A stretch of 64,000 nt of DNA from Candidatus Peregrinibacteria bacterium (GCA_016928915.1 JAFGJT010000009.1:60347-124346), one strand, 5' to 3'. Shown: positions 1 to 64,000, counted from the first letter of the stretch. The notes: a model not told the origin generated them from the letters alone. Numbers and translations are program-made.

Positions 1-1
1 G

Positions 2-1612
2 CAGAAACTTTTTTCAGGCGTTACTCAGCTTGCCAAAGCTGTTCGAATTACGCTAGGTCCAAAAGGTCGAAACGTAGTATTGGATAAAAAATACGGGGCT
101 CCCACGATTACAAACGACGGAGTTACTATCGCGAAAGAAATCGAGCTTAAAGACGCGTACGAGAACATGGGCGCGCAGCTTGTTAGAGAGGTCGCTACAA
201 AAACAAACGACGTTGCGGGAGATGGTACAACAACCGCGACGATCCTTGCGCATGCGATGATTCAGGAAGGTCTTAGAAATCTAACGGCAGGTGCAAATCC
301 AATGAGATTAAAGCTGGGAATTGAAAAAGCGGTTAAGAAAATTGTCGAGCATTTAAAAGAAACGGCAATTCAGATAGGCGATTCAAAAGAGATGATTGAA
401 CAGGTTGCAACAATTTCGGCGCAAAATTCCGAAGTAGGTAAAATTATTGCTGAAATGATGGAGGAAGTGGGTTCCGAGGGTGTTATCACGGTTGAAGAAT
501 CTCAGGCAATGGGCCTTGAAAAAGAGGTTGTAAAAGGCATGCAGTTTGATAACGGATATTTATCGGCCTACATGGTGACCGATCCGCATCAGATGACCGC
601 GGAATATCAGAACGCGAAAATTTTGGTGACTGATAAAAAAATATCTTCAATTCAGGATATTCTTCCTTTAATTGAAAAATTATTGCAGTCAGGAAAGAAG
701 GAACTCGTAATTATTGCGGAAGATGTTGAAGGAGAGGCTCTTGCAACTTTGGTGTTAAACAAACTTCGCGGAGTATTCAGCGTGTTGGCCGTAAAAGCGC
801 CGGCATTCGGCGAAAGAAGAAAAGAAATGTTAAAAGATATTGCTGCTTTAACGGGCGCGAAAGTTATTTCGGAAGAAGTCGGATTGAAACTTGATTCTGC
901 TGATTTAAGCGACCTTGGCGAAGCCCATAAAGTTCTTGCCGATAAAGATAAATGTACAATTGTTGAAGGAAAAGGAAGCCAGAAGGATATTGACGCGAGA
1001 ATTTCGGAAATCAAAGTAACACTGTCAAAATCAACATCGGAATTCGATAAAGAGAAATTACAGGAGAGACTTGCAAAACTTTCAGGCGGAGTTGGAATTA
1101 TAAAAGTGGGCGCGGCAACCGAAGTTGAATTAAAGGAGAAGAAACATAGAATTGAAGATGCTTTGCAGGCAACAAAAGCAGCGGTTGAAGAGGGGATTGT
1201 TCCAGGAGGAGGAGTTGCTTTGCTTGAAGCAAGCGATAAACTGGACGGCTTGAAAAACGGTGAAGCAGACGAGGTGACCGGTTATCATCTTGTAAAAAGC
1301 GCGTTAAAATCACCATTATTTCAGATAGCAATAAACGCCGGCAAAGACGGCGCTGTAATAGTTGATAAAGTTTTACGTTCTAAAGCCGGAATCGGATACG
1401 ACGCGGATAAAGACGATTTTGTTGATATGGTAAAAGCCGGAATCATTGATCCCGCAAAGGTAACAAGAAGCGCGCTTCAGAATGCTGCATCAATCGCGGC
1501 GATATTTTTAACAATGGAAGGCGCGGTTACGGATATACCCGAGGAGAAAAAAGAACACAACCACGGCGGCGGCATGGGCGGCGGTATGGGAGGAATGGAC
1601 ATGGGATATTAG
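2..1612 (+). CDS. groEL: Chaperonin GroEL (Cpn60), 5'-truncated by window edge
   Basis: The frame is open from base 2 ([49 protein letters not shown]). It has the canonical [12 protein letters not shown] motif and a GGM-repeat C-terminus ([15 protein letters not shown]). Confidence 0.97.
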
Positions 1613-1650
1613 AACATTTGCCGACTGACTGTTGACAATAGACAATTGAG

Positions 1651-1684
1651 GGGCTCACTTCTGTGGGCCCTTTTTTATTTTTTG
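1651..1684 (+). terminator. Rho-independent terminator after groEL
   Basis: An 8-bp stem GGGCTCAC/GTGGGCCC (one G-T wobble) with loop TTCT, followed by TTTTTTATTTTTT. It lies 39 nt after the groEL stop. Confidence 0.75.
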
Positions 1685-1927
1685 TCCAGTCTTGACATAT
1701 TCGAAAAATTTTTCAGTTAAAAATCGCCATCGATTGTCGATTTATGGCTTTCTGCGGATAAATTCTACTTGTAATCAATTTGCTAAATTTCGGCCCTGGG
1801 CCGGGTAAGTTTTTCTACGATTTGTTCTGAGTTTTTTGTATTTTATTGGTTAATTTATAGTGGTTGACAAAACGAGTTATAATGTTTTATATTTGTCCTC
1901 CAGGTAATATTAACAACAATTTGTTAT

Positions 1928-2224
1928 ATGGAAACTCCTAAAGAAAATTTAGAGTTAGAGCAGATGGAGGAACAAATGCAGGTTGAGACTATAGAATGTA
2001 CAGATTATTATGAATATAGGCGCGTAATTGCACGGCTGCAAAAAGCGGGATATGAATATATGTATAACGTTGAAAACGATTTGGTTAAACAACATTTGGA
2101 CCATTTTAGACAAATATCCAGATATAAAGCGGTCACTTTTGTAACCGCTTTTAAAGATCCTGATTCCACCCAGGATGATTTTATTATTGATAATACCAAT
2201 ACCGCCATCTGGTATAAGGCTTGA
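1928..2224 (+). CDS. Hypothetical small acidic protein (98 aa)
   Basis: An ORF with no recognisable family that ends in TGA. A TTGACA at 1864-1869 followed 18 nt later by TATATT could be its promoter. Confidence 0.5.
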   Translation: METPKENLELEQMEEQMQVETIECTDYYEYRRVIARLQKAGYEYMYNVENDLVKQHLDHFRQISRYKAVTFVTAFKDPDSTQDDFIIDNTNTAIWYKA

Positions 2225-2312
2225 ATTTAAAAAAGAGTAGAGTTTTTTTACTCGAAAGTTTGGAAAAAAAGAGTCTATTGGTTATAATATAGAAAAATTA
2301 ATTTTTATTTAG

Positions 2313-2714
2313 ATGGCGCATTCAAAAAAATCTAAATCAATGGACGGGCCTGTTAAGTCCGCGAATATTAGTAATAAGCCAATAACACTGCAGGATGAAG
2401 ATGAGTTTGTTGTACGGCATATTGAAGATAATGAACCCGAGCCGTATATACAGAATGCAACAGTTGTTATGGATGAGCCGAAAGCCGGTGAAAAGATTAA
2501 AGTAAAATTTTCAAATTTTGTTCAGCTTGTTGCAACACATAATTATGAAGACGTTGTTCAGAAAAATCATGATGAGGAGATAATTGTGAGCAGCAATCTG
2601 CTTACGGATCTTGCAAACGCGCATGAACAGGAGGAGGAGCGAAGAATTCCCGCTATTTTTATTATAGGAGTTGTTATAGGCATTGTTGTTACGTATATCC
2701 TTCTCAAATTTTAA
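2313..2714 (+). CDS. Hypothetical tail-anchored membrane protein (133 aa)
   Basis: An ORF with an acidic body and a single C-terminal hydrophobic helix (IPAIFIIGVVIGIVVTYILL). No family recognised. Confidence 0.55.
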   Translation: MAHSKKSKSMDGPVKSANISNKPITLQDEDEFVVRHIEDNEPEPYIQNATVVMDEPKAGEKIKVKFSNFVQLVATHNYEDVVQKNHDEEIIVSSNLLTDLANAHEQEEERRIPAIFIIGVVIGIVVTYILLKF

Positions 2715-2724
2715 TAATTTTTTT

Positions 2725-3444
2725 ATGAGCCCAAGTACAGTCAGGTATAAAAGAGTTTTGCTTAAACTTTCGGGCGAAGTGCTGCAGGGTAAAAGGCAGT
2801 CCGGAATAGATACGGAATATGTTGAACAATTATGTAAAGAAATAAAAGAAGTCCATGATCTGGGCGTGCAGATAGGTATAGTCGTGGGAGGCGGCAATAT
2901 ATGGAGATACAGGGATTTTAAACAGTCAGGCATTGAGAGAATTATGTCGGACAATATGGGGATGATGGCAACGGTTATGAACGGATCGGCCATGAAAAGC
3001 GCTTTTGAAAAGCTTGGCCTTGAAACCAGGGTTGTTTCCGCACTTCGCGTTCAGCAGGTAGCGGAAGATTATTATCCGCCGCGCGCTCTTCATCATCTTC
3101 AGCAGAACAGAATTGTGATCTGTGTCGGAGGAACGGGAAATCCATACTTTACAACCGATTCGGCGGCCGCACTCAGAGCTCTTGAACTTAACTGCGACAT
3201 TCTGCTTAAAGCCACAAAAGTTGACGGTGTTTATAACGCGGATCCCGAAAAAGACAGCAAAGCACGCATGTTTGATAAAATTTCTTATAAAGATGTGCTT
3301 ACACAGGATCTTAAAGTTATGGACCTTGCGGCGGTTGCTTTATGCAAGGACGACAATATGCCAATTTTAGTCTTTAATTTATTTAAAAAAGGAAACATTA
3401 AAAAAGCCGTTCTCGGCGAAAAGCTTGGAACGCTTGTATCATAA
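2725..3444 (+). CDS. pyrH: UMP kinase
   Basis: MSPSTVRYKRVLLKLSGEVL..., then VVGGGNIWR and a TTDSAAALRA-type motif. I moved the start to the internal ATG at 2725, because the 2683 start would overlap the upstream gene and adds non-homologous residues. Confidence 0.93.
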   Translation: MSPSTVRYKRVLLKLSGEVLQGKRQSGIDTEYVEQLCKEIKEVHDLGVQIGIVVGGGNIWRYRDFKQSGIERIMSDNMGMMATVMNGSAMKSAFEKLGLETRVVSALRVQQVAEDYYPPRALHHLQQNRIVICVGGTGNPYFTTDSAAALRALELNCDILLKATKVDGVYNADPEKDSKARMFDKISYKDVLTQDLKVMDLAAVALCKDDNMPILVFNLFKKGNIKKAVLGEKLGTLVS

Positions 3445-3462
3445 TTTTTTAACTTAACAAAC

Positions 3463-4023
3463 ATGTCAACACAGCCATATCTTGAAGCCGCAAAAAATGA
3501 ATTTAAAAAAACCTGCGATCATTTAAAAGGGGATTATGCAAAACTTCAGATCGGCCGCGCGTCGGCAACTTTAATCGAAGATGTTAAAGTTGAAGCATAC
3601 GGTACACTTCAGCCTTTAAAAGCTGTCGCAAGCATTTCGTGCCCTGACTCAAAGACCATTCAGATTCAGCCGTGGGATAAGGCGAATTTGAGTCATATTG
3701 AAACCGCAATTAAAATATCCGGTCTTAATTTTAATCCAATTAACGACGGTACATATGTAAGAATAAATATTCCCGCTTTAACCGAGGAAAGGAGGGCTGA
3801 ACTTACAAAACTTGTTAATAAAATGGCCGAGGATGCAAGAATTGCCATAAGAAACGCGAGGCAGACCGCGCACGAAGCCTTTAAAAAGCTCGAAGCCGAT
3901 AAAAAAATCAGCGAGGACGATAACAGGCTTGCTGATAAAAATTTACAGAGTGAAGTTGATAAATTTAATAAAGAAATTGAAGATCTGGCCAAAGCAAAAG
4001 AATCGGACATAATGAAAATATAA
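3463..4023 (+). CDS. frr: Ribosome recycling factor
   Basis: 186 aa with typical RRF sequence (IRVEAYG-like VKVEAYGTLQPLKAVASI, LTEERRAELTK, IRNARQ). The pyrH-frr synteny is conserved. Confidence 0.95.
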   Translation: MSTQPYLEAAKNEFKKTCDHLKGDYAKLQIGRASATLIEDVKVEAYGTLQPLKAVASISCPDSKTIQIQPWDKANLSHIETAIKISGLNFNPINDGTYVRINIPALTEERRAELTKLVNKMAEDARIAIRNARQTAHEAFKKLEADKKISEDDNRLADKNLQSEVDKFNKEIEDLAKAKESDIMKI

Positions 4024-4041
4024 AAAATAACTTTTTTAAAT

Positions 4042-5679
4042 ATGGAACTTCTTGTTTCAGCTGTTGCATTTTTGATAATTTTTTCTGTAATTATTCTTAT
4101 TCATGAATTCGGGCATTTTTATGTAGCAAAGAAATCCGGAATAAAAGTTGAAGAATTTGGTATCGGACTGCCTCCTCGCATATGGGGGAAAAAATATAAA
4201 GGAACCATTTATTCGGTTAACTGGATCCCTTTTGGCGGTTTTAACAAACTTATGGGAGAGGACTCAACTAATCCCGCTGTGTTAAAAAGCAAGCAGAGTT
4301 TTGCCGGCAAGCCGTTAAGAATTCGAATGGCGGTTGTTTGCGCCGGTGTTTTTATGAATTTTTTACTGGCCTTCATTTTACTCACAATAGGATTTTCAAT
4401 AGGCATTGAACCGCTTATTGTAAACGGCGAGGATGTCTATAATGCTATAAATAATAAAACAATTGAAATTTCACATGACATCAGGGTTAAATCCGTTCAA
4501 AAAGACAGCGCCGCAGAAAAGGCCGGCATACTCAAGGATGATGTCATTATAAAGATTAACGGCGAAGATATTAAAGAAACTGCTCAGCTTGATGTGCTTA
4601 CCTCGGATGCTCCAAGGGAAGAACTATTTATTGATTTAAAAAGAGGAGATAATCGGTTTTATGTGCTCCTGCCTGAAATTTCACAGACAACATCTGACCG
4701 GCAGGGAATGGGCCTTACACTGTACGATCCCATATATCTTCCGCGTGTTTTTGTTAAGGATGTAAAAGCAGACAGCGAGTCAGCCCTCGCGGATATACGC
4801 CCCGGAGACATTATTGTGGAAATTAATGAAATACCTGCTTATACCGTAACGGATTATCTTAACTTAATAATTAAAGAGAATGTTATAAATTACAAGTTAT
4901 TGCGAAACAATGAAATTATTGCCGCAAAGGTTGAATTCTCCGATAAAAACAGAGTTATTGTAATGAATGTTGAAGCTGATATGCCCGCAGCCGAAGCCGG
5001 GTTTATTCACGGAGACTTGATTTTATCAATTAACGATAAGGAAATTTTAACCCCCGATGAAGCAATTGCGGTTACAAAACAGAATATCGGCAAGTCTCTT
5101 TTGTATAAGATCGACAGAAACGGTGAAATTCTTGATTTAACTGTTACTCCGGAGCAAAGCGGCCGGATCGGGGTTGGTCTTATTACAGTATTGTCATATA
5201 AAAACAGCCAGTTGAGCGTATATAATGCGGAATCACTGGCATCCGTCATTAAGGTGAATGAAGTTAAATACCCGATTCATCTGGCTTTTAAACAAGCTCT
5301 TAATGAAAGCGGGAGATTAGCAGTTTTAACGGTTGATATGTTCGGCAATTTGGTTAAATCGGTATTCAGCAGACTTGCGGTACCCGAAGGGGTTGCGGGG
5401 CCTGTGGGCATTGCCAGGCTGACTCATGTTTTTGCACAACAGGGTCTGCTTGCGCTGCTTCGTTTTACTGCGCTTTTATCTTTAAGTCTTGCTGTAATTA
5501 ATATACTGCCCCTACCGGCGCTTGACGGAGGAAGGCTGCTTTTTTTGCTTGTTGAAGCGGTAAGAGGCAAGCGCGTTCCGGCAAAATGGGAAACAGCAAT
5601 ACATACTTTCGGCTTTTTGTTGCTTATAGGTCTTATTTTTATTATTACATATTCGGATATACTGAATATTTTTTTATAA
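4042..5679 (+). CDS. rseP: RIP site-2 zinc metalloprotease (M50, RseP family) with three PDZ-like modules
   Basis: HEFGH in the first TM helix and a C-terminal NILPLPALDGG motif. Three PDZ-like segments are visible (SAAEKAGILKDDVIIKING, ESALADIRPGDIIVEINE, MPAAEAGFIHGDLILSIND). Confidence 0.9.
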   Translation: MELLVSAVAFLIIFSVIILIHEFGHFYVAKKSGIKVEEFGIGLPPRIWGKKYKGTIYSVNWIPFGGFNKLMGEDSTNPAVLKSKQSFAGKPLRIRMAVVCAGVFMNFLLAFILLTIGFSIGIEPLIVNGEDVYNAINNKTIEISHDIRVKSVQKDSAAEKAGILKDDVIIKINGEDIKETAQLDVLTSDAPREELFIDLKRGDNRFYVLLPEISQTTSDRQGMGLTLYDPIYLPRVFVKDVKADSESALADIRPGDIIVEINEIPAYTVTDYLNLIIKENVINYKLLRNNEIIAAKVEFSDKNRVIVMNVEADMPAAEAGFIHGDLILSINDKEILTPDEAIAVTKQNIGKSLLYKIDRNGEILDLTVTPEQSGRIGVGLITVLSYKNSQLSVYNAESLASVIKVNEVKYPIHLAFKQALNESGRLAVLTVDMFGNLVKSVFSRLAVPEGVAGPVGIARLTHVFAQQGLLALLRFTALLSLSLAVINILPLPALDGGRLLFLLVEAVRGKRVPAKWETAIHTFGFLLLIGLIFIITYSDILNIFL

Positions 5680-5919
5680 GATTTTTATAAAAATTTTATA
5701 AAAAGAGTTGCAAATATTTTTAAGATGATTTCTGGGATTATTGCGATAATTTTTGAATTATTTTTTAAGTTAAAGATACTATCTACATGTTGTGTGCCTT
5801 ATATACACACAACTGCTATATATAGGTTCAAAAAAATTGAACGAGAACAGCTTGATTAAGTAATAAATTAAATATTACTATAGGGACCCAACCTGTTGAA
5901 TTAAAGCCCCATATTTGCT
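5680..5919. other. Candidate oriC / dnaA upstream control region (weak)
   Basis: A 240-nt AT-rich non-coding gap immediately 5' of dnaA. It holds an inverted repeat TGTGTG-N9-CACACA at 5791-5811 and only degenerate DnaA-box-like 9-mers (CTATCTACA at 5779-5787, ATATACACA at 5801-5809). Confidence 0.3.
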
Positions 5920-7353
5920 ATGTCACTTACCTTAAAACAGCTCTGGCAGACTATTCTTGTAAGGCTTAAACCAACCATAAGCCTTCCTTCTTTTAAAACC
6001 TGGTTTCAGGATACCGGTATTTTGGAAAAAAACGGTTCTGAAATTGTTATAGGGTTTCCGACCCCTTTTTCAAAAGAATGGGTAGAAGGAAAATATCATA
6101 TAAAAATTTTTCAGGCCGCAAAGGAGGCTGATAATGAGATTGAAACAATAAAGTACATAATAAGTCCTTCACTTGCAAATCCCGAATCTCCTTTTAAAGT
6201 TACTCTGGAATCGGTGCTTGACGAAACCGATGAGAAAAAAGTCAGAAAGGTAAGAAACAAAAACGAGGTACATATAGGCAGCGGACTTAAAAGCAGAAAA
6301 TTAAGCATTAAATATACGCTTGATAATTTCATTGTCGGCAAAGACAACCGTTTGGCACATGCCGCCTGTATGGCTGTTTCAAATATGCCCGGAGGCATTT
6401 ATAATCCATTGTATGTATTTTCAGCTCCGGGTCTTGGCAAAACACATCTTTTACAGGCCGCGGCCCACGGCATTATAAACAGTTTTCCGGATTCCCGGGT
6501 TGTTTACATGACCGCCGAACAGTTCACAAACGAAATAATTGAAGCCATAGGCAAAAGAAGAACAAAGGAATTTAAGGATAAATACAGAACCGCTGATTGC
6601 TTTGTGCTTGACGATATCCAGTTCCTTGAGAACAAGGACATGAGCCAGATGGAGTTTTTTCACACGTTTAATGATTTATATGATTCAAACAAACAGATCA
6701 TAGTGAGTTCAGACAGCCCTCCCAAAGATCTTGACGGCTTTAAAGAAAGATTGAAGAGCAGATTCGGCATGGGCACAGTCGTTGAAATTCTTCCACCGGA
6801 TTATGAAACAAGATTTGCTATTTTAAAGCAGAGGTGTCAGGATCTAGAAATTGTTATTGATCCTGAAATTCTTGAGTTTATTGCATTCCATATGGAGGGC
6901 AATGTGCGTGATCTGATAGGTGTGCTTATGCAGGTTGTTTCTCAGTCCACATTAAGTTCTGTTCAGCCATCAATTAAGCTTGTGGCGGAAATTCTGCGCA
7001 CCCAGCATAAAATTCAGAATATTCACGACAGGAATAACAGGCTTGCCGAACTAAGCATAACAAGCGGCTTAACAATGCAGAGAATTATCGAGGCCGTTTC
7101 AATATACTTTAATATATCCAAAAACGATTTGATCGGTCCGGTAAGGAAAAGAGAAGTTTTAATGCCAAGACATGTCTGTATGTATTTAATAAAGCACGAA
7201 CTTGATCATTCTTATGAAAAAATAGGGGAAGTATTCGGCAACAGAAACCATACTACCGTGCTTCATGCTTATAATTGCGTAGCAGAAAAGCTTAAAACCG
7301 ATTTTAGACTTATAAGGGATATTAATGCGATAAAAAAAGAAATGGGCATTTAA
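5920..7353 (+). CDS. dnaA: Chromosomal replication initiator DnaA
   Basis: 477 aa. N-terminal LWQTILVRLK, Walker A GLGKTHLLQA, DDIQFL, and a C-terminal DNA-binding domain (RHVCMYLIKHELDHSYEKIGEVFGNRNHTTVLHA). Confidence 0.96.
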   Translation: MSLTLKQLWQTILVRLKPTISLPSFKTWFQDTGILEKNGSEIVIGFPTPFSKEWVEGKYHIKIFQAAKEADNEIETIKYIISPSLANPESPFKVTLESVLDETDEKKVRKVRNKNEVHIGSGLKSRKLSIKYTLDNFIVGKDNRLAHAACMAVSNMPGGIYNPLYVFSAPGLGKTHLLQAAAHGIINSFPDSRVVYMTAEQFTNEIIEAIGKRRTKEFKDKYRTADCFVLDDIQFLENKDMSQMEFFHTFNDLYDSNKQIIVSSDSPPKDLDGFKERLKSRFGMGTVVEILPPDYETRFAILKQRCQDLEIVIDPEILEFIAFHMEGNVRDLIGVLMQVVSQSTLSSVQPSIKLVAEILRTQHKIQNIHDRNNRLAELSITSGLTMQRIIEAVSIYFNISKNDLIGPVRKREVLMPRHVCMYLIKHELDHSYEKIGEVFGNRNHTTVLHAYNCVAEKLKTDFRLIRDINAIKKEMGI

Positions 7354-7435
7354 TTAATTATATGAACAAAAAACTTTACTTTTTATGCCTTGATTTTTAT
7401 ACTAAGCCTGTCTTTTTTCTTAACATATAAAATAA

Positions 7436-8959
7436 ATGACTTTACATCGTTTGCCAAGAAAACGTCCCATTGATTACATACTTCCTTTTTTGATCATTAT
7501 ATGCACAGGCGTGATAGTTGTGCTTGGGTATCAGTTGTGGACTTCGCTGAACACCGATAACAACGAGAAAGATATATATATGTATGTTGCGCAGGGCAGC
7601 TCCAAAATTTTACCCTGGGGCGCCGGGGAATGGGAAAGGGGATATAACGGCACAAGGCTTTTACAGGGAGATTCTTTAAAAACCCAGAGCGGCGGCAGAA
7701 TAGTGATGGAGTTTTTTAATGATCATTATATAAGACTCGATGAAAGCACCGAACTTTCTTTGAATGAAATTAAAAAAAACGGTGAAGCTTATGAAATTAC
7801 GGTTATTTTATCGGAGGGGAAAATCTGGATCAACAATAATGAAAATTCACAGACACCGGTAAAATTTACGGTTCAGACAAATCATACGGTTGTTAAGACA
7901 GTCGGAACAATATACGAAATTGAACAAACGGCCGCATCCGAAGTTTTGCGTGTAATTAAAGGCGCTATTATGGCGGACATCTTTATTGATGATAACGGCA
8001 AAAAGAGCAAAGTCGAAACTCTTCAGATAGGAGTAGGGCAGGAGGCGATTTTAACCGATCAAGTTATTCAGCAGTATGTGCAGAGGCTTTCTCCGTCAGT
8101 TGTTAATGCGCTTTCAGATATATTTAAAGACAGCGGATTTTATAAATGGAACATGGCGGAAGACCAGAATCCGACCGATTTTACCAGTTCATCTTATGTT
8201 GCAACATTAAGCGATGAATTTGCGACTCCTGAAATTTCAACAGAGGAAACATCGGAAGCTGAGCTTGCGTCTCCTGTTATTACGGTTCCTTCATCGTTAA
8301 ATTTTTCAACACCCGAATCATCACTGACTATCAGGGGCACAACCGTTTCTGCAACAAAGAAGATGATGGTTGAAATTAAAGCGGGCAGCGCTACAAACAC
8401 TTATGAACTTAATTTATATATGCCGGGCAATACCGATTGGAGCTTTATAGTTTCACAGGATGCCGGCACCATGAAAACGGGATTAAACGAATATTATTTC
8501 TATGCTCTCGGTGACGAAGACGCAAAAAGCGCCAAAACAAAGCTCATTGTGGCTTATAATTCCGAAACATCAGAAGAAGAAGATGATGAACCGGCTGCAC
8601 AAGATCTTGGTCCGCTTACCGCTCCGGTAGTTGTTTCGTATAACGGCAGCCCTTCAAATACCGTGGAGCAGGAGCCTATAAGGGTATCGGGAACGGTTTC
8701 CGGCGCTGAAAAAGTGATTGTAAACGGTTATCAGCTTTCTGCTTTTAAATCCGGCGATACAACATGGATTTATAATGTAAAAGAATCATACGGCAATTTA
8801 AAACCCGGGGAAAACACTTACACTGTTGAAGCTGTAGGTAAGGACGGTTCAAAAAAATCCACGGAGTTTGTGATTATTTATAATAAACCGGCAGCAGAAG
8901 AAACAACACCCGAAGAAACAATAACCGAAGAAACGGCAACTCCCGAAGCAGAGACTTAA
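7436..8959 (+). CDS. Hypothetical membrane-anchored surface protein (FecR-like segment plus two Ig-like modules)
   Basis: N-terminal TM (ILPFLIIICTGVIVVLGY) and a beta-rich FecR-like region (GRIVMEFFNDHYIRLDESTELSL). Two roughly 100-aa beta modules are separated by acidic/Thr-rich linkers. The domain assignments are tentative. Confidence 0.55.
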   Translation: MTLHRLPRKRPIDYILPFLIIICTGVIVVLGYQLWTSLNTDNNEKDIYMYVAQGSSKILPWGAGEWERGYNGTRLLQGDSLKTQSGGRIVMEFFNDHYIRLDESTELSLNEIKKNGEAYEITVILSEGKIWINNNENSQTPVKFTVQTNHTVVKTVGTIYEIEQTAASEVLRVIKGAIMADIFIDDNGKKSKVETLQIGVGQEAILTDQVIQQYVQRLSPSVVNALSDIFKDSGFYKWNMAEDQNPTDFTSSSYVATLSDEFATPEISTEETSEAELASPVITVPSSLNFSTPESSLTIRGTTVSATKKMMVEIKAGSATNTYELNLYMPGNTDWSFIVSQDAGTMKTGLNEYYFYALGDEDAKSAKTKLIVAYNSETSEEEDDEPAAQDLGPLTAPVVVSYNGSPSNTVEQEPIRVSGTVSGAEKVIVNGYQLSAFKSGDTTWIYNVKESYGNLKPGENTYTVEAVGKDGSKKSTEFVIIYNKPAAEETTPEETITEETATPEAET

Positions 8960-8964
8960 TGTTA

Positions 8965-9996
8965 TTAAAGGTATCTGGCCTTATTAATATTGTGTTCTTC
9001 GTTTGTTTTAGCGTAAATTACTTCTCCTGTGTCAGCGGTCGTTAAATAATACCAGTAATCGCTTGTCTGCGGCTCAAAAGCGGCTTTAATATGTTCAATA
9101 TCGGGATTGCAGATTGGTCCGGGAGGCATTCCCACATATAAACGGGTATTATATGGAGAATCAATTGCAAGGTCTTCGGAATCTATTTTTTTCTTTTTTG
9201 TTGCATATAAAATGGTTGCGTCAGCCCCTATGTGCCAGTTGGATTCATAACGCTTCCATAAAATTCCCGAAACAAGGTTGTAGTCTTTGGCTGTTCTTAC
9301 CTCTCTTTGCAGAATTGAAGCCATAATGATCGTTTTATGAGGATCTATATTTTGCTGAATAAGAATCTGATCAAGAGTTTTGTATTTTTTTTCAAAATTA
9401 TTCAGCATTTTTGCTATTAAATCCCCGGAATTAAAATCAACCGGATCAATAAAATATGTGTCAGGATAAAGATATCCTTCAAGCGGAGCCTCCAGCCCTG
9501 ACATTTTTTCCCTGTTTAAAAACCAGTAAGACTCATAATCATTAAATTCTTTTACCGTTTTAATAAATTCGCCGGGGTTGATTAGTTCCATTTCAGCCAG
9601 TTTTACATCAATATCGTTGACAGTCAGCCCTTCCTGTACGGTTAGAACAAATTCCGATTCTGTTTTTGTCGTGATTGTATCCAGTATTTCAGGAACATTC
9701 ATTGATTTATTAAGAATGAACCGTCCGGCTATTATTTTTTTATCGCCGCCTGTAAACCTTGTATAAATATTAAAAGTCAGATTGCTTTTAATTAAGCCGT
9801 TTTTGGCAAGGGTCTCGGCTATATCACCGATTGAACTGCCTTTTTTTATAATTATTGAGATGTTTTCAGTGTTGTTGCTGTCAGCAGGTGAAAATATTGT
9901 GTAGTTAAAATAAAATCCGGCAAGAAAAATTAAAATAATCAGCCCCAATACCGCTTTACTTAAAAGTCTTTTCTTTTTCATACATTTTTCTGTCAA
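8965..9996 (-). CDS. mltG: Endolytic murein transglycosylase MltG (YceG family)
   Basis: N-terminal TM, followed by YceG signatures (ASILQREV, DSPYNTRLYVGMPPGPICNPD). The start could instead be the ATG at 9981 (MKKKRLL). Confidence 0.88.
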   Translation of the reverse strand: MTEKCMKKKRLLSKAVLGLIILIFLAGFYFNYTIFSPADSNNTENISIIIKKGSSIGDIAETLAKNGLIKSNLTFNIYTRFTGGDKKIIAGRFILNKSMNVPEILDTITTKTESEFVLTVQEGLTVNDIDVKLAEMELINPGEFIKTVKEFNDYESYWFLNREKMSGLEAPLEGYLYPDTYFIDPVDFNSGDLIAKMLNNFEKKYKTLDQILIQQNIDPHKTIIMASILQREVRTAKDYNLVSGILWKRYESNWHIGADATILYATKKKKIDSEDLAIDSPYNTRLYVGMPPGPICNPDIEHIKAAFEPQTSDYWYYLTTADTGEVIYAKTNEEHNINKARYL

Positions 9997-9999
9997 AAA

Positions 10000-10293
10000 T
10001 TACATGCCGGGAAGTCCGCCAAGCCCCATATCACCCATAACTCCCTTCATTTCTTCGGCTCCTATTTGTTGTGATCGTTTTATTGCTTTGTTTAACGCTT
10101 TAACAATATTGTCCTGCATTTTCTTTTTATTTGACATAGCATCCTCCGAAATTTCAACATGTATAATTTCCTGCTGGCCGTCCACAACAACTTTTACGCC
10201 TTCAATTTCAGCTTCAATATGCGTGTTCTGCAGCTTGTCGCGTATCTGTTTTGCTTGTTTCTGAAGCTGATACATGTCTTTAAATTTATTCAT
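10000..10293 (-). CDS. ybaB: Nucleoid-associated protein YbaB/EbfC
   Basis: MNKFKDMYQLQKQAKQIRDKLQ...VEAEIEGVKVVVDGQQEI...GLPGM is typical of YbaB. I trimmed the start to the ATG at 10293, because the 30 upstream codons look non-coding. Confidence 0.85.
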   Translation of the reverse strand: MNKFKDMYQLQKQAKQIRDKLQNTHIEAEIEGVKVVVDGQQEIIHVEISEDAMSNKKKMQDNIVKALNKAIKRSQQIGAEEMKGVMGDMGLGGLPGM

Positions 10294-10458
10294 AATTAAC
10301 TGTGTTAATTTAAATTTTTTGCTTTTATCGCCCGTATATTTTACAGATAATAAAAAGCATAGTAAAGATTTATTAGGCTGCAAAATTATTTCTCTTGCCT
10401 TTAACTTTGTTTTTAGCTAAACTTTTCACGCTTATTTTAAGTTATAATTATTATAAAT

Positions 10459-11139
10459 ATGGATACAATAGTATTAGAAGCAAAAACAAGGGGCAACATC
10501 AGCGCCCTTAATGTGCGCAGACAGGGGTTGATACCCGCTGTTTTTTACGGGAACAAGCAGAAATCGCATAATTTAATGCTTGATTATCAGACTTTTAGAA
10601 GGATTTTTGAAAAAGCCGGACAAAACACCGTGCTTGAGCTTGTAATTGACGGCAAGGACAAGACAAATGTTCTTGTACAGGATCTTCAGTTTGACCCGTT
10701 GTCGGACAAATTTACACACATAGATTTTAAATATGTTGATTTGAATAAAGAGGTCGAAACGGAAGTGCCGATCGAATTTACAGGTGAATCAAAGGCTGTC
10801 CGTGAAATGCAGGGTACGCTTACGAACGCCAAAGACTTTATCACGGTTAAATGTTTGGCAAAATCCATTCCGCATGCGATTATCGTTGATATTTCCATTC
10901 TTGAGGACTTTAACTCGTCAATCAGGGTCGGAGACATAAAACTACCCGAAGGAGTTGTAACAACAGACGATCCTGAACTTGTTATTGTTAATGTTACTCC
11001 GCCGAAAGCCGAGGAAGAAGAAGCTCCGGCACCCACTGAAGGCGAGGCTGCAGCAGCCGAAGGTGAAGCGCAAAGCGGCGCCGAAGGAGAGGCTGCGAAG
11101 GATGAAAAAGCAAAAGAAGCCGCAGATAAAGAGTCTTAA
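10459..11139 (+). CDS. rplY: 50S ribosomal protein bL25 (Ctc form) with acidic low-complexity tail
   Basis: N-terminus LEAKTRGNISALNVRRQGLIPAVFYG with the two-domain Ctc architecture. The C-terminus is an E/A/G-rich tail. Confidence 0.88.
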   Translation: MDTIVLEAKTRGNISALNVRRQGLIPAVFYGNKQKSHNLMLDYQTFRRIFEKAGQNTVLELVIDGKDKTNVLVQDLQFDPLSDKFTHIDFKYVDLNKEVETEVPIEFTGESKAVREMQGTLTNAKDFITVKCLAKSIPHAIIVDISILEDFNSSIRVGDIKLPEGVVTTDDPELVIVNVTPPKAEEEEAPAPTEGEAAAAEGEAQSGAEGEAAKDEKAKEAADKES

Positions 11140-11149
11140 TGCTCTTTCA

Positions 11150-12241
11150 ATGGATATTATGGATCCGAAGAAACGCAAAATTTTATTGATTGCAGGTATT
11201 GCCGGTGCGGTTTTGGTACTGGCGTCAATAATCGTTTGTTTTGTTGTTTTTGCTTTGCCCAAGCCGCAGGAGCCGGCCGATACCGCTGAAAACGGGGAAC
11301 TTATTGAGGATGTCCAGCAGGAAATAGAGCCTAAAAATATTTCATTGATAGAGGGGATTCCCATTGATCAAAATGAAGAAAAAGTGGTTGCGGTTATTAT
11401 AGAAAATTATATTGATTCAAGAAGGCAGATGTCGGGTCTTTCGCAGGCAAGTATGGTTTTTGAGGCTGAAGCAGAGGGAGGCATTACAAGATTTTTGGCG
11501 CTTTATCCGTATCAGGATCTTGAGCGCGTTGGACCGGTAAGGTCAGCCCGCCCGTATTTTGTAAAATGGGCAGAGATGTTTGACGCGGCAATTGTGCATG
11601 CGGGCGGAAGCACAACAGCATTATCCAAAATTTATACAAGCGCAAAAGTTTTTGATTTAGACTGTCTTGCCCTTGAGGGCGGGCTGAAATATTGCGTAAG
11701 AGACTATATTTATTATGCTCCTCATAATCTTTTTGCGAATTTAAGTGATTTAAGAGAGCTGATTGAGGAGTATGGATGGAGTAAGCCTTTAACAGCCTCG
11801 TTTCTGCAGTTCGGACCTTTGTCTTCATTTACTTTTGATAACGAAGATAATAATGCTGAAATTATTCATGTTTATTATCCTTTTCCCGAGTATTTTGTAA
11901 AATGGGATTATGACAAAGAAAAAAATATTTATTTAAGAAATCAGGCAGGGGAGCCCCATATTGATAATGGTCATGATACTCAAATTTCAGCCTCCAATGT
12001 TGTGGTTTTATTCACGGAATATTATCCTGTTGATGCGGAGGGGCGTTTATCCATGAAAGTGGAAGGGAGCGGCGAGTTAAATCTGTTCAGGGACGGAAAA
12101 GTAATCGCCGGTACCTGGGAGAAAACGGATGAATCCGCCGGTTTAAAATTTTACGGAGAAAACGGAGCGGAACTTTTGTTTACTCCGGGAAAAACATGGA
12201 TTTGTGTTGTTAATTCCATGTATTCTCTGCAGTTTGAATAA
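11150..12241 (+). CDS. DUF3048 (YerB-like) membrane-anchored protein
   Basis: The start is set at MDIMDPKKRK followed by a TM helix. The DUF3048 core is present (VVAVIIENYIDSRRQMSGLSQASMVFEAEAEGGITRFLALY, GPVRSARPYF). The longer ORF starting at 10979 only reads through the rplY tail in another frame. Confidence 0.8.
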   Translation: MDIMDPKKRKILLIAGIAGAVLVLASIIVCFVVFALPKPQEPADTAENGELIEDVQQEIEPKNISLIEGIPIDQNEEKVVAVIIENYIDSRRQMSGLSQASMVFEAEAEGGITRFLALYPYQDLERVGPVRSARPYFVKWAEMFDAAIVHAGGSTTALSKIYTSAKVFDLDCLALEGGLKYCVRDYIYYAPHNLFANLSDLRELIEEYGWSKPLTASFLQFGPLSSFTFDNEDNNAEIIHVYYPFPEYFVKWDYDKEKNIYLRNQAGEPHIDNGHDTQISASNVVVLFTEYYPVDAEGRLSMKVEGSGELNLFRDGKVIAGTWEKTDESAGLKFYGENGAELLFTPGKTWICVVNSMYSLQFE

Positions 12242-12253
12242 TTTATAGGCAGA

Positions 12254-12535
12254 TCAGTTTACAAGTTCTTCAAGCATTTTTCTCATTTCATTGTATTTTA
12301 ATTCGTTCGCGGCTTTTTCCTTTAATTCCTCCAACCGCTTCTCTCCCATTTCAAAATCAATTGATATATTTACATTGTCTCCGATTTCTATTCCTTCGGG
12401 CAAATATGTTGCGGGCCATGGAATAATTTCTTCATTATTAAGATCGGATACGAAATAAGCGGTACCTTCTTCAACATCAGCCAGCCTGGCCGATATAATG
12501 TTTTTTTGATTTTTTAAATTTTCCATAGGCGCCAT
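12254..12535 (-). CDS. Small DUF3006-like protein (93 aa), translationally coupled to the H+-PPase gene
   Basis: Its start lies 1 nt after the hppA stop. The pattern ...RLADVEEGTAYFVSD...PATYLPEGIEIGDNVNI resembles DUF3006. The family assignment is tentative. Confidence 0.55.
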   Translation of the reverse strand: MAPMENLKNQKNIISARLADVEEGTAYFVSDLNNEEIIPWPATYLPEGIEIGDNVNISIDFEMGEKRLEELKEKAANELKYNEMRKMLEELVN

Positions 12536-12536
12536 A

Positions 12537-14618
12537 TTAACTCCAAATCACAACTCCTGCAATCAAAGGTGCGATAATTAATGAAATAGTGTTGATAACT
12601 TTTATCAACGCGTTTAGTGCCGGGCCTGCCGTGTCTTTATAAGGGTCGCCAACAGTATCGCCGACTATTGCCGCTTTATGCGCATCCGAGCCTTTTCCGC
12701 CGTATTTTCCGCTTTCAATATGCTTTTTTGCGTTATCCCAGGCTCCTCCTCCGGTACACATTGTAATTGCCTGAAGGAATCCAACAACTATTACGCCCGC
12801 CAGCACTCCGCCGAGGCTTAAAGGTCCCAAAAATACACCAACCAGAATAGGAGTGGCAATAGCAAGAATACCCGGGAATATCATTTCTTTAAGAGCGGCT
12901 TTTGTTACGATATCAACGCATTTGCCATATTCGGGCTGTGCTTTTCCGGTCATAATACCCTTTATTTCCCTAAATTGTCTTCTTACTTCAAGAACCACTT
13001 TATGGGCGGCTTTTCCAACTGATTCCATTAATGAAGAAGCGAATAAAAATGGGAGCAAGCCTCCAATAAACAGACCTATCATTACTCTGTAATCCGTAAT
13101 GCTAAAAACAAATTCATTGTTTGAAGCTTTTGCAAGTTCTTCGGTATATGCCTGAAACAGAACAAGAGCAGCCAGAGCCGCGGATCCGATTGCGTAGCCT
13201 TTTGTAACCGCTTTTGTTGTGTTGCCTACAGCATCAAGGGTATCGGTATTATGCCTTGCCGTCTCCGGAAGTTTTGCCATTTCCGCAATTCCGCCAGCGT
13301 TATCGGTAATAGGTCCGTAGGAGTCTGTGGCAATCACAATTCCCGTTGTTGAAAGCATAGCCACGGCAGCGATTGCTATACCGTATATGCCGTTTTGTGC
13401 TGATGACGCTTCTCCAAAGAAATATGCAATAATAATGGCGGTAACAATTAAAATTATCGGAAGGAATGTTGATTCCAAGCCAACCGCAAGACCCGCAATA
13501 ACATTTGTTCCCGCTCCTGTTTCTGAAGCTTTCGCTATTTTTTTAACGGGATTATATTTTGTGGACGTGTAGTATTCGGTAATAACATTAATAAACAGTG
13601 TAACAACCAAACCAACCAAAGCTGCGTAGAATATGTTCAGGTCCCCGATTAAATTTTGAGTGACAAAGTAGAATCCAACTGCCGAAAGCAGACCGGTAAC
13701 AATCATTCCTATATATAAAGCACCCATTATATTTTTACTTTTTTTGCCCAGCCTTACAAACCATGTGCCGATAATTGAAGCAATAACAGCTACAGCGCCG
13801 AGGGCCATCGGGAATTCTATTCCGGCTACACCCAATGTATCTGTTAATGTTGATGCCGCAAGAATCATTGCCGCGATCAGCGTAACAGCATAGGTTTCAA
13901 AAAGATCGGCTCCCATTCCTGCACAGTCTCCCACGTTGTCTCCAACATTATCAGCAATAACAGCGGGATTTCTTGGATCATCCTCCGGAATATTTTTTTC
14001 AATTTTTCCGACAAGATCGGCTCCAACATCGGCGGCTTTTGTATAAATTCCGCCGCCCACACGGGCAAATAATGAAATCAATGAAGCTCCGAAGCCGAAT
14101 CCTATAAGCAGGTTCGGTACGTTTCCCTCAGGAATATTTAATAATCTAGTAAAAACAAAATAAAAACCGGCAACTCCCAAAAGCGCAAGCCCCACAACGG
14201 CCAGACCAGTAACGGACCCTCCCTTAAAGGCAACGCTTAAGGCTCTATGCAAGGAGCTTTTTGCCGCTTCGGCGGTTCGCACGTTCGCTCTTACTGAAAC
14301 ACTCATACCTATATAACCGGCAAGCATAGAAAAAATTGCACCCACAAAAAATCCGACAGCAATTAAAATACCGTTATTGTAATCGCCATGAGGAATTGTA
14401 TAAGCAAGCACCAAAAAGACTAAAATCGTAAAAAACAGAACCGTTAAAGACTGCCTGTGCAGATATGCTGAGGCGCCTTCCTGAATTGATTTTGCAATTG
14501 CCTGCATTTTTTGCGTTCCAGCTTTATACATCAGAACATTAATAATAAGACCCGCTGCGTATAAAAGAGCGATTACGCTTACCGCAATTGAAATTACAGA
14601 GATGTCCATGAAATTCAT
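12537..14618 (-). CDS. hppA: K+-independent H+-translocating membrane pyrophosphatase
   Basis: 693 aa and polytopic, with [18 protein letters not shown] and [16 protein letters not shown] motifs. GNTTKA (Lys rather than Ala) marks the K+-insensitive class. Confidence 0.95.
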
Positions 14619-14809
14619 GTTTTTATCAAAGTTAAAAATAAAAAAAATGTCCGCAAGAAATAGTAGCTTTTACATTACAAAAAACCAATATTTTTTCCTA
14701 AGAATGATTTGCATGATTGTTTGATTTGTTGGGCAGTTTAAGAGAATTATTTCACTTTATTGAAAATTTGGTTTACAATCCATTTAGTTTATTCCTTAAT
14801 TAAAGTTTT

Positions 14810-15538
14810 ATGGAAACACACGAACACCAAAAGGGGCCTGATATTCAAAAGGAATTAAAGACCCACCTTTCCGGCGCCGCTGAAACATTTAAAGATCTTA
14901 AATCGAGCGGCAAATTCAATTTCGGCAAGGAATTTATGAATGCTATTGAAATTTTAAAGCTCAACGGCAAAAAAATGGAGGAAGTTGCCGGGAACAAATC
15001 AGCCGCGCTTCCCGCCCTTTTATTTATTTTAATAGGAGCGCTTGCTTTTCATATAGGTATTTATTTCTTTTTTGCAAATATGATGAGGGGGCTTGGAGGC
15101 CTTGTGGGGATGAGCGGTTTTTCGGTTGCAATTCCGATTTTTGATCTGTTGATTTCATTTGTTTTATTGTCCGTAATGACAATTGTTGGGATTTTTATAT
15201 ATGATTTTGTTGGAAGCACGTTTTTTAAGGGTCACGGAAAATTCGGAGAATTGTTCAGGGTCCTTGGTTACGCAAATCTTGTTATGATTGTGTCAATATT
15301 TATGCAGATAGGTTTTATTGGCGGCATATGGCTTCTTGTTGTTTCATATATTGCGTTGACAAAAATTAAAAAACTTAATACCACAAATACGGTTTTAACA
15401 ATGATCATCAGTTTGGTGGCAGTTGCCGTATTAAGTTATCTTGTTAATCTGCTTTTTGTTAATGTTTTGCACTGGGGAGGTATGTTCAGTATGTATAATT
15501 CTGAATTTTATCAAATGATGAACATGAGATTTTATTAA
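14810..15538 (+). CDS. Hypothetical polytopic membrane protein (Yip1-like topology)
   Basis: 242 aa with a soluble N-terminus followed by about 5 hydrophobic helices. It is followed by a strong terminator. Confidence 0.6.
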   Translation: METHEHQKGPDIQKELKTHLSGAAETFKDLKSSGKFNFGKEFMNAIEILKLNGKKMEEVAGNKSAALPALLFILIGALAFHIGIYFFFANMMRGLGGLVGMSGFSVAIPIFDLLISFVLLSVMTIVGIFIYDFVGSTFFKGHGKFGELFRVLGYANLVMIVSIFMQIGFIGGIWLLVVSYIALTKIKKLNTTNTVLTMIISLVAVAVLSYLVNLLFVNVLHWGGMFSMYNSEFYQMMNMRFY

Positions 15539-15551
15539 TTTTTTCACACTT

Positions 15552-15597
15552 AAACCCTGAAATTATGGCGATTTCTCCTTAATTTCAGGGTTTTTTT
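15552..15597 (+). terminator. Rho-independent terminator
   Basis: A perfect 14-bp stem AAACCCTGAAATTA/TAATTTCAGGGTTT with a 14-nt loop. The T-run continues to 15597. Confidence 0.8.
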
Positions 15598-15631
15598 ATG
15601 GTATAATAATAAGAAATATAATTGAGTTTTT

Positions 15632-17146
15632 ATGGCTGACGAAGGATCAAATCCAATACAAGGCGTAAATGACCCCCTTAATCAGGGCGGCGCTTCGGCA
15701 CCTAAAAAAAGAAGGAGAAGAAGGCCGAGAAGAAAGAAAAAGAAAATTACAGCTCCCGAAATTCAGGTTGCGGGGCTGGATATGCAGGAGCCTTTGCAGC
15801 CTGCGGAGCCTGTTGCTCCGCCGGTTATTGAAGAATTGCCCGAGGTTCCTTTGGAAGAACCGTCGGCTTTTGATGAGATTGCCGAGCCGGAACTCGAGCC
15901 GGAACCTGAGCCGGAACCCGAACCGGAACCTGAACCTGAGCCTGAACTTGAGCCGGAACCGGAACCGGAACCTTTTGAACCGGTCGAACCCGAAACACAG
16001 CCCGAAGAACCCGCGGAAAACGAGCCTCCGCTTCCTGTTTTGTCGCCGGAAGACGCAAACAAACCTGTCGGGTGGGACTCTCTTAAAGATGCAATCAAAC
16101 AGGATCATGAAATAACAAAACAACAGCTTGAAAAAGGATCGATAGGTGTGGCGGCCGCTTCAGCGGGAATGGCAGCCGCGGAAAAAGAAGAAAAGGTTAT
16201 TGCTGTTCAGCCCGAGAAAAAGGAAATTCCAAAGCCGGCTGTCGAGGAAGATGATGAAAAAAAAGAAGTAATCAGGATTATTACAAAATATGCCATAGGC
16301 GGATGTGTTGTGCTTGCGATTTTGGCAGCTCTGTTTTTATTTAAACTTCCGCAGCTTGCCTTTGATGCTGTAATGAAATTTTTTGCGGGTTCTCCTGTTC
16401 AGCAGGAACAAACACAGCAGGATGATGTTGTTATTCCAAAGGTACCAACCGGAATGACCGGAGGTGTTCAGTCTTCTGTTTTAGCGGGTGAAAATAAAGC
16501 AACCGGCAAAGAGCAGTTTGAACAGGGTATTCAGACGGCATTAATAACGGGAACAGATACCCCGACCGAAAGGGTTTCAAGCTCGGCTGTGAAAACATCT
16601 TTTATGATCGGGAAAAAGGGAGAACAGCAGTTGGATCAGGATAAAATTGCATCTTACATGAAAGTATTAACAAGGCTTCACAATGCTTTTAAAACCGATA
16701 TACATGAGCTTTTGGGCAAAGCAGCGGACCGTGAAATTGCTTTGGAAGAGCATATACGGCAACTTGAAATTGTTCAGAGGGAAGCGCTGGAGACACAGTA
16801 TCAAATAAATGAAAGAATGGACGAAATTAAGGTTGAATATAATCAGGTAAACACTTTAAAGGCTCAGTATGAAAAGGATTTTTTTAGCGCAATGGACAAG
16901 CTTGAAGGCACCGAAGCAAACGATCTGCTTGTTAAATTTATTGAAGTTTCCAAAAGATATACTGATTTAAGGGCTCAGTACAGCGCTCTGGAAAAAACAA
17001 AGAAGCTGTTTGAAACCGCCGTAAGCAATATGGAGGCCAGAATAAAAGATATTCAGTTTAACCGTCCGGCACTGATTAAGGGTGTGCAGGTTGTTGATAT
17101 TAAGGGGTCCGATTTGGAGTTGATTATCCAGGAATCGGAGCTTTGA
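15632..17146 (+). CDS. Hypothetical bitopic protein: polybasic N-terminus, (E-P)n repeat, single TM, coiled-coil C-terminal half
   Basis: 504 aa. KKRRRRRPRRKKKK, then EPELEPEPEPEPEPEPEPEPELEPEPEPEP, a TM helix (GGCVVLAILAALFLF), and a heptad-rich C-terminus. Ends in TGA. Confidence 0.7.
   Translation: MADEGSNPIQGVNDPLNQGGASAPKKRRRRRPRRKKKKITAPEIQVAGLDMQEPLQPAEPVAPPVIEELPEVPLEEPSAFDEIAEPELEPEPEPEPEPEPEPEPELEPEPEPEPFEPVEPETQPEEPAENEPPLPVLSPEDANKPVGWDSLKDAIKQDHEITKQQLEKGSIGVAAASAGMAAAEKEEKVIAVQPEKKEIPKPAVEEDDEKKEVIRIITKYAIGGCVVLAILAALFLFKLPQLAFDAVMKFFAGSPVQQEQTQQDDVVIPKVPTGMTGGVQSSVLAGENKATGKEQFEQGIQTALITGTDTPTERVSSSAVKTSFMIGKKGEQQLDQDKIASYMKVLTRLHNAFKTDIHELLGKAADREIALEEHIRQLEIVQREALETQYQINERMDEIKVEYNQVNTLKAQYEKDFFSAMDKLEGTEANDLLVKFIEVSKRYTDLRAQYSALEKTKKLFETAVSNMEARIKDIQFNRPALIKGVQVVDIKGSDLELIIQESEL
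15884..15972 (+). repeat. Imperfect GAR-CCN hexanucleotide tandem repeat encoding (Glu-Pro)n
   Basis: gagccggaa... units are visible directly. Stop codons are absent in most frames here, which explains the pile of overlapping spurious ORFs in the track. Confidence 0.9.
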
Positions 17147-17194
17147 TGAAAATTGACATTTGACCGGCGCGTTTTGACGTGTGAAAATTGAATC

Positions 17195-18931
17195 ATGCAG
17201 AGTCCTTTATTAAGTTTACATAAAAGAATACGCGAATATTCAAAAAATATTTCTGAAAAGAAAATTCAGAATGTTTATGAATTTGCGGAAGAATCCCTTA
17301 AAGGATTTAAACGTATGTCCGGAGAGGGCGTTATTAATCATGTTCTTGAAACAGCAAAAATTTTATCAATATTAAAGGTTGATGAATCTACTTTAATGGC
17401 CGCTTTACTTCATGAAATTCCGCAGTATACGGATTATAAGATCATTGATCTTGAAAAAAGGTTCGGACCCGAAGTTGCAAGGCTTGTTGCAGCGTTTGAA
17501 AAAATCGGAAAGGTTAAAGCCGTTTCGCATAATGCTGAAACAGAAATGGATTCTTTGCGAAAAATGTTTCTTGCCATGGCCAAAGATTTACGGGTGGTTT
17601 TAATTAAACTTGCCGACAGAATTCATAATCTTCAGACACTGCACTATCTGTCTTTGTCAAAACAAAAAAAAATAGCGCGCGAAACAATGGAAATATTTGT
17701 TCCAATCGCATCAAGGCTCGGGGTTTACACTTTAAGATCAACACTTGAGGATTTGTGCTTTAAATATTTAAATGAACGTGAATATAAAAATATACAGGAA
17801 CAGCTAAAGAGACTCGGCAAGAAGAGAAAGCACTCGATTGATGAGATCACCGCTATTATAAGCGGGTTTATAGCGGATCACGGATTTAAAGGTTCGGTTT
17901 CGGGCAGATTTAAAAATACTTACAGTATTTATAAAAAGCTTAAGAAAAAAGGAAAAACATCCATTGATGACATTCATGATATTTTTGCGTTAAGAATTAT
18001 TTTAAACAGCGATGTTCCGGAACTTTATAAGCTAATCGGTCATCTTCATAATAAATGGAAACCGCTTCCCGGAAGATTTAAGGATTATATCGGTTTTCCA
18101 AAACCAAACGGCTACAGGAGCCTTCATACAACAATAATCGGACTTGCTCCACATTCGCATAAAGAGCCCGTTGAAATTCAGATCCGAACAGACCGCATGC
18201 ACGAAGAAGCAGAATATGGCATTGCATCTCACTGGCTTTACAAGGAAACAAAAGGCAATTCCGGTGAAAGCAAACAGAAAGCACAGATTGAATGGATAAA
18301 AAGTCTTGCCAATCTTGATGCTGTCAATTCGTTGAAATTGGATTTTTTTCAGGACAGAATATTTGTTTTTACCCCCAAAGGAGAAGTTAAAGATCTGCCT
18401 AAAGGTGCGACGCCAATAGATTTTGCGTATTCCGTTCATTCGGATCTGGGCGATAAGTGCGTTATGGCAAAAATTCACGGATGTATAGTACCGCTGAGCT
18501 ATAAACTAAATAACGGCGAGATTGTTGAAATAATCACGAAAGTTAATGCCGCACCCAAGCTTGAATGGCTTTCGTTTGTTAAAACTCACGGAGCAAAATA
18601 TAAAATAAAGGCTTTTTTTAAGGATTATTTTGAAAAAGAAGAACCAAAAGAATCAATAAGAGCAAAAACAACTCCCGAAAAGAATGAAAAAAAATTGTAT
18701 AAAACAATGCCCGTTAAACCTGCCGGAGACCTTTCAAAAAGGGTTATTGTAGGTGGTGAAAAGGGGCTTCCCGTTAAATTCGCCATGTGCTGCAGGCCAA
18801 AATATAAAATGCCCATAGCAGGATACATTACAAGAGGGTCCGCTATCACAATTCATAGAAAAGACTGCAAGGTTTATAAAACCAGCTGCTCAAAAAGGCA
18901 TATATACGCTAAATGGGACAATATTCGTTAA
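17195..18931 (+). CDS. RelA/SpoT-homolog (p)ppGpp synthetase with a degenerate hydrolase motif
   Basis: An HD-like N-domain, a synthetase core (GRFKNTYSIYKKL, YRSLHTTI, EIQIRTDRMHEEAEYG) and a TGS domain (IFVFTPKGEVKDLPKGATPIDFAY). The hydrolase HDxxED motif reads HEIPQY. Confidence 0.9.
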   Translation: MQSPLLSLHKRIREYSKNISEKKIQNVYEFAEESLKGFKRMSGEGVINHVLETAKILSILKVDESTLMAALLHEIPQYTDYKIIDLEKRFGPEVARLVAAFEKIGKVKAVSHNAETEMDSLRKMFLAMAKDLRVVLIKLADRIHNLQTLHYLSLSKQKKIARETMEIFVPIASRLGVYTLRSTLEDLCFKYLNEREYKNIQEQLKRLGKKRKHSIDEITAIISGFIADHGFKGSVSGRFKNTYSIYKKLKKKGKTSIDDIHDIFALRIILNSDVPELYKLIGHLHNKWKPLPGRFKDYIGFPKPNGYRSLHTTIIGLAPHSHKEPVEIQIRTDRMHEEAEYGIASHWLYKETKGNSGESKQKAQIEWIKSLANLDAVNSLKLDFFQDRIFVFTPKGEVKDLPKGATPIDFAYSVHSDLGDKCVMAKIHGCIVPLSYKLNNGEIVEIITKVNAAPKLEWLSFVKTHGAKYKIKAFFKDYFEKEEPKESIRAKTTPEKNEKKLYKTMPVKPAGDLSKRVIVGGEKGLPVKFAMCCRPKYKMPIAGYITRGSAITIHRKDCKVYKTSCSKRHIYAKWDNIR

Positions 18932-19529
18932 GCGATCTGGTAAGGTTTTCAAGAGTGATTTTATCGTTTTCGTTAAGGGATAATCTTAATATGTCTTTGT
19001 AATTATTTGTAAGAATAAATTTTAAAAGTTTTTTAAACCGCAGGTCGTCATTTCCGAATTCGGTTTCTTCAATACAGTAAATATCGGGCATTATACCGGT
19101 GAGGTTAAACAGTTTTATTTTAAAAGCTTCAAAAACAAGATTTTCACAATTATATTTATCAAATGCGTCGAATGTTTGTATAAGAAGGCTGTACATGTCT
19201 TCGCAGTTTTCATTTTCGGTTTCAAAAGCTTTAATTATTTTTGCGGTTTCGGACGCGTAATAAAATTTCCCGAGATTTTCCCTGAATGAAGGAAAAGAAG
19301 ATTTAAGGCTGCATTCTGTTATTGTATAGCTTTTTGGGCTCTGATAAAGCTGGAAATCGCAAATGTTAAGCAAATCAAGATGTCCGGTGAATTTGCTTGA
19401 TATCTGTTTTGCGCCTCTTGCGCCAGCCTGTATTTTGCCGTAAAAAGGAGTAAAAATAGTCACCGAATAATCATGTTCTCCAACAGCCCTTTTGTTTATA
19501 ATTATACCCTGGATCTTTAGGTTTTTCAT
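18909..19529 (-). CDS. recO: DNA repair protein RecO
   Basis: 206 aa with an N-terminal OB-fold signature (IIINKRAVGEHDYSVTIFTPFYGKIQAGARGAKQ). Its 3' end overlaps the convergent rel gene by 23 nt. Confidence 0.82.
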   Translation of the reverse strand: MKNLKIQGIIINKRAVGEHDYSVTIFTPFYGKIQAGARGAKQISSKFTGHLDLLNICDFQLYQSPKSYTITECSLKSSFPSFRENLGKFYYASETAKIIKAFETENENCEDMYSLLIQTFDAFDKYNCENLVFEAFKIKLFNLTGIMPDIYCIEETEFGNDDLRFKKLLKFILTNNYKDILRLSLNENDKITLENLTRSLNEYCPI

Positions 19530-20495
19530 CTATTCAAGTATTAGTTTGCTTCTTAAATATCTGTACACGGCTATAAAGCTGCAGATTATCCCGATCACTA
19601 TTGATGCGCCGAGTTCGAGCATAAAAACAGCTGCAAGTGGTATTTTGTTTAAGTACTGCACAATGCTTATTTGCGCAATTTGAATCTGTGTAGCCATAAT
19701 TATTATAAGCAGAAACGCTACAATCATTGCGAACATTCCATAAAACATGCCTTCAAATAAAAACGGAAGGCGAATAAAGTTTTTTGTGGCGCCCACAAGC
19801 CGCATTATATAAATTTCTTTTTGTCTTGAATAAATGGTGAGCTGAATTGCGTTTGAAATTATAAGAATAGAACCTGTGATAAAAATAACAAAGACCCAGA
19901 AAATTATTTGGTTTGTTGCATTTGATAGATTAATAAGATTTTTTGTTACAACTTCGGTTGCGGAACTTTGTTTTTCGGCATCACTGACGATGTTGGCAAG
20001 CATATGCCTGTATTTTTCCTGATTTAAGAATTGCTGAACGGCAATATGCAGCTCCGGTTTTTCGGTTGTTACGTTTATGCTGGGCGGCAGTGGATTTTCA
20101 ACGCCGTATCTTTCAAGAAATTCCGCTGTTTTTGGATGCGTTTTTGAAACTATTTCAAGTGCTTCCGTTTTTGACCTGTAAGAAACTCCCGTTACGCCCT
20201 CCAGTTTTTTAAGATCATTTATCATTTCCTGCACCTGGTAGTATTCGCTTGAATCTTTTAAATAAACAACGATATCAACTTTTTGCGTGAGTTCGTCCAG
20301 CGCTGATTTTGCAACATAATTCACCGCCAGCATTATATTGAATATAAAAATCAAAATGCCCATCACAAGAACAGTGGCAATTGTAAGATATTTGTTTCTC
20401 CACATATTTGAAAAACTCAGGTCAAGCGCCCTTCCCGTCATTTCGAAAACGGATTCTTTGTGCTTTTTGTGAAATAAATTATTAAATATCTTCAT
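19530..20495 (-). CDS. ftsX: Cell-division permease-like protein FtsX
   Basis: 321 aa with FtsX topology: TM1, a large extracytoplasmic loop, then 3 C-terminal TMs. Includes IMRLVGATKNFIRLPFLFEG. Confidence 0.85.
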   Translation of the reverse strand: MKIFNNLFHKKHKESVFEMTGRALDLSFSNMWRNKYLTIATVLVMGILIFIFNIMLAVNYVAKSALDELTQKVDIVVYLKDSSEYYQVQEMINDLKKLEGVTGVSYRSKTEALEIVSKTHPKTAEFLERYGVENPLPPSINVTTEKPELHIAVQQFLNQEKYRHMLANIVSDAEKQSSATEVVTKNLINLSNATNQIIFWVFVIFITGSILIISNAIQLTIYSRQKEIYIMRLVGATKNFIRLPFLFEGMFYGMFAMIVAFLLIIIMATQIQIAQISIVQYLNKIPLAAVFMLELGASIVIGIICSFIAVYRYLRSKLILE

Positions 20496-20919
20496 CCAGG
20501 CTTTTTATAAATGATGATTTATACATATTCGGCTCGAACGCCTCAAGACGTATGATTTCGGTATCCATTTTCTCATCAATTATCATTTTATTCAATTTGT
20601 AAGTAAAAACAAACTGATCATACCCGAGAGCAATTATGTTTGGTTTGAATTTTTTAATGATTTTATATTTGTCATCAAGGTTGCCGAGGATTACTTTATC
20701 GGGTATCCGAGAATTTTTTACATCTTCCATTCTGTTTTTTTCAGTCTTTTTTGGGTATTCGCCCTTAACTTTTTTTACTGTTTTATCTCTTGCTATAACA
20801 ACAATAAGCTCATCGCCCAGTTTTTTTGCCTGTTTTAAAAAATACTCATGACCGAGATGAAAGACATCAAAAGTGCCGAACACCATCACCGTTTTGTTTT
20901 TTTCAGCTGTAGTGTCCAT
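20482..20919 (-). CDS. Cytidylyltransferase-fold nucleotidyltransferase, archaeal RibL-like FAD synthetase candidate
   Basis: 145 aa. The GTFDVFHLGHEYFLKQAKKLGDELIVVIARDKTVKKVKG pattern matches my recollection of archaeal RibL better than TagD. Not verified. Confidence 0.6.
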   Translation of the reverse strand: MDTTAEKNKTVMVFGTFDVFHLGHEYFLKQAKKLGDELIVVIARDKTVKKVKGEYPKKTEKNRMEDVKNSRIPDKVILGNLDDKYKIIKKFKPNIIALGYDQFVFTYKLNKMIIDEKMDTEIIRLEAFEPNMYKSSFIKSLDEDI

Positions 20920-21236
20920 CAGATTCTGTCAGGAATGAATAAATTTATATAAATTAACAAAGCAAATAATGCAAGAATAAACAGTATGAATAGTATATTT
21001 GATATACTGTGTCTTTTACCCGGGGATTCGAGGCTGATTTTTAAACTTACAAATCCGTAAACCGCGGCGCATAAAATAAACGGGATTTCGGAAATCGTTT
21101 TAACCGCGTTTGCAATTTCCGGCATGTAGTTATTAATAAGCATTAAATAACCAAGGAGATTTGCAAGTCCCAGAACAAAGAAGAAAACAAGCGAAATTTT
21201 TTGAATATTTTTTTCTATCTGCATATCACGGTACAT
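20919..21236 (-). CDS. Hypothetical small membrane protein (105 aa, 3 TM)
   Basis: A hydrophobic ORF whose stop overlaps the downstream start by 1 nt (TGATG). Confidence 0.55.
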   Translation of the reverse strand: MYRDMQIEKNIQKISLVFFFVLGLANLLGYLMLINNYMPEIANAVKTISEIPFILCAAVYGFVSLKISLESPGKRHSISNILFILFILALFALLIYINLFIPDRI

Positions 21237-21284
21237 TATACTAAAAATATTAACTTTTTTAAATGTTTAGGTTAAACTTGTAGC

Positions 21285-21575
21285 ATGATTGATGAAAAAC
21301 AAGTAAAACACATAGCAAAATTGGCGCGTCTTGAGCTTAAAGATGGGAAGGTCTCCAAATTTTCCGGCCAGCTCAACGATATTTTGGATTACATGGCATT
21401 GCTTGAAAAGGTCGACGTTAAGAAAGTCGAGGAGACTTCACAGGTGACGGGTCTTAAAAATGTAAGTCAGGAGGATAGAATAATTACCAAATGCGACGGA
21501 GACACTCTTCTTTTGTGTTCGCCGCTGCCCAAGGAACGTAAACAGATAAGGGTAAAACCCGCTATAACAATGTAA
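21285..21575 (+). CDS. gatC: Asp/Glu-tRNA amidotransferase subunit C
   Basis: 96 aa with VKHIAKLARLELKD...LNDILDYMALL. It sits immediately upstream of gatA. Confidence 0.9.
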   Translation: MIDEKQVKHIAKLARLELKDGKVSKFSGQLNDILDYMALLEKVDVKKVEETSQVTGLKNVSQEDRIITKCDGDTLLLCSPLPKERKQIRVKPAITM

Positions 21576-21576
21576 A

Positions 21577-23022
21577 ATGGACTTTAAGGATCTTACAATT
21601 GAACGCGCTCACAAAGGACTTTTGGATAAGGAATTTTCCTGCGCGGAACTGGCGAAGGAGTATTCAAATAAAGCAAAAAAGCTTAATAAAGATTTTAATA
21701 TCTATATTACACTTACCGAAGAAGAAGCTTTAAAGAGCGCTCAGAAAACAGACGGGAGAATTTCAAAAGGGGAGGATGTCGGCGTTTTGGCGGGAATTCC
21801 GTGCGCAATAAAAGATTTGTTTAACACAAAGGGCATTTTAACAACCTGCGCATCAAGAATGCTTCAAAATTTTGTTCCCCCATATGACGCAACCGCAATA
21901 AAAAAGCTTAAAGACGAGGGTATGGTTATGATAGGCAAAACCAATCTTGACGAGTTTGCCTGCGGAGGCTCAACCGAACACAGTATTTTCGGGCCCACGA
22001 AAAATCCTGTGAATCCGCAGTACGTTGCCGGAGGATCTTCGGGCGGATCAGCCGCCGCGCTTGCCGCGGATACTTGTTTATATTCTTTGGGTACTGATAC
22101 GGGAGGTTCCATACGCCAGCCAGCTTCGTTTTGCGGTGTTGTTGGTTTAAAAGTTACTTACGGCAGAGTTTCAAGAAGCGGTGTTACATCAATGGCTTCA
22201 TCTTTTGATACAATCGGTCCTTTTGCCAAAAACACGCGGGATTGCGCACTGGTTCTGCAGAAAATGGCCGGAAATGATTCTTTGGATTCAACAACACCCG
22301 ATAAAAAAGTTCCGGATTATCTTAATAATATTGAAGACGGCGTTAAAGGTTTAAAAATCGGCATTCCAAAAGAATATTTTGATGAAAATATTGATAAAGA
22401 GGTAAGTGAATCGGTTATGAATGCTGTCAAACAGCTTGAAAAAGCCGGAGCAAAAATTGTTCAGGTGTCGCTTCCCGCAACAAAATATGCCGTTGCGGTT
22501 TATTATATTGTTATGCCCGCCGAGCTTAGCGCCAATCTTGCGCGTTTTGACGGTATAAGGTTCGGCAGTAAACCTCAAGAAGAAGGAAAAACACTTACTG
22601 ATTATTATTTTAACGCACGCGGAGAGGGTTTCGGCGATGAAATAAAAAGAAGAATAATGATAGGAACGTATGTGCTTTCAGCCGGTTATTATGACGCATA
22701 TTATAAAAAAGCACAGAAAGTAAGAACACTGATTATAAAAGATTTTGAAGATGTTTTTAAAAAAGCCGATGTGATAATAGGTCCCACAGCTCCTGCTCCG
22801 GCTTTTAGAATAGGGGAGAATATTGAAGACCCCTTAAAAATGTATCTTGCGGATGCCCTGACCATTCCGGCATCGTGCGCAGGTCTTCCGGCATTAAATG
22901 TTCCCTGCGGTAAAAGCAAAAAAGGTCTGCCGATAGGGATGCAAATAATCGGACCGCAGTTTACCGAAGATTTACTGTTAAAAGTCGGACGCTCCTACGA
23001 ATCCTGCGAGCAGACAGTGTGA
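21577..23022 (+). CDS. gatA: Asp/Glu-tRNA amidotransferase subunit A
   Basis: 481 aa with the amidase signature GGSSGGSAAALAAD...GTDTGGSIRQPASFCGVVGLKVTYGRVSR. Confidence 0.95.
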   Translation: MDFKDLTIERAHKGLLDKEFSCAELAKEYSNKAKKLNKDFNIYITLTEEEALKSAQKTDGRISKGEDVGVLAGIPCAIKDLFNTKGILTTCASRMLQNFVPPYDATAIKKLKDEGMVMIGKTNLDEFACGGSTEHSIFGPTKNPVNPQYVAGGSSGGSAAALAADTCLYSLGTDTGGSIRQPASFCGVVGLKVTYGRVSRSGVTSMASSFDTIGPFAKNTRDCALVLQKMAGNDSLDSTTPDKKVPDYLNNIEDGVKGLKIGIPKEYFDENIDKEVSESVMNAVKQLEKAGAKIVQVSLPATKYAVAVYYIVMPAELSANLARFDGIRFGSKPQEEGKTLTDYYFNARGEGFGDEIKRRIMIGTYVLSAGYYDAYYKKAQKVRTLIIKDFEDVFKKADVIIGPTAPAPAFRIGENIEDPLKMYLADALTIPASCAGLPALNVPCGKSKKGLPIGMQIIGPQFTEDLLLKVGRSYESCEQTV

Positions 23023-24002
23023 ACAAATTTTTGAAGCGCCAGTAATACCTCTTTTTTATCGTCCGCCAGAAGGCGTATTTTGCCTGTTTTAATGCCGATA
23101 TCAATTTTTAAAAGGGTGTCGTAAATTGTTTTTAGTTGTTCTTTTGTAAAGTTGGGGCTCTGCTCAAGCATTGTTGAAACAACAAAAGGATGTTCTTTTA
23201 ATTTTGAAATGATTTCGCTTTTCGGCTCTCCGCGGTCTTTTAAATCTTTAACCTGTATAAGAATTCTAAAATGCCGCACAATCATAAATATGATTTTTAC
23301 GATTTCTTCGCCGCTCTCAATCAGAATATCCAATGTATTCAAGGAACCTTTTCTGTTTTTATGGGCAATATAATCCGTAAATTTAAAAATCGAGGTTGTA
23401 AGGTTTGGATGTACAAGTTCATCCACGGCTTTTTCATCGATTTTTTGTGTTTTTGCGTAGCTTTTAAGTTTATCAAGTTCGTTGTTTAAGTTCCAGAGTT
23501 CGGACCCTGCAACTTTGCCGAGGTAATCGGCAACTTTTGGGGTTATCGGAATATTTTTTTCTGTGGCTTTGTTTATTATCCAGCCGGTCAGGCGCGGTCC
23601 GATCAAGCTTTCAAACTCCTCAAGAACACCTATTTTATTTATTTTTTTTAATAGAGCTGTTCTTTTATCCGGCATTTCTTCTTCAATAAATACAATAATA
23701 CTAAAATCAGGAAGTTCTTCTTCAAGAAGGTCGGCAACTTTTTTTTGTTCGTCTTTATCTCCTTTGGCAAGAAAGTTTTTAACTATAATAAGACGTTTTT
23801 CAGCAAGAAACGGGGCTGAATTAACCGCGCTTTCAAGCTCGATTCTTGTTGTGTCCCTGCCCTCGAGCACGGCAATGTTAATATCGCCTCCGTGTTTTTC
23901 TTCAAATGCCTTCTGCCATATTTTGAGTTTATGGTTCGCAGAATAGGTGTCCTCCCCGAAAAACAGATAAACATTTTTTTTGCCGGATTTAGCAGCTGCC
24001 AT
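22995..24002 (-). CDS. holA: DNA polymerase III delta subunit
   Basis: KNVYLFFGEDTYS near the N-terminus and overall HolA-like layout. The start is placed at the ATG at 24002 (MAAAKSGKK). The 24128 start would add 42 residues, which is atypical. The 3' end overlaps the convergent gatA by 28 nt. Confidence 0.78.
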   Translation of the reverse strand: MAAAKSGKKNVYLFFGEDTYSANHKLKIWQKAFEEKHGGDINIAVLEGRDTTRIELESAVNSAPFLAEKRLIIVKNFLAKGDKDEQKKVADLLEEELPDFSIIVFIEEEMPDKRTALLKKINKIGVLEEFESLIGPRLTGWIINKATEKNIPITPKVADYLGKVAGSELWNLNNELDKLKSYAKTQKIDEKAVDELVHPNLTTSIFKFTDYIAHKNRKGSLNTLDILIESGEEIVKIIFMIVRHFRILIQVKDLKDRGEPKSEIISKLKEHPFVVSTMLEQSPNFTKEQLKTIYDTLLKIDIGIKTGKIRLLADDKKEVLLALQKFVHTVCSQDS

Positions 24003-24175
24003 AATATGTGCGTTTTTAATGCGTTTTGTAACCGGAAGCTTATTATAATCAAACTTGAGGGTTTGTTCAATATTATAAAAGATATATGAAAAAGGAGAGG
24101 GTGGGATGTCGTAGATATCCGTTTGCATTGCGAGGATATCGAGACATTTCAGCCTCTCCTTTATTAGTTGATTTT

Positions 24176-27100
24176 TTACGAGAGCACAAACTCTGAAGAC
24201 GGCAGGATTTCTTGCAGCACTACAGATGGATTTAAGTATATTCTGCTGTCAAATCTGATAACAACAGCACCTTCTTCCTTTGCCGGGTCTCCGGCATAAG
24301 TTCGGTATTTTAGAAGATTATTTATGTCTCCGTATATGGAACCGTAATGAATATACTGTTCATCATTATATTGACCCTGATCTGCACATGTTTCCTGGCA
24401 GATCTGTCCGCTGTCCGCTCTTTCGCCTTCCTGCGCAAAGAATACTCCGGCGGTTTCATTTGTGTTTATAAGAATACTGCCGTTTATAACAATCAATGTC
24501 AGAGAGGCTATATTTCTTGTATCCAGTAGAGCGGAAGCATCATCTTCGTAAACAATTTTGCTGTTGATTTTTATATCACCGTTTTCAACAATGATTGTTT
24601 TTGCTCCTTTTGTGAATATTAGATCGGTTACACCATCGCCCAGAGTAAGGTCTCCGTCGTTTTTGTAATATACCCCGTTAATTGAAGCGGGAAGCTCATT
24701 TTCATTGTTAATCTGCGAATTGTTGTTAAGGTTTTGTTCGTACCTTGCCACTTTTTGTTTGTTTGCCTCAATATTAAGCACGATCGCTCTCTGCTGAAGC
24801 GCTTCTGAAGTTTTTAATTTAACTTCACAGATTAAACTTGAAATTCCGGCAATGTCTTCGTAACCTGTTTCACCCCCTTCTCCCGTTGAAGGCTGATTTT
24901 TACAGATAGCAGCGGTAAAGGTAGGTGAAATTACCGTGCCGGGACCGGTTGACGGTGTACCCGGCGTAGTGGGTTTATCGGGTGTAATAATCGGCACATC
25001 TACATTTGCTATATCGGCGCACGCAAGAGTGTCAACTCCGTAATCAAGCGGATTTTCAAGGAATACATCTCCTCCGGAACGTATAATAATATAAGGACAA
25101 GGGATCATGACTTCGGATGTGCTTGAGCCTGAAGTAAAATCATCTCTGAATCTTGAAACGTTATTATAAGTTTCACCGCATATGCCGGTTACATTAAACA
25201 TATGATCTTTGTCCGTGCAGTTATCAACATTTACTTCCGAATGAATATTTCCGCGGTATTGTATACGCACTTCCCGATTGTCGGGAGCATTATAAACCGT
25301 AACCCCCTGAGGTGTACCTATGTCACCCGTGTAACACAAGTCATTATCTGTTTCATTACATGGTGAAATTGTGCGGCCGCCAACCGTTACAACCATGGAT
25401 CCGCTTCTGTAATCAATATATCCGCCGCTTAGCTGATCTCCCACATAACCAAGAATTCTTCCTTCAACACCTATGGTGTCGGTAATTGTTACATCCTGTA
25501 CACCGTCATTATAATGAGTATATTTTATTTCATAATCAACATACTCGTCATTAAAATTTGCAACCGTTCTGTCGCTAAACGCGGCACCGGCTCTTGCCCT
25601 TCTAACATTTTTATCAAAATCGGGCGGTTCAATTTTATATATTAATCTGTCTTTACAAACATCTTCATAATCAGGCACCCATATGTCAATCCATGATGCG
25701 TCTTCAATAACTTCTCTTTCAAGAACAAAACAGTCGCCGTTAACTTCCAGAGTATCCCTTTTCCCATCGGATGTTTCGTATTCAAGTTCGGTTACCGGCC
25801 AGTCGGTATCAAAACAAACTTCCTGGTCGTCGCGAACAAATTCTTCCCGGTCCAGAACAAAATATTCACACTCTTTTTCTTCGCTCTGCAGCCTGTCTAC
25901 ACATTGATCATTCGGATCATATATATTGGTTGCTCTTGCAATCAAAACATCGCCCGGTCTAAAGTCATACGAATAATCATCAAGGTTAATTTCATTGCTG
26001 TCTGTGATTGTTCGCGGAAATGGAGATACAGTACTTCCGTTTCGTTCAACAGTCCATCTTATATTATAATCAAGATTTTCGGGATCGGTTTCAACCGTTG
26101 CCGAATATGTTGATCTGCTATCTGAAAAATTTGACTGGTTGATTGTAAGATTAACGCACTCTCCCTCTTCTTCGCCCTGATTGACATCAAACGTATCCCA
26201 GCAAACATTTTCAGCTCCCACAGTTCTAATTGTCATAGTGCCTGCTTCACCCGGCAACACTCTAATAACTGTTGCGGAACTTGCCAGAATACAATTACCC
26301 GAACCCTGAACATCAGGTACAAAATTACCATAATATGCAATATCGCCGTCATAACAATATTGTAATGTAGGAATATTTCCATTTTCATACAGATAATCAT
26401 TTCCTTCAGTATCAATCAGTCTTTCCACATCAATCGGAAAGGTTTCGCCGACTTCAAGTTCGGTCTGGTGGGTTCTGCCTGGATCCGTAACAAGTTCGGC
26501 GCAGTCTACTTCTTCCTCAGGCGTTTTTTCAGTCTTTATAAAATCAGAGCATCTGTAATCCGCACCAATTACTTGTATTGTAAGCATACCGGCTTTTGTA
26601 GCATTAAAACTTATTTGAACGTTGCTCGGCGCTTCGGCGCAACCATCGCCTGTTTCGTATTGGACAGGGGAGTAATCTATGTTTTCTTCCCAATTATAAC
26701 AATATCTTATTGTCGGATAGTCGCCGTTTTCTTCTCTGTACGGATCTCCGTTTGTATCAATTAAAGTATCAATTCTAATTGGGGTTAACACATTTAATTC
26801 AGCCACCGCCAGCCCCGCTGAACCCGGATCCGTTTTAAGATCGGCGCATTCTTTTGGAAGATCTTCTACCTGCGGCACCGCCTCAAATTCAAAATATACC
26901 TTAACGTAATGCACCTGTGAGGAATCAAATCTGCCAACCTGCCCCGAAGTAGAATATGATGGATTGCTGCTTATTGTAAAGCCGCTTGTTGTTACGTTTT
27001 GTATCTGCGCCGGTGTATTTAAAGGTATATATTCAACTTCATTTCTCCATAAATCTTTTTCACGCACAATGTAAAATTCTTTTGGAACAAGCGTGAACGG

Positions 27101-27721
27101 CTGGCTTCCGGTAACTGTTACATCGGCCCATACGCTTCTTGGTTTTGTATTTGAACTTGATATGTACATTCGGGGTTTAAACTGTGTTTGTGGAACAGGG
27201 TTGTTCCATGTGCCCCAGTCGTTGATTTTAATGGTGGTATCATAAGCGGGATATTTGTTTGCTTCGCCGTTGTTATGCATATATCCCCAAAAACCCACTC
27301 TTTTGGGCTCATCGTTTGTAAAATTTATATTTACGGAAGTTCCCTGGCTAAAATTATAGTTAGATGCGTTATCCCATGGTGAAGGATAAGGAATTGTTGC
27401 ATAAACCGATTCAGCCGTGGCCAGTGATTCTATATACAAAAACTGCCTTTCGTTAAAAGGCCGTCCGTCTTCTGTTGTCTGATCTTTATATCCGTTAAAG
27501 GACGCAAAAGGGAGCCCGTACCTGAAATGTGTATTCGGTGCACCCGTGCCTCCGCTATAACCGTTGTTATGAAATTTTGTACAGCTTGTGCCCTGATTGT
27601 AAAGATCCGGACAGTTGTTGGCGTCGCCCGAGGATCCCCAGTACGAAAACACCTGTGTTGCCGTAAATATAAAAATAAACAGCAGAAGAATTTTTGTTGA
27701 GATTGCAATTTTGTTTTTCAT
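24176..27721 (-). CDS. Orphan large secreted Cys-rich protein (1181 aa) with tandem ~108-aa repeats
   Basis: Signal-peptide-like N-terminus (MKNKIAISTKILLLFIFIFTATQVFSYWG) and many Cys. It has two clear tandem repeats (residues ~291-398 and ~406-513) and a C-terminal beta-helix-like segment. No family recognised. Confidence 0.85.
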   Translation of the reverse strand: MKNKIAISTKILLLFIFIFTATQVFSYWGSSGDANNCPDLYNQGTSCTKFHNNGYSGGTGAPNTHFRYGLPFASFNGYKDQTTEDGRPFNERQFLYIESLATAESVYATIPYPSPWDNASNYNFSQGTSVNINFTNDEPKRVGFWGYMHNNGEANKYPAYDTTIKINDWGTWNNPVPQTQFKPRMYISSSNTKPRSVWADVTVTGSQPFTLVPKEFYIVREKDLWRNEVEYIPLNTPAQIQNVTTSGFTISSNPSYSTSGQVGRFDSSQVHYVKVYFEFEAVPQVEDLPKECADLKTDPGSAGLAVAELNVLTPIRIDTLIDTNGDPYREENGDYPTIRYCYNWEENIDYSPVQYETGDGCAEAPSNVQISFNATKAGMLTIQVIGADYRCSDFIKTEKTPEEEVDCAELVTDPGRTHQTELEVGETFPIDVERLIDTEGNDYLYENGNIPTLQYCYDGDIAYYGNFVPDVQGSGNCILASSATVIRVLPGEAGTMTIRTVGAENVCWDTFDVNQGEEEGECVNLTINQSNFSDSRSTYSATVETDPENLDYNIRWTVERNGSTVSPFPRTITDSNEINLDDYSYDFRPGDVLIARATNIYDPNDQCVDRLQSEEKECEYFVLDREEFVRDDQEVCFDTDWPVTELEYETSDGKRDTLEVNGDCFVLEREVIEDASWIDIWVPDYEDVCKDRLIYKIEPPDFDKNVRRARAGAAFSDRTVANFNDEYVDYEIKYTHYNDGVQDVTITDTIGVEGRILGYVGDQLSGGYIDYRSGSMVVTVGGRTISPCNETDNDLCYTGDIGTPQGVTVYNAPDNREVRIQYRGNIHSEVNVDNCTDKDHMFNVTGICGETYNNVSRFRDDFTSGSSTSEVMIPCPYIIIRSGGDVFLENPLDYGVDTLACADIANVDVPIITPDKPTTPGTPSTGPGTVISPTFTAAICKNQPSTGEGGETGYEDIAGISSLICEVKLKTSEALQQRAIVLNIEANKQKVARYEQNLNNNSQINNENELPASINGVYYKNDGDLTLGDGVTDLIFTKGAKTIIVENGDIKINSKIVYEDDASALLDTRNIASLTLIVINGSILINTNETAGVFFAQEGERADSGQICQETCADQGQYNDEQYIHYGSIYGDINNLLKYRTYAGDPAKEEGAVVIRFDSRIYLNPSVVLQEILPSSEFVLS

Positions 27722-27753
27722 TTTAATTTATTTTAAATATTAATTAATGGTTT

Positions 27754-28290
27754 TTATACACCAAAAGGTGTTCCTGAATTTGATGCAGCTTGCTGAGGTT
27801 CGTCTGTTGAAACAAGCCCCACTTTTATTTCCGCATTTTTATAAAGACTTATATTCATTTTTCCGTTTTTTACGTTAATTTCAGTTTTTTCAACATTGAA
27901 TTTTAATTCATATTTTCCGCTTTCATTGTTTGTGAATTTTATTTGCGCTATTTCGGGTTTATAATCGGTAAAATATTCATTTGATAATGTAAAAATAATA
28001 TCGTTGTCAAGCTCCCTGTATGTTACTCCTTTTGCAGCCGTAATTTCTTTTACGGTTAATCTGGCATCGGATTTTGTTACAACTATTGAGCCATCCGCTC
28101 CATCTTTTTGATTAATCAAAGAAAGAGTTACAACCGGTTCATCCACCGGAAAGTATGCGGGTCTGTCAGCGGAAAGTTCAAGCGACGGCTTGATTGTTGA
28201 TAAAACATATACTACGGCCAAAACCGCAAGTACAAGCATTACCAGTAAAAGAACAATAATATTCTTTTTGTTTGATGATTTTGTTTTCAT
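27754..28290 (-). CDS. Orphan N-terminally membrane-anchored beta-rich protein (178 aa)
   Basis: A basic N-terminus and one TM (IIVLLLVMLVLAVLAVVYVL), followed by a beta-strand-patterned domain. It sits between the two large genes, with gaps of 39 and 32 nt. Confidence 0.7.
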   Translation of the reverse strand: MKTKSSNKKNIIVLLLVMLVLAVLAVVYVLSTIKPSLELSADRPAYFPVDEPVVTLSLINQKDGADGSIVVTKSDARLTVKEITAAKGVTYRELDNDIIFTLSNEYFTDYKPEIAQIKFTNNESGKYELKFNVEKTEINVKNGKMNISLYKNAEIKVGLVSTDEPQQAASNSGTPFGV

Positions 28291-28329
28291 TTTTATTTAA
28301 GTTATATTTTAATAAATTATTTAGATTGT

Positions 28330-31300
28330 TTAGACGCTGCTGTCTGTGGCCGTTGAAGATGATTTTCCTCCCGAAGGTGTGTCTTTTGGAGGAGGCTGAT
28401 CGGATGGCGTGGCTTCTTTTGTCGGAGGAGAAGGCGGCTGGTTTGGTTTTTGCACCCAAATGCCGAGCCCCACTGTAAGCCATGCGGCTTCTTTTCGCTG
28501 TACGCCTTTAACCAATACATTTCTTTTTGCGTATGCTCCGGTCCATGGAACCGCAAGTTTTTTGCTGGTTGTAATCGCAAATCTTTGCCGCGAAATGATT
28601 GTTCCGTTGGCGCATTTTAGGTACGGCCCCGCCATTACTTTTGTATCGTTCGTGATTGTAAACTCTTTATATTTATAAGTTTTTTCACCGTTTAACTGGG
28701 CGTTTCTTACACCGAGAACAAGTTTGTGGAATTCGTTAAAGGCCGCGGCGTTTTGGGGGTCAATTAATAGTTTATTAACATCTGCTATATTATGTTGTCG
28801 GGCATATTTATATATTGCGGTAAGTCTTACAAAATTATCTTTGCCGAGCACTTCTATCATCGGGTAAATGCCGGAATTTTTGTCGTAAAGCGATATCAAA
28901 GAAAGTGCAAGATCTGAATTTAAAAACTCCATTTTTTCCTGTGCGGTTGTCAGAGTTTCTTTCATATTAAGAGGGGAAAGCAGATTTAATACCATTTGTG
29001 CGGCTGCTTTTTGCCTTGCATCAAGCGCATTTAAATTTAAAGTGGTCGGACCGAAAACCTTGAAAAATCTATTCTGTATTTCATTTGTATTTGAAATTCC
29101 GTAGACAGAAGGCACGGCTTCTCCGCCTGTTTTTCGCGTAAATGACATGAATTTCATGTTTTCCGTAATCTGCTGCGGCTTTGTTAATTTGCTTCTCAAC
29201 TGTGTGTAATCCTGCGGCATACACTGGAACAGATAATTCGCAATAACTTCAGGTGTTGCTTCGGGGTAAGCTTTTTGAACCTCCTTCCAGGCCTGTGCGT
29301 TTTGAGTTCTCCACTCATTGATATAACGTATCATGTACTGCCTGAAAGCTGCGTTTCGTCTTTCAAGCGATTCATTTATTTGTCTTTCCGAAGCCTTGTT
29401 TCTTCCGGCTTCTTTTTCAATGGCGGTAAAACTCAAATCAATAAGAATTGAATATAAAATGTTCATTTCATAATCATTAAGCGGTTTTGCTCCTTCAAAC
29501 TTTCCTTTTGCATAATCCTTTTGCAGTTTTGTAAAAATGATTTTTCTGTTCGCAGCGGCATTAGCCATGGTTTCTCTTGTGATGAGCCTTGTAAAAAACT
29601 TTCTGTTTTTTGCAAACCAGCTGGCTCCAAAATTTGCAACATATTTCCCATTCTCCTGTGACATACTGAACTGCTCAGGACCTTTAACGCTTAGGGCCGT
29701 ATCCATTTTGCCGCTTAAATCCTGATATTCCTGCTTGCTGATTGCCCCAATGTTTTCAAATTTTTCAAATCTGGCCCCTTTTCTTTCTCTGTCTTTGTAT
29801 TCTTTCAGAGTCATCACATTCGCATCGGCTTTTGTAAAATCGCGTGTTGATTCGCCTTTAACAAGCTGATATCTTTGTCCGTCTCTCTTATATATATAAT
29901 AAGGAGATTGATTTCTTATTGTGCCGGTATCTCTTTCGGTGCTTGTTTTTAGTGTAATAATAGTTAAATTCATTCCTTTATGATGAGCGAACGGAAAAGC
30001 AATTTGTTTTCGGGCAATCATAAGAACATCAAGTGCGCTTGCTGCCAGCAAAATGCGCTGGGGGGTGCTGTCGTTGTCCAATACAAGTCCTTTGCTTTTT
30101 AAATCCGGATCAAGCTGGAATTCAACATTGCTTCCTTCAATTCTTAAAGGAATAAGCTCAACAAAATTGCCAACAAGCCTCACTTCAATGTCTATATCTT
30201 TGAAAACGCGTTTAATAAGTTCAAAACTTGAACTTGGATACGTTTTTGTTTCCGTGCTGTTCTTTACTTGACCTACTCTGGCAAGTCCCTTTCCGCCCAT
30301 GCGCGAATCAAAATACAATAATGCGTTTTCTCCTTTTAATTCAAAACCTTCAATAACATGAACCGGTTTTTTTAACTGTGCGCTTAAGTCTCTTTCAGCA
30401 TCCTTTTCCTGCTTGAACTGATTAAATCTTCCAACAACATGACGCACTGCAACTATTTCCTGAGTCCACGGCACCTGGAATGTTAAATAGAATCCTCCGC
30501 CACCACCCGGTATTCCATGTTTTGATACTCCTATCCCCGCCGCTAATCCGAATTCTTTAGCCCACGGAAGTTCCTGATTGCGGCCGCATGCATTGATTAT
30601 TTTATCTTTAGTTCTTTCCCAGCATGCATATAAAATTTTATCCGGGCATCCTCCGGCGTTTTTAAATGTATTGTCAAGATAAGTAACCAATCTTTGTACA
30701 TTTATATTGGGATGATTTCTGATTCTTCTGATTTTTTCCGGATTGAATCCTGAAATCGCTTCAATTTCTCTGAATTTATCCATTTCATATTTTATTTTGC
30801 CCTGCAGGTTTTTTTCCTGATCCCATTTCCAGTAAAGACCGACTGAAACGCCCACGCCTCCCGGAAGGCTCGCTCCCGCGCCGGCTATAACACCGATTGC
30901 ATTATCTTTGGCTTTACCCACATCAATTTCGGTTCCCGCATATGCCGCTCCTCCAAGAGCCCATCCTGAATCTTTTATCCATCCTGCTCCGGCGCCGGCT
31001 CCAATAAACACTTTCATTCGTCCTTTTTTGTAGGCGTATTGAATCGCGCTTCCTATTCCGACACCCTGCTGAAGACCCGCTATCGCTATACTTGCATGCA
31101 CTTCATGACCATTAGGATTTTTGTATTTTAAAGTCACTCCAACGCCTCCTCCCACGCCGACTTTTTTATCACTGTTTACCAGCGCTCCGAGAGCCGCCTT
31201 AAAATCAACCTCAACTTTTGGCATTTGATTTAAAGCCATGCCCTGTTTAACAAGCGCTTCCTGGGCTTTTCGTATATTGGGGTCGTTTGAGAAATACTGG

Positions 31301-33915
31301 TCTTGAACATCAACATTTTGGATTGTTTCAATATATCGCGCTTCAAGAAAACCGAGTCTTATAAATTTAATAACACTGGGAGATAAAGAAGAATCCAGCG
31401 ATTTTATTCTTATTTTGTTTATAAGGTTTGCAACATTTTCCTGAAGGATTTTTTCATTTTCCGCTTTGTTTGCTCCAAATGGTTTAAACCCGCTGTATAC
31501 GCCGAATTCTTTTTTAAGCTTTTCCATAATTTCGTTTGCCTTTGCTGTGTCTCCGGCATTTACAATTGATATTCTTATGCCGTGTTCAAGGTACTGGTTA
31601 GCCAGATTAACTGCGGCATTTTTATCTTCAATTCTGTACATTCCGGTTTCTCCTGTTCTTTTGGCAAGTTTTTCCATCATGTCCATAAAACCTCTTTTTT
31701 CAACAGCTTCAAGTTCAAAATCATTGCGTCCATATGTCTTTTTATTCAATTTGCTCATATCAACATATTTTGTTTTTGCCCATTCCCAGTGCCAAAAACG
31801 CGACCAATTGCTTCTTAAATTGTTTTGAACGCTTGTTCTGTCACTATCAAATATTTTTTTAATAAAACTTACTGATTTTGTATGATTTGACTTATCCAGC
31901 TCACCTCTTATTATTTCCCAGGAATGTGAATTCATGGGATGAAGTCCTTTTTCTTTTAGAATTTGCAGCGAAGTTGAGAGCCAGCTTGAGTTTTTGGGCG
32001 CTTTAGTCAAAATATATCTGTTTTCATCAACCTTTTTTATGAATCCCATTTTAACCATGTTTTCAAAACCATAAGCCCAGAACATAAATTTAACCGGATC
32101 AAGGCCGATCGCCCCTATGTCGGAGCTTCTTACTCTGTCCGGCGGCAGGTCTTTGCCTTCTTTATATTGCGACATAACCTGTGCTTTGATATTTGCCGGA
32201 ACAATCATTTTAATATCCGCGGCCTGTCTTTCCTGACCGAATTGCAATTCATAAAGTGGATATGTGTCATATCCGCCTTTTTTTTGTTCGTAAGCTTTGT
32301 TAATTTGATCTTTTTCATCTGCACTGGCTTCCGGAATATTTAAAAATACTGTCCTTGAAAGCTCTTCTCTTGGGCTTTCCTGCCTCGCGTTTAAGGGCTC
32401 CATTGTTTTAAGAGCTTCATACACACGCGCAATCGCAACCCCTATATTAAAGATTGTAGTTAACTGTTTGTTTTGTTCGGGTGTTAATTGTCCTTTTTCT
32501 TTTAACGCATAAAGGCGTTTATAGTCCTTAATATATTGTTTATATCCGCCTTTATAAAGCTCAATTCCTTCATTAAAAAAGTCTTTGCCTTGTATTTCGG
32601 ACGACCATACAGAGCCTATTACACGACGCATATATGTTTTTTGGTCCGTGGGGCTCATTAAATTATACGGCGGTTCGGATAAAATTCTTGATATAACCTG
32701 GCTTCTGTCAAACCATTTTTCAAAATCTTTTGTGGATTGCAGATATTTATGACCTCTGAAATGGTCGGATTTCATAATATAATCATAGTACTCGCTAAAG
32801 AGCCTGTTTTTGCGTCCGCTCATTTGCGCTTCGCGTGCTTCACGGGCCTTTTCGGTTTCTTTTCTCTCCTTAACTTGTGTTGTTAATGCTTCAGCAGGTT
32901 TTACAGCAGGCGCACGCGCGGATTCATACCGGACCAAAGATACCGTCGTTCCGTCAAAGATTTTTGCGCGGTTTATATTGCCTTTTTTATCATAAATCAC
33001 ATTTCCGTTAACATCGCATTTATAAAATGAATTTTGATAATAAGTTGCATAGTAAGGTTTTCCTTTTGTGTCTTGAACCTGAATAATTATTCTTACATTT
33101 CCGGATTCAAGGTCTCTTAAATTAAAAACATCATGAATTCTTGTGGTTTTCTGAAGGTTATAGTCAAGCCTTCCTTTAGAATTTTTAAAATTAATTTTAT
33201 ATACGCCCAATTGGCCTTCAATCGGCATAATCGTACGGTTTGCCTGAGCGCTGTTTAAAAGTTTATTTAGAGTAACATGGGCGTTAACATTCTTTTTTGC
33301 ATCAGACAGCCTTTTTTCAATTCCGGCGATTATTCTTTGTTTGGCTGCCTCATGTCTTTCAAGCACTTTAAAATGTTCGGAATGCTGTTTTAAATCTATT
33401 GAAATTAGCGTTGCTTCATTGTTCGTTTTTGTGGATATTAAATTAACTTTCCCGTTTACTAAAACAAGTTTTAACGAATCGGCAGTATTAATTTTTGGCA
33501 GAATTTCTTTCTCAAATTTGTCGCGGTTTTTATTTGCAAAGCCTATTATTCCCTTTTTCAGACTTGCTGCCATTAATTTTTTGAATTCATTAGAAACGTT
33601 TAAACCCTTTATTAATTCACATCCTTCATTATAGATAAAAGGTAAACGCCCCTTTGTATTAAGATATTTTTTATTCAGTGCCTTTTCTCCGCGGCTGTTT
33701 TCTACTACTGTCTTAAACTTCAACGCCTTTTTCATATGCTGTTGTCCTTTTTCTTTTTCAAGTTTTATAAAAGCCTTTTGTTCTTCTCTTGTAGCGCCCT
33801 GCTTTTCGGGTGCATTTCTAGACGTTTGTGCTTTTGTATGCCAAACGGGTCTTTGTTCTTTGCTTAAAGAAAACTTGTTAAGTCTTGAAAGAATTATATT
33901 TTTCAGAAGTTTCAT
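28330..33915 (-). CDS. Orphan giant protein (1861 aa): no signal peptide, central glycine-zipper region, C-terminal hydrophobic segment plus Pro/Ser/Thr tail
   Basis: An uninterrupted 5.6-kb ORF. I see no P-loop, HExxH or other catalytic motif. The Gly-rich core reads VGVGGGVGV...GAGAGAGW...GVIAGAGASLPGGVGVSVG...GIPGGGGGF, and the C-terminus reads AAWLTVGLGIWVQKPNQPPSPP.... Confidence 0.88.
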   Translation of the reverse strand: MKLLKNIILSRLNKFSLSKEQRPVWHTKAQTSRNAPEKQGATREEQKAFIKLEKEKGQQHMKKALKFKTVVENSRGEKALNKKYLNTKGRLPFIYNEGCELIKGLNVSNEFKKLMAASLKKGIIGFANKNRDKFEKEILPKINTADSLKLVLVNGKVNLISTKTNNEATLISIDLKQHSEHFKVLERHEAAKQRIIAGIEKRLSDAKKNVNAHVTLNKLLNSAQANRTIMPIEGQLGVYKINFKNSKGRLDYNLQKTTRIHDVFNLRDLESGNVRIIIQVQDTKGKPYYATYYQNSFYKCDVNGNVIYDKKGNINRAKIFDGTTVSLVRYESARAPAVKPAEALTTQVKERKETEKAREAREAQMSGRKNRLFSEYYDYIMKSDHFRGHKYLQSTKDFEKWFDRSQVISRILSEPPYNLMSPTDQKTYMRRVIGSVWSSEIQGKDFFNEGIELYKGGYKQYIKDYKRLYALKEKGQLTPEQNKQLTTIFNIGVAIARVYEALKTMEPLNARQESPREELSRTVFLNIPEASADEKDQINKAYEQKKGGYDTYPLYELQFGQERQAADIKMIVPANIKAQVMSQYKEGKDLPPDRVRSSDIGAIGLDPVKFMFWAYGFENMVKMGFIKKVDENRYILTKAPKNSSWLSTSLQILKEKGLHPMNSHSWEIIRGELDKSNHTKSVSFIKKIFDSDRTSVQNNLRSNWSRFWHWEWAKTKYVDMSKLNKKTYGRNDFELEAVEKRGFMDMMEKLAKRTGETGMYRIEDKNAAVNLANQYLEHGIRISIVNAGDTAKANEIMEKLKKEFGVYSGFKPFGANKAENEKILQENVANLINKIRIKSLDSSLSPSVIKFIRLGFLEARYIETIQNVDVQDQYFSNDPNIRKAQEALVKQGMALNQMPKVEVDFKAALGALVNSDKKVGVGGGVGVTLKYKNPNGHEVHASIAIAGLQQGVGIGSAIQYAYKKGRMKVFIGAGAGAGWIKDSGWALGGAAYAGTEIDVGKAKDNAIGVIAGAGASLPGGVGVSVGLYWKWDQEKNLQGKIKYEMDKFREIEAISGFNPEKIRRIRNHPNINVQRLVTYLDNTFKNAGGCPDKILYACWERTKDKIINACGRNQELPWAKEFGLAAGIGVSKHGIPGGGGGFYLTFQVPWTQEIVAVRHVVGRFNQFKQEKDAERDLSAQLKKPVHVIEGFELKGENALLYFDSRMGGKGLARVGQVKNSTETKTYPSSSFELIKRVFKDIDIEVRLVGNFVELIPLRIEGSNVEFQLDPDLKSKGLVLDNDSTPQRILLAASALDVLMIARKQIAFPFAHHKGMNLTIITLKTSTERDTGTIRNQSPYYIYKRDGQRYQLVKGESTRDFTKADANVMTLKEYKDRERKGARFEKFENIGAISKQEYQDLSGKMDTALSVKGPEQFSMSQENGKYVANFGASWFAKNRKFFTRLITRETMANAAANRKIIFTKLQKDYAKGKFEGAKPLNDYEMNILYSILIDLSFTAIEKEAGRNKASERQINESLERRNAAFRQYMIRYINEWRTQNAQAWKEVQKAYPEATPEVIANYLFQCMPQDYTQLRSKLTKPQQITENMKFMSFTRKTGGEAVPSVYGISNTNEIQNRFFKVFGPTTLNLNALDARQKAAAQMVLNLLSPLNMKETLTTAQEKMEFLNSDLALSLISLYDKNSGIYPMIEVLGKDNFVRLTAIYKYARQHNIADVNKLLIDPQNAAAFNEFHKLVLGVRNAQLNGEKTYKYKEFTITNDTKVMAGPYLKCANGTIISRQRFAITTSKKLAVPWTGAYAKRNVLVKGVQRKEAAWLTVGLGIWVQKPNQPPSPPTKEATPSDQPPPKDTPSGGKSSSTATDSSV

Positions 33916-33951
33916 GTTTTTAGTTTTTAAGTTTTATTTTTATATCATATT

Positions 33952-33980
33952 AGTATACCAAAAATTCAACTTTGGGTCAA
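33952..33980 (-). promoter_or_regulatory. Sigma-70-type promoter of the giant-protein operon
   Basis: On the minus strand: -35 TTGACC (33980-33975), a 17-nt spacer, and a TGg-extended -10 TATACT (33957-33952). It lies about 36 nt upstream of the ATG at 33915. Confidence 0.6.
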
Positions 33981-34019
33981 TTAAAACCTGTGGTACATTG
34001 TTTGTGTATTTTAACTGTT

Positions 34020-34685
34020 ATGATAATGAAACCGCCCGTTATTTTTATTAATTTTAAGGCTTATAAATCCGCAACCGGTGAAAATGCCTTAAAAATGGCG
34101 AGAAAATTTGAAAAAATCGCCCGAAAATTCAGAATTTCAGTTGTTTTATGCGTGCAGAATGTTGATTTGTATCGCGTTTCGCAGGCTGTGGCAATTCCGG
34201 TTTTTGCCCAGCATGCAGACAACATTGAATATGGTGCACATACCGGATATGTACTGCCCGAAGCTTTAAAACAAAACGGCGCTTACGGAACGCTTTTAAA
34301 TCATGCCGAGCACCAAATTTCGGATGAATCACTTAAAAGTTCTATAGAAAGAGCAAAACAGGCCGGACTTTTTACGCTTGTATGTGCAAACACTCCTGGA
34401 AAAGCAGGTAAAATTTTAAAATATAACCCGGATTTTGTTGCTGTTGAGCCTCCCGAGCTGATCGGGGGGGATATCTCGGTTTCAAAGGCAAAACCCGAGG
34501 TTATTAAAAAAGCGGTAAAAATTGCTGGTCAAAAGAAATTAATAGTTGGAGCCGGTATAAAAACAGGGGAGGATGTTAAAATCGCCGTAAAATTTGGAGC
34601 GGCGGGAGTTCTTGTGGCTTCCGGCGTTGTACAAGCCCAAAATCCTCAAAAAGCCTTAATAGATCTTGCAAAGGGACTTTTATAA
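34020..34685 (+). CDS. tpiA: Triosephosphate isomerase, archaeal-type (short form)
   Basis: M(IM)KPPVIFINFKAY..., VFAQHAD, GTLLNHAEH, AVEPPELIGGDISVSKAKPEVI, GAGIKTGEDV. It aligns by eye with archaeal TIMs and lacks the bacterial GNWKMN and AYEPVWAIGTG motifs. The start is 34020 or 34026. Confidence 0.88.
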   Translation: MIMKPPVIFINFKAYKSATGENALKMARKFEKIARKFRISVVLCVQNVDLYRVSQAVAIPVFAQHADNIEYGAHTGYVLPEALKQNGAYGTLLNHAEHQISDESLKSSIERAKQAGLFTLVCANTPGKAGKILKYNPDFVAVEPPELIGGDISVSKAKPEVIKKAVKIAGQKKLIVGAGIKTGEDVKIAVKFGAAGVLVASGVVQAQNPQKALIDLAKGLL

Positions 34686-34726
34686 CAATATACTTTTTAA
34701 GTAATAATTCTTTAAAAAATTATATC

Positions 34727-35299
34727 ATGCAGATTCAGTTAGTAAGCAATTCAATCACACTCGGCGACAACCAGAAGGATTACATAAACGAGAAAATCGA
34801 GAATTTGTCCAAATACGAGCAGCGCGTTGCCGATGAAGCCACTCTTGTGAGAGTTGATGTTGAAAAACGAAAGGTGCGATCGGGAGATCAAAAAATTACC
34901 ACTCAGATAACAATGTATGTTCCGCATGCGGTTATACGCGCCGAGGTGCACGGTATAAATGTTGAAGAGACGGTTGATCTTGCTGTTGATAAATTAAAAA
35001 AGCAGATAGAAAGATATAAAACAAAAAAACACAGAAGAGAGAAGGGCGGTAAATTAATGCCGGAATCAACACTGGAAGCTGTTTCACAAAGCGGGGTGTC
35101 GGAAGAAATGATGGAGCAGATTGTTAAGAGAAAAAAATATAAAAATGTTGAGCCCATGCGTGAGGATGAAGCTGTTGAGCAGATGGATCTTTTAGGTCAT
35201 GATTTTTTTGCATTTGTGAACTCGGACACGAATCTATTTTCGGTTGTTTACAGAAGGCAGGACGGGGACTACGGTCTGATTGAACTTGAAAAGAAATAA
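34727..35299 (+). CDS. hpf: Ribosome hibernation promoting factor (long HPF)
   Basis: 190 aa with an N-terminal S30AE/RaiA domain and a C-terminal dimerisation domain (PMREDEAVEQMDLLGHDFFAFVNSDTNLFSVVYRRQDGDYGLIE). Confidence 0.9.
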   Translation: MQIQLVSNSITLGDNQKDYINEKIENLSKYEQRVADEATLVRVDVEKRKVRSGDQKITTQITMYVPHAVIRAEVHGINVEETVDLAVDKLKKQIERYKTKKHRREKGGKLMPESTLEAVSQSGVSEEMMEQIVKRKKYKNVEPMREDEAVEQMDLLGHDFFAFVNSDTNLFSVVYRRQDGDYGLIELEKK

Positions 35300-35311
35300 A
35301 CATTTACCAAT

Positions 35312-36709
35312 ATGATAGAAACCATAATATTTATTGTCCTTTACGGGATATGGCTTGCAGTTGCCGTTAAATACACCAAATATTCGGTTCTTCTTTTGCC
35401 GGTTTTTTTCCCTTTGTACCTTTTTAAAATCACTGTTTTAGGAGTGCCGCTTTATTTTATTGAGGGCCTGATTGTTATTGCGGCAATTCCTGTTTTTGTG
35501 AAAATATTAATCGGCCGTGATGATCAGCTGTTAAAGGAAAAATTTTTTAAAAAATTTTTACACATAATTAAGAATTTTTTTCAGCCCAAGCCGAGAGCGT
35601 TTAATGATTTTTTAAAATCGCCGTATTTGCCGACCGTGCTTTTTTTGATTGCATGCCTTGTTTCAGCGGTTATTGTCCCTGCGGATGGATCAAAACAGGC
35701 TCTTGGCATTTTAAAGAGCTGGATAATTATACCTCTTGTTTATTTTATTCTGCTCATGCATTCAATAAGGTCTCTAAAAGATTTAAACACGGCTTTATAT
35801 TCATATATAGCATCGTCGGTTTTTTTATGCTTGTGGGGAATGTTTCAGGCTTTATCCGGCAGCTACATTACCATAGACAACAGGGTGTCAGGTCCTTTTG
35901 AATCGGCAAATTATCTTGCCATGTATATCACTCCTGCTTTTGTATATTGCATGGTGCGCTTTTTACGGTCTTTTATCCATAATAAATTCGAAACAGCCAC
36001 TGTTAAATGGAATAAATTTGAAAACGGCATTTATATCGGTGTTCTTGTTGCGCTTTTTTTAACAGTACTTGTTTTAACGCAGTCATATGGAGGTATCGCC
36101 GGTTCTTTTGCGGCTATTTTTATTTATATAATATATGAGAGGTTTAAAGTAAAAGAAAAGCAAAGCAAAAAATTTCTTAACAGATTTATTTTATTTATAT
36201 TAACCATTTTTTTGCTGGGCGGCACGTTGACCGTTGTTTTAAACTATGAAAAATTTGAAAATCTTGCAAAATTCGACGACCATACATCAATTTCAACCCG
36301 CATTGAAATATGGAAGGTAGGTTACGATTTGATAAAGGAAAATCCACTATTTGGCATAGGTTTGGGTCAGTATGAAAAACGATACGCCTCTGATGCCCAG
36401 AGAATTCTTGGAGAAAAACCTTTTGAAGAAACACGTTTGCACTCTCATAATTTGTTTATGGAATTCTGGCTTCAGTCAGGCCTGATCGGGCTTTTGAGTT
36501 TTGTATGGCTGTTGATTTTAGCGTACAGACAAGTTTATTACAATCTGCCTCCGAACAATAAAAAAAGCATGATCGTTTTAATAATAATGTTAACGTATAT
36601 CATGTTTCATGGTCTTATTGACGTGCCTTTCTGGAAAAATGACCTGGCGCTTATATTGTGGACTGTTTTAGCGGGGATTTTCGCGCTGAACAAAGCAGAT
36701 GTGCATTAA
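35312..36709 (+). CDS. O-antigen ligase/polymerase family (Wzy_C) membrane protein
   Basis: 465 aa and polytopic, with an extracytoplasmic loop containing RIEIWKVGYDLIKENPLFGIGLGQY and HSHNLFMEFWLQSGLIGLL. Confidence 0.8.
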   Translation: MIETIIFIVLYGIWLAVAVKYTKYSVLLLPVFFPLYLFKITVLGVPLYFIEGLIVIAAIPVFVKILIGRDDQLLKEKFFKKFLHIIKNFFQPKPRAFNDFLKSPYLPTVLFLIACLVSAVIVPADGSKQALGILKSWIIIPLVYFILLMHSIRSLKDLNTALYSYIASSVFLCLWGMFQALSGSYITIDNRVSGPFESANYLAMYITPAFVYCMVRFLRSFIHNKFETATVKWNKFENGIYIGVLVALFLTVLVLTQSYGGIAGSFAAIFIYIIYERFKVKEKQSKKFLNRFILFILTIFLLGGTLTVVLNYEKFENLAKFDDHTSISTRIEIWKVGYDLIKENPLFGIGLGQYEKRYASDAQRILGEKPFEETRLHSHNLFMEFWLQSGLIGLLSFVWLLILAYRQVYYNLPPNNKKSMIVLIIMLTYIMFHGLIDVPFWKNDLALILWTVLAGIFALNKADVH

Positions 36710-36892
36710 TTTTTGCTCTTATATATTCTCGCCAAGTTTTTTGTGTCAGCGTCAATAATGCTTTGTTTTTGCAGATTTCCGTGAGGTCAATTGTCCCGAC
36801 TCTATCTTGCATGCCGGCATGATTAAGCTCTTCCTGAGCAATTGTATATAATTCTCCGATTGATGTAATATGCATATGGTTTGGTATTATAA

Positions 36893-37312
36893 GTGCCTAT
36901 TATGATACAATTAGCGCAGTCTGTCAATAGGGAAATGGAGTTGGAATTAAAAGCAAAAGTTATTAAAGGTGCGGGGCTTGGAAAGAAATACGGATTTCCC
37001 ACTATCAATTTAAAGCCTTTGGTTAACACCGAACATACTCCGCCCGGGATTTATATCTGCGCAATTTTTATAAATAAACAAAAATATAATGGTGTAATGC
37101 ACTGCGGCCCAAAATCAATCGGGTCAAATGATATAAATAAAATATACTTTGAAGTCCATATTTTTGATTTTAATCAAAATATTTACGGAAAAAATGTTAT
37201 TATTCATCTATTGAAAAAAATTCGCGAAGTGCGTAAATTCAAAGATGTTAATGCTTTAATCAGGCAGATAAAAAATGATATAAAATTCACTAAAAAATAT
37301 TTTAATGCTTAA
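36893..37312 (+). CDS. Stand-alone riboflavin kinase (RibF C-terminal-domain type)
   Basis: KGAGLGKKYGFPTINL, a PGIYI motif, and FEVHIFDFNQNIYGKNVIIHLLKKIREVRKF. There is no FMN adenylyltransferase domain upstream. The start is uncertain and could be the ATG for MELELK. Confidence 0.8.
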   Translation: MPIMIQLAQSVNREMELELKAKVIKGAGLGKKYGFPTINLKPLVNTEHTPPGIYICAIFINKQKYNGVMHCGPKSIGSNDINKIYFEVHIFDFNQNIYGKNVIIHLLKKIREVRKFKDVNALIRQIKNDIKFTKKYFNA

Positions 37313-38654
37313 CAAATTAAAATCACTTATATCCGATACAAATCCTTTAAGGCTTTTTTATCATCAGGCAAAAGGAGCTCTTGCGGCTTTAATTTATGGC
37401 TTTCCTGCAGGGCGCATGCATGTAATCGGAGTAACCGGCACAAAAGGAAAAACTACAACTGTAAATTTGACAGCTGCAATCCTTGAAGAGGCTGGATATA
37501 AAGTGGGCATGGCATCCACAATAAATTTTCAGATAGGGGATACAAAATGGTCAAATCTTACCAAACAGACAACCATGAGCCCTTTTGTTTTGCAAAAGAT
37601 GCTTAGACAGATGGTTAAAGAAGGCTGCACGCACTGCATTCTGGAAGTCTCTTCACATGCTATCACTCAGTCGCGCGTACTTGGGATTAATTTTGACACA
37701 GCGGTCATAACCAATATTTCGGAAGACCATCTTGAATATCACGGAGGATTTCAGATGTATCTGCAGGCAAAAGGGAGTTTGTTTCAGCGTCTTAACAGAT
37801 CAAGAAGAAAGCCCAATATACCAAAAGTTTCAGTTCTTAACGCTGATGATTCTAATTTTGAATTTTTTAACCAGTATATTGTTGACAGAAAATATACATA
37901 CAGTTTTAAACAGGGAACATGTTATGCAACCGATATTAACCTCACAGGCCACGGGTCAAAATTTATGCTGCATATCCCCAATAATCAGATTGAGATCGGT
38001 TTAAATATACCCGGTGAATTTAATATTTATAATGCTTTGGCTGCCGCAACAGTTGCATTATCTTTAAATATAAATCTTACTTTTATTAAAAAAGCCCTTG
38101 AAAAAGCGCAGGGGGTGCCGGGCAGGCAGGAATCGCTGGACTGCGGTCAGCCTTATACAATTATAGTTGATTACGCGCATTCTCCGGATTCACTTGAAAA
38201 ACTGCTTGAACTTTATAAAAAGTTAACCGAAGGTCGGTTGTTTGTTGTTTTTGGGGCAACCGGGGGCGGCAGAGATAAAGCAAAAAGGCCCAAAATGGGT
38301 GAGATAGCGGACAGATTTGCCGATTATATTATTTTAACCAATGACGATCCTTATGAAGAAGATGAGTGGGGGATTATTGATATGATCGCCGAGGGCATAA
38401 AGAGAAACGAAGGCGACAGATTATGGAAAATTCCGCACAGATATGAGGCAATACGTCTTGCTTTAACACTGGCAAAAAAAGGCGATACTGTTGTAATTGC
38501 CGGCAAGGGATGCGAAGAAGTTCAGATAATAGGCACCGAGCGAATTCCCTGGGATGACAGAAAAGTTGTAAGAGAGCTGTTAAGCAGGGAAATTTTGATC
38601 GAAATAGAACCCGGCAAAGTTGTTGCAAAAGAAAATGTTTGTTTAGAAGGCTGA
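37305..38654 (+). CDS. murE: UDP-MurNAc-L-Ala-D-Glu:diamino-acid ligase (MurE)
   Basis: GVTGTKGKTTT P-loop, DYAHSPDSLEKLL and GATGGGRDKAKRP. The specificity motif reads NDDPYEED rather than DNPR, so the amino acid added is unclear. Confidence 0.88.
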   Translation: MLNKLKSLISDTNPLRLFYHQAKGALAALIYGFPAGRMHVIGVTGTKGKTTTVNLTAAILEEAGYKVGMASTINFQIGDTKWSNLTKQTTMSPFVLQKMLRQMVKEGCTHCILEVSSHAITQSRVLGINFDTAVITNISEDHLEYHGGFQMYLQAKGSLFQRLNRSRRKPNIPKVSVLNADDSNFEFFNQYIVDRKYTYSFKQGTCYATDINLTGHGSKFMLHIPNNQIEIGLNIPGEFNIYNALAAATVALSLNINLTFIKKALEKAQGVPGRQESLDCGQPYTIIVDYAHSPDSLEKLLELYKKLTEGRLFVVFGATGGGRDKAKRPKMGEIADRFADYIILTNDDPYEEDEWGIIDMIAEGIKRNEGDRLWKIPHRYEAIRLALTLAKKGDTVVIAGKGCEEVQIIGTERIPWDDRKVVRELLSREILIEIEPGKVVAKENVCLEG

Positions 38655-38656
38655 TT

Positions 38657-39547
38657 ATGTTAAACGGATTTTTAAATATCAACAAGCCAAAAGGTATTAC
38701 ATCTTTTGATGTGATTAGAATGGTCAGGCGAATTAAGTTTGGAGAGAAGATTGGTCATACGGGAACACTGGATCCGCTTGCAAGCGGTGTTCTTGTGCTT
38801 GTTTTTGGAGAAGCTACCAAATTAATTGAGTTTATTGTTAAAGCAGATAAAGAATATGAAGCCCAAATAACCCTGGGGGCCGCTTCTGTTACATATGATG
38901 CAGAGGGGGAGATTAAAAAAATTTCTGAAAAAAGGCCATTAAAAAGGGAGGTGGAAGATGGTTTGCGCGTTTTTAAGGGGGATATTTTTCAGACTCCGCC
39001 AAAATTTTCAGCTATTAAAGTAAAAGGAAAAAAAGCTTATGAACTGGCGAGAAAAGGGATTGAAGTGAATCTGAAAAAAAGAAAAATTCATATTTATTCG
39101 ATAAAAATTCTTAAATACGAGTATCCAAATTTAAAAATAAAAGTTATGTGTTCAAGCGGAACATATATTAGATCACTTGCGCATGAAATAGGTTTAAAAT
39201 TACAAACAGGCGCTTATTTAAGCGGTTTAAAGAGGACCCGCTCGGGTGGGTTTTTAATAAAAAACGCTGTATCGCCGGAGGATTTAAATACACAAAATTT
39301 AAAACAAAAGCTTGAGCCTGTCGAAAAATATGTTAAATTGTTTCCTAAAATAATTTTAAATAGTATTGAATATAAAAAACTTAACTTTGGTCAGACAATT
39401 TCAAGACCAAAACTTAAAGAAGGTATTGATCTTTTTATGGGTTTTTATAAAAATTCACTTGCCGGAATACTGGAAAAAGTTAAGGATAGTGGCAGTAAAG
39501 ACAGCCAAAATTTGCTTAAATATTATAAAAAACTGAATATTGATTAA
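38657..39547 (+). CDS. truB: tRNA pseudouridine-55 synthase
   Basis: MLNGFLNINKPKGITSFDV...GHTGTLDPLASGVLVL. The start is trimmed to the ATG at 38657. Confidence 0.92.
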   Translation: MLNGFLNINKPKGITSFDVIRMVRRIKFGEKIGHTGTLDPLASGVLVLVFGEATKLIEFIVKADKEYEAQITLGAASVTYDAEGEIKKISEKRPLKREVEDGLRVFKGDIFQTPPKFSAIKVKGKKAYELARKGIEVNLKKRKIHIYSIKILKYEYPNLKIKVMCSSGTYIRSLAHEIGLKLQTGAYLSGLKRTRSGGFLIKNAVSPEDLNTQNLKQKLEPVEKYVKLFPKIILNSIEYKKLNFGQTISRPKLKEGIDLFMGFYKNSLAGILEKVKDSGSKDSQNLLKYYKKLNID

Positions 39548-40613
39548 TCAAATTATGACTTATTTGTTCCCGGCATTATTCGCATTTATATTAACCGTGT
39601 TTTTGACGGTGTTTGCTTTATGGCTTTTTCCAAAGCTTAAAATGCTGGACAGGCCTGAAAAATACGGTTTGACCAGAAAGCCAATTCCATACTACGGCGG
39701 TCTTGTACTGGTGGCTGTTTTCATTATTTCGGTTTTGATTTTTGTTAAACTGGATACTCGGGTTATCGGCTTAATTACAGGAGGGCTCATGATAGCAGGA
39801 GTCAGTTTTCTGGATGACCTGAAAAATTTAAATCCTTGGATAAGGTTGTTTGTGCAATTTTTGGGCGCTCTCACGGTAGTTCTTGCGGGCATCGGTATTG
39901 ATTCAATAACAAATCCGTTCGGTGGGGCAATAGAGCTGGACAAAGTAAAGTTAATTGTGCCCTTTGGCGAAAATATAATGCAGTTTGCTCTGCTGGCCGA
40001 TCTTTTTACTATTGCGTGGATTATTTTGATTATTAATACAATGAATTTTCTGGACGGTCTAAACGGGCTGGTAAGCGGCGTTTCATTTATTGCATCTTTG
40101 ACTGTTTTTGCTTTAAGTATAGGAGATTTTAATATTGTTGATCAGACTACAATTGCAACTCTTGCGATTATTGCCGCTTCAATGTGTCTTGCTTTTTGGA
40201 TTTTTGATTTTTATCCGGCGAAGATACTGATGGGGGATACGGGCAGTATGTTTTTAGGTTATTTGCTGGCGGTTTTTGCGATTTTTTCGGGAGGGAAGAT
40301 AGCAACCGCTTTTTTAGTTCTTGGTTTTCCGATTTTGGATGCTTTTTGGGTGATTTCAAGACGCATAATACAGGGAAAATCGCCGATGAAAGGGGATACA
40401 AAGCATCTGCATCACAGGCTGCTTGAAGTTGGTCTGTCCGACCGGAAAGCGCTTCTGTTAATTTATCTTTTATGCGCATTTTTCGGGGGAAGCGCGGTGT
40501 TTTTGGGGTCAATGCAGAAACTCTATATGATTATCGCGATGGGTGTTTTAATGCTTATAATGGCTACAATTATATTGTTTTACAGCCTTAAAAAAGTGCA
40601 AAAGTCCGGTTGA
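39540..40613 (+). CDS. Polyprenyl-phosphate sugar-1-phosphate transferase, GT4 MraY/WecA family (WecA/TagO-like)
   Basis: 357 aa and polytopic, with NTMNFLDGLNGL, MGDTGSMFLGY and KHLHHRLLEVG. The HLHHR motif looks more WecA/TagO-like than MraY, although the gene follows murE. Confidence 0.8.
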   Translation: MINQIMTYLFPALFAFILTVFLTVFALWLFPKLKMLDRPEKYGLTRKPIPYYGGLVLVAVFIISVLIFVKLDTRVIGLITGGLMIAGVSFLDDLKNLNPWIRLFVQFLGALTVVLAGIGIDSITNPFGGAIELDKVKLIVPFGENIMQFALLADLFTIAWIILIINTMNFLDGLNGLVSGVSFIASLTVFALSIGDFNIVDQTTIATLAIIAASMCLAFWIFDFYPAKILMGDTGSMFLGYLLAVFAIFSGGKIATAFLVLGFPILDAFWVISRRIIQGKSPMKGDTKHLHHRLLEVGLSDRKALLLIYLLCAFFGGSAVFLGSMQKLYMIIAMGVLMLIMATIILFYSLKKVQKSG

Positions 40614-40661
40614 TTTTGCGTATAAAGCACTTTACAATAAAGACCCTTATATTTTTGTTAT

Positions 40662-42428
40662 ATGATTGACATAGTTTCCGAAATTAAAGCGCGTCTGAAT
40701 ATTGAGGATATTGTGGGTCAGTATGTTCAGCTCAAAAAAGCCGGCAGAAATTTAAAGGGGCTTTGTCCTTTTCATCAGGAAAAAACCCCCAGTTTTATGG
40801 TAAGCCCCGATAAACAGATAGCCTATTGTTTCGGCTGTCATAAAGGAGGTGATTTGTTTAAGTTTATCCAGGAAGTTGAGGGAGTGGAATTTAAGGACGC
40901 AATAAAAATTCTTGCAGATAAAGCCGGTATTGATCCTTCTGAGTATCAGGTTTTACATGAAGGAGCCCATTCAAAATCCGAAAAAGAAGAGCTTTTTGAA
41001 ATTCACAGAAAATCAGCTCGGTTCTACGTAGATTATTTATGGAATTCCGATGAAGGCGTGCCGGTTCTTGAGTATTTGCGCAACAGAGGGTTAACCGATG
41101 AGTCTATTAAAAACTTTGAAATCGGTTTATCCCCGGATTCTTTTGATAAAACTCATTTGTTTTTGGTTAAATCCGGGTTTTCAAGAAATATGATTGCTCT
41201 TTCCGGAATGGCTATAAGCAAAGATACGCGTTCTGAAAATGTTTATGACAGGTTTAGAGCAAGATTAATGTTTCCCATTTATGATGCTGCCGGCCGCATA
41301 ACAGGGTTTGGCGGACGTGCTTTAAAACATGGTGATGAGCCTAAATATTTAAATTCTCCGGATTCGCCTGTTTATAAAAAAAGCGAGGTTTTGTACGGAT
41401 ATAATTTTGCAAAGGATTCAGTTAAAAAAGCGGGAAGTATTATTCTTGTTGAGGGGTATTTTGATGTCATAATGTCTCATCAGGCAGGCGCTAAAAACAC
41501 AGCAGCCACATCGGGCACGGCTTTGACTATCCAGCAGATTAAACTTTTAAAACGTGCAACTAGTAATCTTTTATTTTGTTTTGATACCGATAAAGCCGGG
41601 ATCGATGCGGCAAAAAGGGGTTTTGAACTTGCAGAAAATGAAGGGCTGAATGTGGGTGTGATATGTATTCCGGATGCAAAGGATCCTGCGGATTATGTGC
41701 TTGAGCATAAAGAAAAATGGCTTGAGGTTATTAATGAAAACATACCTTTTATGGAGTTCAGTATTAATGATGTTTTGAAAAGATATGATTTAAACATTAT
41801 TGAACAGAAAAAACAGGCTTTAAAAGAACTTTTGAATTTTCTTTCATTATTAAACAGTAATTTTGAAAAAGATCATTATGTAAGAGAAATAGCTCACAAA
41901 TTGGATGTTAAGGAAATACAAATTTATGACGAACTTAAGAAACTCGGATCAAAACAGAAATTCGAGGTCCTTGCGCCCGGGTTGAAAAACACCGCCGCCG
42001 CCATAAAATTTTCTCTTATGGATCTTGTTTTCGGGCTTGTTTACGAGTATCCCCAGGTTCTTGAAAATTCATTTAAAAATATTAAAGAAAATGAGCTTTT
42101 GGAAAACGAAAAATCCATTTACAACCAATTCAAAGATAACTATAATTTGCTAACAGGAGATTTAAGGAAAGATTTTTTGTTGTGTTTTAAGGAGGATTTC
42201 AGAGCCAGACTAGAGCTTATTTCCCTGTTTATTGAGGATTTATACGGGAATTTTACTGAGGAAATGGTTGAAAATGAATTTAATACTCTTCTGGAAAAGA
42301 TACGAAAAATTTTCCATGAAAGAGAAAAGCGCGCAATATCGTATGAACTAAAAGAGGCAGAAAGAAACGGGAATAAGGCAAAAGCAAAGGAATTACTTGA
42401 AAAATTTACTAAACTCGTGAGTTTTTAA
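40662..42428 (+). CDS. dnaG: DNA primase
   Basis: Zinc ribbon CPFHQEKTPSFMVSPDKQIAYCFGCHKGGD, a TOPRIM domain (ILVEGYFDVIM...DTDKAGIDAA), and dnaG-rpoD synteny. Confidence 0.95.
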   Translation: MIDIVSEIKARLNIEDIVGQYVQLKKAGRNLKGLCPFHQEKTPSFMVSPDKQIAYCFGCHKGGDLFKFIQEVEGVEFKDAIKILADKAGIDPSEYQVLHEGAHSKSEKEELFEIHRKSARFYVDYLWNSDEGVPVLEYLRNRGLTDESIKNFEIGLSPDSFDKTHLFLVKSGFSRNMIALSGMAISKDTRSENVYDRFRARLMFPIYDAAGRITGFGGRALKHGDEPKYLNSPDSPVYKKSEVLYGYNFAKDSVKKAGSIILVEGYFDVIMSHQAGAKNTAATSGTALTIQQIKLLKRATSNLLFCFDTDKAGIDAAKRGFELAENEGLNVGVICIPDAKDPADYVLEHKEKWLEVINENIPFMEFSINDVLKRYDLNIIEQKKQALKELLNFLSLLNSNFEKDHYVREIAHKLDVKEIQIYDELKKLGSKQKFEVLAPGLKNTAAAIKFSLMDLVFGLVYEYPQVLENSFKNIKENELLENEKSIYNQFKDNYNLLTGDLRKDFLLCFKEDFRARLELISLFIEDLYGNFTEEMVENEFNTLLEKIRKIFHEREKRAISYELKEAERNGNKAKAKELLEKFTKLVSF

Positions 42429-42437
42429 TATAAATAT

Positions 42438-43556
42438 ATGGCAAGAACAAAAAAGTTTATTACACAACCTTCCGACGACAAACTCGCGCAATTCCCGCCC
42501 GAGGTTGCTTTACTTGTAAAAAAAGGGCGTGAACAGGGATTTGTCACGCAGCAGGAACTTTTAAAAGCTCTTCCTAATATTGAGGACGATCTTTTGCTTT
42601 TAGATGAGATTTATTCTCTTTTTCTTGATCTGGGAATTGATGTCATTGATGTTAAAGACGCGTTGATATGGAAAAATAAGGAGGAGGAGGAAGAAGAGGT
42701 GGTTACAGACAAGAAAGATATGGAGCTTCGTGAAATAGCCAATGATTCGATTCGGCTTTATCTTTGCGAGATAGGCAAAGTTGCCTTGTTAACCGCAAAA
42801 GAGGAAATTGATCTTGCAAGAAGAATAAGAAAAGGGGACCAGACCGCAAAACAAAGGCTTGCGGAAGCTAATCTTAGACTTGTTGTTTCTATTGCGAAGA
42901 AATACATCGGACGAGGGCTTTCTTTTTTGGATTTAATTCAGGAAGGAAATATCGGTTTATTTAGAGCAGTTGAAAAATTTGACCCGAACAGAGGATTTAA
43001 ATTTTCCACTTATGCAACATGGTGGATAAGACAGGCAATCACAAGGGCAATAGCCGATCAGGCCAGAACAATACGCATACCCGTACACATGGTTGAAACA
43101 ATCAACAAGCTGACGCATGCCCAGAGGCGCCTGGTGCAGGAGCTCGGACGCGAACCTTTAGTTGAAGAACTTGCCGCAGAAATGGAAATGGATGTGAAAA
43201 AAGTCCGACATATTTTAAAAATTTCTCAGGATATTGTTTCACTTGAAGCTCCTGTTGGAACCGAAGAAGACAGCAAACTCGGAGATTTTATCGAGGATGA
43301 CGAGGCTCTTTCTCCTTCTGATGCAACAAACAGGCAGATAATAAAGGAAAATATTCATGAAATGCTTCAGTATCTTTCTCCGCGTGAACGAAAAATTATA
43401 GAAATGCGATTCGGTTTAAAAGATGGCGTGGGGCATACCCTTGAGGAAGTGGGACATGAATTTAATGTGACCCGCGAAAGAATCAGACAGATTGAGGCAA
43501 AAGTGCTGCAGAAGCTCAAAGAGCATCCAACAAGCATCAAAATTCGTCCAAATTAA
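42438..43556 (+). CDS. rpoD: Primary RNA polymerase sigma factor (sigma-70)
   Basis: Region 2 ([41 protein letters not shown]), region 3, and region 4 ([24 protein letters not shown]). Confidence 0.96.
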
Positions 43557-43573
43557 TCTTAATATCAAAAAAT

Positions 43574-44071
43574 ATGCCAGCATCAGCAAATAATGAAGAT
43601 AAAGTTACATTAGTCACGAAAGACGGTTTTAAAAAACTTAAGGAGGAGCTTGATTATCTTAGAAATATAAAAAGAAAAGAAATCGCAGACAGGATTAAAG
43701 AAGCAATCAGCTATGGCGATCTTTCCGAAAATTCAGAATATGAGGAGGCAAAAAACGAACAAGCGTTTGTTGAGGGCCGTATTATTGAACTTGAGGATAA
43801 GGTTAAATATGCAAAAATTATTGATGACAAGAAGAAATCGGACGGAAAATCAGTTCAGCTTGGATCAACAGTTAAAGTTAAAAACCGGTCTTCAAAAAGC
43901 TCAAAAACTCTTGATTACATTATTGTCGGTTCAACCGAAGCTGACTGGGATAATAAGATTTCAAACGAGTCACCCGTAGGCAAGGCTCTTCTTGACAGAA
44001 AAGTAGGGGACAGGATCAAAATTCACGTTCCCGCGGGCATTGTTGAATATGAAATTCTTGATATTGAATAA
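43574..44071 (+). CDS. greA: Transcription elongation factor GreA
   Basis: 165 aa with a coiled-coil N-domain (DLSENSEYEEAKNEQAFVEGRIIELE) and a C-terminal FKBP-like domain. Confidence 0.9.
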   Translation: MPASANNEDKVTLVTKDGFKKLKEELDYLRNIKRKEIADRIKEAISYGDLSENSEYEEAKNEQAFVEGRIIELEDKVKYAKIIDDKKKSDGKSVQLGSTVKVKNRSSKSSKTLDYIIVGSTEADWDNKISNESPVGKALLDRKVGDRIKIHVPAGIVEYEILDIE

Positions 44072-44473
44072 TTATTTCTTTTTGGTTGTATAGACCTTCT
44101 TTGCTGTATGTGATTCGGGTTTTTCAACCAGATCTTTCATTTTAGGATAAGTATAAAAGATTTTTAAAATATTTTTTATAATATAGTAAATTGACAGTGC
44201 GATTACTGCAAAAAGAAAAAACCTCATACTTAAGTAGGGTATGCCGGATGATCTTGATAACGCCAGCATAATTATTGAAATTCCGCACCATACCAACTGA
44301 CCCGGAGCGCTTCTAAATGTCCTTTTAAGAGCTTTATTGTTTTTATTCATTGAAAAAAATACTTTCAACAGTATTGCGGCTAATATAAGCGCACTGCCGT
44401 AAATAATTATCCAAAGGGTGTAATTAAATGCAGCTCCCGGTATCGGACTGAACAGATAGCTTAGATATTCCAT
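44072..44473 (-). CDS. Hypothetical membrane protein (133 aa, ~4 TM)
   Basis: A hydrophobic ORF whose stop directly abuts the convergent greA stop. Confidence 0.5.
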   Translation of the reverse strand: MEYLSYLFSPIPGAAFNYTLWIIIYGSALILAAILLKVFFSMNKNNKALKRTFRSAPGQLVWCGISIIMLALSRSSGIPYLSMRFFLFAVIALSIYYIIKNILKIFYTYPKMKDLVEKPESHTAKKVYTTKKK

Positions 44474-44505
44474 AGTATGGGTATTATATTAATAATTTAT
44501 GAGAA

Positions 44506-44844
44506 TTATTTTGTTTTATTCTTGAATTTTTTGTTTTTTTTCTTTTCTTTTATCACCGAATCTGAAAGAGCTTCATATTCCAAATCCTCAAAAAACTTTT
44601 CTATAAGGGTTTTTGAAGGTCTGATTGCCAGATAGATCAGCACCCCGAAAATATTCAATACCACAGCCAAAATAATTGATACTATTTGTAAAATTATATT
44701 ATTGGTTCTTGAAATTATATCTTTTGTTGTCCAGATTATTAAAGCAGCCCAAAGAAGAAGCAGATATATAATAAAACATATAAGAAAAATTCTTGATACT
44801 CCGGGCTGAATGAACCACTCAACTAATTCTTTAAAACTTGGCAT
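44506..44844 (-). CDS. Hypothetical small membrane protein (possibly PLDc_N-like)
   Basis: 112 aa with two TM helices and an ...IIWTTKDI...GVLIYLAIRP pattern reminiscent of the cardiolipin-synthase N-terminal domain. It has a Lys-rich tail. Tentative. Confidence 0.5.
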   Translation of the reverse strand: MPSFKELVEWFIQPGVSRIFLICFIIYLLLLWAALIIWTTKDIISRTNNIILQIVSIILAVVLNIFGVLIYLAIRPSKTLIEKFFEDLEYEALSDSVIKEKKKNKKFKNKTK

Positions 44845-44845
44845 T

Positions 44846-45640
44846 TTAAATTTTGTCAGGCTTTATTGATTTTCGTTTATTATTATAATGAATTATTAAA
44901 TAAGATCCAGTCACAATCATTATTACAATAAGCGCAAATACCTGTTCGAGTCTCAAAGACATGATAATAACAGTATCATCTCCTCTTATAAATCCTTCCA
45001 AAAACACCATTGTAAAATAGCTGACGGTGCCGATAACTGTTACAATGCCGGCTTTGAATTTTGTTTTTAAAAAAAACAGAAATAAAACTCCGCCAATAAT
45101 AAGGCTGTATAACGCCGCATATAACTGTGCCGGGTGTATAGGCACGGCATATTTGATTGACGGACTTTCAAAAAGAATACCCCACGGCAGATCCGTAGTA
45201 TTGCCATATGATGATCCGTCAAAAAATCTTCCGATGTGCCCCAGCACCAAACCGCCGATAGTTGAAATCGTCAGAATATCAAGCCATTTTTTTGTTTGTT
45301 CTTTTTCTTTATATGAAAAATAAGCCAATGTTATTATTATGCCGCACAACCCGCCCAGAAAAGATAATCCTTTATCCCATATATAAAAAACATTCAAAAT
45401 CGCATCAAGATTCAGTTCCTGAAAATAAATTTGATAGTTTTCAACTACAAAAAACAGACGGGCGAAAATAATTGCGGCAGCAAATATTTTTATGCTGTTA
45501 TTATAAATGAAGTTAAGCTGAAGCCTTTTCATTTTAGCAAGCGAAGTGAAAATAAATACGCCAAGTATAAAAGCCAGGCCCGTACAAAGCCACAACGAAT
45601 AAATAATAATGGGGCCTATTTGTATAATTATGGGAAACAT
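44846..45640 (-). CDS. lgt: Prolipoprotein diacylglyceryl transferase
   Basis: 264 aa with GGLCGIIITLAYF, GRFFDGSSYGNTTDLPWGILF and HPAQLYAALYS. Confidence 0.88.
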   Translation of the reverse strand: MFPIIIQIGPIIIYSLWLCTGLAFILGVFIFTSLAKMKRLQLNFIYNNSIKIFAAAIIFARLFFVVENYQIYFQELNLDAILNVFYIWDKGLSFLGGLCGIIITLAYFSYKEKEQTKKWLDILTISTIGGLVLGHIGRFFDGSSYGNTTDLPWGILFESPSIKYAVPIHPAQLYAALYSLIIGGVLFLFFLKTKFKAGIVTVIGTVSYFTMVFLEGFIRGDDTVIIMSLRLEQVFALIVIMIVTGSYLIIHYNNKRKSIKPDKI

Positions 45641-45690
45641 AAGAAAATAAATTCTCTGGAATTTTAACTAATAATCGCTATTCCTGCAAT

Positions 45691-47088
45691 TTAAAAGTTA
45701 AAAACAACCAGCAGAGAAAATATCACAAATAAAGGAAAAATCACAAAATCAGAGAAAATGTTTTTTCTGAATAAATTAAGTTTTAAACTTGTCGCGGCAT
45801 GCAGTAAAAATATAACAGGCAACAGGTATTTAATGCTTCCTGTCTGGAAAATATAAAATACAGAAGGAACATCGTTAATATAGGGTACCTGTTTGGAAAT
45901 TGTTATTCCCGCAATAAAATAAAAAACCAGGTAAAAAAACAGCAGCCATCCGGTTAATCCGTTTATAAAATCGAGAGTTTTCTGAAAGATGTTCAGATCG
46001 CCCGCAATAATTTGTTCTTTGGCCGTTCTCTTTTTTAAAGTTTTAATATTGCTTTTAAGTATTTTTTTGCTGGATTTAAGTTTTTTTATTGTTTTTTGTA
46101 TCTCCACTTTGTCGGTTGGTTTTGGGCTTTTAATTAACAATGTATAATATTGTCTTAACTGATTGTTGATTTTTGAAAGTTCTTTCTTTTGGGTTCGCAG
46201 TTCCGGGTCCTGATGTATTATTTTTATCAGATATGAAACAAAAAAATCTTGAATTTTAATACTTGCGGTTAATTTTTCCGCATTTTGTACATTGTCTTTC
46301 CGCCAGCGCAACAGCTTGTCCTCCAAATCATCGGTAACAGTAAAATCTTTGTGTTTTTGTATGCTGTTTATTAAATTTTGGGTTTCAGCAAGAAGTTCCA
46401 TCTTTTTATCAATGAATTCCTGTTTTTTTACGTTTATTTCAGTTTTTTGAATAAATTCCAGAAGGCTTGTGCAGGAATTTCTTAAATATTCCAGGTTTGT
46501 AGAACTTTTTAACCGAAGTATTTTGTTAACATATGTGATTATGGTTTGTTTGTCTTGGGGTTCCAATGCCTCTCCGAATTCATCAACGGCGGAATTTACT
46601 TTTTTCAGCACGTAATCAACCTGTCTCATTAAAAGAGCTTTTTCTTTTTCAAACGCCCTGTCTATATTTTTTATCTTTTTTTCATGAAAAAGGTTGGTCA
46701 TTTTTTTTACTTCCTCCTGATATATTTTCATCAAATCGAAAATGCCGGCTTTTTTTTGTTCTTCTTTTTCTTTTTCGTTTAAATTGTTTTGAATAATATA
46801 TTTCACGTCCAGCTGATATTCAGCCATAAGCCTTTTAAAGGCTTCATACCTGCTTTCGCCCCGTATGGTTCCTGCAATGTTGCGGTTGTGGGCATCAATT
46901 CCGGAAAATTCAAACAGCATGCCGATTTCTTCTTCTGCTCCTTTATGCGCTTCAACTTTTTCAAGTGAAATTATTGAAAAGCCAAGATCCTGAAGCTCCT
47001 GTCTTGCCGTTTGATCCTCGGGGGCATCAACAAGTCCTGAAAGCTGCCTGTTTTCTTTGTTAACCACAATATATTTAAACTGTGCCAT
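45691..47088 (-). CDS. Hypothetical protein: two PilC/GspF-N-terminus-like modules, a long Lys-rich coiled coil, and C-terminal TM helices
   Basis: 465 aa. MAQFKYIVVNKENRQLSGLVDAPEDQTARQELQDLGFSIISLE and a second copy FEFSGIDAHNRNIAGTIRGESRYEAFKRLMAEYQLDV. A helical K/E-rich middle follows, then about 3 TM helices at the C-terminus. Confidence 0.7.
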   Translation of the reverse strand: MAQFKYIVVNKENRQLSGLVDAPEDQTARQELQDLGFSIISLEKVEAHKGAEEEIGMLFEFSGIDAHNRNIAGTIRGESRYEAFKRLMAEYQLDVKYIIQNNLNEKEKEEQKKAGIFDLMKIYQEEVKKMTNLFHEKKIKNIDRAFEKEKALLMRQVDYVLKKVNSAVDEFGEALEPQDKQTIITYVNKILRLKSSTNLEYLRNSCTSLLEFIQKTEINVKKQEFIDKKMELLAETQNLINSIQKHKDFTVTDDLEDKLLRWRKDNVQNAEKLTASIKIQDFFVSYLIKIIHQDPELRTQKKELSKINNQLRQYYTLLIKSPKPTDKVEIQKTIKKLKSSKKILKSNIKTLKKRTAKEQIIAGDLNIFQKTLDFINGLTGWLLFFYLVFYFIAGITISKQVPYINDVPSVFYIFQTGSIKYLLPVIFLLHAATSLKLNLFRKNIFSDFVIFPLFVIFSLLVVFNF

Positions 47089-47124
47089 TTTTATTTTGTT
47101 TATCTACCCTTTATTATACTCTTT

Positions 47125-48750
47125 TCAAGCCTTTTTTTGAATACCAGCTTTTATAAAGCCGTAAAATAACGGATGAGGTCGATGCGGTCTGGATAAAAAT
47201 TCAGGATGGAACTGTGATCCTATCATAAAAGGATGATCTTTGATTTCAGCTATTTCAACAAGATTTTCTTTTTGATAAACCCCTGCCACTATTAGGCCTT
47301 TTGCTTCAAGTTTTTTTCTGTAAATGTTGTTGAATTCATAGCGATGTCTGTGTCGTTCGTGTACAACATTAACATCCCCATATAATTTTTTTGTTTTTGT
47401 GTTGGCCACCAGTCTGCACGGATATTCTCCAAGCCTTAACGTTCCTCCTTTAGCTCTTTCCTGTGACTGGCCGGGCAAGAAATGAATAATATATTCTTTG
47501 GGATTAAGTTTTTTGTCTTCATCGAATTCTTCCGAAGTGATTAGAGGATTTTGAAGCACGGACCTGGCAAATTCAATTGTCATTATTTGCATGCCGAGGC
47601 AGAGGCCGAGATAAGGAATTTTATTTGTTCTTGCATAATTGGCGGCCATAATTTTTCCTTCGGTGCCGCGTATTCCAAATCCTCCGGGCACCACTATTCC
47701 TGCAGCTTCTTTAAGTTTTTTCCATGATTTTTCATCTTTTTCCTCGAGTTTTTGCGCATCAATCCATATCAAATCAAGCGACCGGTTTTGATGGAAGCAG
47801 GCGATTTTTAGTGATTCGATCACACTTAAATAAGCGTCATCAAGCCCTGTATATTTACCGACCAATGCGATTTTTAAAGGTTCTCTTTCTTTCATTATCA
47901 TTTCCACGACCTTTTCCCACTCTTTTAAATTGGGCCTGACTCTTCCAAGCTGCAATTTTTTGGCTATCAACGGTGCAACGTTGTAATTTTTAAACAAAAG
48001 AGGAACGCCGTAAATTGAGGATAGTGTCTGCAGAGGAATCACATGATCCTGTGGAACGTCGCAGAATAATGCTATTTTTTTAAGCAGTTCTTTTGCTATA
48101 GGATAATCCGCTCTTGGGAAAATAAAATCCGGCATTATTCCAATTGATCGAAGTTCTCTGACCGATGCCTGTGTGGGTTTTGTTTTAAGTTCTTTTGAAC
48201 CCTGAAGGTATGGAAGAAGCGTAAGATGAATAAATAAAGTGTTTTCCGCGCCTTCTTCCTGACGCATCTGTCTTATTGCCTCCAGAAAAGGCTGCCCTTC
48301 TATGTCTCCCACGGTGCCTCCGATTTCAACAAGAATAATATTTGCTTTGCTTTTTTTTGCCGCTTCTCTGATTCGTCTTTTAATTTCATTGGTAATATGG
48401 GGAATTATTTGAATTGTCCCGCCAAGATAAGTTCCCTGTCTTTCCTGGGCTATAACATGGGAATAAATTTTGCCCGTGCTTACTGAAGATTGTGCCGAAA
48501 GATTTACGTCAATAAATCTTTCATAATGTCCCAAATCAAGATCTGTTTCGGCGCCATCATTTGTTACAAATACTTCGCCGTGCTGAAAAGGGCTCATTGT
48601 TCCCGGATCAACATTAATATACGGGTCAAGTTTTTGTGTAAATACACTAAAACCGCAGGCCTTAAGGAGGGTGCCTATAGATGCGGTAGCTATACCTTTT
48701 CCTAGTGAAGAGCAGACACCTCCGGTGACGAATATGTATTTAGTGGCCAT
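47125..48750 (-). CDS. pyrG: CTP synthase
   Basis: 541 aa. MATKYIFVTGGVCSSLGKG, and a glutamine amidotransferase domain with GLCLGMQ and HRHRYEFN. Confidence 0.97.
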   Translation of the reverse strand: MATKYIFVTGGVCSSLGKGIATASIGTLLKACGFSVFTQKLDPYINVDPGTMSPFQHGEVFVTNDGAETDLDLGHYERFIDVNLSAQSSVSTGKIYSHVIAQERQGTYLGGTIQIIPHITNEIKRRIREAAKKSKANIILVEIGGTVGDIEGQPFLEAIRQMRQEEGAENTLFIHLTLLPYLQGSKELKTKPTQASVRELRSIGIMPDFIFPRADYPIAKELLKKIALFCDVPQDHVIPLQTLSSIYGVPLLFKNYNVAPLIAKKLQLGRVRPNLKEWEKVVEMIMKEREPLKIALVGKYTGLDDAYLSVIESLKIACFHQNRSLDLIWIDAQKLEEKDEKSWKKLKEAAGIVVPGGFGIRGTEGKIMAANYARTNKIPYLGLCLGMQIMTIEFARSVLQNPLITSEEFDEDKKLNPKEYIIHFLPGQSQERAKGGTLRLGEYPCRLVANTKTKKLYGDVNVVHERHRHRYEFNNIYRKKLEAKGLIVAGVYQKENLVEIAEIKDHPFMIGSQFHPEFLSRPHRPHPLFYGFIKAGIQKKA

Positions 48751-48756
48751 ATATGG

Positions 48757-49737
48757 TTAAGCAAATTTGTGGACGATTCCTATATTTTTTCTGACTTTTT
48801 CAAGCATCTTTTCCGATTCCATTTTCGCTTTTTTCGAGCCTTCGGTTAATACCTTATTAATGTAATCTAAATTTTTGGATAGTTCAATTCTTTTTTTTCT
48901 GTAAGGGCCGAAATAGTCCAAAAGTTTATCCAGAAGCAGTTTTTTTGCATCGCCATATCCAAAATTTCCCGCCCGGTATTTATTTCCAAGAGCTTTTTTT
49001 TCTTTTTCTTCGGCAAACAGAGAATACAAATAATAAACATTGCATTTTGAAGGATCCTTCGGCTGTTCAAGCGGGGTTGAATCGGTCTGTATACTCATAA
49101 CCTGCTTTTTTATGACCGCTTCTTCGGCAAACATTTCAATAACATTTCCGTAGCTTTTGCTCATTTTTTCACCGTCGGTCCCTTTTATTGTTGCTGAAGC
49201 TTCGGGTATATAAGGTTCCGGCAGTTTAAATGTTTCCCCGAAGGTTGTATTAAATTTAACCGCGATATCCCGAGCTATTTCAACATGCTGTTTCTGGTCT
49301 TTTCCCACGGGGACAAGATCGGGAGAATATAAAAGAATGTCCGCCGCCATTAAAACCGGATAATTAAACAGACCTGCCGTAGGTTCCTTTTTGCCTTTTG
49401 CAAGAGCGTCTTTCCACGCATGAGCCCTTTCAAGAAGACTGTGAGGGGTAATGCAGTCAAAAATCCATTTTAAATATGTATGTTCCGGTACGTCGCTTTG
49501 TCTGAAAAAAACCGTTTTATCGGGATTAAGTCCGAGAGCCAGGTAGTCAAGAACCATGTCCAGCGACATTGCCTTCATTTTTTCAGGATCTTTTACTGTG
49601 GTTAAAGCATGAAGGTCTGCAATAAAAATATAAGCCTCAAATTTATTCTGCATTTCAATATGATGTTTCATTGCGCCCAGATAATTGCCAAGGTGAGGGC
49701 TGCCGGACGGCTGAATCCCCGATAATATGCGCTTCAT
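48757..49737 (-). CDS. trpS: Tryptophan--tRNA ligase
   Basis: 326 aa with a HIGH-type motif (GSPHLGNYLG), KMSKS, and GKDQKQHVE. Confidence 0.95.
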   Translation of the reverse strand: MKRILSGIQPSGSPHLGNYLGAMKHHIEMQNKFEAYIFIADLHALTTVKDPEKMKAMSLDMVLDYLALGLNPDKTVFFRQSDVPEHTYLKWIFDCITPHSLLERAHAWKDALAKGKKEPTAGLFNYPVLMAADILLYSPDLVPVGKDQKQHVEIARDIAVKFNTTFGETFKLPEPYIPEASATIKGTDGEKMSKSYGNVIEMFAEEAVIKKQVMSIQTDSTPLEQPKDPSKCNVYYLYSLFAEEKEKKALGNKYRAGNFGYGDAKKLLLDKLLDYFGPYRKKRIELSKNLDYINKVLTEGSKKAKMESEKMLEKVRKNIGIVHKFA

Positions 49738-49817
49738 TCAGTTTCGGTTAATCAATAATCAAAAATCAGTATAAACTATAGTTCTTTTCTTTGCCAGTTT
49801 TCTTTAACCCGTATAAT

Positions 49818-51776
49818 TCAGCCGATTGAAATAGGGTCAACATCAACTCTGCAGTTTTCCGGAATTTCAACATTTTGTATTACTTCCTCAGGAGCGTGCC
49901 CCTGAATTAATATGTTCCACCTGTATTTGTTATTCATCTTAAAGATGAGAGCCGGATAAAGTGTGATTCGATATGTGTGCGGAGCGATTTCCTTTAATAT
50001 GTTATTGATTTTTTGCGCTTGCAGAAGGGCTTTTTTTGGGTTCGGATCAACAAAGGTCAGTTTTATCAGCTTTGAAATGGGTGGGTAATTAAAACTTTTT
50101 CTTTGCTCGATTTCATATTTGTAAAAGCTGTCATAATCATGAGTTTTCGCAAGACTGATGGCTATATTTTCGGTCATATATGTTTGTATTATCACTTCTC
50201 CGGGAATATCCGTTCTTCCGGCTCTTCCGGCAACCTGGGTTAAAAGCTGAAATGTTCTTTCGGAGCTTCTAAAGTCCGGGAAATGCAGCCCGATATCGGC
50301 CAGAATAACACCCACCAAATTAACGTTTGGCAGATGCAGTCCCTTGCCGATCATCTGTGTACCTATCAGGATGTCGATTTCTTTTTTTATTAGTTTTTCA
50401 TAGATTTTTTCAAAAGAACCCCGTTTTGACATTGTGTCACGGTCAGCCCGGGCAACTTTTGCCTTTGGAAATATTTTTATTATTTCTTCTTCAACTTTTT
50501 GCGTTCCCGCCCCAACATATTTAATATTTAATCCTCCACAGACTGGGCATTTTAATGGGGGTGCGGTGATTTTTCCGCAATGGTGGCAGATTAATGACGG
50601 TTTTTTTATTCCGCTTTCGGGCATTATCTTATGGTATGTCATGGGCATATCGCAGGAAAGGCATTTTTCCATATAACCGCATTCACGGCAAACGACAGCG
50701 GATGCGGATCCGCGTTTGTTTAAAAAAAGTATCGCCTGTTTGCCGGAATTTAATGTTGATTTGATTTTTTCCTGCAATAGTTCACTTAGAATTGAGTAGT
50801 TTTTCTTTTCAAATTCATTCCTTAAATCAACCAGCGTTACCGCAGGAAGCATGGCGCCGCCGATTCTTTGATTTAGTTCTACAAGTTCAAAGTTGTTTTT
50901 TAGGGCGTCATAATATGATGCAATTGAAGGCGTAGCGCTGCCAAGAACCACTTTAACGCCGGTAAATTCAAATATTTTTTTTATTACATCAACAGTATTG
51001 TATCTAGGGGTTTGCTCCTGTTTATAAGTGAATTCGTGCTCCTCATCCAGAATAATAAGCCCCGGATTTTTTACCGGAGCAAATATTGCAGAGCGCGGGC
51101 CTATAATAACCGGAGTGTCATTTAAAAATATTTTCATCCATTCCATTGATTTTTGTTTTTCGGTTAGTCGTGAATGTAGTATTGCCACGTTTTTGCCGAA
51201 AATTCTTTCAAAATATTCTACCATCTGCGGAGTTAATGATATTTCAGGCACTATTAGAATGCATTGCTTGCCTTCTTTGATAAATTTTTCCGCCAGATGA
51301 AGATAAATTTCGGTTTTGCCCGATCCGGTTATGCCTTTAAGAAGGCTTATTTTGTTTGTTTTAAGGATTTTCTGATATGCTTTGTTTTGCTCCTCAGTAA
51401 GTATATGTTTTTCTTTAAGGATTTCTTTTGTTAAGACGGGTTCATATTCAAATTTATAAAATTTCGGAGGCAGAAATAGATTAACCGCCTTTTGGATTGG
51501 GGCTTTATAATACAGGCTTATCCATTTGGCCAGTTTAATCTGCCAGGCCGACAAAACAGGATGATTAAATAATATTTCGCGAATGTCTTTTACCGGATGA
51601 TTCGGTTTTACCCCGGTTTTATGCATTACAACCCCTTCAATATATGAATTTCGTAACGGTATTTTTACCAAACTTCCCTCTTTTAAATCTTTAAGATTTG
51701 AGGGGATTTGATAATTTAATATCTCAAGATTTTTTGGCATCCGTCTTTTAAGACAGACTTCCGCATAATTGTTCAT
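49818..51776 (-). CDS. priA: Primosomal replication restart helicase PriA
   Basis: 652 aa. Walker A GITGSGKTE, a DEEH box, and a Cys-rich zinc insertion (CRECGYMEKCLSCDMPMTYH...CHHCGK...CPVCG). Confidence 0.93.
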   Translation of the reverse strand: MNNYAEVCLKRRMPKNLEILNYQIPSNLKDLKEGSLVKIPLRNSYIEGVVMHKTGVKPNHPVKDIREILFNHPVLSAWQIKLAKWISLYYKAPIQKAVNLFLPPKFYKFEYEPVLTKEILKEKHILTEEQNKAYQKILKTNKISLLKGITGSGKTEIYLHLAEKFIKEGKQCILIVPEISLTPQMVEYFERIFGKNVAILHSRLTEKQKSMEWMKIFLNDTPVIIGPRSAIFAPVKNPGLIILDEEHEFTYKQEQTPRYNTVDVIKKIFEFTGVKVVLGSATPSIASYYDALKNNFELVELNQRIGGAMLPAVTLVDLRNEFEKKNYSILSELLQEKIKSTLNSGKQAILFLNKRGSASAVVCRECGYMEKCLSCDMPMTYHKIMPESGIKKPSLICHHCGKITAPPLKCPVCGGLNIKYVGAGTQKVEEEIIKIFPKAKVARADRDTMSKRGSFEKIYEKLIKKEIDILIGTQMIGKGLHLPNVNLVGVILADIGLHFPDFRSSERTFQLLTQVAGRAGRTDIPGEVIIQTYMTENIAISLAKTHDYDSFYKYEIEQRKSFNYPPISKLIKLTFVDPNPKKALLQAQKINNILKEIAPHTYRITLYPALIFKMNNKYRWNILIQGHAPEEVIQNVEIPENCRVDVDPISIG

Positions 51777-51878
51777 AATCTACATATTTTAGGACTAAAT
51801 TGTATAGATGTTATTAGTGTTTGTGAAGAGACATTATTTCTGGTATAAAATAAGGTAGATTTTATAACAATTCGTTTT

Positions 51879-53396
51879 ATGAAGCTCAATTCATCAACAG
51901 TTTTAAAAATGTTTGTTGTGTTTTTTCTTGTGGGAGCGATAGGCGTTTTCGCTTATGTCTACAGCCTTAATCAGCCTCAGTCAGCCCGAACCGAAGATGC
52001 CATTAAATATACCAAAACATTAAGCAGCGATAAGCCTGAGCAATTTGTAGGACTGCTCGCGCAGGACAGCGAGGGTGTGCAGGCGGGCGAAACGCAGGTG
52101 ACCGTATATAACCAGAATCTCGCTCTTGTTAAGGAAGCAAGAGAACTTGATCTGGCTCAGGGATATAATCAGGTGAAATACAAGGATGTGCCGTCAAAAA
52201 TCAATCCATCTTCTGTTATTTTTAAAGATTTGCAGAATGAAGATACGGAAGTGGTTGAACAGACCTATGAATTTGATCTTGTTTCTTTTAATAAACTTTT
52301 GGAAAAATATCTCGGCAAGGATTTAACTGTTGTTTCAAAAGTAGATAACGGGACAAAAGAATATAAAGGTAAACTTTTAAGCTATCTGGACGGTATAACA
52401 ATCGATACGGGCGATGGGATTGTTGCTGTAAGAGATCCCGAAAGCGTTCAGTTTGGAAAACTGCCCGAAGGATTAATTACAAAACCTACTCTTGTATGGA
52501 GTATTTTTGCTGAAAAAGCCGGAAAAAGGCAAACACAGACAACATATTTAACAGGCGGTTTAACGTGGAGCGCGGACTATGTTGCTAAAGTAAACAAAGA
52601 TGACAACAAACTTGATATTAAAGGATGGACAACAATCAATAATACTTCCGGGACCGCATATCCTAACGCAACATTAAAGCTTGTGGCCGGGGATGTAAAC
52701 GTCATTCAGCCTCCGGTTGCCAATAAATATTATGAAGAGGCGATGCCTATGGCTGACAGTGCTGTAAGAGCAGGCGGTTTTGCCGAAGAATCATTTTTTG
52801 AATATCATTTGTATACTCTTGGCCGAAAAACAAATTTAAAGGATAATCAACAGAAACAGATTTCATTATTGAACGCAAAAGATGTTGGTGTAAAAAAAGT
52901 TTTCGTTTACGACAGTAATAAAGCATGGAATAAAATTCGCGTTATGCTTGAAACCAAGAACAGCAAAGAGGCCGGACTCGGTTTGCCACTTCCAAAAGGG
53001 ATTATACGCGTATATAAAGAAGATTCTTCAGGTGCACTGCAGTTTATAGGAGAAGACCAGATCGATCATACTCCCGAAGATGAGGATATTGAGGTGTTTA
53101 TGGGAAATGCTTTCGATATTGCTGTTGAAAAAAAGACAACAGATTCAAAAGGAACGGGTTCAATTCTTGATTACGGCTCAAGATGCCAATATCAGGATAT
53201 TGAGATTGAACTGCGCAATCACAAAAAGGAAGATGTTGAAATTAAGGTTGTTGAAACATTTTGGGGCATTGATGTTTCAACTTCAAACAGCAACTATGAG
53301 CCCGAAAAGAAAGATGAGTACACGTATGAATTTAATGTTCCTGTTAAAGCAGGGGAGACGAATACTCTGAAATACACCGTTAAACAGTGCTGGTAA
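51879..53396 (+). CDS. DUF4139-like membrane-anchored protein
   Basis: 505 aa with an N-terminal TM, then YLTGGLTWSADYVAKV...GWTTINNTSGTAYPNATLKLVAGDVN, which is typical of DUF4139 as I recall it. Confidence 0.65.
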   Translation: MKLNSSTVLKMFVVFFLVGAIGVFAYVYSLNQPQSARTEDAIKYTKTLSSDKPEQFVGLLAQDSEGVQAGETQVTVYNQNLALVKEARELDLAQGYNQVKYKDVPSKINPSSVIFKDLQNEDTEVVEQTYEFDLVSFNKLLEKYLGKDLTVVSKVDNGTKEYKGKLLSYLDGITIDTGDGIVAVRDPESVQFGKLPEGLITKPTLVWSIFAEKAGKRQTQTTYLTGGLTWSADYVAKVNKDDNKLDIKGWTTINNTSGTAYPNATLKLVAGDVNVIQPPVANKYYEEAMPMADSAVRAGGFAEESFFEYHLYTLGRKTNLKDNQQKQISLLNAKDVGVKKVFVYDSNKAWNKIRVMLETKNSKEAGLGLPLPKGIIRVYKEDSSGALQFIGEDQIDHTPEDEDIEVFMGNAFDIAVEKKTTDSKGTGSILDYGSRCQYQDIEIELRNHKKEDVEIKVVETFWGIDVSTSNSNYEPEKKDEYTYEFNVPVKAGETNTLKYTVKQCW

Positions 53397-53398
53397 GA

Positions 53399-53611
53399 TT
53401 ATTTTTTCTTTCCTATAGCTATTTTTTCGTTTAAAAGTTCAACAAATTTATCGACATCAATGCCGTGCATGCCGATGCCCTGTTCTATAGTTTCGAATTC
53501 AGCGGCGTGGCAGCCTATGCAGGCGACTCCGTGATCAATAAAAATATCAAAGGTTTCCGGATATTCTTTTAGTACATCCATTATTATTGATTTTTTTGTG
53601 ATTTTTTTCAT
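53399..53611 (-). CDS. DUF1858 small redox-disulfide-type protein
   Basis: 70 aa. TIMDVLKEYPETFDIFIDHGVACIGCHAAEFETIEQGIGMHGID fits the DUF1858 pattern, including its CxxC. Confidence 0.7.
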   Translation of the reverse strand: MKKITKKSIIMDVLKEYPETFDIFIDHGVACIGCHAAEFETIEQGIGMHGIDVDKFVELLNEKIAIGKKK

Positions 53612-53666
53612 AAATAAAATATAGTTATTTCAAACTCGTTTAAACAGATTAAATTTATATATATTG

Positions 53667-53694
53667 TTGACAAATTTATAATTAAGTTTATAAT
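53667..53694 (+). promoter_or_regulatory. Consensus sigma-70 promoter
   Basis: TTGACA (53667-53672), a 16-nt spacer, and TATAAT (53689-53694). It lies 23 nt before the ATG at 53717. Confidence 0.55.
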
Positions 53695-53716
53695 AACTTC
53701 CTTTGTTAATAAACAC

Positions 53717-54313
53717 ATGCATTCCCAAACCTTTAAAACCAGAATTTATTTGATGCTGGATAAGCATAAAGATAAAGTAATGGATTTTTATATAAAAAAT
53801 GGTCCTTACGCTTTAAGAAAAAAATTAAATATTAACGATGACAATCTTTGGGATATTGTTTTTGATTATCTTGTAATTGAGAAAGAAGCTGTGAAATATT
53901 GCGTCAGAGTGCACTCAAACTATATAAGCGGTCTTTATAAAAGTATAGGACCCGCGATGCTGCGCCAAAATTTCTGCATACAAGACGAAAAATATAACGA
54001 TATCTGGGAATATGTGACCGATTATATTGGTATTTCGAAGGGAGCTATTTATGACCATATATCTGAAAATAAAGAAAAATATAATCAATTGATTTATTCC
54101 GGCAGAGCTTCTCAAATACGCAAAGAATTCGGACTGGAAAGAAATAAATATAACCAGGTCTGGGAAGAAATACTTGATCTTCTTTTAGAATGCGTATCAA
54201 TTGAAAATTTTAATTTCGGTATGTTTGATCACGGTCTCAAGATGTTTTCCAACTTTTATAATATCGGCAGAAAACACAGAGGTCTTAAATGTCACTTCTC
54301 GGCAAAATCTTAA
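53717..54313 (+). CDS. Hypothetical protein built from three ~50-aa repeats
   Basis: 198 aa. The repeats share G(P/R)xx(L/I)R(K/Q)xF..(K/N)(Y/L)(N/W)x(I/V)(W/F)(E/D), as in GPYALRKKLNINDDNLWDIVFDY, GPAMLRQNFCIQDEKYNDIWEYVTDY and GRASQIRKEFGLERNKYNQVWEEILD. Confidence 0.6.
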   Translation: MHSQTFKTRIYLMLDKHKDKVMDFYIKNGPYALRKKLNINDDNLWDIVFDYLVIEKEAVKYCVRVHSNYISGLYKSIGPAMLRQNFCIQDEKYNDIWEYVTDYIGISKGAIYDHISENKEKYNQLIYSGRASQIRKEFGLERNKYNQVWEEILDLLLECVSIENFNFGMFDHGLKMFSNFYNIGRKHRGLKCHFSAKS

Positions 54314-54599
54314 AATACAGCTGTTTCTGAACCTTCTTTTCTTCATCCGCAAGATCGATTCTGTATATTTCCCATTTGTCATTTAGATATTTGTAATAAG
54401 CCAGATCAACGAATTTGGTGTCTTTGCCAAGCCTTTCAAGGTTTATATGGTTATCGCTGTCGGTTCTTTCACTTTGTTCGGTTTTATCATATTCCTCTTT
54501 TGTTGCAGGAATGAATTCAACACTTTTATATTTATAGATTGAGATTATCTGCTCTTCGGCTTCCTTAAGGGTATTTGCTTTGATTATTTCACCGGCCAT
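54285..54599 (-). CDS. Hypothetical acidic protein (104 aa)
   Basis: An ORF downstream of the tRNA and the hairpin repeats, on the same strand. Its 3' end overlaps the convergent ORF by 29 nt. No family recognised. Confidence 0.45.
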   Translation of the reverse strand: MAGEIIKANTLKEAEEQIISIYKYKSVEFIPATKEEYDKTEQSERTDSDNHINLERLGKDTKFVDLAYYKYLNDKWEIYRIDLADEEKKVQKQLYFKILPRSDI

Positions 54600-54622
54600 A
54601 ATTTTAGGAGTTAATTAATTAG

Positions 54623-54720
54623 ATTATATGCGGCTTTAGTTGGCCGCTTATACCCCGAAGACGGGGTTTGTTTTTATTATTTGCGGCCTTGGTTGGCCGG
54701 ATATACCCCGAAGACGGGGT
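54623..54720 (-). repeat. Tandem duplication (53-nt period) of a two-hairpin module immediately 3' of tRNA-Arg
   Basis: The copies at 54623-54667 and 54676-54720 are near-identical. The 38-nt core has 4 mismatches. Each copy holds GCGGCY-N6-GGCCGS and ACCCCG-AAGA-CGGGGT hairpins. Confidence 0.85.
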
Positions 54721-54723
54721 ATA

Positions 54724-54800
<77 letters not shown>

Positions 54801-54801
54801 T

Positions 54802-54834
54802 AAAAAAATAGACCAGAAGTATTTTGCTGGTCTA
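54802..54834 (-). terminator. Rho-independent terminator after secDF (hairpin also readable on the plus strand)
   Basis: On the minus strand: TAGACCAG-N10-CTGGTCTA followed by T7. It lies 24 nt after the secDF stop, and the T-run ends 1 nt before the tRNA 5' end. Confidence 0.7.
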
Positions 54835-54857
54835 TTTTAGCATAATCTGATTATTTT

Positions 54858-57800
54858 TTAAGCCTTTTTTGTTCTTTTATCCCACCATACAAGAACCGTA
54901 CTGGCTACAAAAACAGAAGAATATGTACCTATAATCACACCCAGTACAAGCGCAAGAACAAACCAGAAAAGGGTTGAGCTGCCTAGCAGCAGCAGTGCCA
55001 TTAATGTTAATAATGTTGAGAACGAGGTATTTATTGAACGGGCCATTGTTTGAGTCAAAGCAATATTTACAACATCCTTAAAACTTGTTTCTCTATTAAT
55101 ATGTTTTAAGTTGTCACGAATCCTGTCGAAAACAACAATTGTGTCATGCACTGAGAATCCGAGGATGGTAAGCAAGGCCGTTATAAATAGAGCATCCACC
55201 TCAACCTTAAAAATAAACCCGAATATTGCATAAATTCCAATTATTAAAAGTACATCATGAGCAAGGGCGATTATCGCGCATATACCAAACCTCCACGGGC
55301 TTAAGTTTCTTGGTATTTTTCTAAACGCAAATGCTATATAAAGAACAATAGCGATTAAGGCAACAATTATAGCCAGCGTGGCTTTTGACTTCATTGCATC
55401 ACCAACCACCGGACCGACTGTTGTGAATTTTATTTCTTCAAGTTCACCAAATTTTTCTTGAAGTTTACTAATAATCGTATCGTGCTGCTCGTTGGTCATG
55501 TATTTTGTCTTGATGATATAACCTTCACTTGAAGCAATAATATTTGCCGTTGAAAGGTCGAGAATTTCGGAGCCTGATTCTATTACAGGATCAATTGAAG
55601 GAGTTTCGACGGTTGCAATAGGTTCTTCGGCCGGGGCGGGAGCGGGGAGCGATGAAATTTCTTTGCCAATTTCTTCAAGTCCGAGTTTTATTTCTTCGGG
55701 TTTAACTTCGTTTTCAAATTTAATCTGCATCAATGTTCCTCCGGTAAAGTCAAGACCCGCCGGCAGACCCCATGCAAAGAGAGCTATCACGCATATGCCA
55801 AGCATTGTTCCAGAAAGCGTAACCCAGATTTTAGTATTTTCAATAATTTTTAAAGTTTTGTGCGCTTTTTTTGGCTTTGAGTTGAACAAAAATTCGTTAG
55901 ATGCAAGTTTTGTTCCAACAAAAAGTTTTATAAATGATTTGGTTATAGTTATTGCGGTAAACATTGAAACCAGAATACCTGCCGCGAGGTTAAAGGCAAA
56001 TCCCTGAATTATTGAAGATCCAAAGAAAAACAGAATTGCGCAGGTAATTAATGATGAAAAATTTGAATCGCGGATACTGTTCCATGCCTTGTCAAAACCG
56101 ATTTCTAAAGCAGCGCTAAGTGGCTGCCCTGTACGCATTTCTTCTTTTATTCGTTCAAATATGAGTATATTGGCATCAACCGCCATACCGATAGAAAGAA
56201 TTACACCAGCAATGCCAGCAAGTGTTAGTACTATTGGATTTGCCAGGAGATAAACTATAAAAAACAGGGCAAAAACAGCCAGAGTTGATGTTAACAGTTT
56301 TTCCCATCCATTATCTTTGGAATTTAATACTTTAAGCATGAGATAAATAAACATACCTACCGCTATGAATGCTGCCAGGACGGTATGCAGAGTGCTTTGT
56401 ATTAAAAACAGCAGTATGGCTGAATATATACTTAATGCGATTACCGCTATTAAACCCGGCAGACGATAATATACAATCATAAATACAGCCACAAGGAAAA
56501 TACCTATAAGACCCGCCCATAAACTGCTGTTTAAAGCTTCCTGCCCGAGAGTCGCCCCGATGGTATACTGACCGGCAAGAATAATTGGCGCAGGGATTGC
56601 TCCTGTATTTAAATCACGAGCCAGCGCATTAGCTTCCTGTAGTGTAAAATTGCCCGTTATTCTTGCTTTGCCGTCGGGAATTTTAACCTGAACCGTTGGA
56701 GCCGAAATCATATCCCCGCCTACAAAAATTGCAACAGGTTTTCCTATATTTCTTTCTGTTATTTCAGCAAAGAGCCTTGCGCCTTCATCATTAAATTCTA
56801 TTGAAACAAAAGGCTGGAAATAGTCATCTGTATCAACAAAAGCATGTTTAAAATGTTGCCCGCTCAACGGGGTGTCTTTCCAAGGATTCGGTATAGTTGA
56901 ATATGATATTTTTGCATATTTTATCTGTTTTTGGATTTCTTTTCTCTCAGTGGATGGGGTTATGGTTCCCGCTTTTAATATATGAAAACCAAATTCGGTT
57001 TCCACGATTTCCGACAGCTGATCCGATTGAGTTAATGCAAGAGCCGCACTTTCAAACGCTTGTGTGTATAGACCATCTCCGGCAGGATCGTTTAAAACAC
57101 CTCCTTGATTTTTACCTGACGGATCGTCTGTAAATTCGTTTGCAGCATCTTCGAATTTCTCACCGCCTTTTAATTTTGTAAGTATTTCTTCGGCGCGTTT
57201 TCTTGCCTCATCTTTTGTTCTTATAACGGATTCATCGGCCCGCTCCGCTCCCTGGTAGGAAATTAAAATGTGACTTATGCCAACTTTTCTTTGAGTGGTA
57301 ATGGTGCGTTCCGCATCCTGCGAGTCTAAAAGCTTAAGAAGGTTGATTGAGGTCATTTCAACAAGACGTCCGTCAGATGAAACCGTATATTCACCGCCGG
57401 AGTCTACGGTGCCCTGATAAACCTCGCCTTTTTTTAAAGAAAATAATTTATCTGCAATATCATTATTGATTTCATCTTTATATTTCCATTCTGATTCAAA
57501 AAACGTGACTCTTCCAGGATTTGACAGTTCTTCTTCTTTTCCTTTCATTACAAAATCTTCTCCGGCTTTAACCGCCCGCAGTATTTCGTTGGCTTCATTT
57601 TCTATTGCGGATTTTTCATTGGGATCAATTGTTGCTTCTTTTTGTTCTTTAAATTCGAGCTGAATTGTTTTACCTATGATCTCTTTGGCTTCTTCAATAT
57701 CTACACCAGCAAGATCTACTACTATATGGCTTTCATCAGCCACTTCGGAAATAAAAATATTTGGTTCCGAAACTCCGAGTGAATTTACACGTCTGTTTAT

Positions 57801-58043
57801 TACCTCTTTAACACCCTCAACAATATTTTTTCTGTCAGCTTCAGGTACTTTTCTTAAGTCGATTTTATAATCAAGCTCAGATCCTCCCTGAAGATCAAGA
57901 CCAAGGTGAGTTTGCTGATTTTTAATAAAATCAGGAGCCCATGAAAGATATGGAGCTTTTATATTCGGTGGCAAATCGAGGAAACCTAAAATTGCCGCCA
58001 CGACAAGAATAATAATGACTTTAAGCAGGTTGTTGCCTTTCAT
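54858..58043 (-). CDS. secDF: SecD-SecF fusion translocase subunit with a parvulin-type PPIase domain inserted in the SecD periplasmic P1 loop
   Basis: 1061 aa. SecD start (HLGLDLQGGSELDY), P1 base (VAIFVGGDMISAPTV...GNFTLQEANALARDLNTGAIP), 12 TM segments overall, and a SecF half. Residues ~254-358 read as a rotamase (ISHILISY...FEDAANEFTDDPSGKNQGG...ETEFGFHILK). Confidence 0.92.
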   Translation of the reverse strand: MKGNNLLKVIIILVVAAILGFLDLPPNIKAPYLSWAPDFIKNQQTHLGLDLQGGSELDYKIDLRKVPEADRKNIVEGVKEVINRRVNSLGVSEPNIFISEVADESHIVVDLAGVDIEEAKEIIGKTIQLEFKEQKEATIDPNEKSAIENEANEILRAVKAGEDFVMKGKEEELSNPGRVTFFESEWKYKDEINNDIADKLFSLKKGEVYQGTVDSGGEYTVSSDGRLVEMTSINLLKLLDSQDAERTITTQRKVGISHILISYQGAERADESVIRTKDEARKRAEEILTKLKGGEKFEDAANEFTDDPSGKNQGGVLNDPAGDGLYTQAFESAALALTQSDQLSEIVETEFGFHILKAGTITPSTERKEIQKQIKYAKISYSTIPNPWKDTPLSGQHFKHAFVDTDDYFQPFVSIEFNDEGARLFAEITERNIGKPVAIFVGGDMISAPTVQVKIPDGKARITGNFTLQEANALARDLNTGAIPAPIILAGQYTIGATLGQEALNSSLWAGLIGIFLVAVFMIVYYRLPGLIAVIALSIYSAILLFLIQSTLHTVLAAFIAVGMFIYLMLKVLNSKDNGWEKLLTSTLAVFALFFIVYLLANPIVLTLAGIAGVILSIGMAVDANILIFERIKEEMRTGQPLSAALEIGFDKAWNSIRDSNFSSLITCAILFFFGSSIIQGFAFNLAAGILVSMFTAITITKSFIKLFVGTKLASNEFLFNSKPKKAHKTLKIIENTKIWVTLSGTMLGICVIALFAWGLPAGLDFTGGTLMQIKFENEVKPEEIKLGLEEIGKEISSLPAPAPAEEPIATVETPSIDPVIESGSEILDLSTANIIASSEGYIIKTKYMTNEQHDTIISKLQEKFGELEEIKFTTVGPVVGDAMKSKATLAIIVALIAIVLYIAFAFRKIPRNLSPWRFGICAIIALAHDVLLIIGIYAIFGFIFKVEVDALFITALLTILGFSVHDTIVVFDRIRDNLKHINRETSFKDVVNIALTQTMARSINTSFSTLLTLMALLLLGSSTLFWFVLALVLGVIIGTYSSVFVASTVLVWWDKRTKKA

Positions 58044-58061
58044 AGAATTTTGGATTAAATC

Positions 58062-58514
58062 TTAGTTTTTAAGTTGTTTATGTAAATTGATATCTATATC
58101 TTCATTATTGCCTTTGCCTTTTCTGCCGTAGTCATCGTGTAGTTTTACAACATCATCAAGTTCGGGGGTTGATACCTCAAAAATTTCTGAATCTTCAATG
58201 GCTTCGGCACGGTGAATAGTATATGGAAGAATATCAAATTTGTCACCTGGATTTAAAATTTTTTCCATCAGATTTTCTTTGTTTTGTCCGTAGGTCATTT
58301 TAATCCTTCCTGATCTTAAATATTGTGTTTCTTTCTTTTTTTCGTGATACTGAAGGGAAAACCTGTGTCCTTTTTTAAGCTCAAGGATTTTGCCCGCATA
58401 ATGGCTTGTTTCAGCAAACCATATTTCACGTCCCCATGGCTTTAGTTTTATTTGTACCGGGTTTTGCATCATATCCATGTATACCGAATTATTTGCCTCA
58501 ATACTATAGTGCAA
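58062..58514 (-). CDS. Cupin-fold protein, type II phosphomannose-isomerase-like
   Basis: KPWGREIWFAETSHYAGKILELKKGHRFSLQYHEKKKETQYL..., next to manC. The start may be an internal ATG (MDMMQNP). Confidence 0.75.
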   Translation of the reverse strand: MHYSIEANNSVYMDMMQNPVQIKLKPWGREIWFAETSHYAGKILELKKGHRFSLQYHEKKKETQYLRSGRIKMTYGQNKENLMEKILNPGDKFDILPYTIHRAEAIEDSEIFEVSTPELDDVVKLHDDYGRKGKGNNEDIDINLHKQLKN

Positions 58515-58532
58515 ATCGGCGTTTTTGGAAAG

Positions 58533-59606
58533 TTATAAATACTTTTTTGAATCTTTAAGCATTTCCACGATCTTTTTTACATCCTGGGATCTTGAAAGAG
58601 GGCAGATAAGAAGGGCATCTTTGGTATCTATAACTGCGATATTTTCAAGACCGATTGTTGCAATTATTTTTTTGGGATTATCGTTTCTTATAACACTGCC
58701 TTTTGTATCTATAATAAGATGTTTTCCGAAAATTATATTGTTGGATTTGTTTTTTGAAAGTTCATCATGGATTGATTCCCATGTGCCCACATCGCTCCAC
58801 CCAAAATCCGCCGGAATTATTTTAACTTCCGTGGTTTTAACTTTCTCCATAATTGCGTAGTCAACTGATATTTTTTGGCAGGCGGAATACTCTTTTTCAA
58901 TTACGGACTTTTCTTTTTTTGTTCCGACGGAAGCTTTGATTTTCATTAACTTATTATAAGTATCGGGTAGGTGTTTCTTGTATTTATCGAGAATTGTATT
59001 TATTTTCCAGACATACATTCCAGTGTTCCACAAATAATTTTTCGATTTTATAAAACTTAATGCCTTTTTATAATCAGGTTTTTCGGTAAATGCTTTCAAT
59101 TCAAGAATTATATTTCCATCAATTGTGTCTATTCTTTTTCCAACTTTTACCCATCCAAGATTAACATTGGGGAACCTCGCCTTGACTTCAATAATGTTAA
59201 GCGAGTTGTATTTTTTTGCTGCTTTCTCAGCTGTTTGCAGTTTTCTTTTAAATTGTTTTGCATCCTTAACAATATGGTCTGCATAAATTATTGCCATAAC
59301 TTCATGAGGATGATTGATGCTTAAAAGCGTTGCAGCATAACCTATACAGGTTGCCGTATCTCGCAAGGCAGGTTCGATTATGATATTTTTTTTTGGAAAT
59401 TTCGGAAGCTGTTTTGTGGTTTCTTTAACGAATTCTTTGTTGGTAGCAATATAAATATCATTTTTTTTCAAAAAAGAGATACGTTTTAATGTTTCCTGGA
59501 GCATGGTTTTTGTGCCGGTCAGTTTGTGTAACTGTTTTGGCTTTTTCATTCTGCTTACAGGCCAGAGTCTTGTTCCTACTCCGCCCGCCAGTATTACAGC
59601 TTTCAT
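58533..59606 (-). CDS. manC: Mannose-1-phosphate guanylyltransferase
   Basis: MKAVILAGGVGTRLWPVSRMKKPKQ nucleotidyltransferase N-terminus. The length of 357 aa and overall layout fit ManC/CpsB without the isomerase domain. Confidence 0.85.
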   Translation of the reverse strand: MKAVILAGGVGTRLWPVSRMKKPKQLHKLTGTKTMLQETLKRISFLKKNDIYIATNKEFVKETTKQLPKFPKKNIIIEPALRDTATCIGYAATLLSINHPHEVMAIIYADHIVKDAKQFKRKLQTAEKAAKKYNSLNIIEVKARFPNVNLGWVKVGKRIDTIDGNIILELKAFTEKPDYKKALSFIKSKNYLWNTGMYVWKINTILDKYKKHLPDTYNKLMKIKASVGTKKEKSVIEKEYSACQKISVDYAIMEKVKTTEVKIIPADFGWSDVGTWESIHDELSKNKSNNIIFGKHLIIDTKGSVIRNDNPKKIIATIGLENIAVIDTKDALLICPLSRSQDVKKIVEMLKDSKKYL

Positions 59607-61132
59607 GCTATTTTTTTTATTATTAATGATTTTCCGGTCATTTCTTTTGGCTTTTTCATCCCCAATATATCAAGTATTGTGGGTGCAATATCGCATAAAC
59701 CGCCGCGTTTTTTAAGTCTGGCATTTTTATATTTATCCGAGATCAAAATAAAAATTACAGGATTTAATGTATGAGAAGGGCATTCTTCACCTGTTTTTTC
59801 ATAGATTTTATATTCTGCATTACCGTGGTCAGCGGTTAAAAGAATATGGTAGCCAAGTTTTTTTGCAACAGGGATAATTTTCCCGATACATTTATCCAGG
59901 GTTTCAACCGCTTTAATTGTAGCTTTTAAATCCCCGGAATGGCCCACAAGATCGCCGTTGGCAAAGTTTAATACAATAAGTTTATATTCTTTATTTTTGA
60001 ATTCTTTTAATAACGCAGAAGTTATTTCTCTCGCGCTCATTTCGGGTTTCTGCGCATAAGAAGGGCATTTTTTTGATGGGATAAGAATTCTGTTTTCAAG
60101 AGGATACGGGTCTTTTTCCTGGCTGTTAAAAAAGAAAGTAACATGAGCGTATTTTTCGGTTTCCGCTATTCTCAGCTGAGGAAGCTTTTGTTTGCTTATA
60201 TATTTTCCTAAATTTAGATTGATTTTTGGCGGTTCAAATACAACAGGTGCAATTTTCGAATAAGGCCCGAAGCATACAAAGAAGGGGAGTATTGTTTTTT
60301 TTCTTTTAAACCCGGTGAACTTTTTATTTGTAAACGCTTCGGTTATCTGCTGAGCGCGATCACTTCTGTAATTAAAGAAAATCACACTGTCTTTTTCTTC
60401 TATAACTCCATTTTCATCAAAAACAACCGGTTTAATATAATAATCAGACTCCACACCTTTTTGATACTGTTTTTTTAATGCTTCAATCGGATTTTTTTCA
60501 TTTATTCCCTTCGCGAGAGTAAGCAGATCGTATGCTTTTTCAGTTCGTTTCCAGTTTCTGTCCCTGTCCATTGCGTAATATCGGCCAACCATGGTAGAAA
60601 GTGTCCCAACGCCGATTTTTTTTATTTCAGAAGCTATTTTTTTAAAAAAGACATCACTGGACCTTTCGGGAACGTCGCGGCCGTCCGTAAAAGCATGTAT
60701 ATAAACTTTTTTTATTTTATTTTGTTTTGCAAGTTTTAACAGGGCAAATAAATGATTAAAATCACTGTGAACACCCTGATCAGAAATCATTCCGATTAAA
60801 TGCAGTTTTGAATTGTGTTTTTTTACATTTTTTACAGCGTTTAAAAACGCCTTTTTTTTAAAAAAACTTTTGTTTTTTATTGACCTGTTTATTTCTTCGA
60901 GAGACTGCCAGACAATTCTGCCGGCACCAATTGTAAAATGACCGACTTCGGATCCTCCCTGTGAACCTTTAGGCAGCCCAACAGCATTACCTGATGTATC
61001 AAGAAGACATTTTGGATATTTTTTTCGCAAAGCATTAATATTTGGTGATTTTGCGAGTTTTACGGCATTTCCTTTATATGCCTTACCCTCGCCGTAGCCG
61101 TCGAGTATCATTAATAATACTTTGTTTTCCAT
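59603..61132 (-). CDS. gpmI: 2,3-bisphosphoglycerate-independent phosphoglycerate mutase
   Basis: 509 aa with MILDGYGEG, GGSEVGHFTIGAGR and ADHGNAE motifs. Its stop overlaps the manC start by 4 nt. Confidence 0.93.
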   Translation of the reverse strand: MENKVLLMILDGYGEGKAYKGNAVKLAKSPNINALRKKYPKCLLDTSGNAVGLPKGSQGGSEVGHFTIGAGRIVWQSLEEINRSIKNKSFFKKKAFLNAVKNVKKHNSKLHLIGMISDQGVHSDFNHLFALLKLAKQNKIKKVYIHAFTDGRDVPERSSDVFFKKIASEIKKIGVGTLSTMVGRYYAMDRDRNWKRTEKAYDLLTLAKGINEKNPIEALKKQYQKGVESDYYIKPVVFDENGVIEEKDSVIFFNYRSDRAQQITEAFTNKKFTGFKRKKTILPFFVCFGPYSKIAPVVFEPPKINLNLGKYISKQKLPQLRIAETEKYAHVTFFFNSQEKDPYPLENRILIPSKKCPSYAQKPEMSAREITSALLKEFKNKEYKLIVLNFANGDLVGHSGDLKATIKAVETLDKCIGKIIPVAKKLGYHILLTADHGNAEYKIYEKTGEECPSHTLNPVIFILISDKYKNARLKKRGGLCDIAPTILDILGMKKPKEMTGKSLIIKKIA

Positions 61133-61144
61133 TATATTATGTAT

Positions 61145-61918
61145 TTAAAGAAGGGTTGATTCGTAAAGTTTATATATACTGTCACCAAAAAAGATCACAA
61201 TAAATCCGGCAGTTACTAAAAACGGAGCAAACGGTATTCGCGTTTTGCCAGTTACTTTACCTCCCACCAGCAGCAATATACTTATTAGCGAGCCGAATAA
61301 ATAAGCAATCAGAAGACACATAATCAAATATTGCCATCCAAAAAGCATGCCTAGTATTATACCAACCTGCGTATCACCTGCGCCCATCCACTGTTCTTTG
61401 CTGGCCACTACCTGAAATCCAAAAAATATTCCAGCAGCAGCGCCGCCTATTGCCATATTAAGTATTCCGGGTGTCGGTAAAAATATTGATGCAATTAAAA
61501 TCAATACCATTACGGGAATCGTGAACAGCTCCGGGATTTCCATGTATTTCAAATCAAAAAAGAAAATCCCAATAAGCGAAAGGCTAATAACAGCATAATA
61601 AATATATATTAATGTGCTTTGCATCTCTGAAAAAGGAAATTTAAGGTATAAACCGGCCAATATCAAACCGCAAACCATTTCAAGAATAAAATACCAGACA
61701 CCTATGGGTTTTTTGCAGTGTCTGCATCGTCCGAGAGATCCCAAATAACTAAACAGGGGAATTAAATCACAAAAAGAAAGTTTTTTTTTGCATGCCGGAC
61801 ATTGCGATCTTCCGAAAAAGATTCCTTTTTTATCGGAATGAATCCTGTAAATCAGTACACTTAAAAAACTTCCGAATATCGTGCCGACAATGAACAAAAT
61901 TATTAAATTGAATATCAT
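61145..61918 (-). CDS. pilD: Type IV prepilin peptidase (A24 family)
   Basis: An N-terminal Cys motif (CPACKKKLSFCDLIPLFSY...CRHCKKPI) and catalytic Asp contexts (FFDLKYMEIP, GAGDTQVG). Confidence 0.88.
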   Translation of the reverse strand: MIFNLIILFIVGTIFGSFLSVLIYRIHSDKKGIFFGRSQCPACKKKLSFCDLIPLFSYLGSLGRCRHCKKPIGVWYFILEMVCGLILAGLYLKFPFSEMQSTLIYIYYAVISLSLIGIFFFDLKYMEIPELFTIPVMVLILIASIFLPTPGILNMAIGGAAAGIFFGFQVVASKEQWMGAGDTQVGIILGMLFGWQYLIMCLLIAYLFGSLISILLLVGGKVTGKTRIPFAPFLVTAGFIVIFFGDSIYKLYESTLL

Positions 61919-61923
61919 TTTTT

Positions 61924-63402
61924 TTAATTAAAAATATTAGCCATAAAATGTTCGTTTTCCTTAAGCAGCAGAGCATTATATCTTTGGGCGGCAAGATCAC
62001 CAACAGCATCCCCGGTGCCTAAGTTATACGCTTTTTTATAATACTCTTTTGCTTTGTTAAAATTGCCCTGTCTTTCAAACATCCAGCCTAAATTAAGGTA
62101 CGGAGCGTTAAATTTTTCATTTAATGCAATGGCTTTTTCAAGATTTTTTTTAGCGTTAATAAAATCATTATCCGCTACCTGAGCCCAGCCAATAAGATTA
62201 AAGCTCATAGGGTCGTTTGGGTTATGCAAAAGGGCTTTTTCGGCAAGTTTTACTGCTTTAGTCGGCTGATTTAATTTGTCTATATAAACCCACAAAGGCC
62301 TAACAAAATAATCAACATCAGTCGGATTCAGACTTATTACATTTTCATATTTATTGTTAGCTTTTTCGTATTCTTCTTTTTGAAAATACAATTCAGCAAG
62401 CTTTTGTTCTACATGAATTTTTGGCTCATAGCCGTTTTTTTCCGCAAGCTCCAGTTCCTTTATGGCTTCGTCTGTCTTGTCAGCTCCTGCGTAAGCCAAC
62501 CCCAGATAGAAGAGCGTTTGCGGGTTTTCGGGATCCTGTCTTTTTGCCTCGGTTAACGCGTCCACCGCGTCCTGGAATTTTTTTATTTTTAAGTATGAAT
62601 AACCCAGAATTATCCATGCGTCACGGTATTCGCGGTTTGTTCTCACAACATTCCATAACAGTTCTTTTGCCATTATCGGTTCATCAACAAGCACATAAGC
62701 TTTTGAAATCAATACCTTAAGGTGCTCATGCACTCCGGCTGAATATGTGTCAAATTCATTCATCGCATCTATGAACTTCTGCGCATTTGCTGTAACGTTT
62801 TGATTAGTATTATTTTGTATAACCGTGTTTAAAAGTCCGCGGCCTCTTTCATATTCTCCGGTAAATAATGCCAGTTCTCCCTGCAGGTATGCGACTTCGG
62901 GTTCATCGCTCATAACCGCATCAATAATGTTTTTTGCCTCCTGAAAGGCTTCAAGTCCAATATTTGCTTTTGCTGAAATTATTTTTCCCTGAACCGTCTG
63001 CGGATTTAATTTTACTATTCTTTCGCCCATAAGTTTAGTCTGTTCATAATTTCCAAGAATAAGCTGAAGTTCGCCCATTCTTATAAGGGGTTCTATTTTT
63101 GAAGGATTTGCATTGGAAGCCTGGGTATAAGAATCAACCGCAAGATTATAAAAACCTTTTTCATAATATAAGTTTCCTTTTTTAATCAGTTCGTCATAGG
63201 ATTTTTTTCTTTCAACTTTTTCACCTGTTTCTTCAGGTGTTTGTTCCGTTTCAGTTACCCCGAAAGGTGAAAGCACGGTTTCACCCGGTTCCGATGTCTT
63301 ATGCAGAAAAGGAATGTCGATTATATTAAAAATATACAGGGTTAATATAACCAGGGTAAAAGTGAGAAGAAGATTTAAAATTGTGAGTATTTTTTTTATC
63401 AT
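61924..63402 (-). CDS. Membrane-anchored TPR-repeat protein
   Basis: 492 aa with an N-terminal TM, then multiple 34-aa TPR units (for example NLGWMFERQGNFNKAKEYYKKA and LGLAYAGADKTDEAIKELELA). Confidence 0.8.
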   Translation of the reverse strand: MIKKILTILNLLLTFTLVILTLYIFNIIDIPFLHKTSEPGETVLSPFGVTETEQTPEETGEKVERKKSYDELIKKGNLYYEKGFYNLAVDSYTQASNANPSKIEPLIRMGELQLILGNYEQTKLMGERIVKLNPQTVQGKIISAKANIGLEAFQEAKNIIDAVMSDEPEVAYLQGELALFTGEYERGRGLLNTVIQNNTNQNVTANAQKFIDAMNEFDTYSAGVHEHLKVLISKAYVLVDEPIMAKELLWNVVRTNREYRDAWIILGYSYLKIKKFQDAVDALTEAKRQDPENPQTLFYLGLAYAGADKTDEAIKELELAEKNGYEPKIHVEQKLAELYFQKEEYEKANNKYENVISLNPTDVDYFVRPLWVYIDKLNQPTKAVKLAEKALLHNPNDPMSFNLIGWAQVADNDFINAKKNLEKAIALNEKFNAPYLNLGWMFERQGNFNKAKEYYKKAYNLGTGDAVGDLAAQRYNALLLKENEHFMANIFN

Positions 63403-63887
63403 GAGTATAATGCTTTGTTCCTTATAAAATTACCATGACACAGAGCGATTGCAAGAGCATCTGCGGCATCATCCGGCGAAGGGGCTGTATTTAATTTAAG
63501 CAGTATCTGTGTCATTTTTATTATCTGTTGTTTTTTTGCCTTTCCGTCGCTGCAGACAGCCTGTTTGATTTTTAAAGGGTTATATGAAGACACGGGTACA
63601 TTATTTTCACTAAGCTTCTGGATAATAACACCTCTTGCATGCGCAACCGCAATAGCAGTTTTTGTGTTTTTCGAAAAGAAAATTTCTTCGATTGCAGCCT
63701 GCTGCGGCTTGTATTTTTTAATTAAAAAATCTATATCTGATGCTATTTCTTTAAGACGGTCCTCTAAAGTTTTTTCTGCTTTTGTTTTTATACAGCCGAA
63801 ATTCAGTACTTTATATTCGTCATTATATTCTTCAATAATTCCGTATCCCGTGGTGGCGGTCCCTGGATCAATACCTAAAATACGCAT
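63399..63887 (-). CDS. ruvC: Holliday junction resolvase RuvC
   Basis: MRILGIDPGTATTGYGIIE...AIEEIFFSKN...DAADALAIALCH. Its stop overlaps the downstream start by 4 nt. Confidence 0.93.
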   Translation of the reverse strand: MRILGIDPGTATTGYGIIEEYNDEYKVLNFGCIKTKAEKTLEDRLKEIASDIDFLIKKYKPQQAAIEEIFFSKNTKTAIAVAHARGVIIQKLSENNVPVSSYNPLKIKQAVCSDGKAKKQQIIKMTQILLKLNTAPSPDDAADALAIALCHGNFIRNKALYS

Positions 63888-64000
63888 ACAAAGGCTTTTA
63901 TTACATCCTTAATATAATACTTTTATATCACTATTGAAACAATATGTTTTTCTTTGGAATAAGCGTACAAAATAACTGCTTTTTCACCTCTGCTGACGCA

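Follow-up and report, generated by a model that had tools for sequence, protein, structure and literature searches.

The three-gene locus described here has the look of a cell-surface machine shared by the whole lineage; it is neither an orphan nor an assembly artefact, and its conserved unit is the pair formed by genes 1 and 3, which is kept at one fixed locus across a phylum-level group and which no database names. The locus lies in a 64,000-nt stretch of a Candidatus Peregrinibacteria bacterium contig (GCA_016928915.1, JAFGJT010000009.1:60347-124346), hereafter the window. CPR/Patescibacteria account for a large share of bacterial diversity, and how they build their envelopes and contact other cells is largely unknown. 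Tentatively, and at somewhat less than even confidence, the locus may be a cell-envelope module, inherited vertically and specific to the Peregrinibacteria lineage (Peribacteria-related CPR bacteria), with a membrane-inserted base, the gene 1 product G1, and an exported fibre, the gene 3 product G3; within this reading we infer the membrane insertion of G1, an interaction between G1 and G3, and a role in surface attachment or transport. Read conservatively, the locus is a defined candidate for the main surface structure of Peregrinibacteria.

In the ORF listing, the locus comprises three minus-strand open reading frames of 1861, 178, and 1181 aa, separated by AT-rich spacers of 39 and 32 nt in which no hairpin was found, and it is bounded by a promoter and a terminator-like element:

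33952..33980, minus strand: promoter, sigma-70-like TTGACC-17-TATACT whose -10 is extended by TG, 37 nt 5' of the start codon (ATG) of gene 1
28330..33915, minus strand: gene 1 (G1), 1861 aa, pI 9.65, without signal peptide, from an unnamed family of giant Peregrinibacteria proteins
27754..28290, minus strand: gene 2 (G2), 178 aa, Lys-rich at the N-terminus, with a single transmembrane segment and a beta-rich ectodomain of ~130 aa
24176..27721, minus strand: gene 3 (G3), 1181 aa, pI 4.28, 26 Cys, with a signal-like N-terminus, modelled as a chain of beta-sandwich domains
24078..24162, minus strand: intrinsic-terminator-like element, a long hairpin (24162..24091) and then UUUUUCAUAUAUCUUU, directly 3' of the gene 3 stop codon

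A first-pass annotation of this DNA had proposed three co-directional minus-strand genes with these gaps, behind a near-consensus, TG-extended promoter. ORFs and translations confirm the former, and the promoter is the top-ranked sigma-70-like site and the sole 10/12 match with a TG extension in a scan of 23.9-34.2 kb. The hairpin with its U-run 3' of gene 3, at 24162..24086 on the minus strand (dG -30.6 kcal/mol, z -6.8, 0/200 shuffles as stable), closes the three-gene unit ahead of holA, and a hairpin and U-run of unrelated sequence also stand 3' of the G3-like stop codon at four other loci (L006, L008, L001, and L010). The sequence evidence supports one promoter-to-terminator transcription unit, and to that extent the proposed three-gene unit stands; as a conserved unit it is reduced to G1 and G3, with G2 missing from distant loci. 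The gene pair and its operon occupy ~9.7 kb, and a related complete chromosome is roughly 1.4 Mb. The flanks are core genes, as had been reported, including holA, gatA, tpiA, hpf, and genes for a Wzy_C protein, riboflavin kinase, and a Mur ligase; the window ORFs that were scanned included no mobility genes, and no secretion system is encoded beside the locus.

The term "orphan" that had been applied to the operon is wrong. An exhaustive HMMER search returned 87 representative clusters related to G1 at E<=1e-3 (32 at E<=1e-30), nearly all with giant members of 1300-3229 aa, and 13 homologues of G3 were found, though both families are unannotated. The accompanying statement that none of the products was recognised as a described family holds: Pfam, NCBIfam, PHROGs, PADLOC, and PDB sequence searches name none of G1, G2, and G3, Pfam gave no named domain in 28 G1 homologues, and the PHROGs and PADLOC searches gave no match to phage or anti-phage defence proteins.

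Co-occurrence in relatives was checked at 13 complete-enough loci (the window, L001, L002, L004, L005, L007-L014 less the cut end of L012, and the JGI contig of P0055). A G1 homologue adjoins tpiA in 13/13 of these, and a G3-like secreted protein follows it in 12/13, with holA coming next where the contig allows; homology of this large, signal-peptide-bearing partner to G3 was established in the loci tested. The exception is L014, where an opposite-strand HNH-like gene, not G3, follows the G1 homologue. Across the loci with a G1 homologue, rpoD identity ranges between 93% and 62%. MAGs, a single-cell genome (L004), and a 1.37-Mb chromosome record (L005) all carry full-length homologous ORFs in this order, and identities of 25-63% extend over the entire length of the proteins. 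An assembly chimera is excluded by these independent assemblies, which share the gene order, and the chance that the long ORFs are assembly or annotation artefacts is vanishingly small.

Because the entire neighbourhood from rpoD to holA is syntenic in these genomes, the fact that G1 and G3 are neighbours is by itself weak evidence that their functions are coupled. This bears on an improbable reading in which G3 is an S-layer or coat protein and G1 a functionally unrelated giant, the two sharing a transcript only through inherited gene order. Such non-specific adjacency, the L014 locus, where G1 is not followed by G3, and the strong promoter would all fit it, but the G1-G3 pair is retained over deep divergence, whereas the presence of G2 and of the flanking hpf varies, and the two genes lie in one putative promoter-to-terminator unit with tiny spacers and a conserved terminator position. 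All three operon genes diverge faster than their neighbours, with identities between the window and L001 of 41% for G1, 27% for G2, and 39% for G3, compared with 61% for holA and 75% for the Mur ligase. Fast divergence is typical of surface-exposed or interaction proteins.

G1 is basic along its entire length, and its ORF is not extendable upstream, because the ORF listing begins at the first start codon after a stop. Neither a hydrophobic N-terminus nor a transmembrane-grade segment was found in it (KD19 maximum 1.55, within the Gly-rich zone), and a hydrophobic N-terminus is also missing from the N-termini of about 60 family members. These N-termini share the motif [FKS]-E-[KN]-R-[LFM]-[VI]-F, after which comes an E/K/P stretch of low complexity, and a second family-wide motif, G-x-Y-x-K-C-x-N-G-T, lies within residues 1746-1821, the third strand block described below, its C and N nearly invariant. 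The first-pass description of G1 as a protein with no signal peptide, a Gly-rich core (21 Gly in residues 901-1000), and a C-terminal hydrophobic stretch, AAWLTVGLGIWV, followed by a Pro/Ser/Thr tail proved accurate, but its glycine "zipper" did not, as the Gly-rich block is predicted to form beta-strands, not helices. An AlphaFold model covering the C-terminal 1177 residues (pLDDT 78.7, pTM 0.64) predicts ~16 long amphipathic strands in three blocks, with helical and beta domains inserted between them (insertions of 87 aa and 585 aa), behind an N-terminal extension of ~920 aa:

33841..33864, minus strand: G1 residues 18-25 (SKEQRPVW), window version of the family N-terminal motif, from a comparison of the N-termini of about 60 members
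30823..31146, minus strand: G1 residues 924-1031, strand block 1, Gly-rich, with 7 predicted amphipathic beta-strands (DSSP on the model; pLDDT only 30-66)
30436..30561, minus strand: G1 residues 1119-1160, strand block 2 of the model, 3 strands, after the 87-aa helical insertion
29809..30360, minus strand: G1 residues 1186-1369, predicted compact beta-rich domain between strand blocks 2 and 3 (pLDDT mostly >90)
28693..29736, minus strand: G1 residues 1394-1741, predicted helical domain between strand blocks 2 and 3 (pLDDT about 80-95)
28453..28680, minus strand: G1 residues 1746-1821, strand block 3, predicted long C-terminal beta-hairpins with the end WLTVGLGIWV (pLDDT 87-93)
28333..28452, minus strand: G1 residues 1822-1861, disordered Pro/Ser/Thr-rich tail, such a tail occurring across the family (pLDDT <40)

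The strands follow an alternating pattern with one hydrophobic face and one small or polar face, the latter unusually Gly/Ala-rich, and with aromatic residues and Lys at the strand ends; the alternation is conserved across 36 homologues. Foldseek matches of the model in the PDB are weak (E 0.02-0.6, nothing at E<=1e-3), and most are outer-membrane beta-barrels. Those of moderate rmsd (about 5-12 A) with a probability near or above 0.5 are all membrane beta-barrels, with BamA, TamA, Occ porins, KdgM, NanC, OmpT, FapF, and autotransporters among the barrels matched (probability up to 1.0 over 250-290 columns); the poorly superposing matches, at rmsd 19-31 A, comprise the FimD usher and a nanobody/apolipoprotein B-100 entry. 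OMP-like barrels are also among the weak matches in the viral fold library BFVD, where nothing reached E<=1e-3. The model suggests that the amphipathic, Gly-rich beta core resembles porin/Omp85-type barrels, its closure into a barrel being putative, and the earlier idea of a membrane-inserting or pore-forming giant is kept alive by this core. The low pLDDT of block 1, the largest of the strand blocks, counts against a barrel. Alternatively, the modelled sheet, with its one Gly/Ala face, could pack against another domain in a soluble protein.

The predicted likeness of G1 to Omp85/BamA-TamA, porins, and type V barrels lies in nearly all of its fold matches and in its long, apparently antiparallel strands with alternating hydrophobicity and aromatic ends, and a predicted barrel protein encoded beside a large exported Ig-like or fibre protein recalls, by analogy, two-partner or inverse-autotransporter logic. 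G1 differs from these proteins in having no sequence similarity to them and no signal peptide, in strands split into three blocks by long insertions, in its N-terminal extension and Gly/Ala-rich second face, in the weakness of the Foldseek E values, and in a host lineage thought to lack an outer membrane. The Bac_surface_Ag/ShlB barrel and POTRA domains of Omp85/TpsB proteins (BamA, TamA, and FhaC) were not found by Pfam or NCBIfam in G1, 28 homologues, or the isolated strand blocks, and Pfam gave no match of G1 to Autotransporter, the 12-strand C-terminal barrel that in type V proteins follows a passenger with a signal peptide. OMP barrels have a Sec signal peptide and an outer membrane, whereas G1 and its homologues have no hydrophobic N-terminus, and for CPR bacteria as a group the outer membrane is regarded as lost (PMC10160955). 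For a basic protein without a signal peptide in such a cell, there is therefore no known route or destination for an OMP-type barrel.

These same properties fit a fairly unlikely reading in which G1 is a cytoplasmic scaffold or cytoskeleton-like giant that organises or anchors the exported G3 adhesin from inside, with no membrane barrel. In the attachment organelle of Mycoplasma, the giants HMW1 and HMW2 occur with the P1 adhesin, and HMW proteins there are scaffold- or cytoskeleton-like. By analogy, G1 is a signal-peptide-less giant with a Pro-rich region, encoded with a large surface adhesin in a reduced genome, and its conserved N-terminal motif and Pro-rich tail resemble docking elements; the lack of a signal peptide or transmembrane segment, the basic character throughout, the large helical domains of the model, and the weak barrel evidence point the same way. 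No homology to these proteins was detected in any search, however, and G1 is predicted to be beta-strand-rich and globular, not a long coiled coil, with no coiled-coil or known cytoskeletal family detected. The conserved hydrophobic face of its strands, their aromatic or Lys caps, and the restriction of its moderate-rmsd, higher-probability matches to membrane beta-barrels argue further against a purely cytoplasmic role.

G3 had been described as a protein with a Sec-type signal peptide, many Cys, tandem repeats, and a beta-helix-like C-terminus. A signal-like N-terminus, the Cys, and a tandem module were recovered from the sequence. Its Cys content is 2.2%, and AlphaFold predicts a string of beta-sandwich domains (pLDDT 62) with short stacked strands at residues 1017-1097 (pLDDT >80). 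The N-terminal part is variable in the family and the C-terminal ~450 residues are conserved:

26159..26851, minus strand: G3 residues 291-521, tandem pair of beta-sandwich modules, each of ~115 aa and with Cys, from repeat alignment and model
24179..25534, minus strand: G3 residues 730-1181, family-conserved part (aligned by hhalign to the distant partner in L013 with probability 100 and E 3e-43)

The two modules (291-406 and 407-521) share 36% identity (E 3e-19), and the conserved part includes a TITDTIG beta-sandwich and the segment IPCPYIIIRSGGDVFLENPLDYGVDTLAC as well as a disordered linker, in which an x-x-T-G is conserved, and the stacked-strand C-terminal domain. An LPXTG sortase signal was not found in G3: the x-x-T-G is internal, about 255 residues from the end, its P is not conserved, and the C-terminus is a folded domain without a hydrophobic tail. 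Foldseek matches are generic Ig-like or MG-domain chains, the GhpA grappling hook, and the Sap S-layer protein, and the model supports an exported protein of several beta-sandwiches, akin to adhesins or surface-layer proteins. The likeness to Gram-positive beta-sandwich S-layer proteins such as Bacillus anthracis Sap, which would favour G3 as a coat protein unrelated in function to G1, lies in a large, acidic protein with several beta-sandwich domains and a weak match at rank 44; TM-scores are <=0.2, and Pfam and NCBIfam found no known anchoring domain (SLH, CWB2, etc.) in G3 or G1. Confident matches to RHS/Tc toxins and to known adhesin or S-layer families, any of which would have overturned the first-pass proposal, were sought without success; no RHS/YD repeats or TcA/TcB domains appeared in Pfam or NCBIfam, and neither these nor a cocoon fold appeared among the Foldseek matches of G1 and G3.

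Peribacteria genomes are known to invest in large exported Cys-rich proteins proposed for attachment (PMC4736985), and in the related Vampirococcus giant surface proteins have been implicated in contact with the host (PMC8080830). G3 fits this group of large, signal-peptide-bearing, Cys-containing proteins from the same phylum-level lineage, which are described at genome level only; the searched passages of these papers mention neither this locus nor the G1 family nor its fixed place beside tpiA/holA. G3 differs in its Cys content, which compares with an average of about 7% in the 14-gene cluster highlighted in that literature.

In the favoured reading of an envelope module, the genes would be expressed as one transcript from the strong promoter, ending at its own terminator. 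G3 would be exported by Sec and stabilised by disulfides, forming an acidic extracellular fibre or coat of Ig-like beta-sandwich domains. G1 would be the cell-side partner, its ~16 amphipathic, Gly-rich strands forming a porin/Omp85-like beta-sheet or barrel in a membrane, with the inserted helical and beta-rich domains and the ~920-residue N-terminal region on one side and the Pro/Ser/Thr tail reaching the other. More speculatively, and rather improbably, G1 might represent a new class of giant, signal-peptide-less beta-barrel membrane protein in a phylum thought to have no outer membrane, serving either as a previously unrecognised envelope conduit built on a barrel, whose external fibre would be G3, or as a barrel delivered into a host membrane as a feeding or attachment pore, with the N-terminal E-[KN]-R-L-V-F motif acting as a new kind of targeting signal. 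If G1 truly carries a porin-like barrel, this would bear on whether "monoderm" lineages retain or reinvent beta-barrel membrane proteins and on how epibionts open a path to a partner cell.

The last possibility corresponds to an unlikely reading in which G1 is released or exported unconventionally and its barrel inserts into the membrane of another cell, e.g., the outer membrane of a Gram-negative host, with G3 as the attachment fibre of a contact-dependent pore or feeding device. An OMP-like predicted barrel with no Sec signal, from bacteria regarded as having no outer membrane, a family-wide N-terminal motif that could be a non-Sec targeting signal, the fast divergence of the genes, the adhesin-like fold of G3, and the Vampirococcus giants mentioned above would suit it, but there is no secretion system beside the locus and no known host, and the barrel is itself a prediction. 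We know of no translocated porin that is, like G1, a monomer of 210 kDa with some 1500 residues beyond its barrel. The analysis found no link of the locus to a host, to effector delivery, or to an episymbiotic lifestyle, all of which the first-pass annotation had proposed and which stay conjecture.

G2 is confined to the subclade of the window and absent from the more distant loci L009-L013. In the envelope module favoured here, it would act in that subclade as a single-pass anchored, Ig/cohesin-like adaptor at the membrane surface. The combination of a large predicted barrel protein with a small protein of Ig-like type and an Ig-like fibre resembles chaperone-usher pili in layout, and the top two Foldseek matches of G1 are to FimD; these superpositions, however, have an rmsd of about 30 A and are not meaningful, Pfam found no usher or PapD-like chaperone domains in G1 or G2, and G2 is predicted to be membrane-anchored, not periplasmic, and is absent from most of the family. 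Among eight G2 homologues compared with Pfam, one matched Cohesin (PF00963, E 0.0018) and two matched Ig_TgrO1 (E 0.006), all below threshold. The sole hydrophobic stretch of G2, residues 5-41 behind the Lys-rich N-terminus, and its beta-rich ectodomain bear out the earlier view of a small, N-terminally anchored beta-rich protein, and the sequence supports a single-pass topology.

The three minus-strand open reading frames (ORFs) reported in the first-pass annotation, here G1, G2 and G3, were reproduced with the same coordinates and lengths, separated by gaps of 39 and 32 nt, and the near-consensus promoter claimed for them also held up, TTGACC-17-TATACT being the top sigma-70-like match within 23.9-34.2 kb. 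An addition to that description is a hairpin 3′ of the G3 stop codon, which none of 200 shuffles equaled in stability and which a simple terminator scan overlooked because the hairpin interior is long. In transcriptional order, the elements are:

33980..33952, minus strand: sigma-70-like promoter TTGACC-17-TATACT with a TG upstream, 37 nt 5′ of the G1 start codon
28330..33915, minus strand: G1, 1861 aa (ORF call and translation)
27754..28290, minus strand: G2, 178 aa (ORF call and translation)
24176..27721, minus strand: G3, 1181 aa (ORF call and translation)
24162..24091, minus strand: terminator-like hairpin, dG -30.6 kcal/mol, z-score -6.8, with a U-run 3′ of the hairpin (element spans 24078-24162)

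Because a promoter stands 5′ of G1 and a hairpin with U-run stands 3′ of G3, the genes form a discrete promoter-to-terminator unit and, judging from these signals, are transcribed as one. Both internal spacers are AT-rich, and inspection revealed neither a hairpin nor a Shine-Dalgarno sequence in them. Across the leaders at 27722-27753, 28291-28329, and 33916-33951 (minus strand), a Shine-Dalgarno sequence was recognizable at none of the three genes, whose start codons are all preceded by A/T-only leaders (…AAATAAAAATG, …AAATTAAAATG, …CTAAAAACATG). The sequence AGGAGAGG, 3′ of the G3 stop codon, resembles a ribosome-binding site, with an ATG opening a 24-codon ORF standing 3′ of it; this role was rejected, as AGGAGAGG is the 5′ arm of the terminator hairpin.

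The genes had been described as orphans, a claim that did not survive deeper searches. When 1.84 billion representative proteins were searched exhaustively by HMMER with a profile built on G1 residues 685-1861, 87 relatives passed E ≤ 1e-3, of which 65 passed 1e-10 and 32 passed 1e-30; a G3 profile found 13 proteins. A word-indexed protein search returned two G1 relatives, and no more with an 8-sequence profile, reflecting a limit of that method. Nearly all full-length G1 matches are giants of 1300-3229 aa, with most of the profile covered. The source name of every G1 or G3 relative is ‘hypothetical protein’, and source labels, where given, are ‘Candidatus Peribacteria’, ‘Candidatus Peregrinibacteria’, ‘Patescibacteria group’, and, once, ‘Candidatus Gracilibacteria’; Peribacteria are a class within Candidatus Peregrinibacteriota.

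Comparison of 13 loci from independent assemblies, L004 being a single-cell genome and L005 a 1.37-Mb chromosome record, revealed the same gene order, which excludes an assembly artefact, and the genes were found to co-occur, two points on which the first-pass annotation had allowed that its proposal might fail. The G1 homologue is divergent from tpiA in all 13 loci and is followed 3′ by a large, G3-like signal-peptide protein in 12 of them, with holA next where the contig continues; conservation extends to the upstream block rpoD-dnaG-(MraY-like)-truB-Mur ligase-riboflavin kinase-Wzy_C-tpiA. At the remaining locus, L014, the G3 position is occupied by an opposite-strand HNH-like gene (12548-13756, minus strand; 402 aa, with a Cys/His-rich C-terminal region), possibly the insertion of a mobile element, and the contig stops shortly beyond it. 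A hairpin and U-run also lie 3′ of the G3-like stop codon in four further loci examined, where the sequences are unrelated, so the transcript boundary is conserved as well as the gene order. In the window, the housekeeping character claimed for the flanks was borne out, with gatA, holA, tpiA, hpf, a Wzy_C protein, riboflavin kinase, Mur ligase, FtsX, and RecO adjoining the operon and CTP synthase, TrpRS/TyrRS, PriA, SecDF, and others located farther away.

All three genes evolve much faster than their neighbors: identity to the related locus L001 is 41% for G1, 27% for G2, and 39% for G3, versus 61% for holA, 58% for tpiA, 75% for the Mur ligase, and 93% for rpoD. Lengths within the G1 and G3 families vary up to 1.7-fold, chiefly in the N-terminal parts. 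G1 and G3 are a phylum-wide, vertically inherited, fast-evolving, and unannotated pair, and G2 is a subclade-specific addition, confined to the window's own subclade (loci L001, L002, and L004-L008) and absent from distant loci. Fusion of G2 with G3 in distant loci was considered and rejected, as G2 has no similarity to the N-terminus of the G3 partner at L009. Two individual loci merit mention. The NCBI assembly GCA_040960375.1 has the entire locus twice, in different versions on separate contigs (L009 and L010, whose G1 homologues measure 2637 and 2454 aa), so it represents either two related populations mixed or a duplication of the locus with its neighborhood. At L007, a 2446-aa G1 homologue (1725-9435, plus strand) has an overlapping 129-aa ORF ahead of it, and G3 is 1775 aa.

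Searches of G1, G2, and G3 against Pfam and NCBIfam yielded sub-threshold noise only, PHROGs and PADLOC yielded nothing, and PDB sequence searches with single sequences and 3- to 37-sequence profiles were likewise empty. One G3 homologue (P0008) had two sub-threshold PHROG matches (E 0.0096 and 0.045). Pfam searches of 28 further G1 homologues, meant to reveal extra domains in the longer proteins, gave no consistent match, and those of the isolated G1 strand blocks found nothing at E up to 10. Among eight G2 homologues, one matched Cohesin (E 0.0018) and two matched Ig_TgrO1 (E 0.006), all below threshold. RHS/Tc toxins and known adhesin families, named beforehand as identities that would undo the proposal, gave no match to the three proteins. 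No known family was matched by any test used here, and literature searches found no prior description of this locus, of the G1 family, or of beta-barrels in CPR giants.

G3 is acidic (pI 4.28), with a signal-like N-terminus, 26 Cys residues, and two tandem ∼115-residue modules whose 36% identity (E 3e-19) emerged in direct pairwise comparison but not in BLAST self-comparison. An AlphaFold model built from a 13-sequence alignment (mean pLDDT 62, pTM 0.31) has the following parts:

N-terminus: helix (signal peptide)
residues ∼130 to 875: series of beta-sandwich domains
residues 876-983: disordered linker
C-terminus: domain of short stacked strands, pLDDT above 80

By hhalign, the G3 partners at distant loci are homologous to G3 with probabilities of 99.9 (L009) and 100 (L013; E 3e-43, last ∼450 residues), identifying the C-terminal module as the conserved core; the N-terminal beta-sandwich region is of variable length. 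The most conserved stretch, IPCP[YF]IIIR[SA]GGDVFLENPFDYGVDTLxC (residues ∼868-925, within 24950-25120 of the window), opens the region modeled as disordered (pLDDT below 30) and, with a conserved x-x-T-G after it, may serve for processing or binding. A sortase site was rejected, as the x-x-T-G is internal rather than C-terminal and is no conserved or canonical LPXTG. Foldseek comparison of the model with the PDB returned only generic multi-domain Ig-like chains, with TM-scores of at most 0.2, among them alpha-2-macroglobulins, contactins, the GhpA grappling hook, and the Sap S-layer protein. G3 is thus modeled as an exported protein of beta-sandwich domains, and these matches support an extracellular fibre or coat as its fold class, implying no family membership. 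It is improbable that G3 is an S-layer or coat protein and G1 an unrelated co-transcribed giant: S-layer family membership was tested for and not found, and the two genes travel together across the phylum.

G1 is basic (pI 9.65), and the earlier statement that it has no signal peptide stands, as its N-terminus is not hydrophobic; hydropathy analysis detected no stretch hydrophobic enough for a transmembrane helix. There are 21 glycines among residues 901-1000, and at the C-terminus a Pro/Ser/Thr tail comes after a hydrophobic strand, AAWLTVGLGIWV. Most of the G1 family shares a motif, [FKS]-E-[KN]-R-[LFM]-[VI]-F, located 15-35 residues from the N-terminus (for example, KENRLVF, AEKRLVF, and KEKFFVF; in the window at 33841-33864, minus strand, G1 residues 18-25) and always followed on the C-terminal side by a low-complexity E/K/P stretch. 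This motif, possibly a signal for targeting or docking, is absent from a subfamily of ∼1600-1750 aa with a different start (homologues P0048, P0051, P0056, P0057, P0064, and others). Such a sequence would suit a cytoplasmic scaffold for the adhesin, an unlikely role beside the barrel-like strands predicted in the same protein.

An AlphaFold model of G1 residues 685-1861, from a 37-sequence alignment, was better than that of G3 (mean pLDDT 78.7, pTM 0.64) and comprises:

N-terminal to residue 924: helical region
residues 924-1031: strand block 1, seven Gly-rich strands, low pLDDT (30-66)
between 1031 and 1119: helical insertion of 87 residues
residues 1119-1160: strand block 2, three strands
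residues 1186-1369: beta-rich domain, predicted confidently
residues 1394-1741: helical domain, predicted confidently
residues 1746-1821: strand block 3, five or six long strands, pLDDT 87-93
C-terminal to residue 1821: disordered tail

In the predicted strands, a V/I/L/F/W face alternates with a G/A/S/polar face, an alternation conserved across 36 homologues, and many strands end in aromatic-plus-lysine motifs (LKYK, YAYKK, LYWKW, VPWTG). G1 is accordingly modeled as a giant with ∼16 conserved amphipathic, Gly-rich strands and no signal peptide. Foldseek against the PDB gave no match at E ≤ 1e-3. Outer-membrane beta-barrels, including BamA, TamA, OccAB3/OccK, KdgM, NanC, OmpT, FapF, and EspP/Hbp, account for nearly all of the matches that were ranked (E of 0.02-0.6, probabilities reaching 1.0, 250-290 columns aligned at an rmsd of 7-9 Å); FimD ranked top, in a poor superposition. 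A viral structure library gave nothing significant, its weak matches including OMP-like barrels. The predicted fold-level likeness of G1, through these weak matches, is almost entirely to membrane beta-barrels.

These results confirm and extend the original observation of the operon and partly support its interpretation as an envelope apparatus: the unnamed families, the exported beta-sandwich G3, and the barrel-like strands of the G1 model agree with it, and the orphan status does not. Tentatively, and quite possibly, G1 would sit in a membrane as the base or conduit of a G3 fibre, with G2, whose Lys-rich N-terminus and single hydrophobic stretch mark it as a signal-anchor protein, as the adaptor. 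This reading is held at that level because the structural evidence is weak, G1 has no export route, and the outer membrane is considered lost in CPR bacteria (PMC10160955). It is rather unlikely that G1 is a beta-barrel membrane protein without a signal peptide in an outer-membrane-less lineage, possibly directed at a host, and delivery of the G1 barrel into the membrane of another cell is similarly doubtful. In the literature, large exported Cys-rich proteins with a possible attachment role are described as abundant in Peribacteria (PMC4736985), and giant surface proteins are described in Vampirococcus, a relative (PMC8080830).

The mechanical ORF starts of both flanking genes, tpiA (TTG at 33972, plus strand; region 33972-34030) and holA (ATG at 24128, minus strand; region 24042-24128), are probably too far upstream. 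Homologues of tpiA are ∼219 aa and the Pfam match of the window copy begins at residue 22, which an ATG near 34024 fits; homologues of holA are 325-362 aa. A promoter-like TTGAAC-17-TATAAT at 24070..24042 (minus strand), apparently belonging to holA itself, lies inside the nominal holA ORF. Elsewhere in the window, a 1061-aa SecD/SecF fusion (54858-58043, minus strand) includes a PPIC-type peptidyl-prolyl isomerase (rotamase) domain at residues ∼243-358, an unusual joining of a foldase to a translocon accessory protein.
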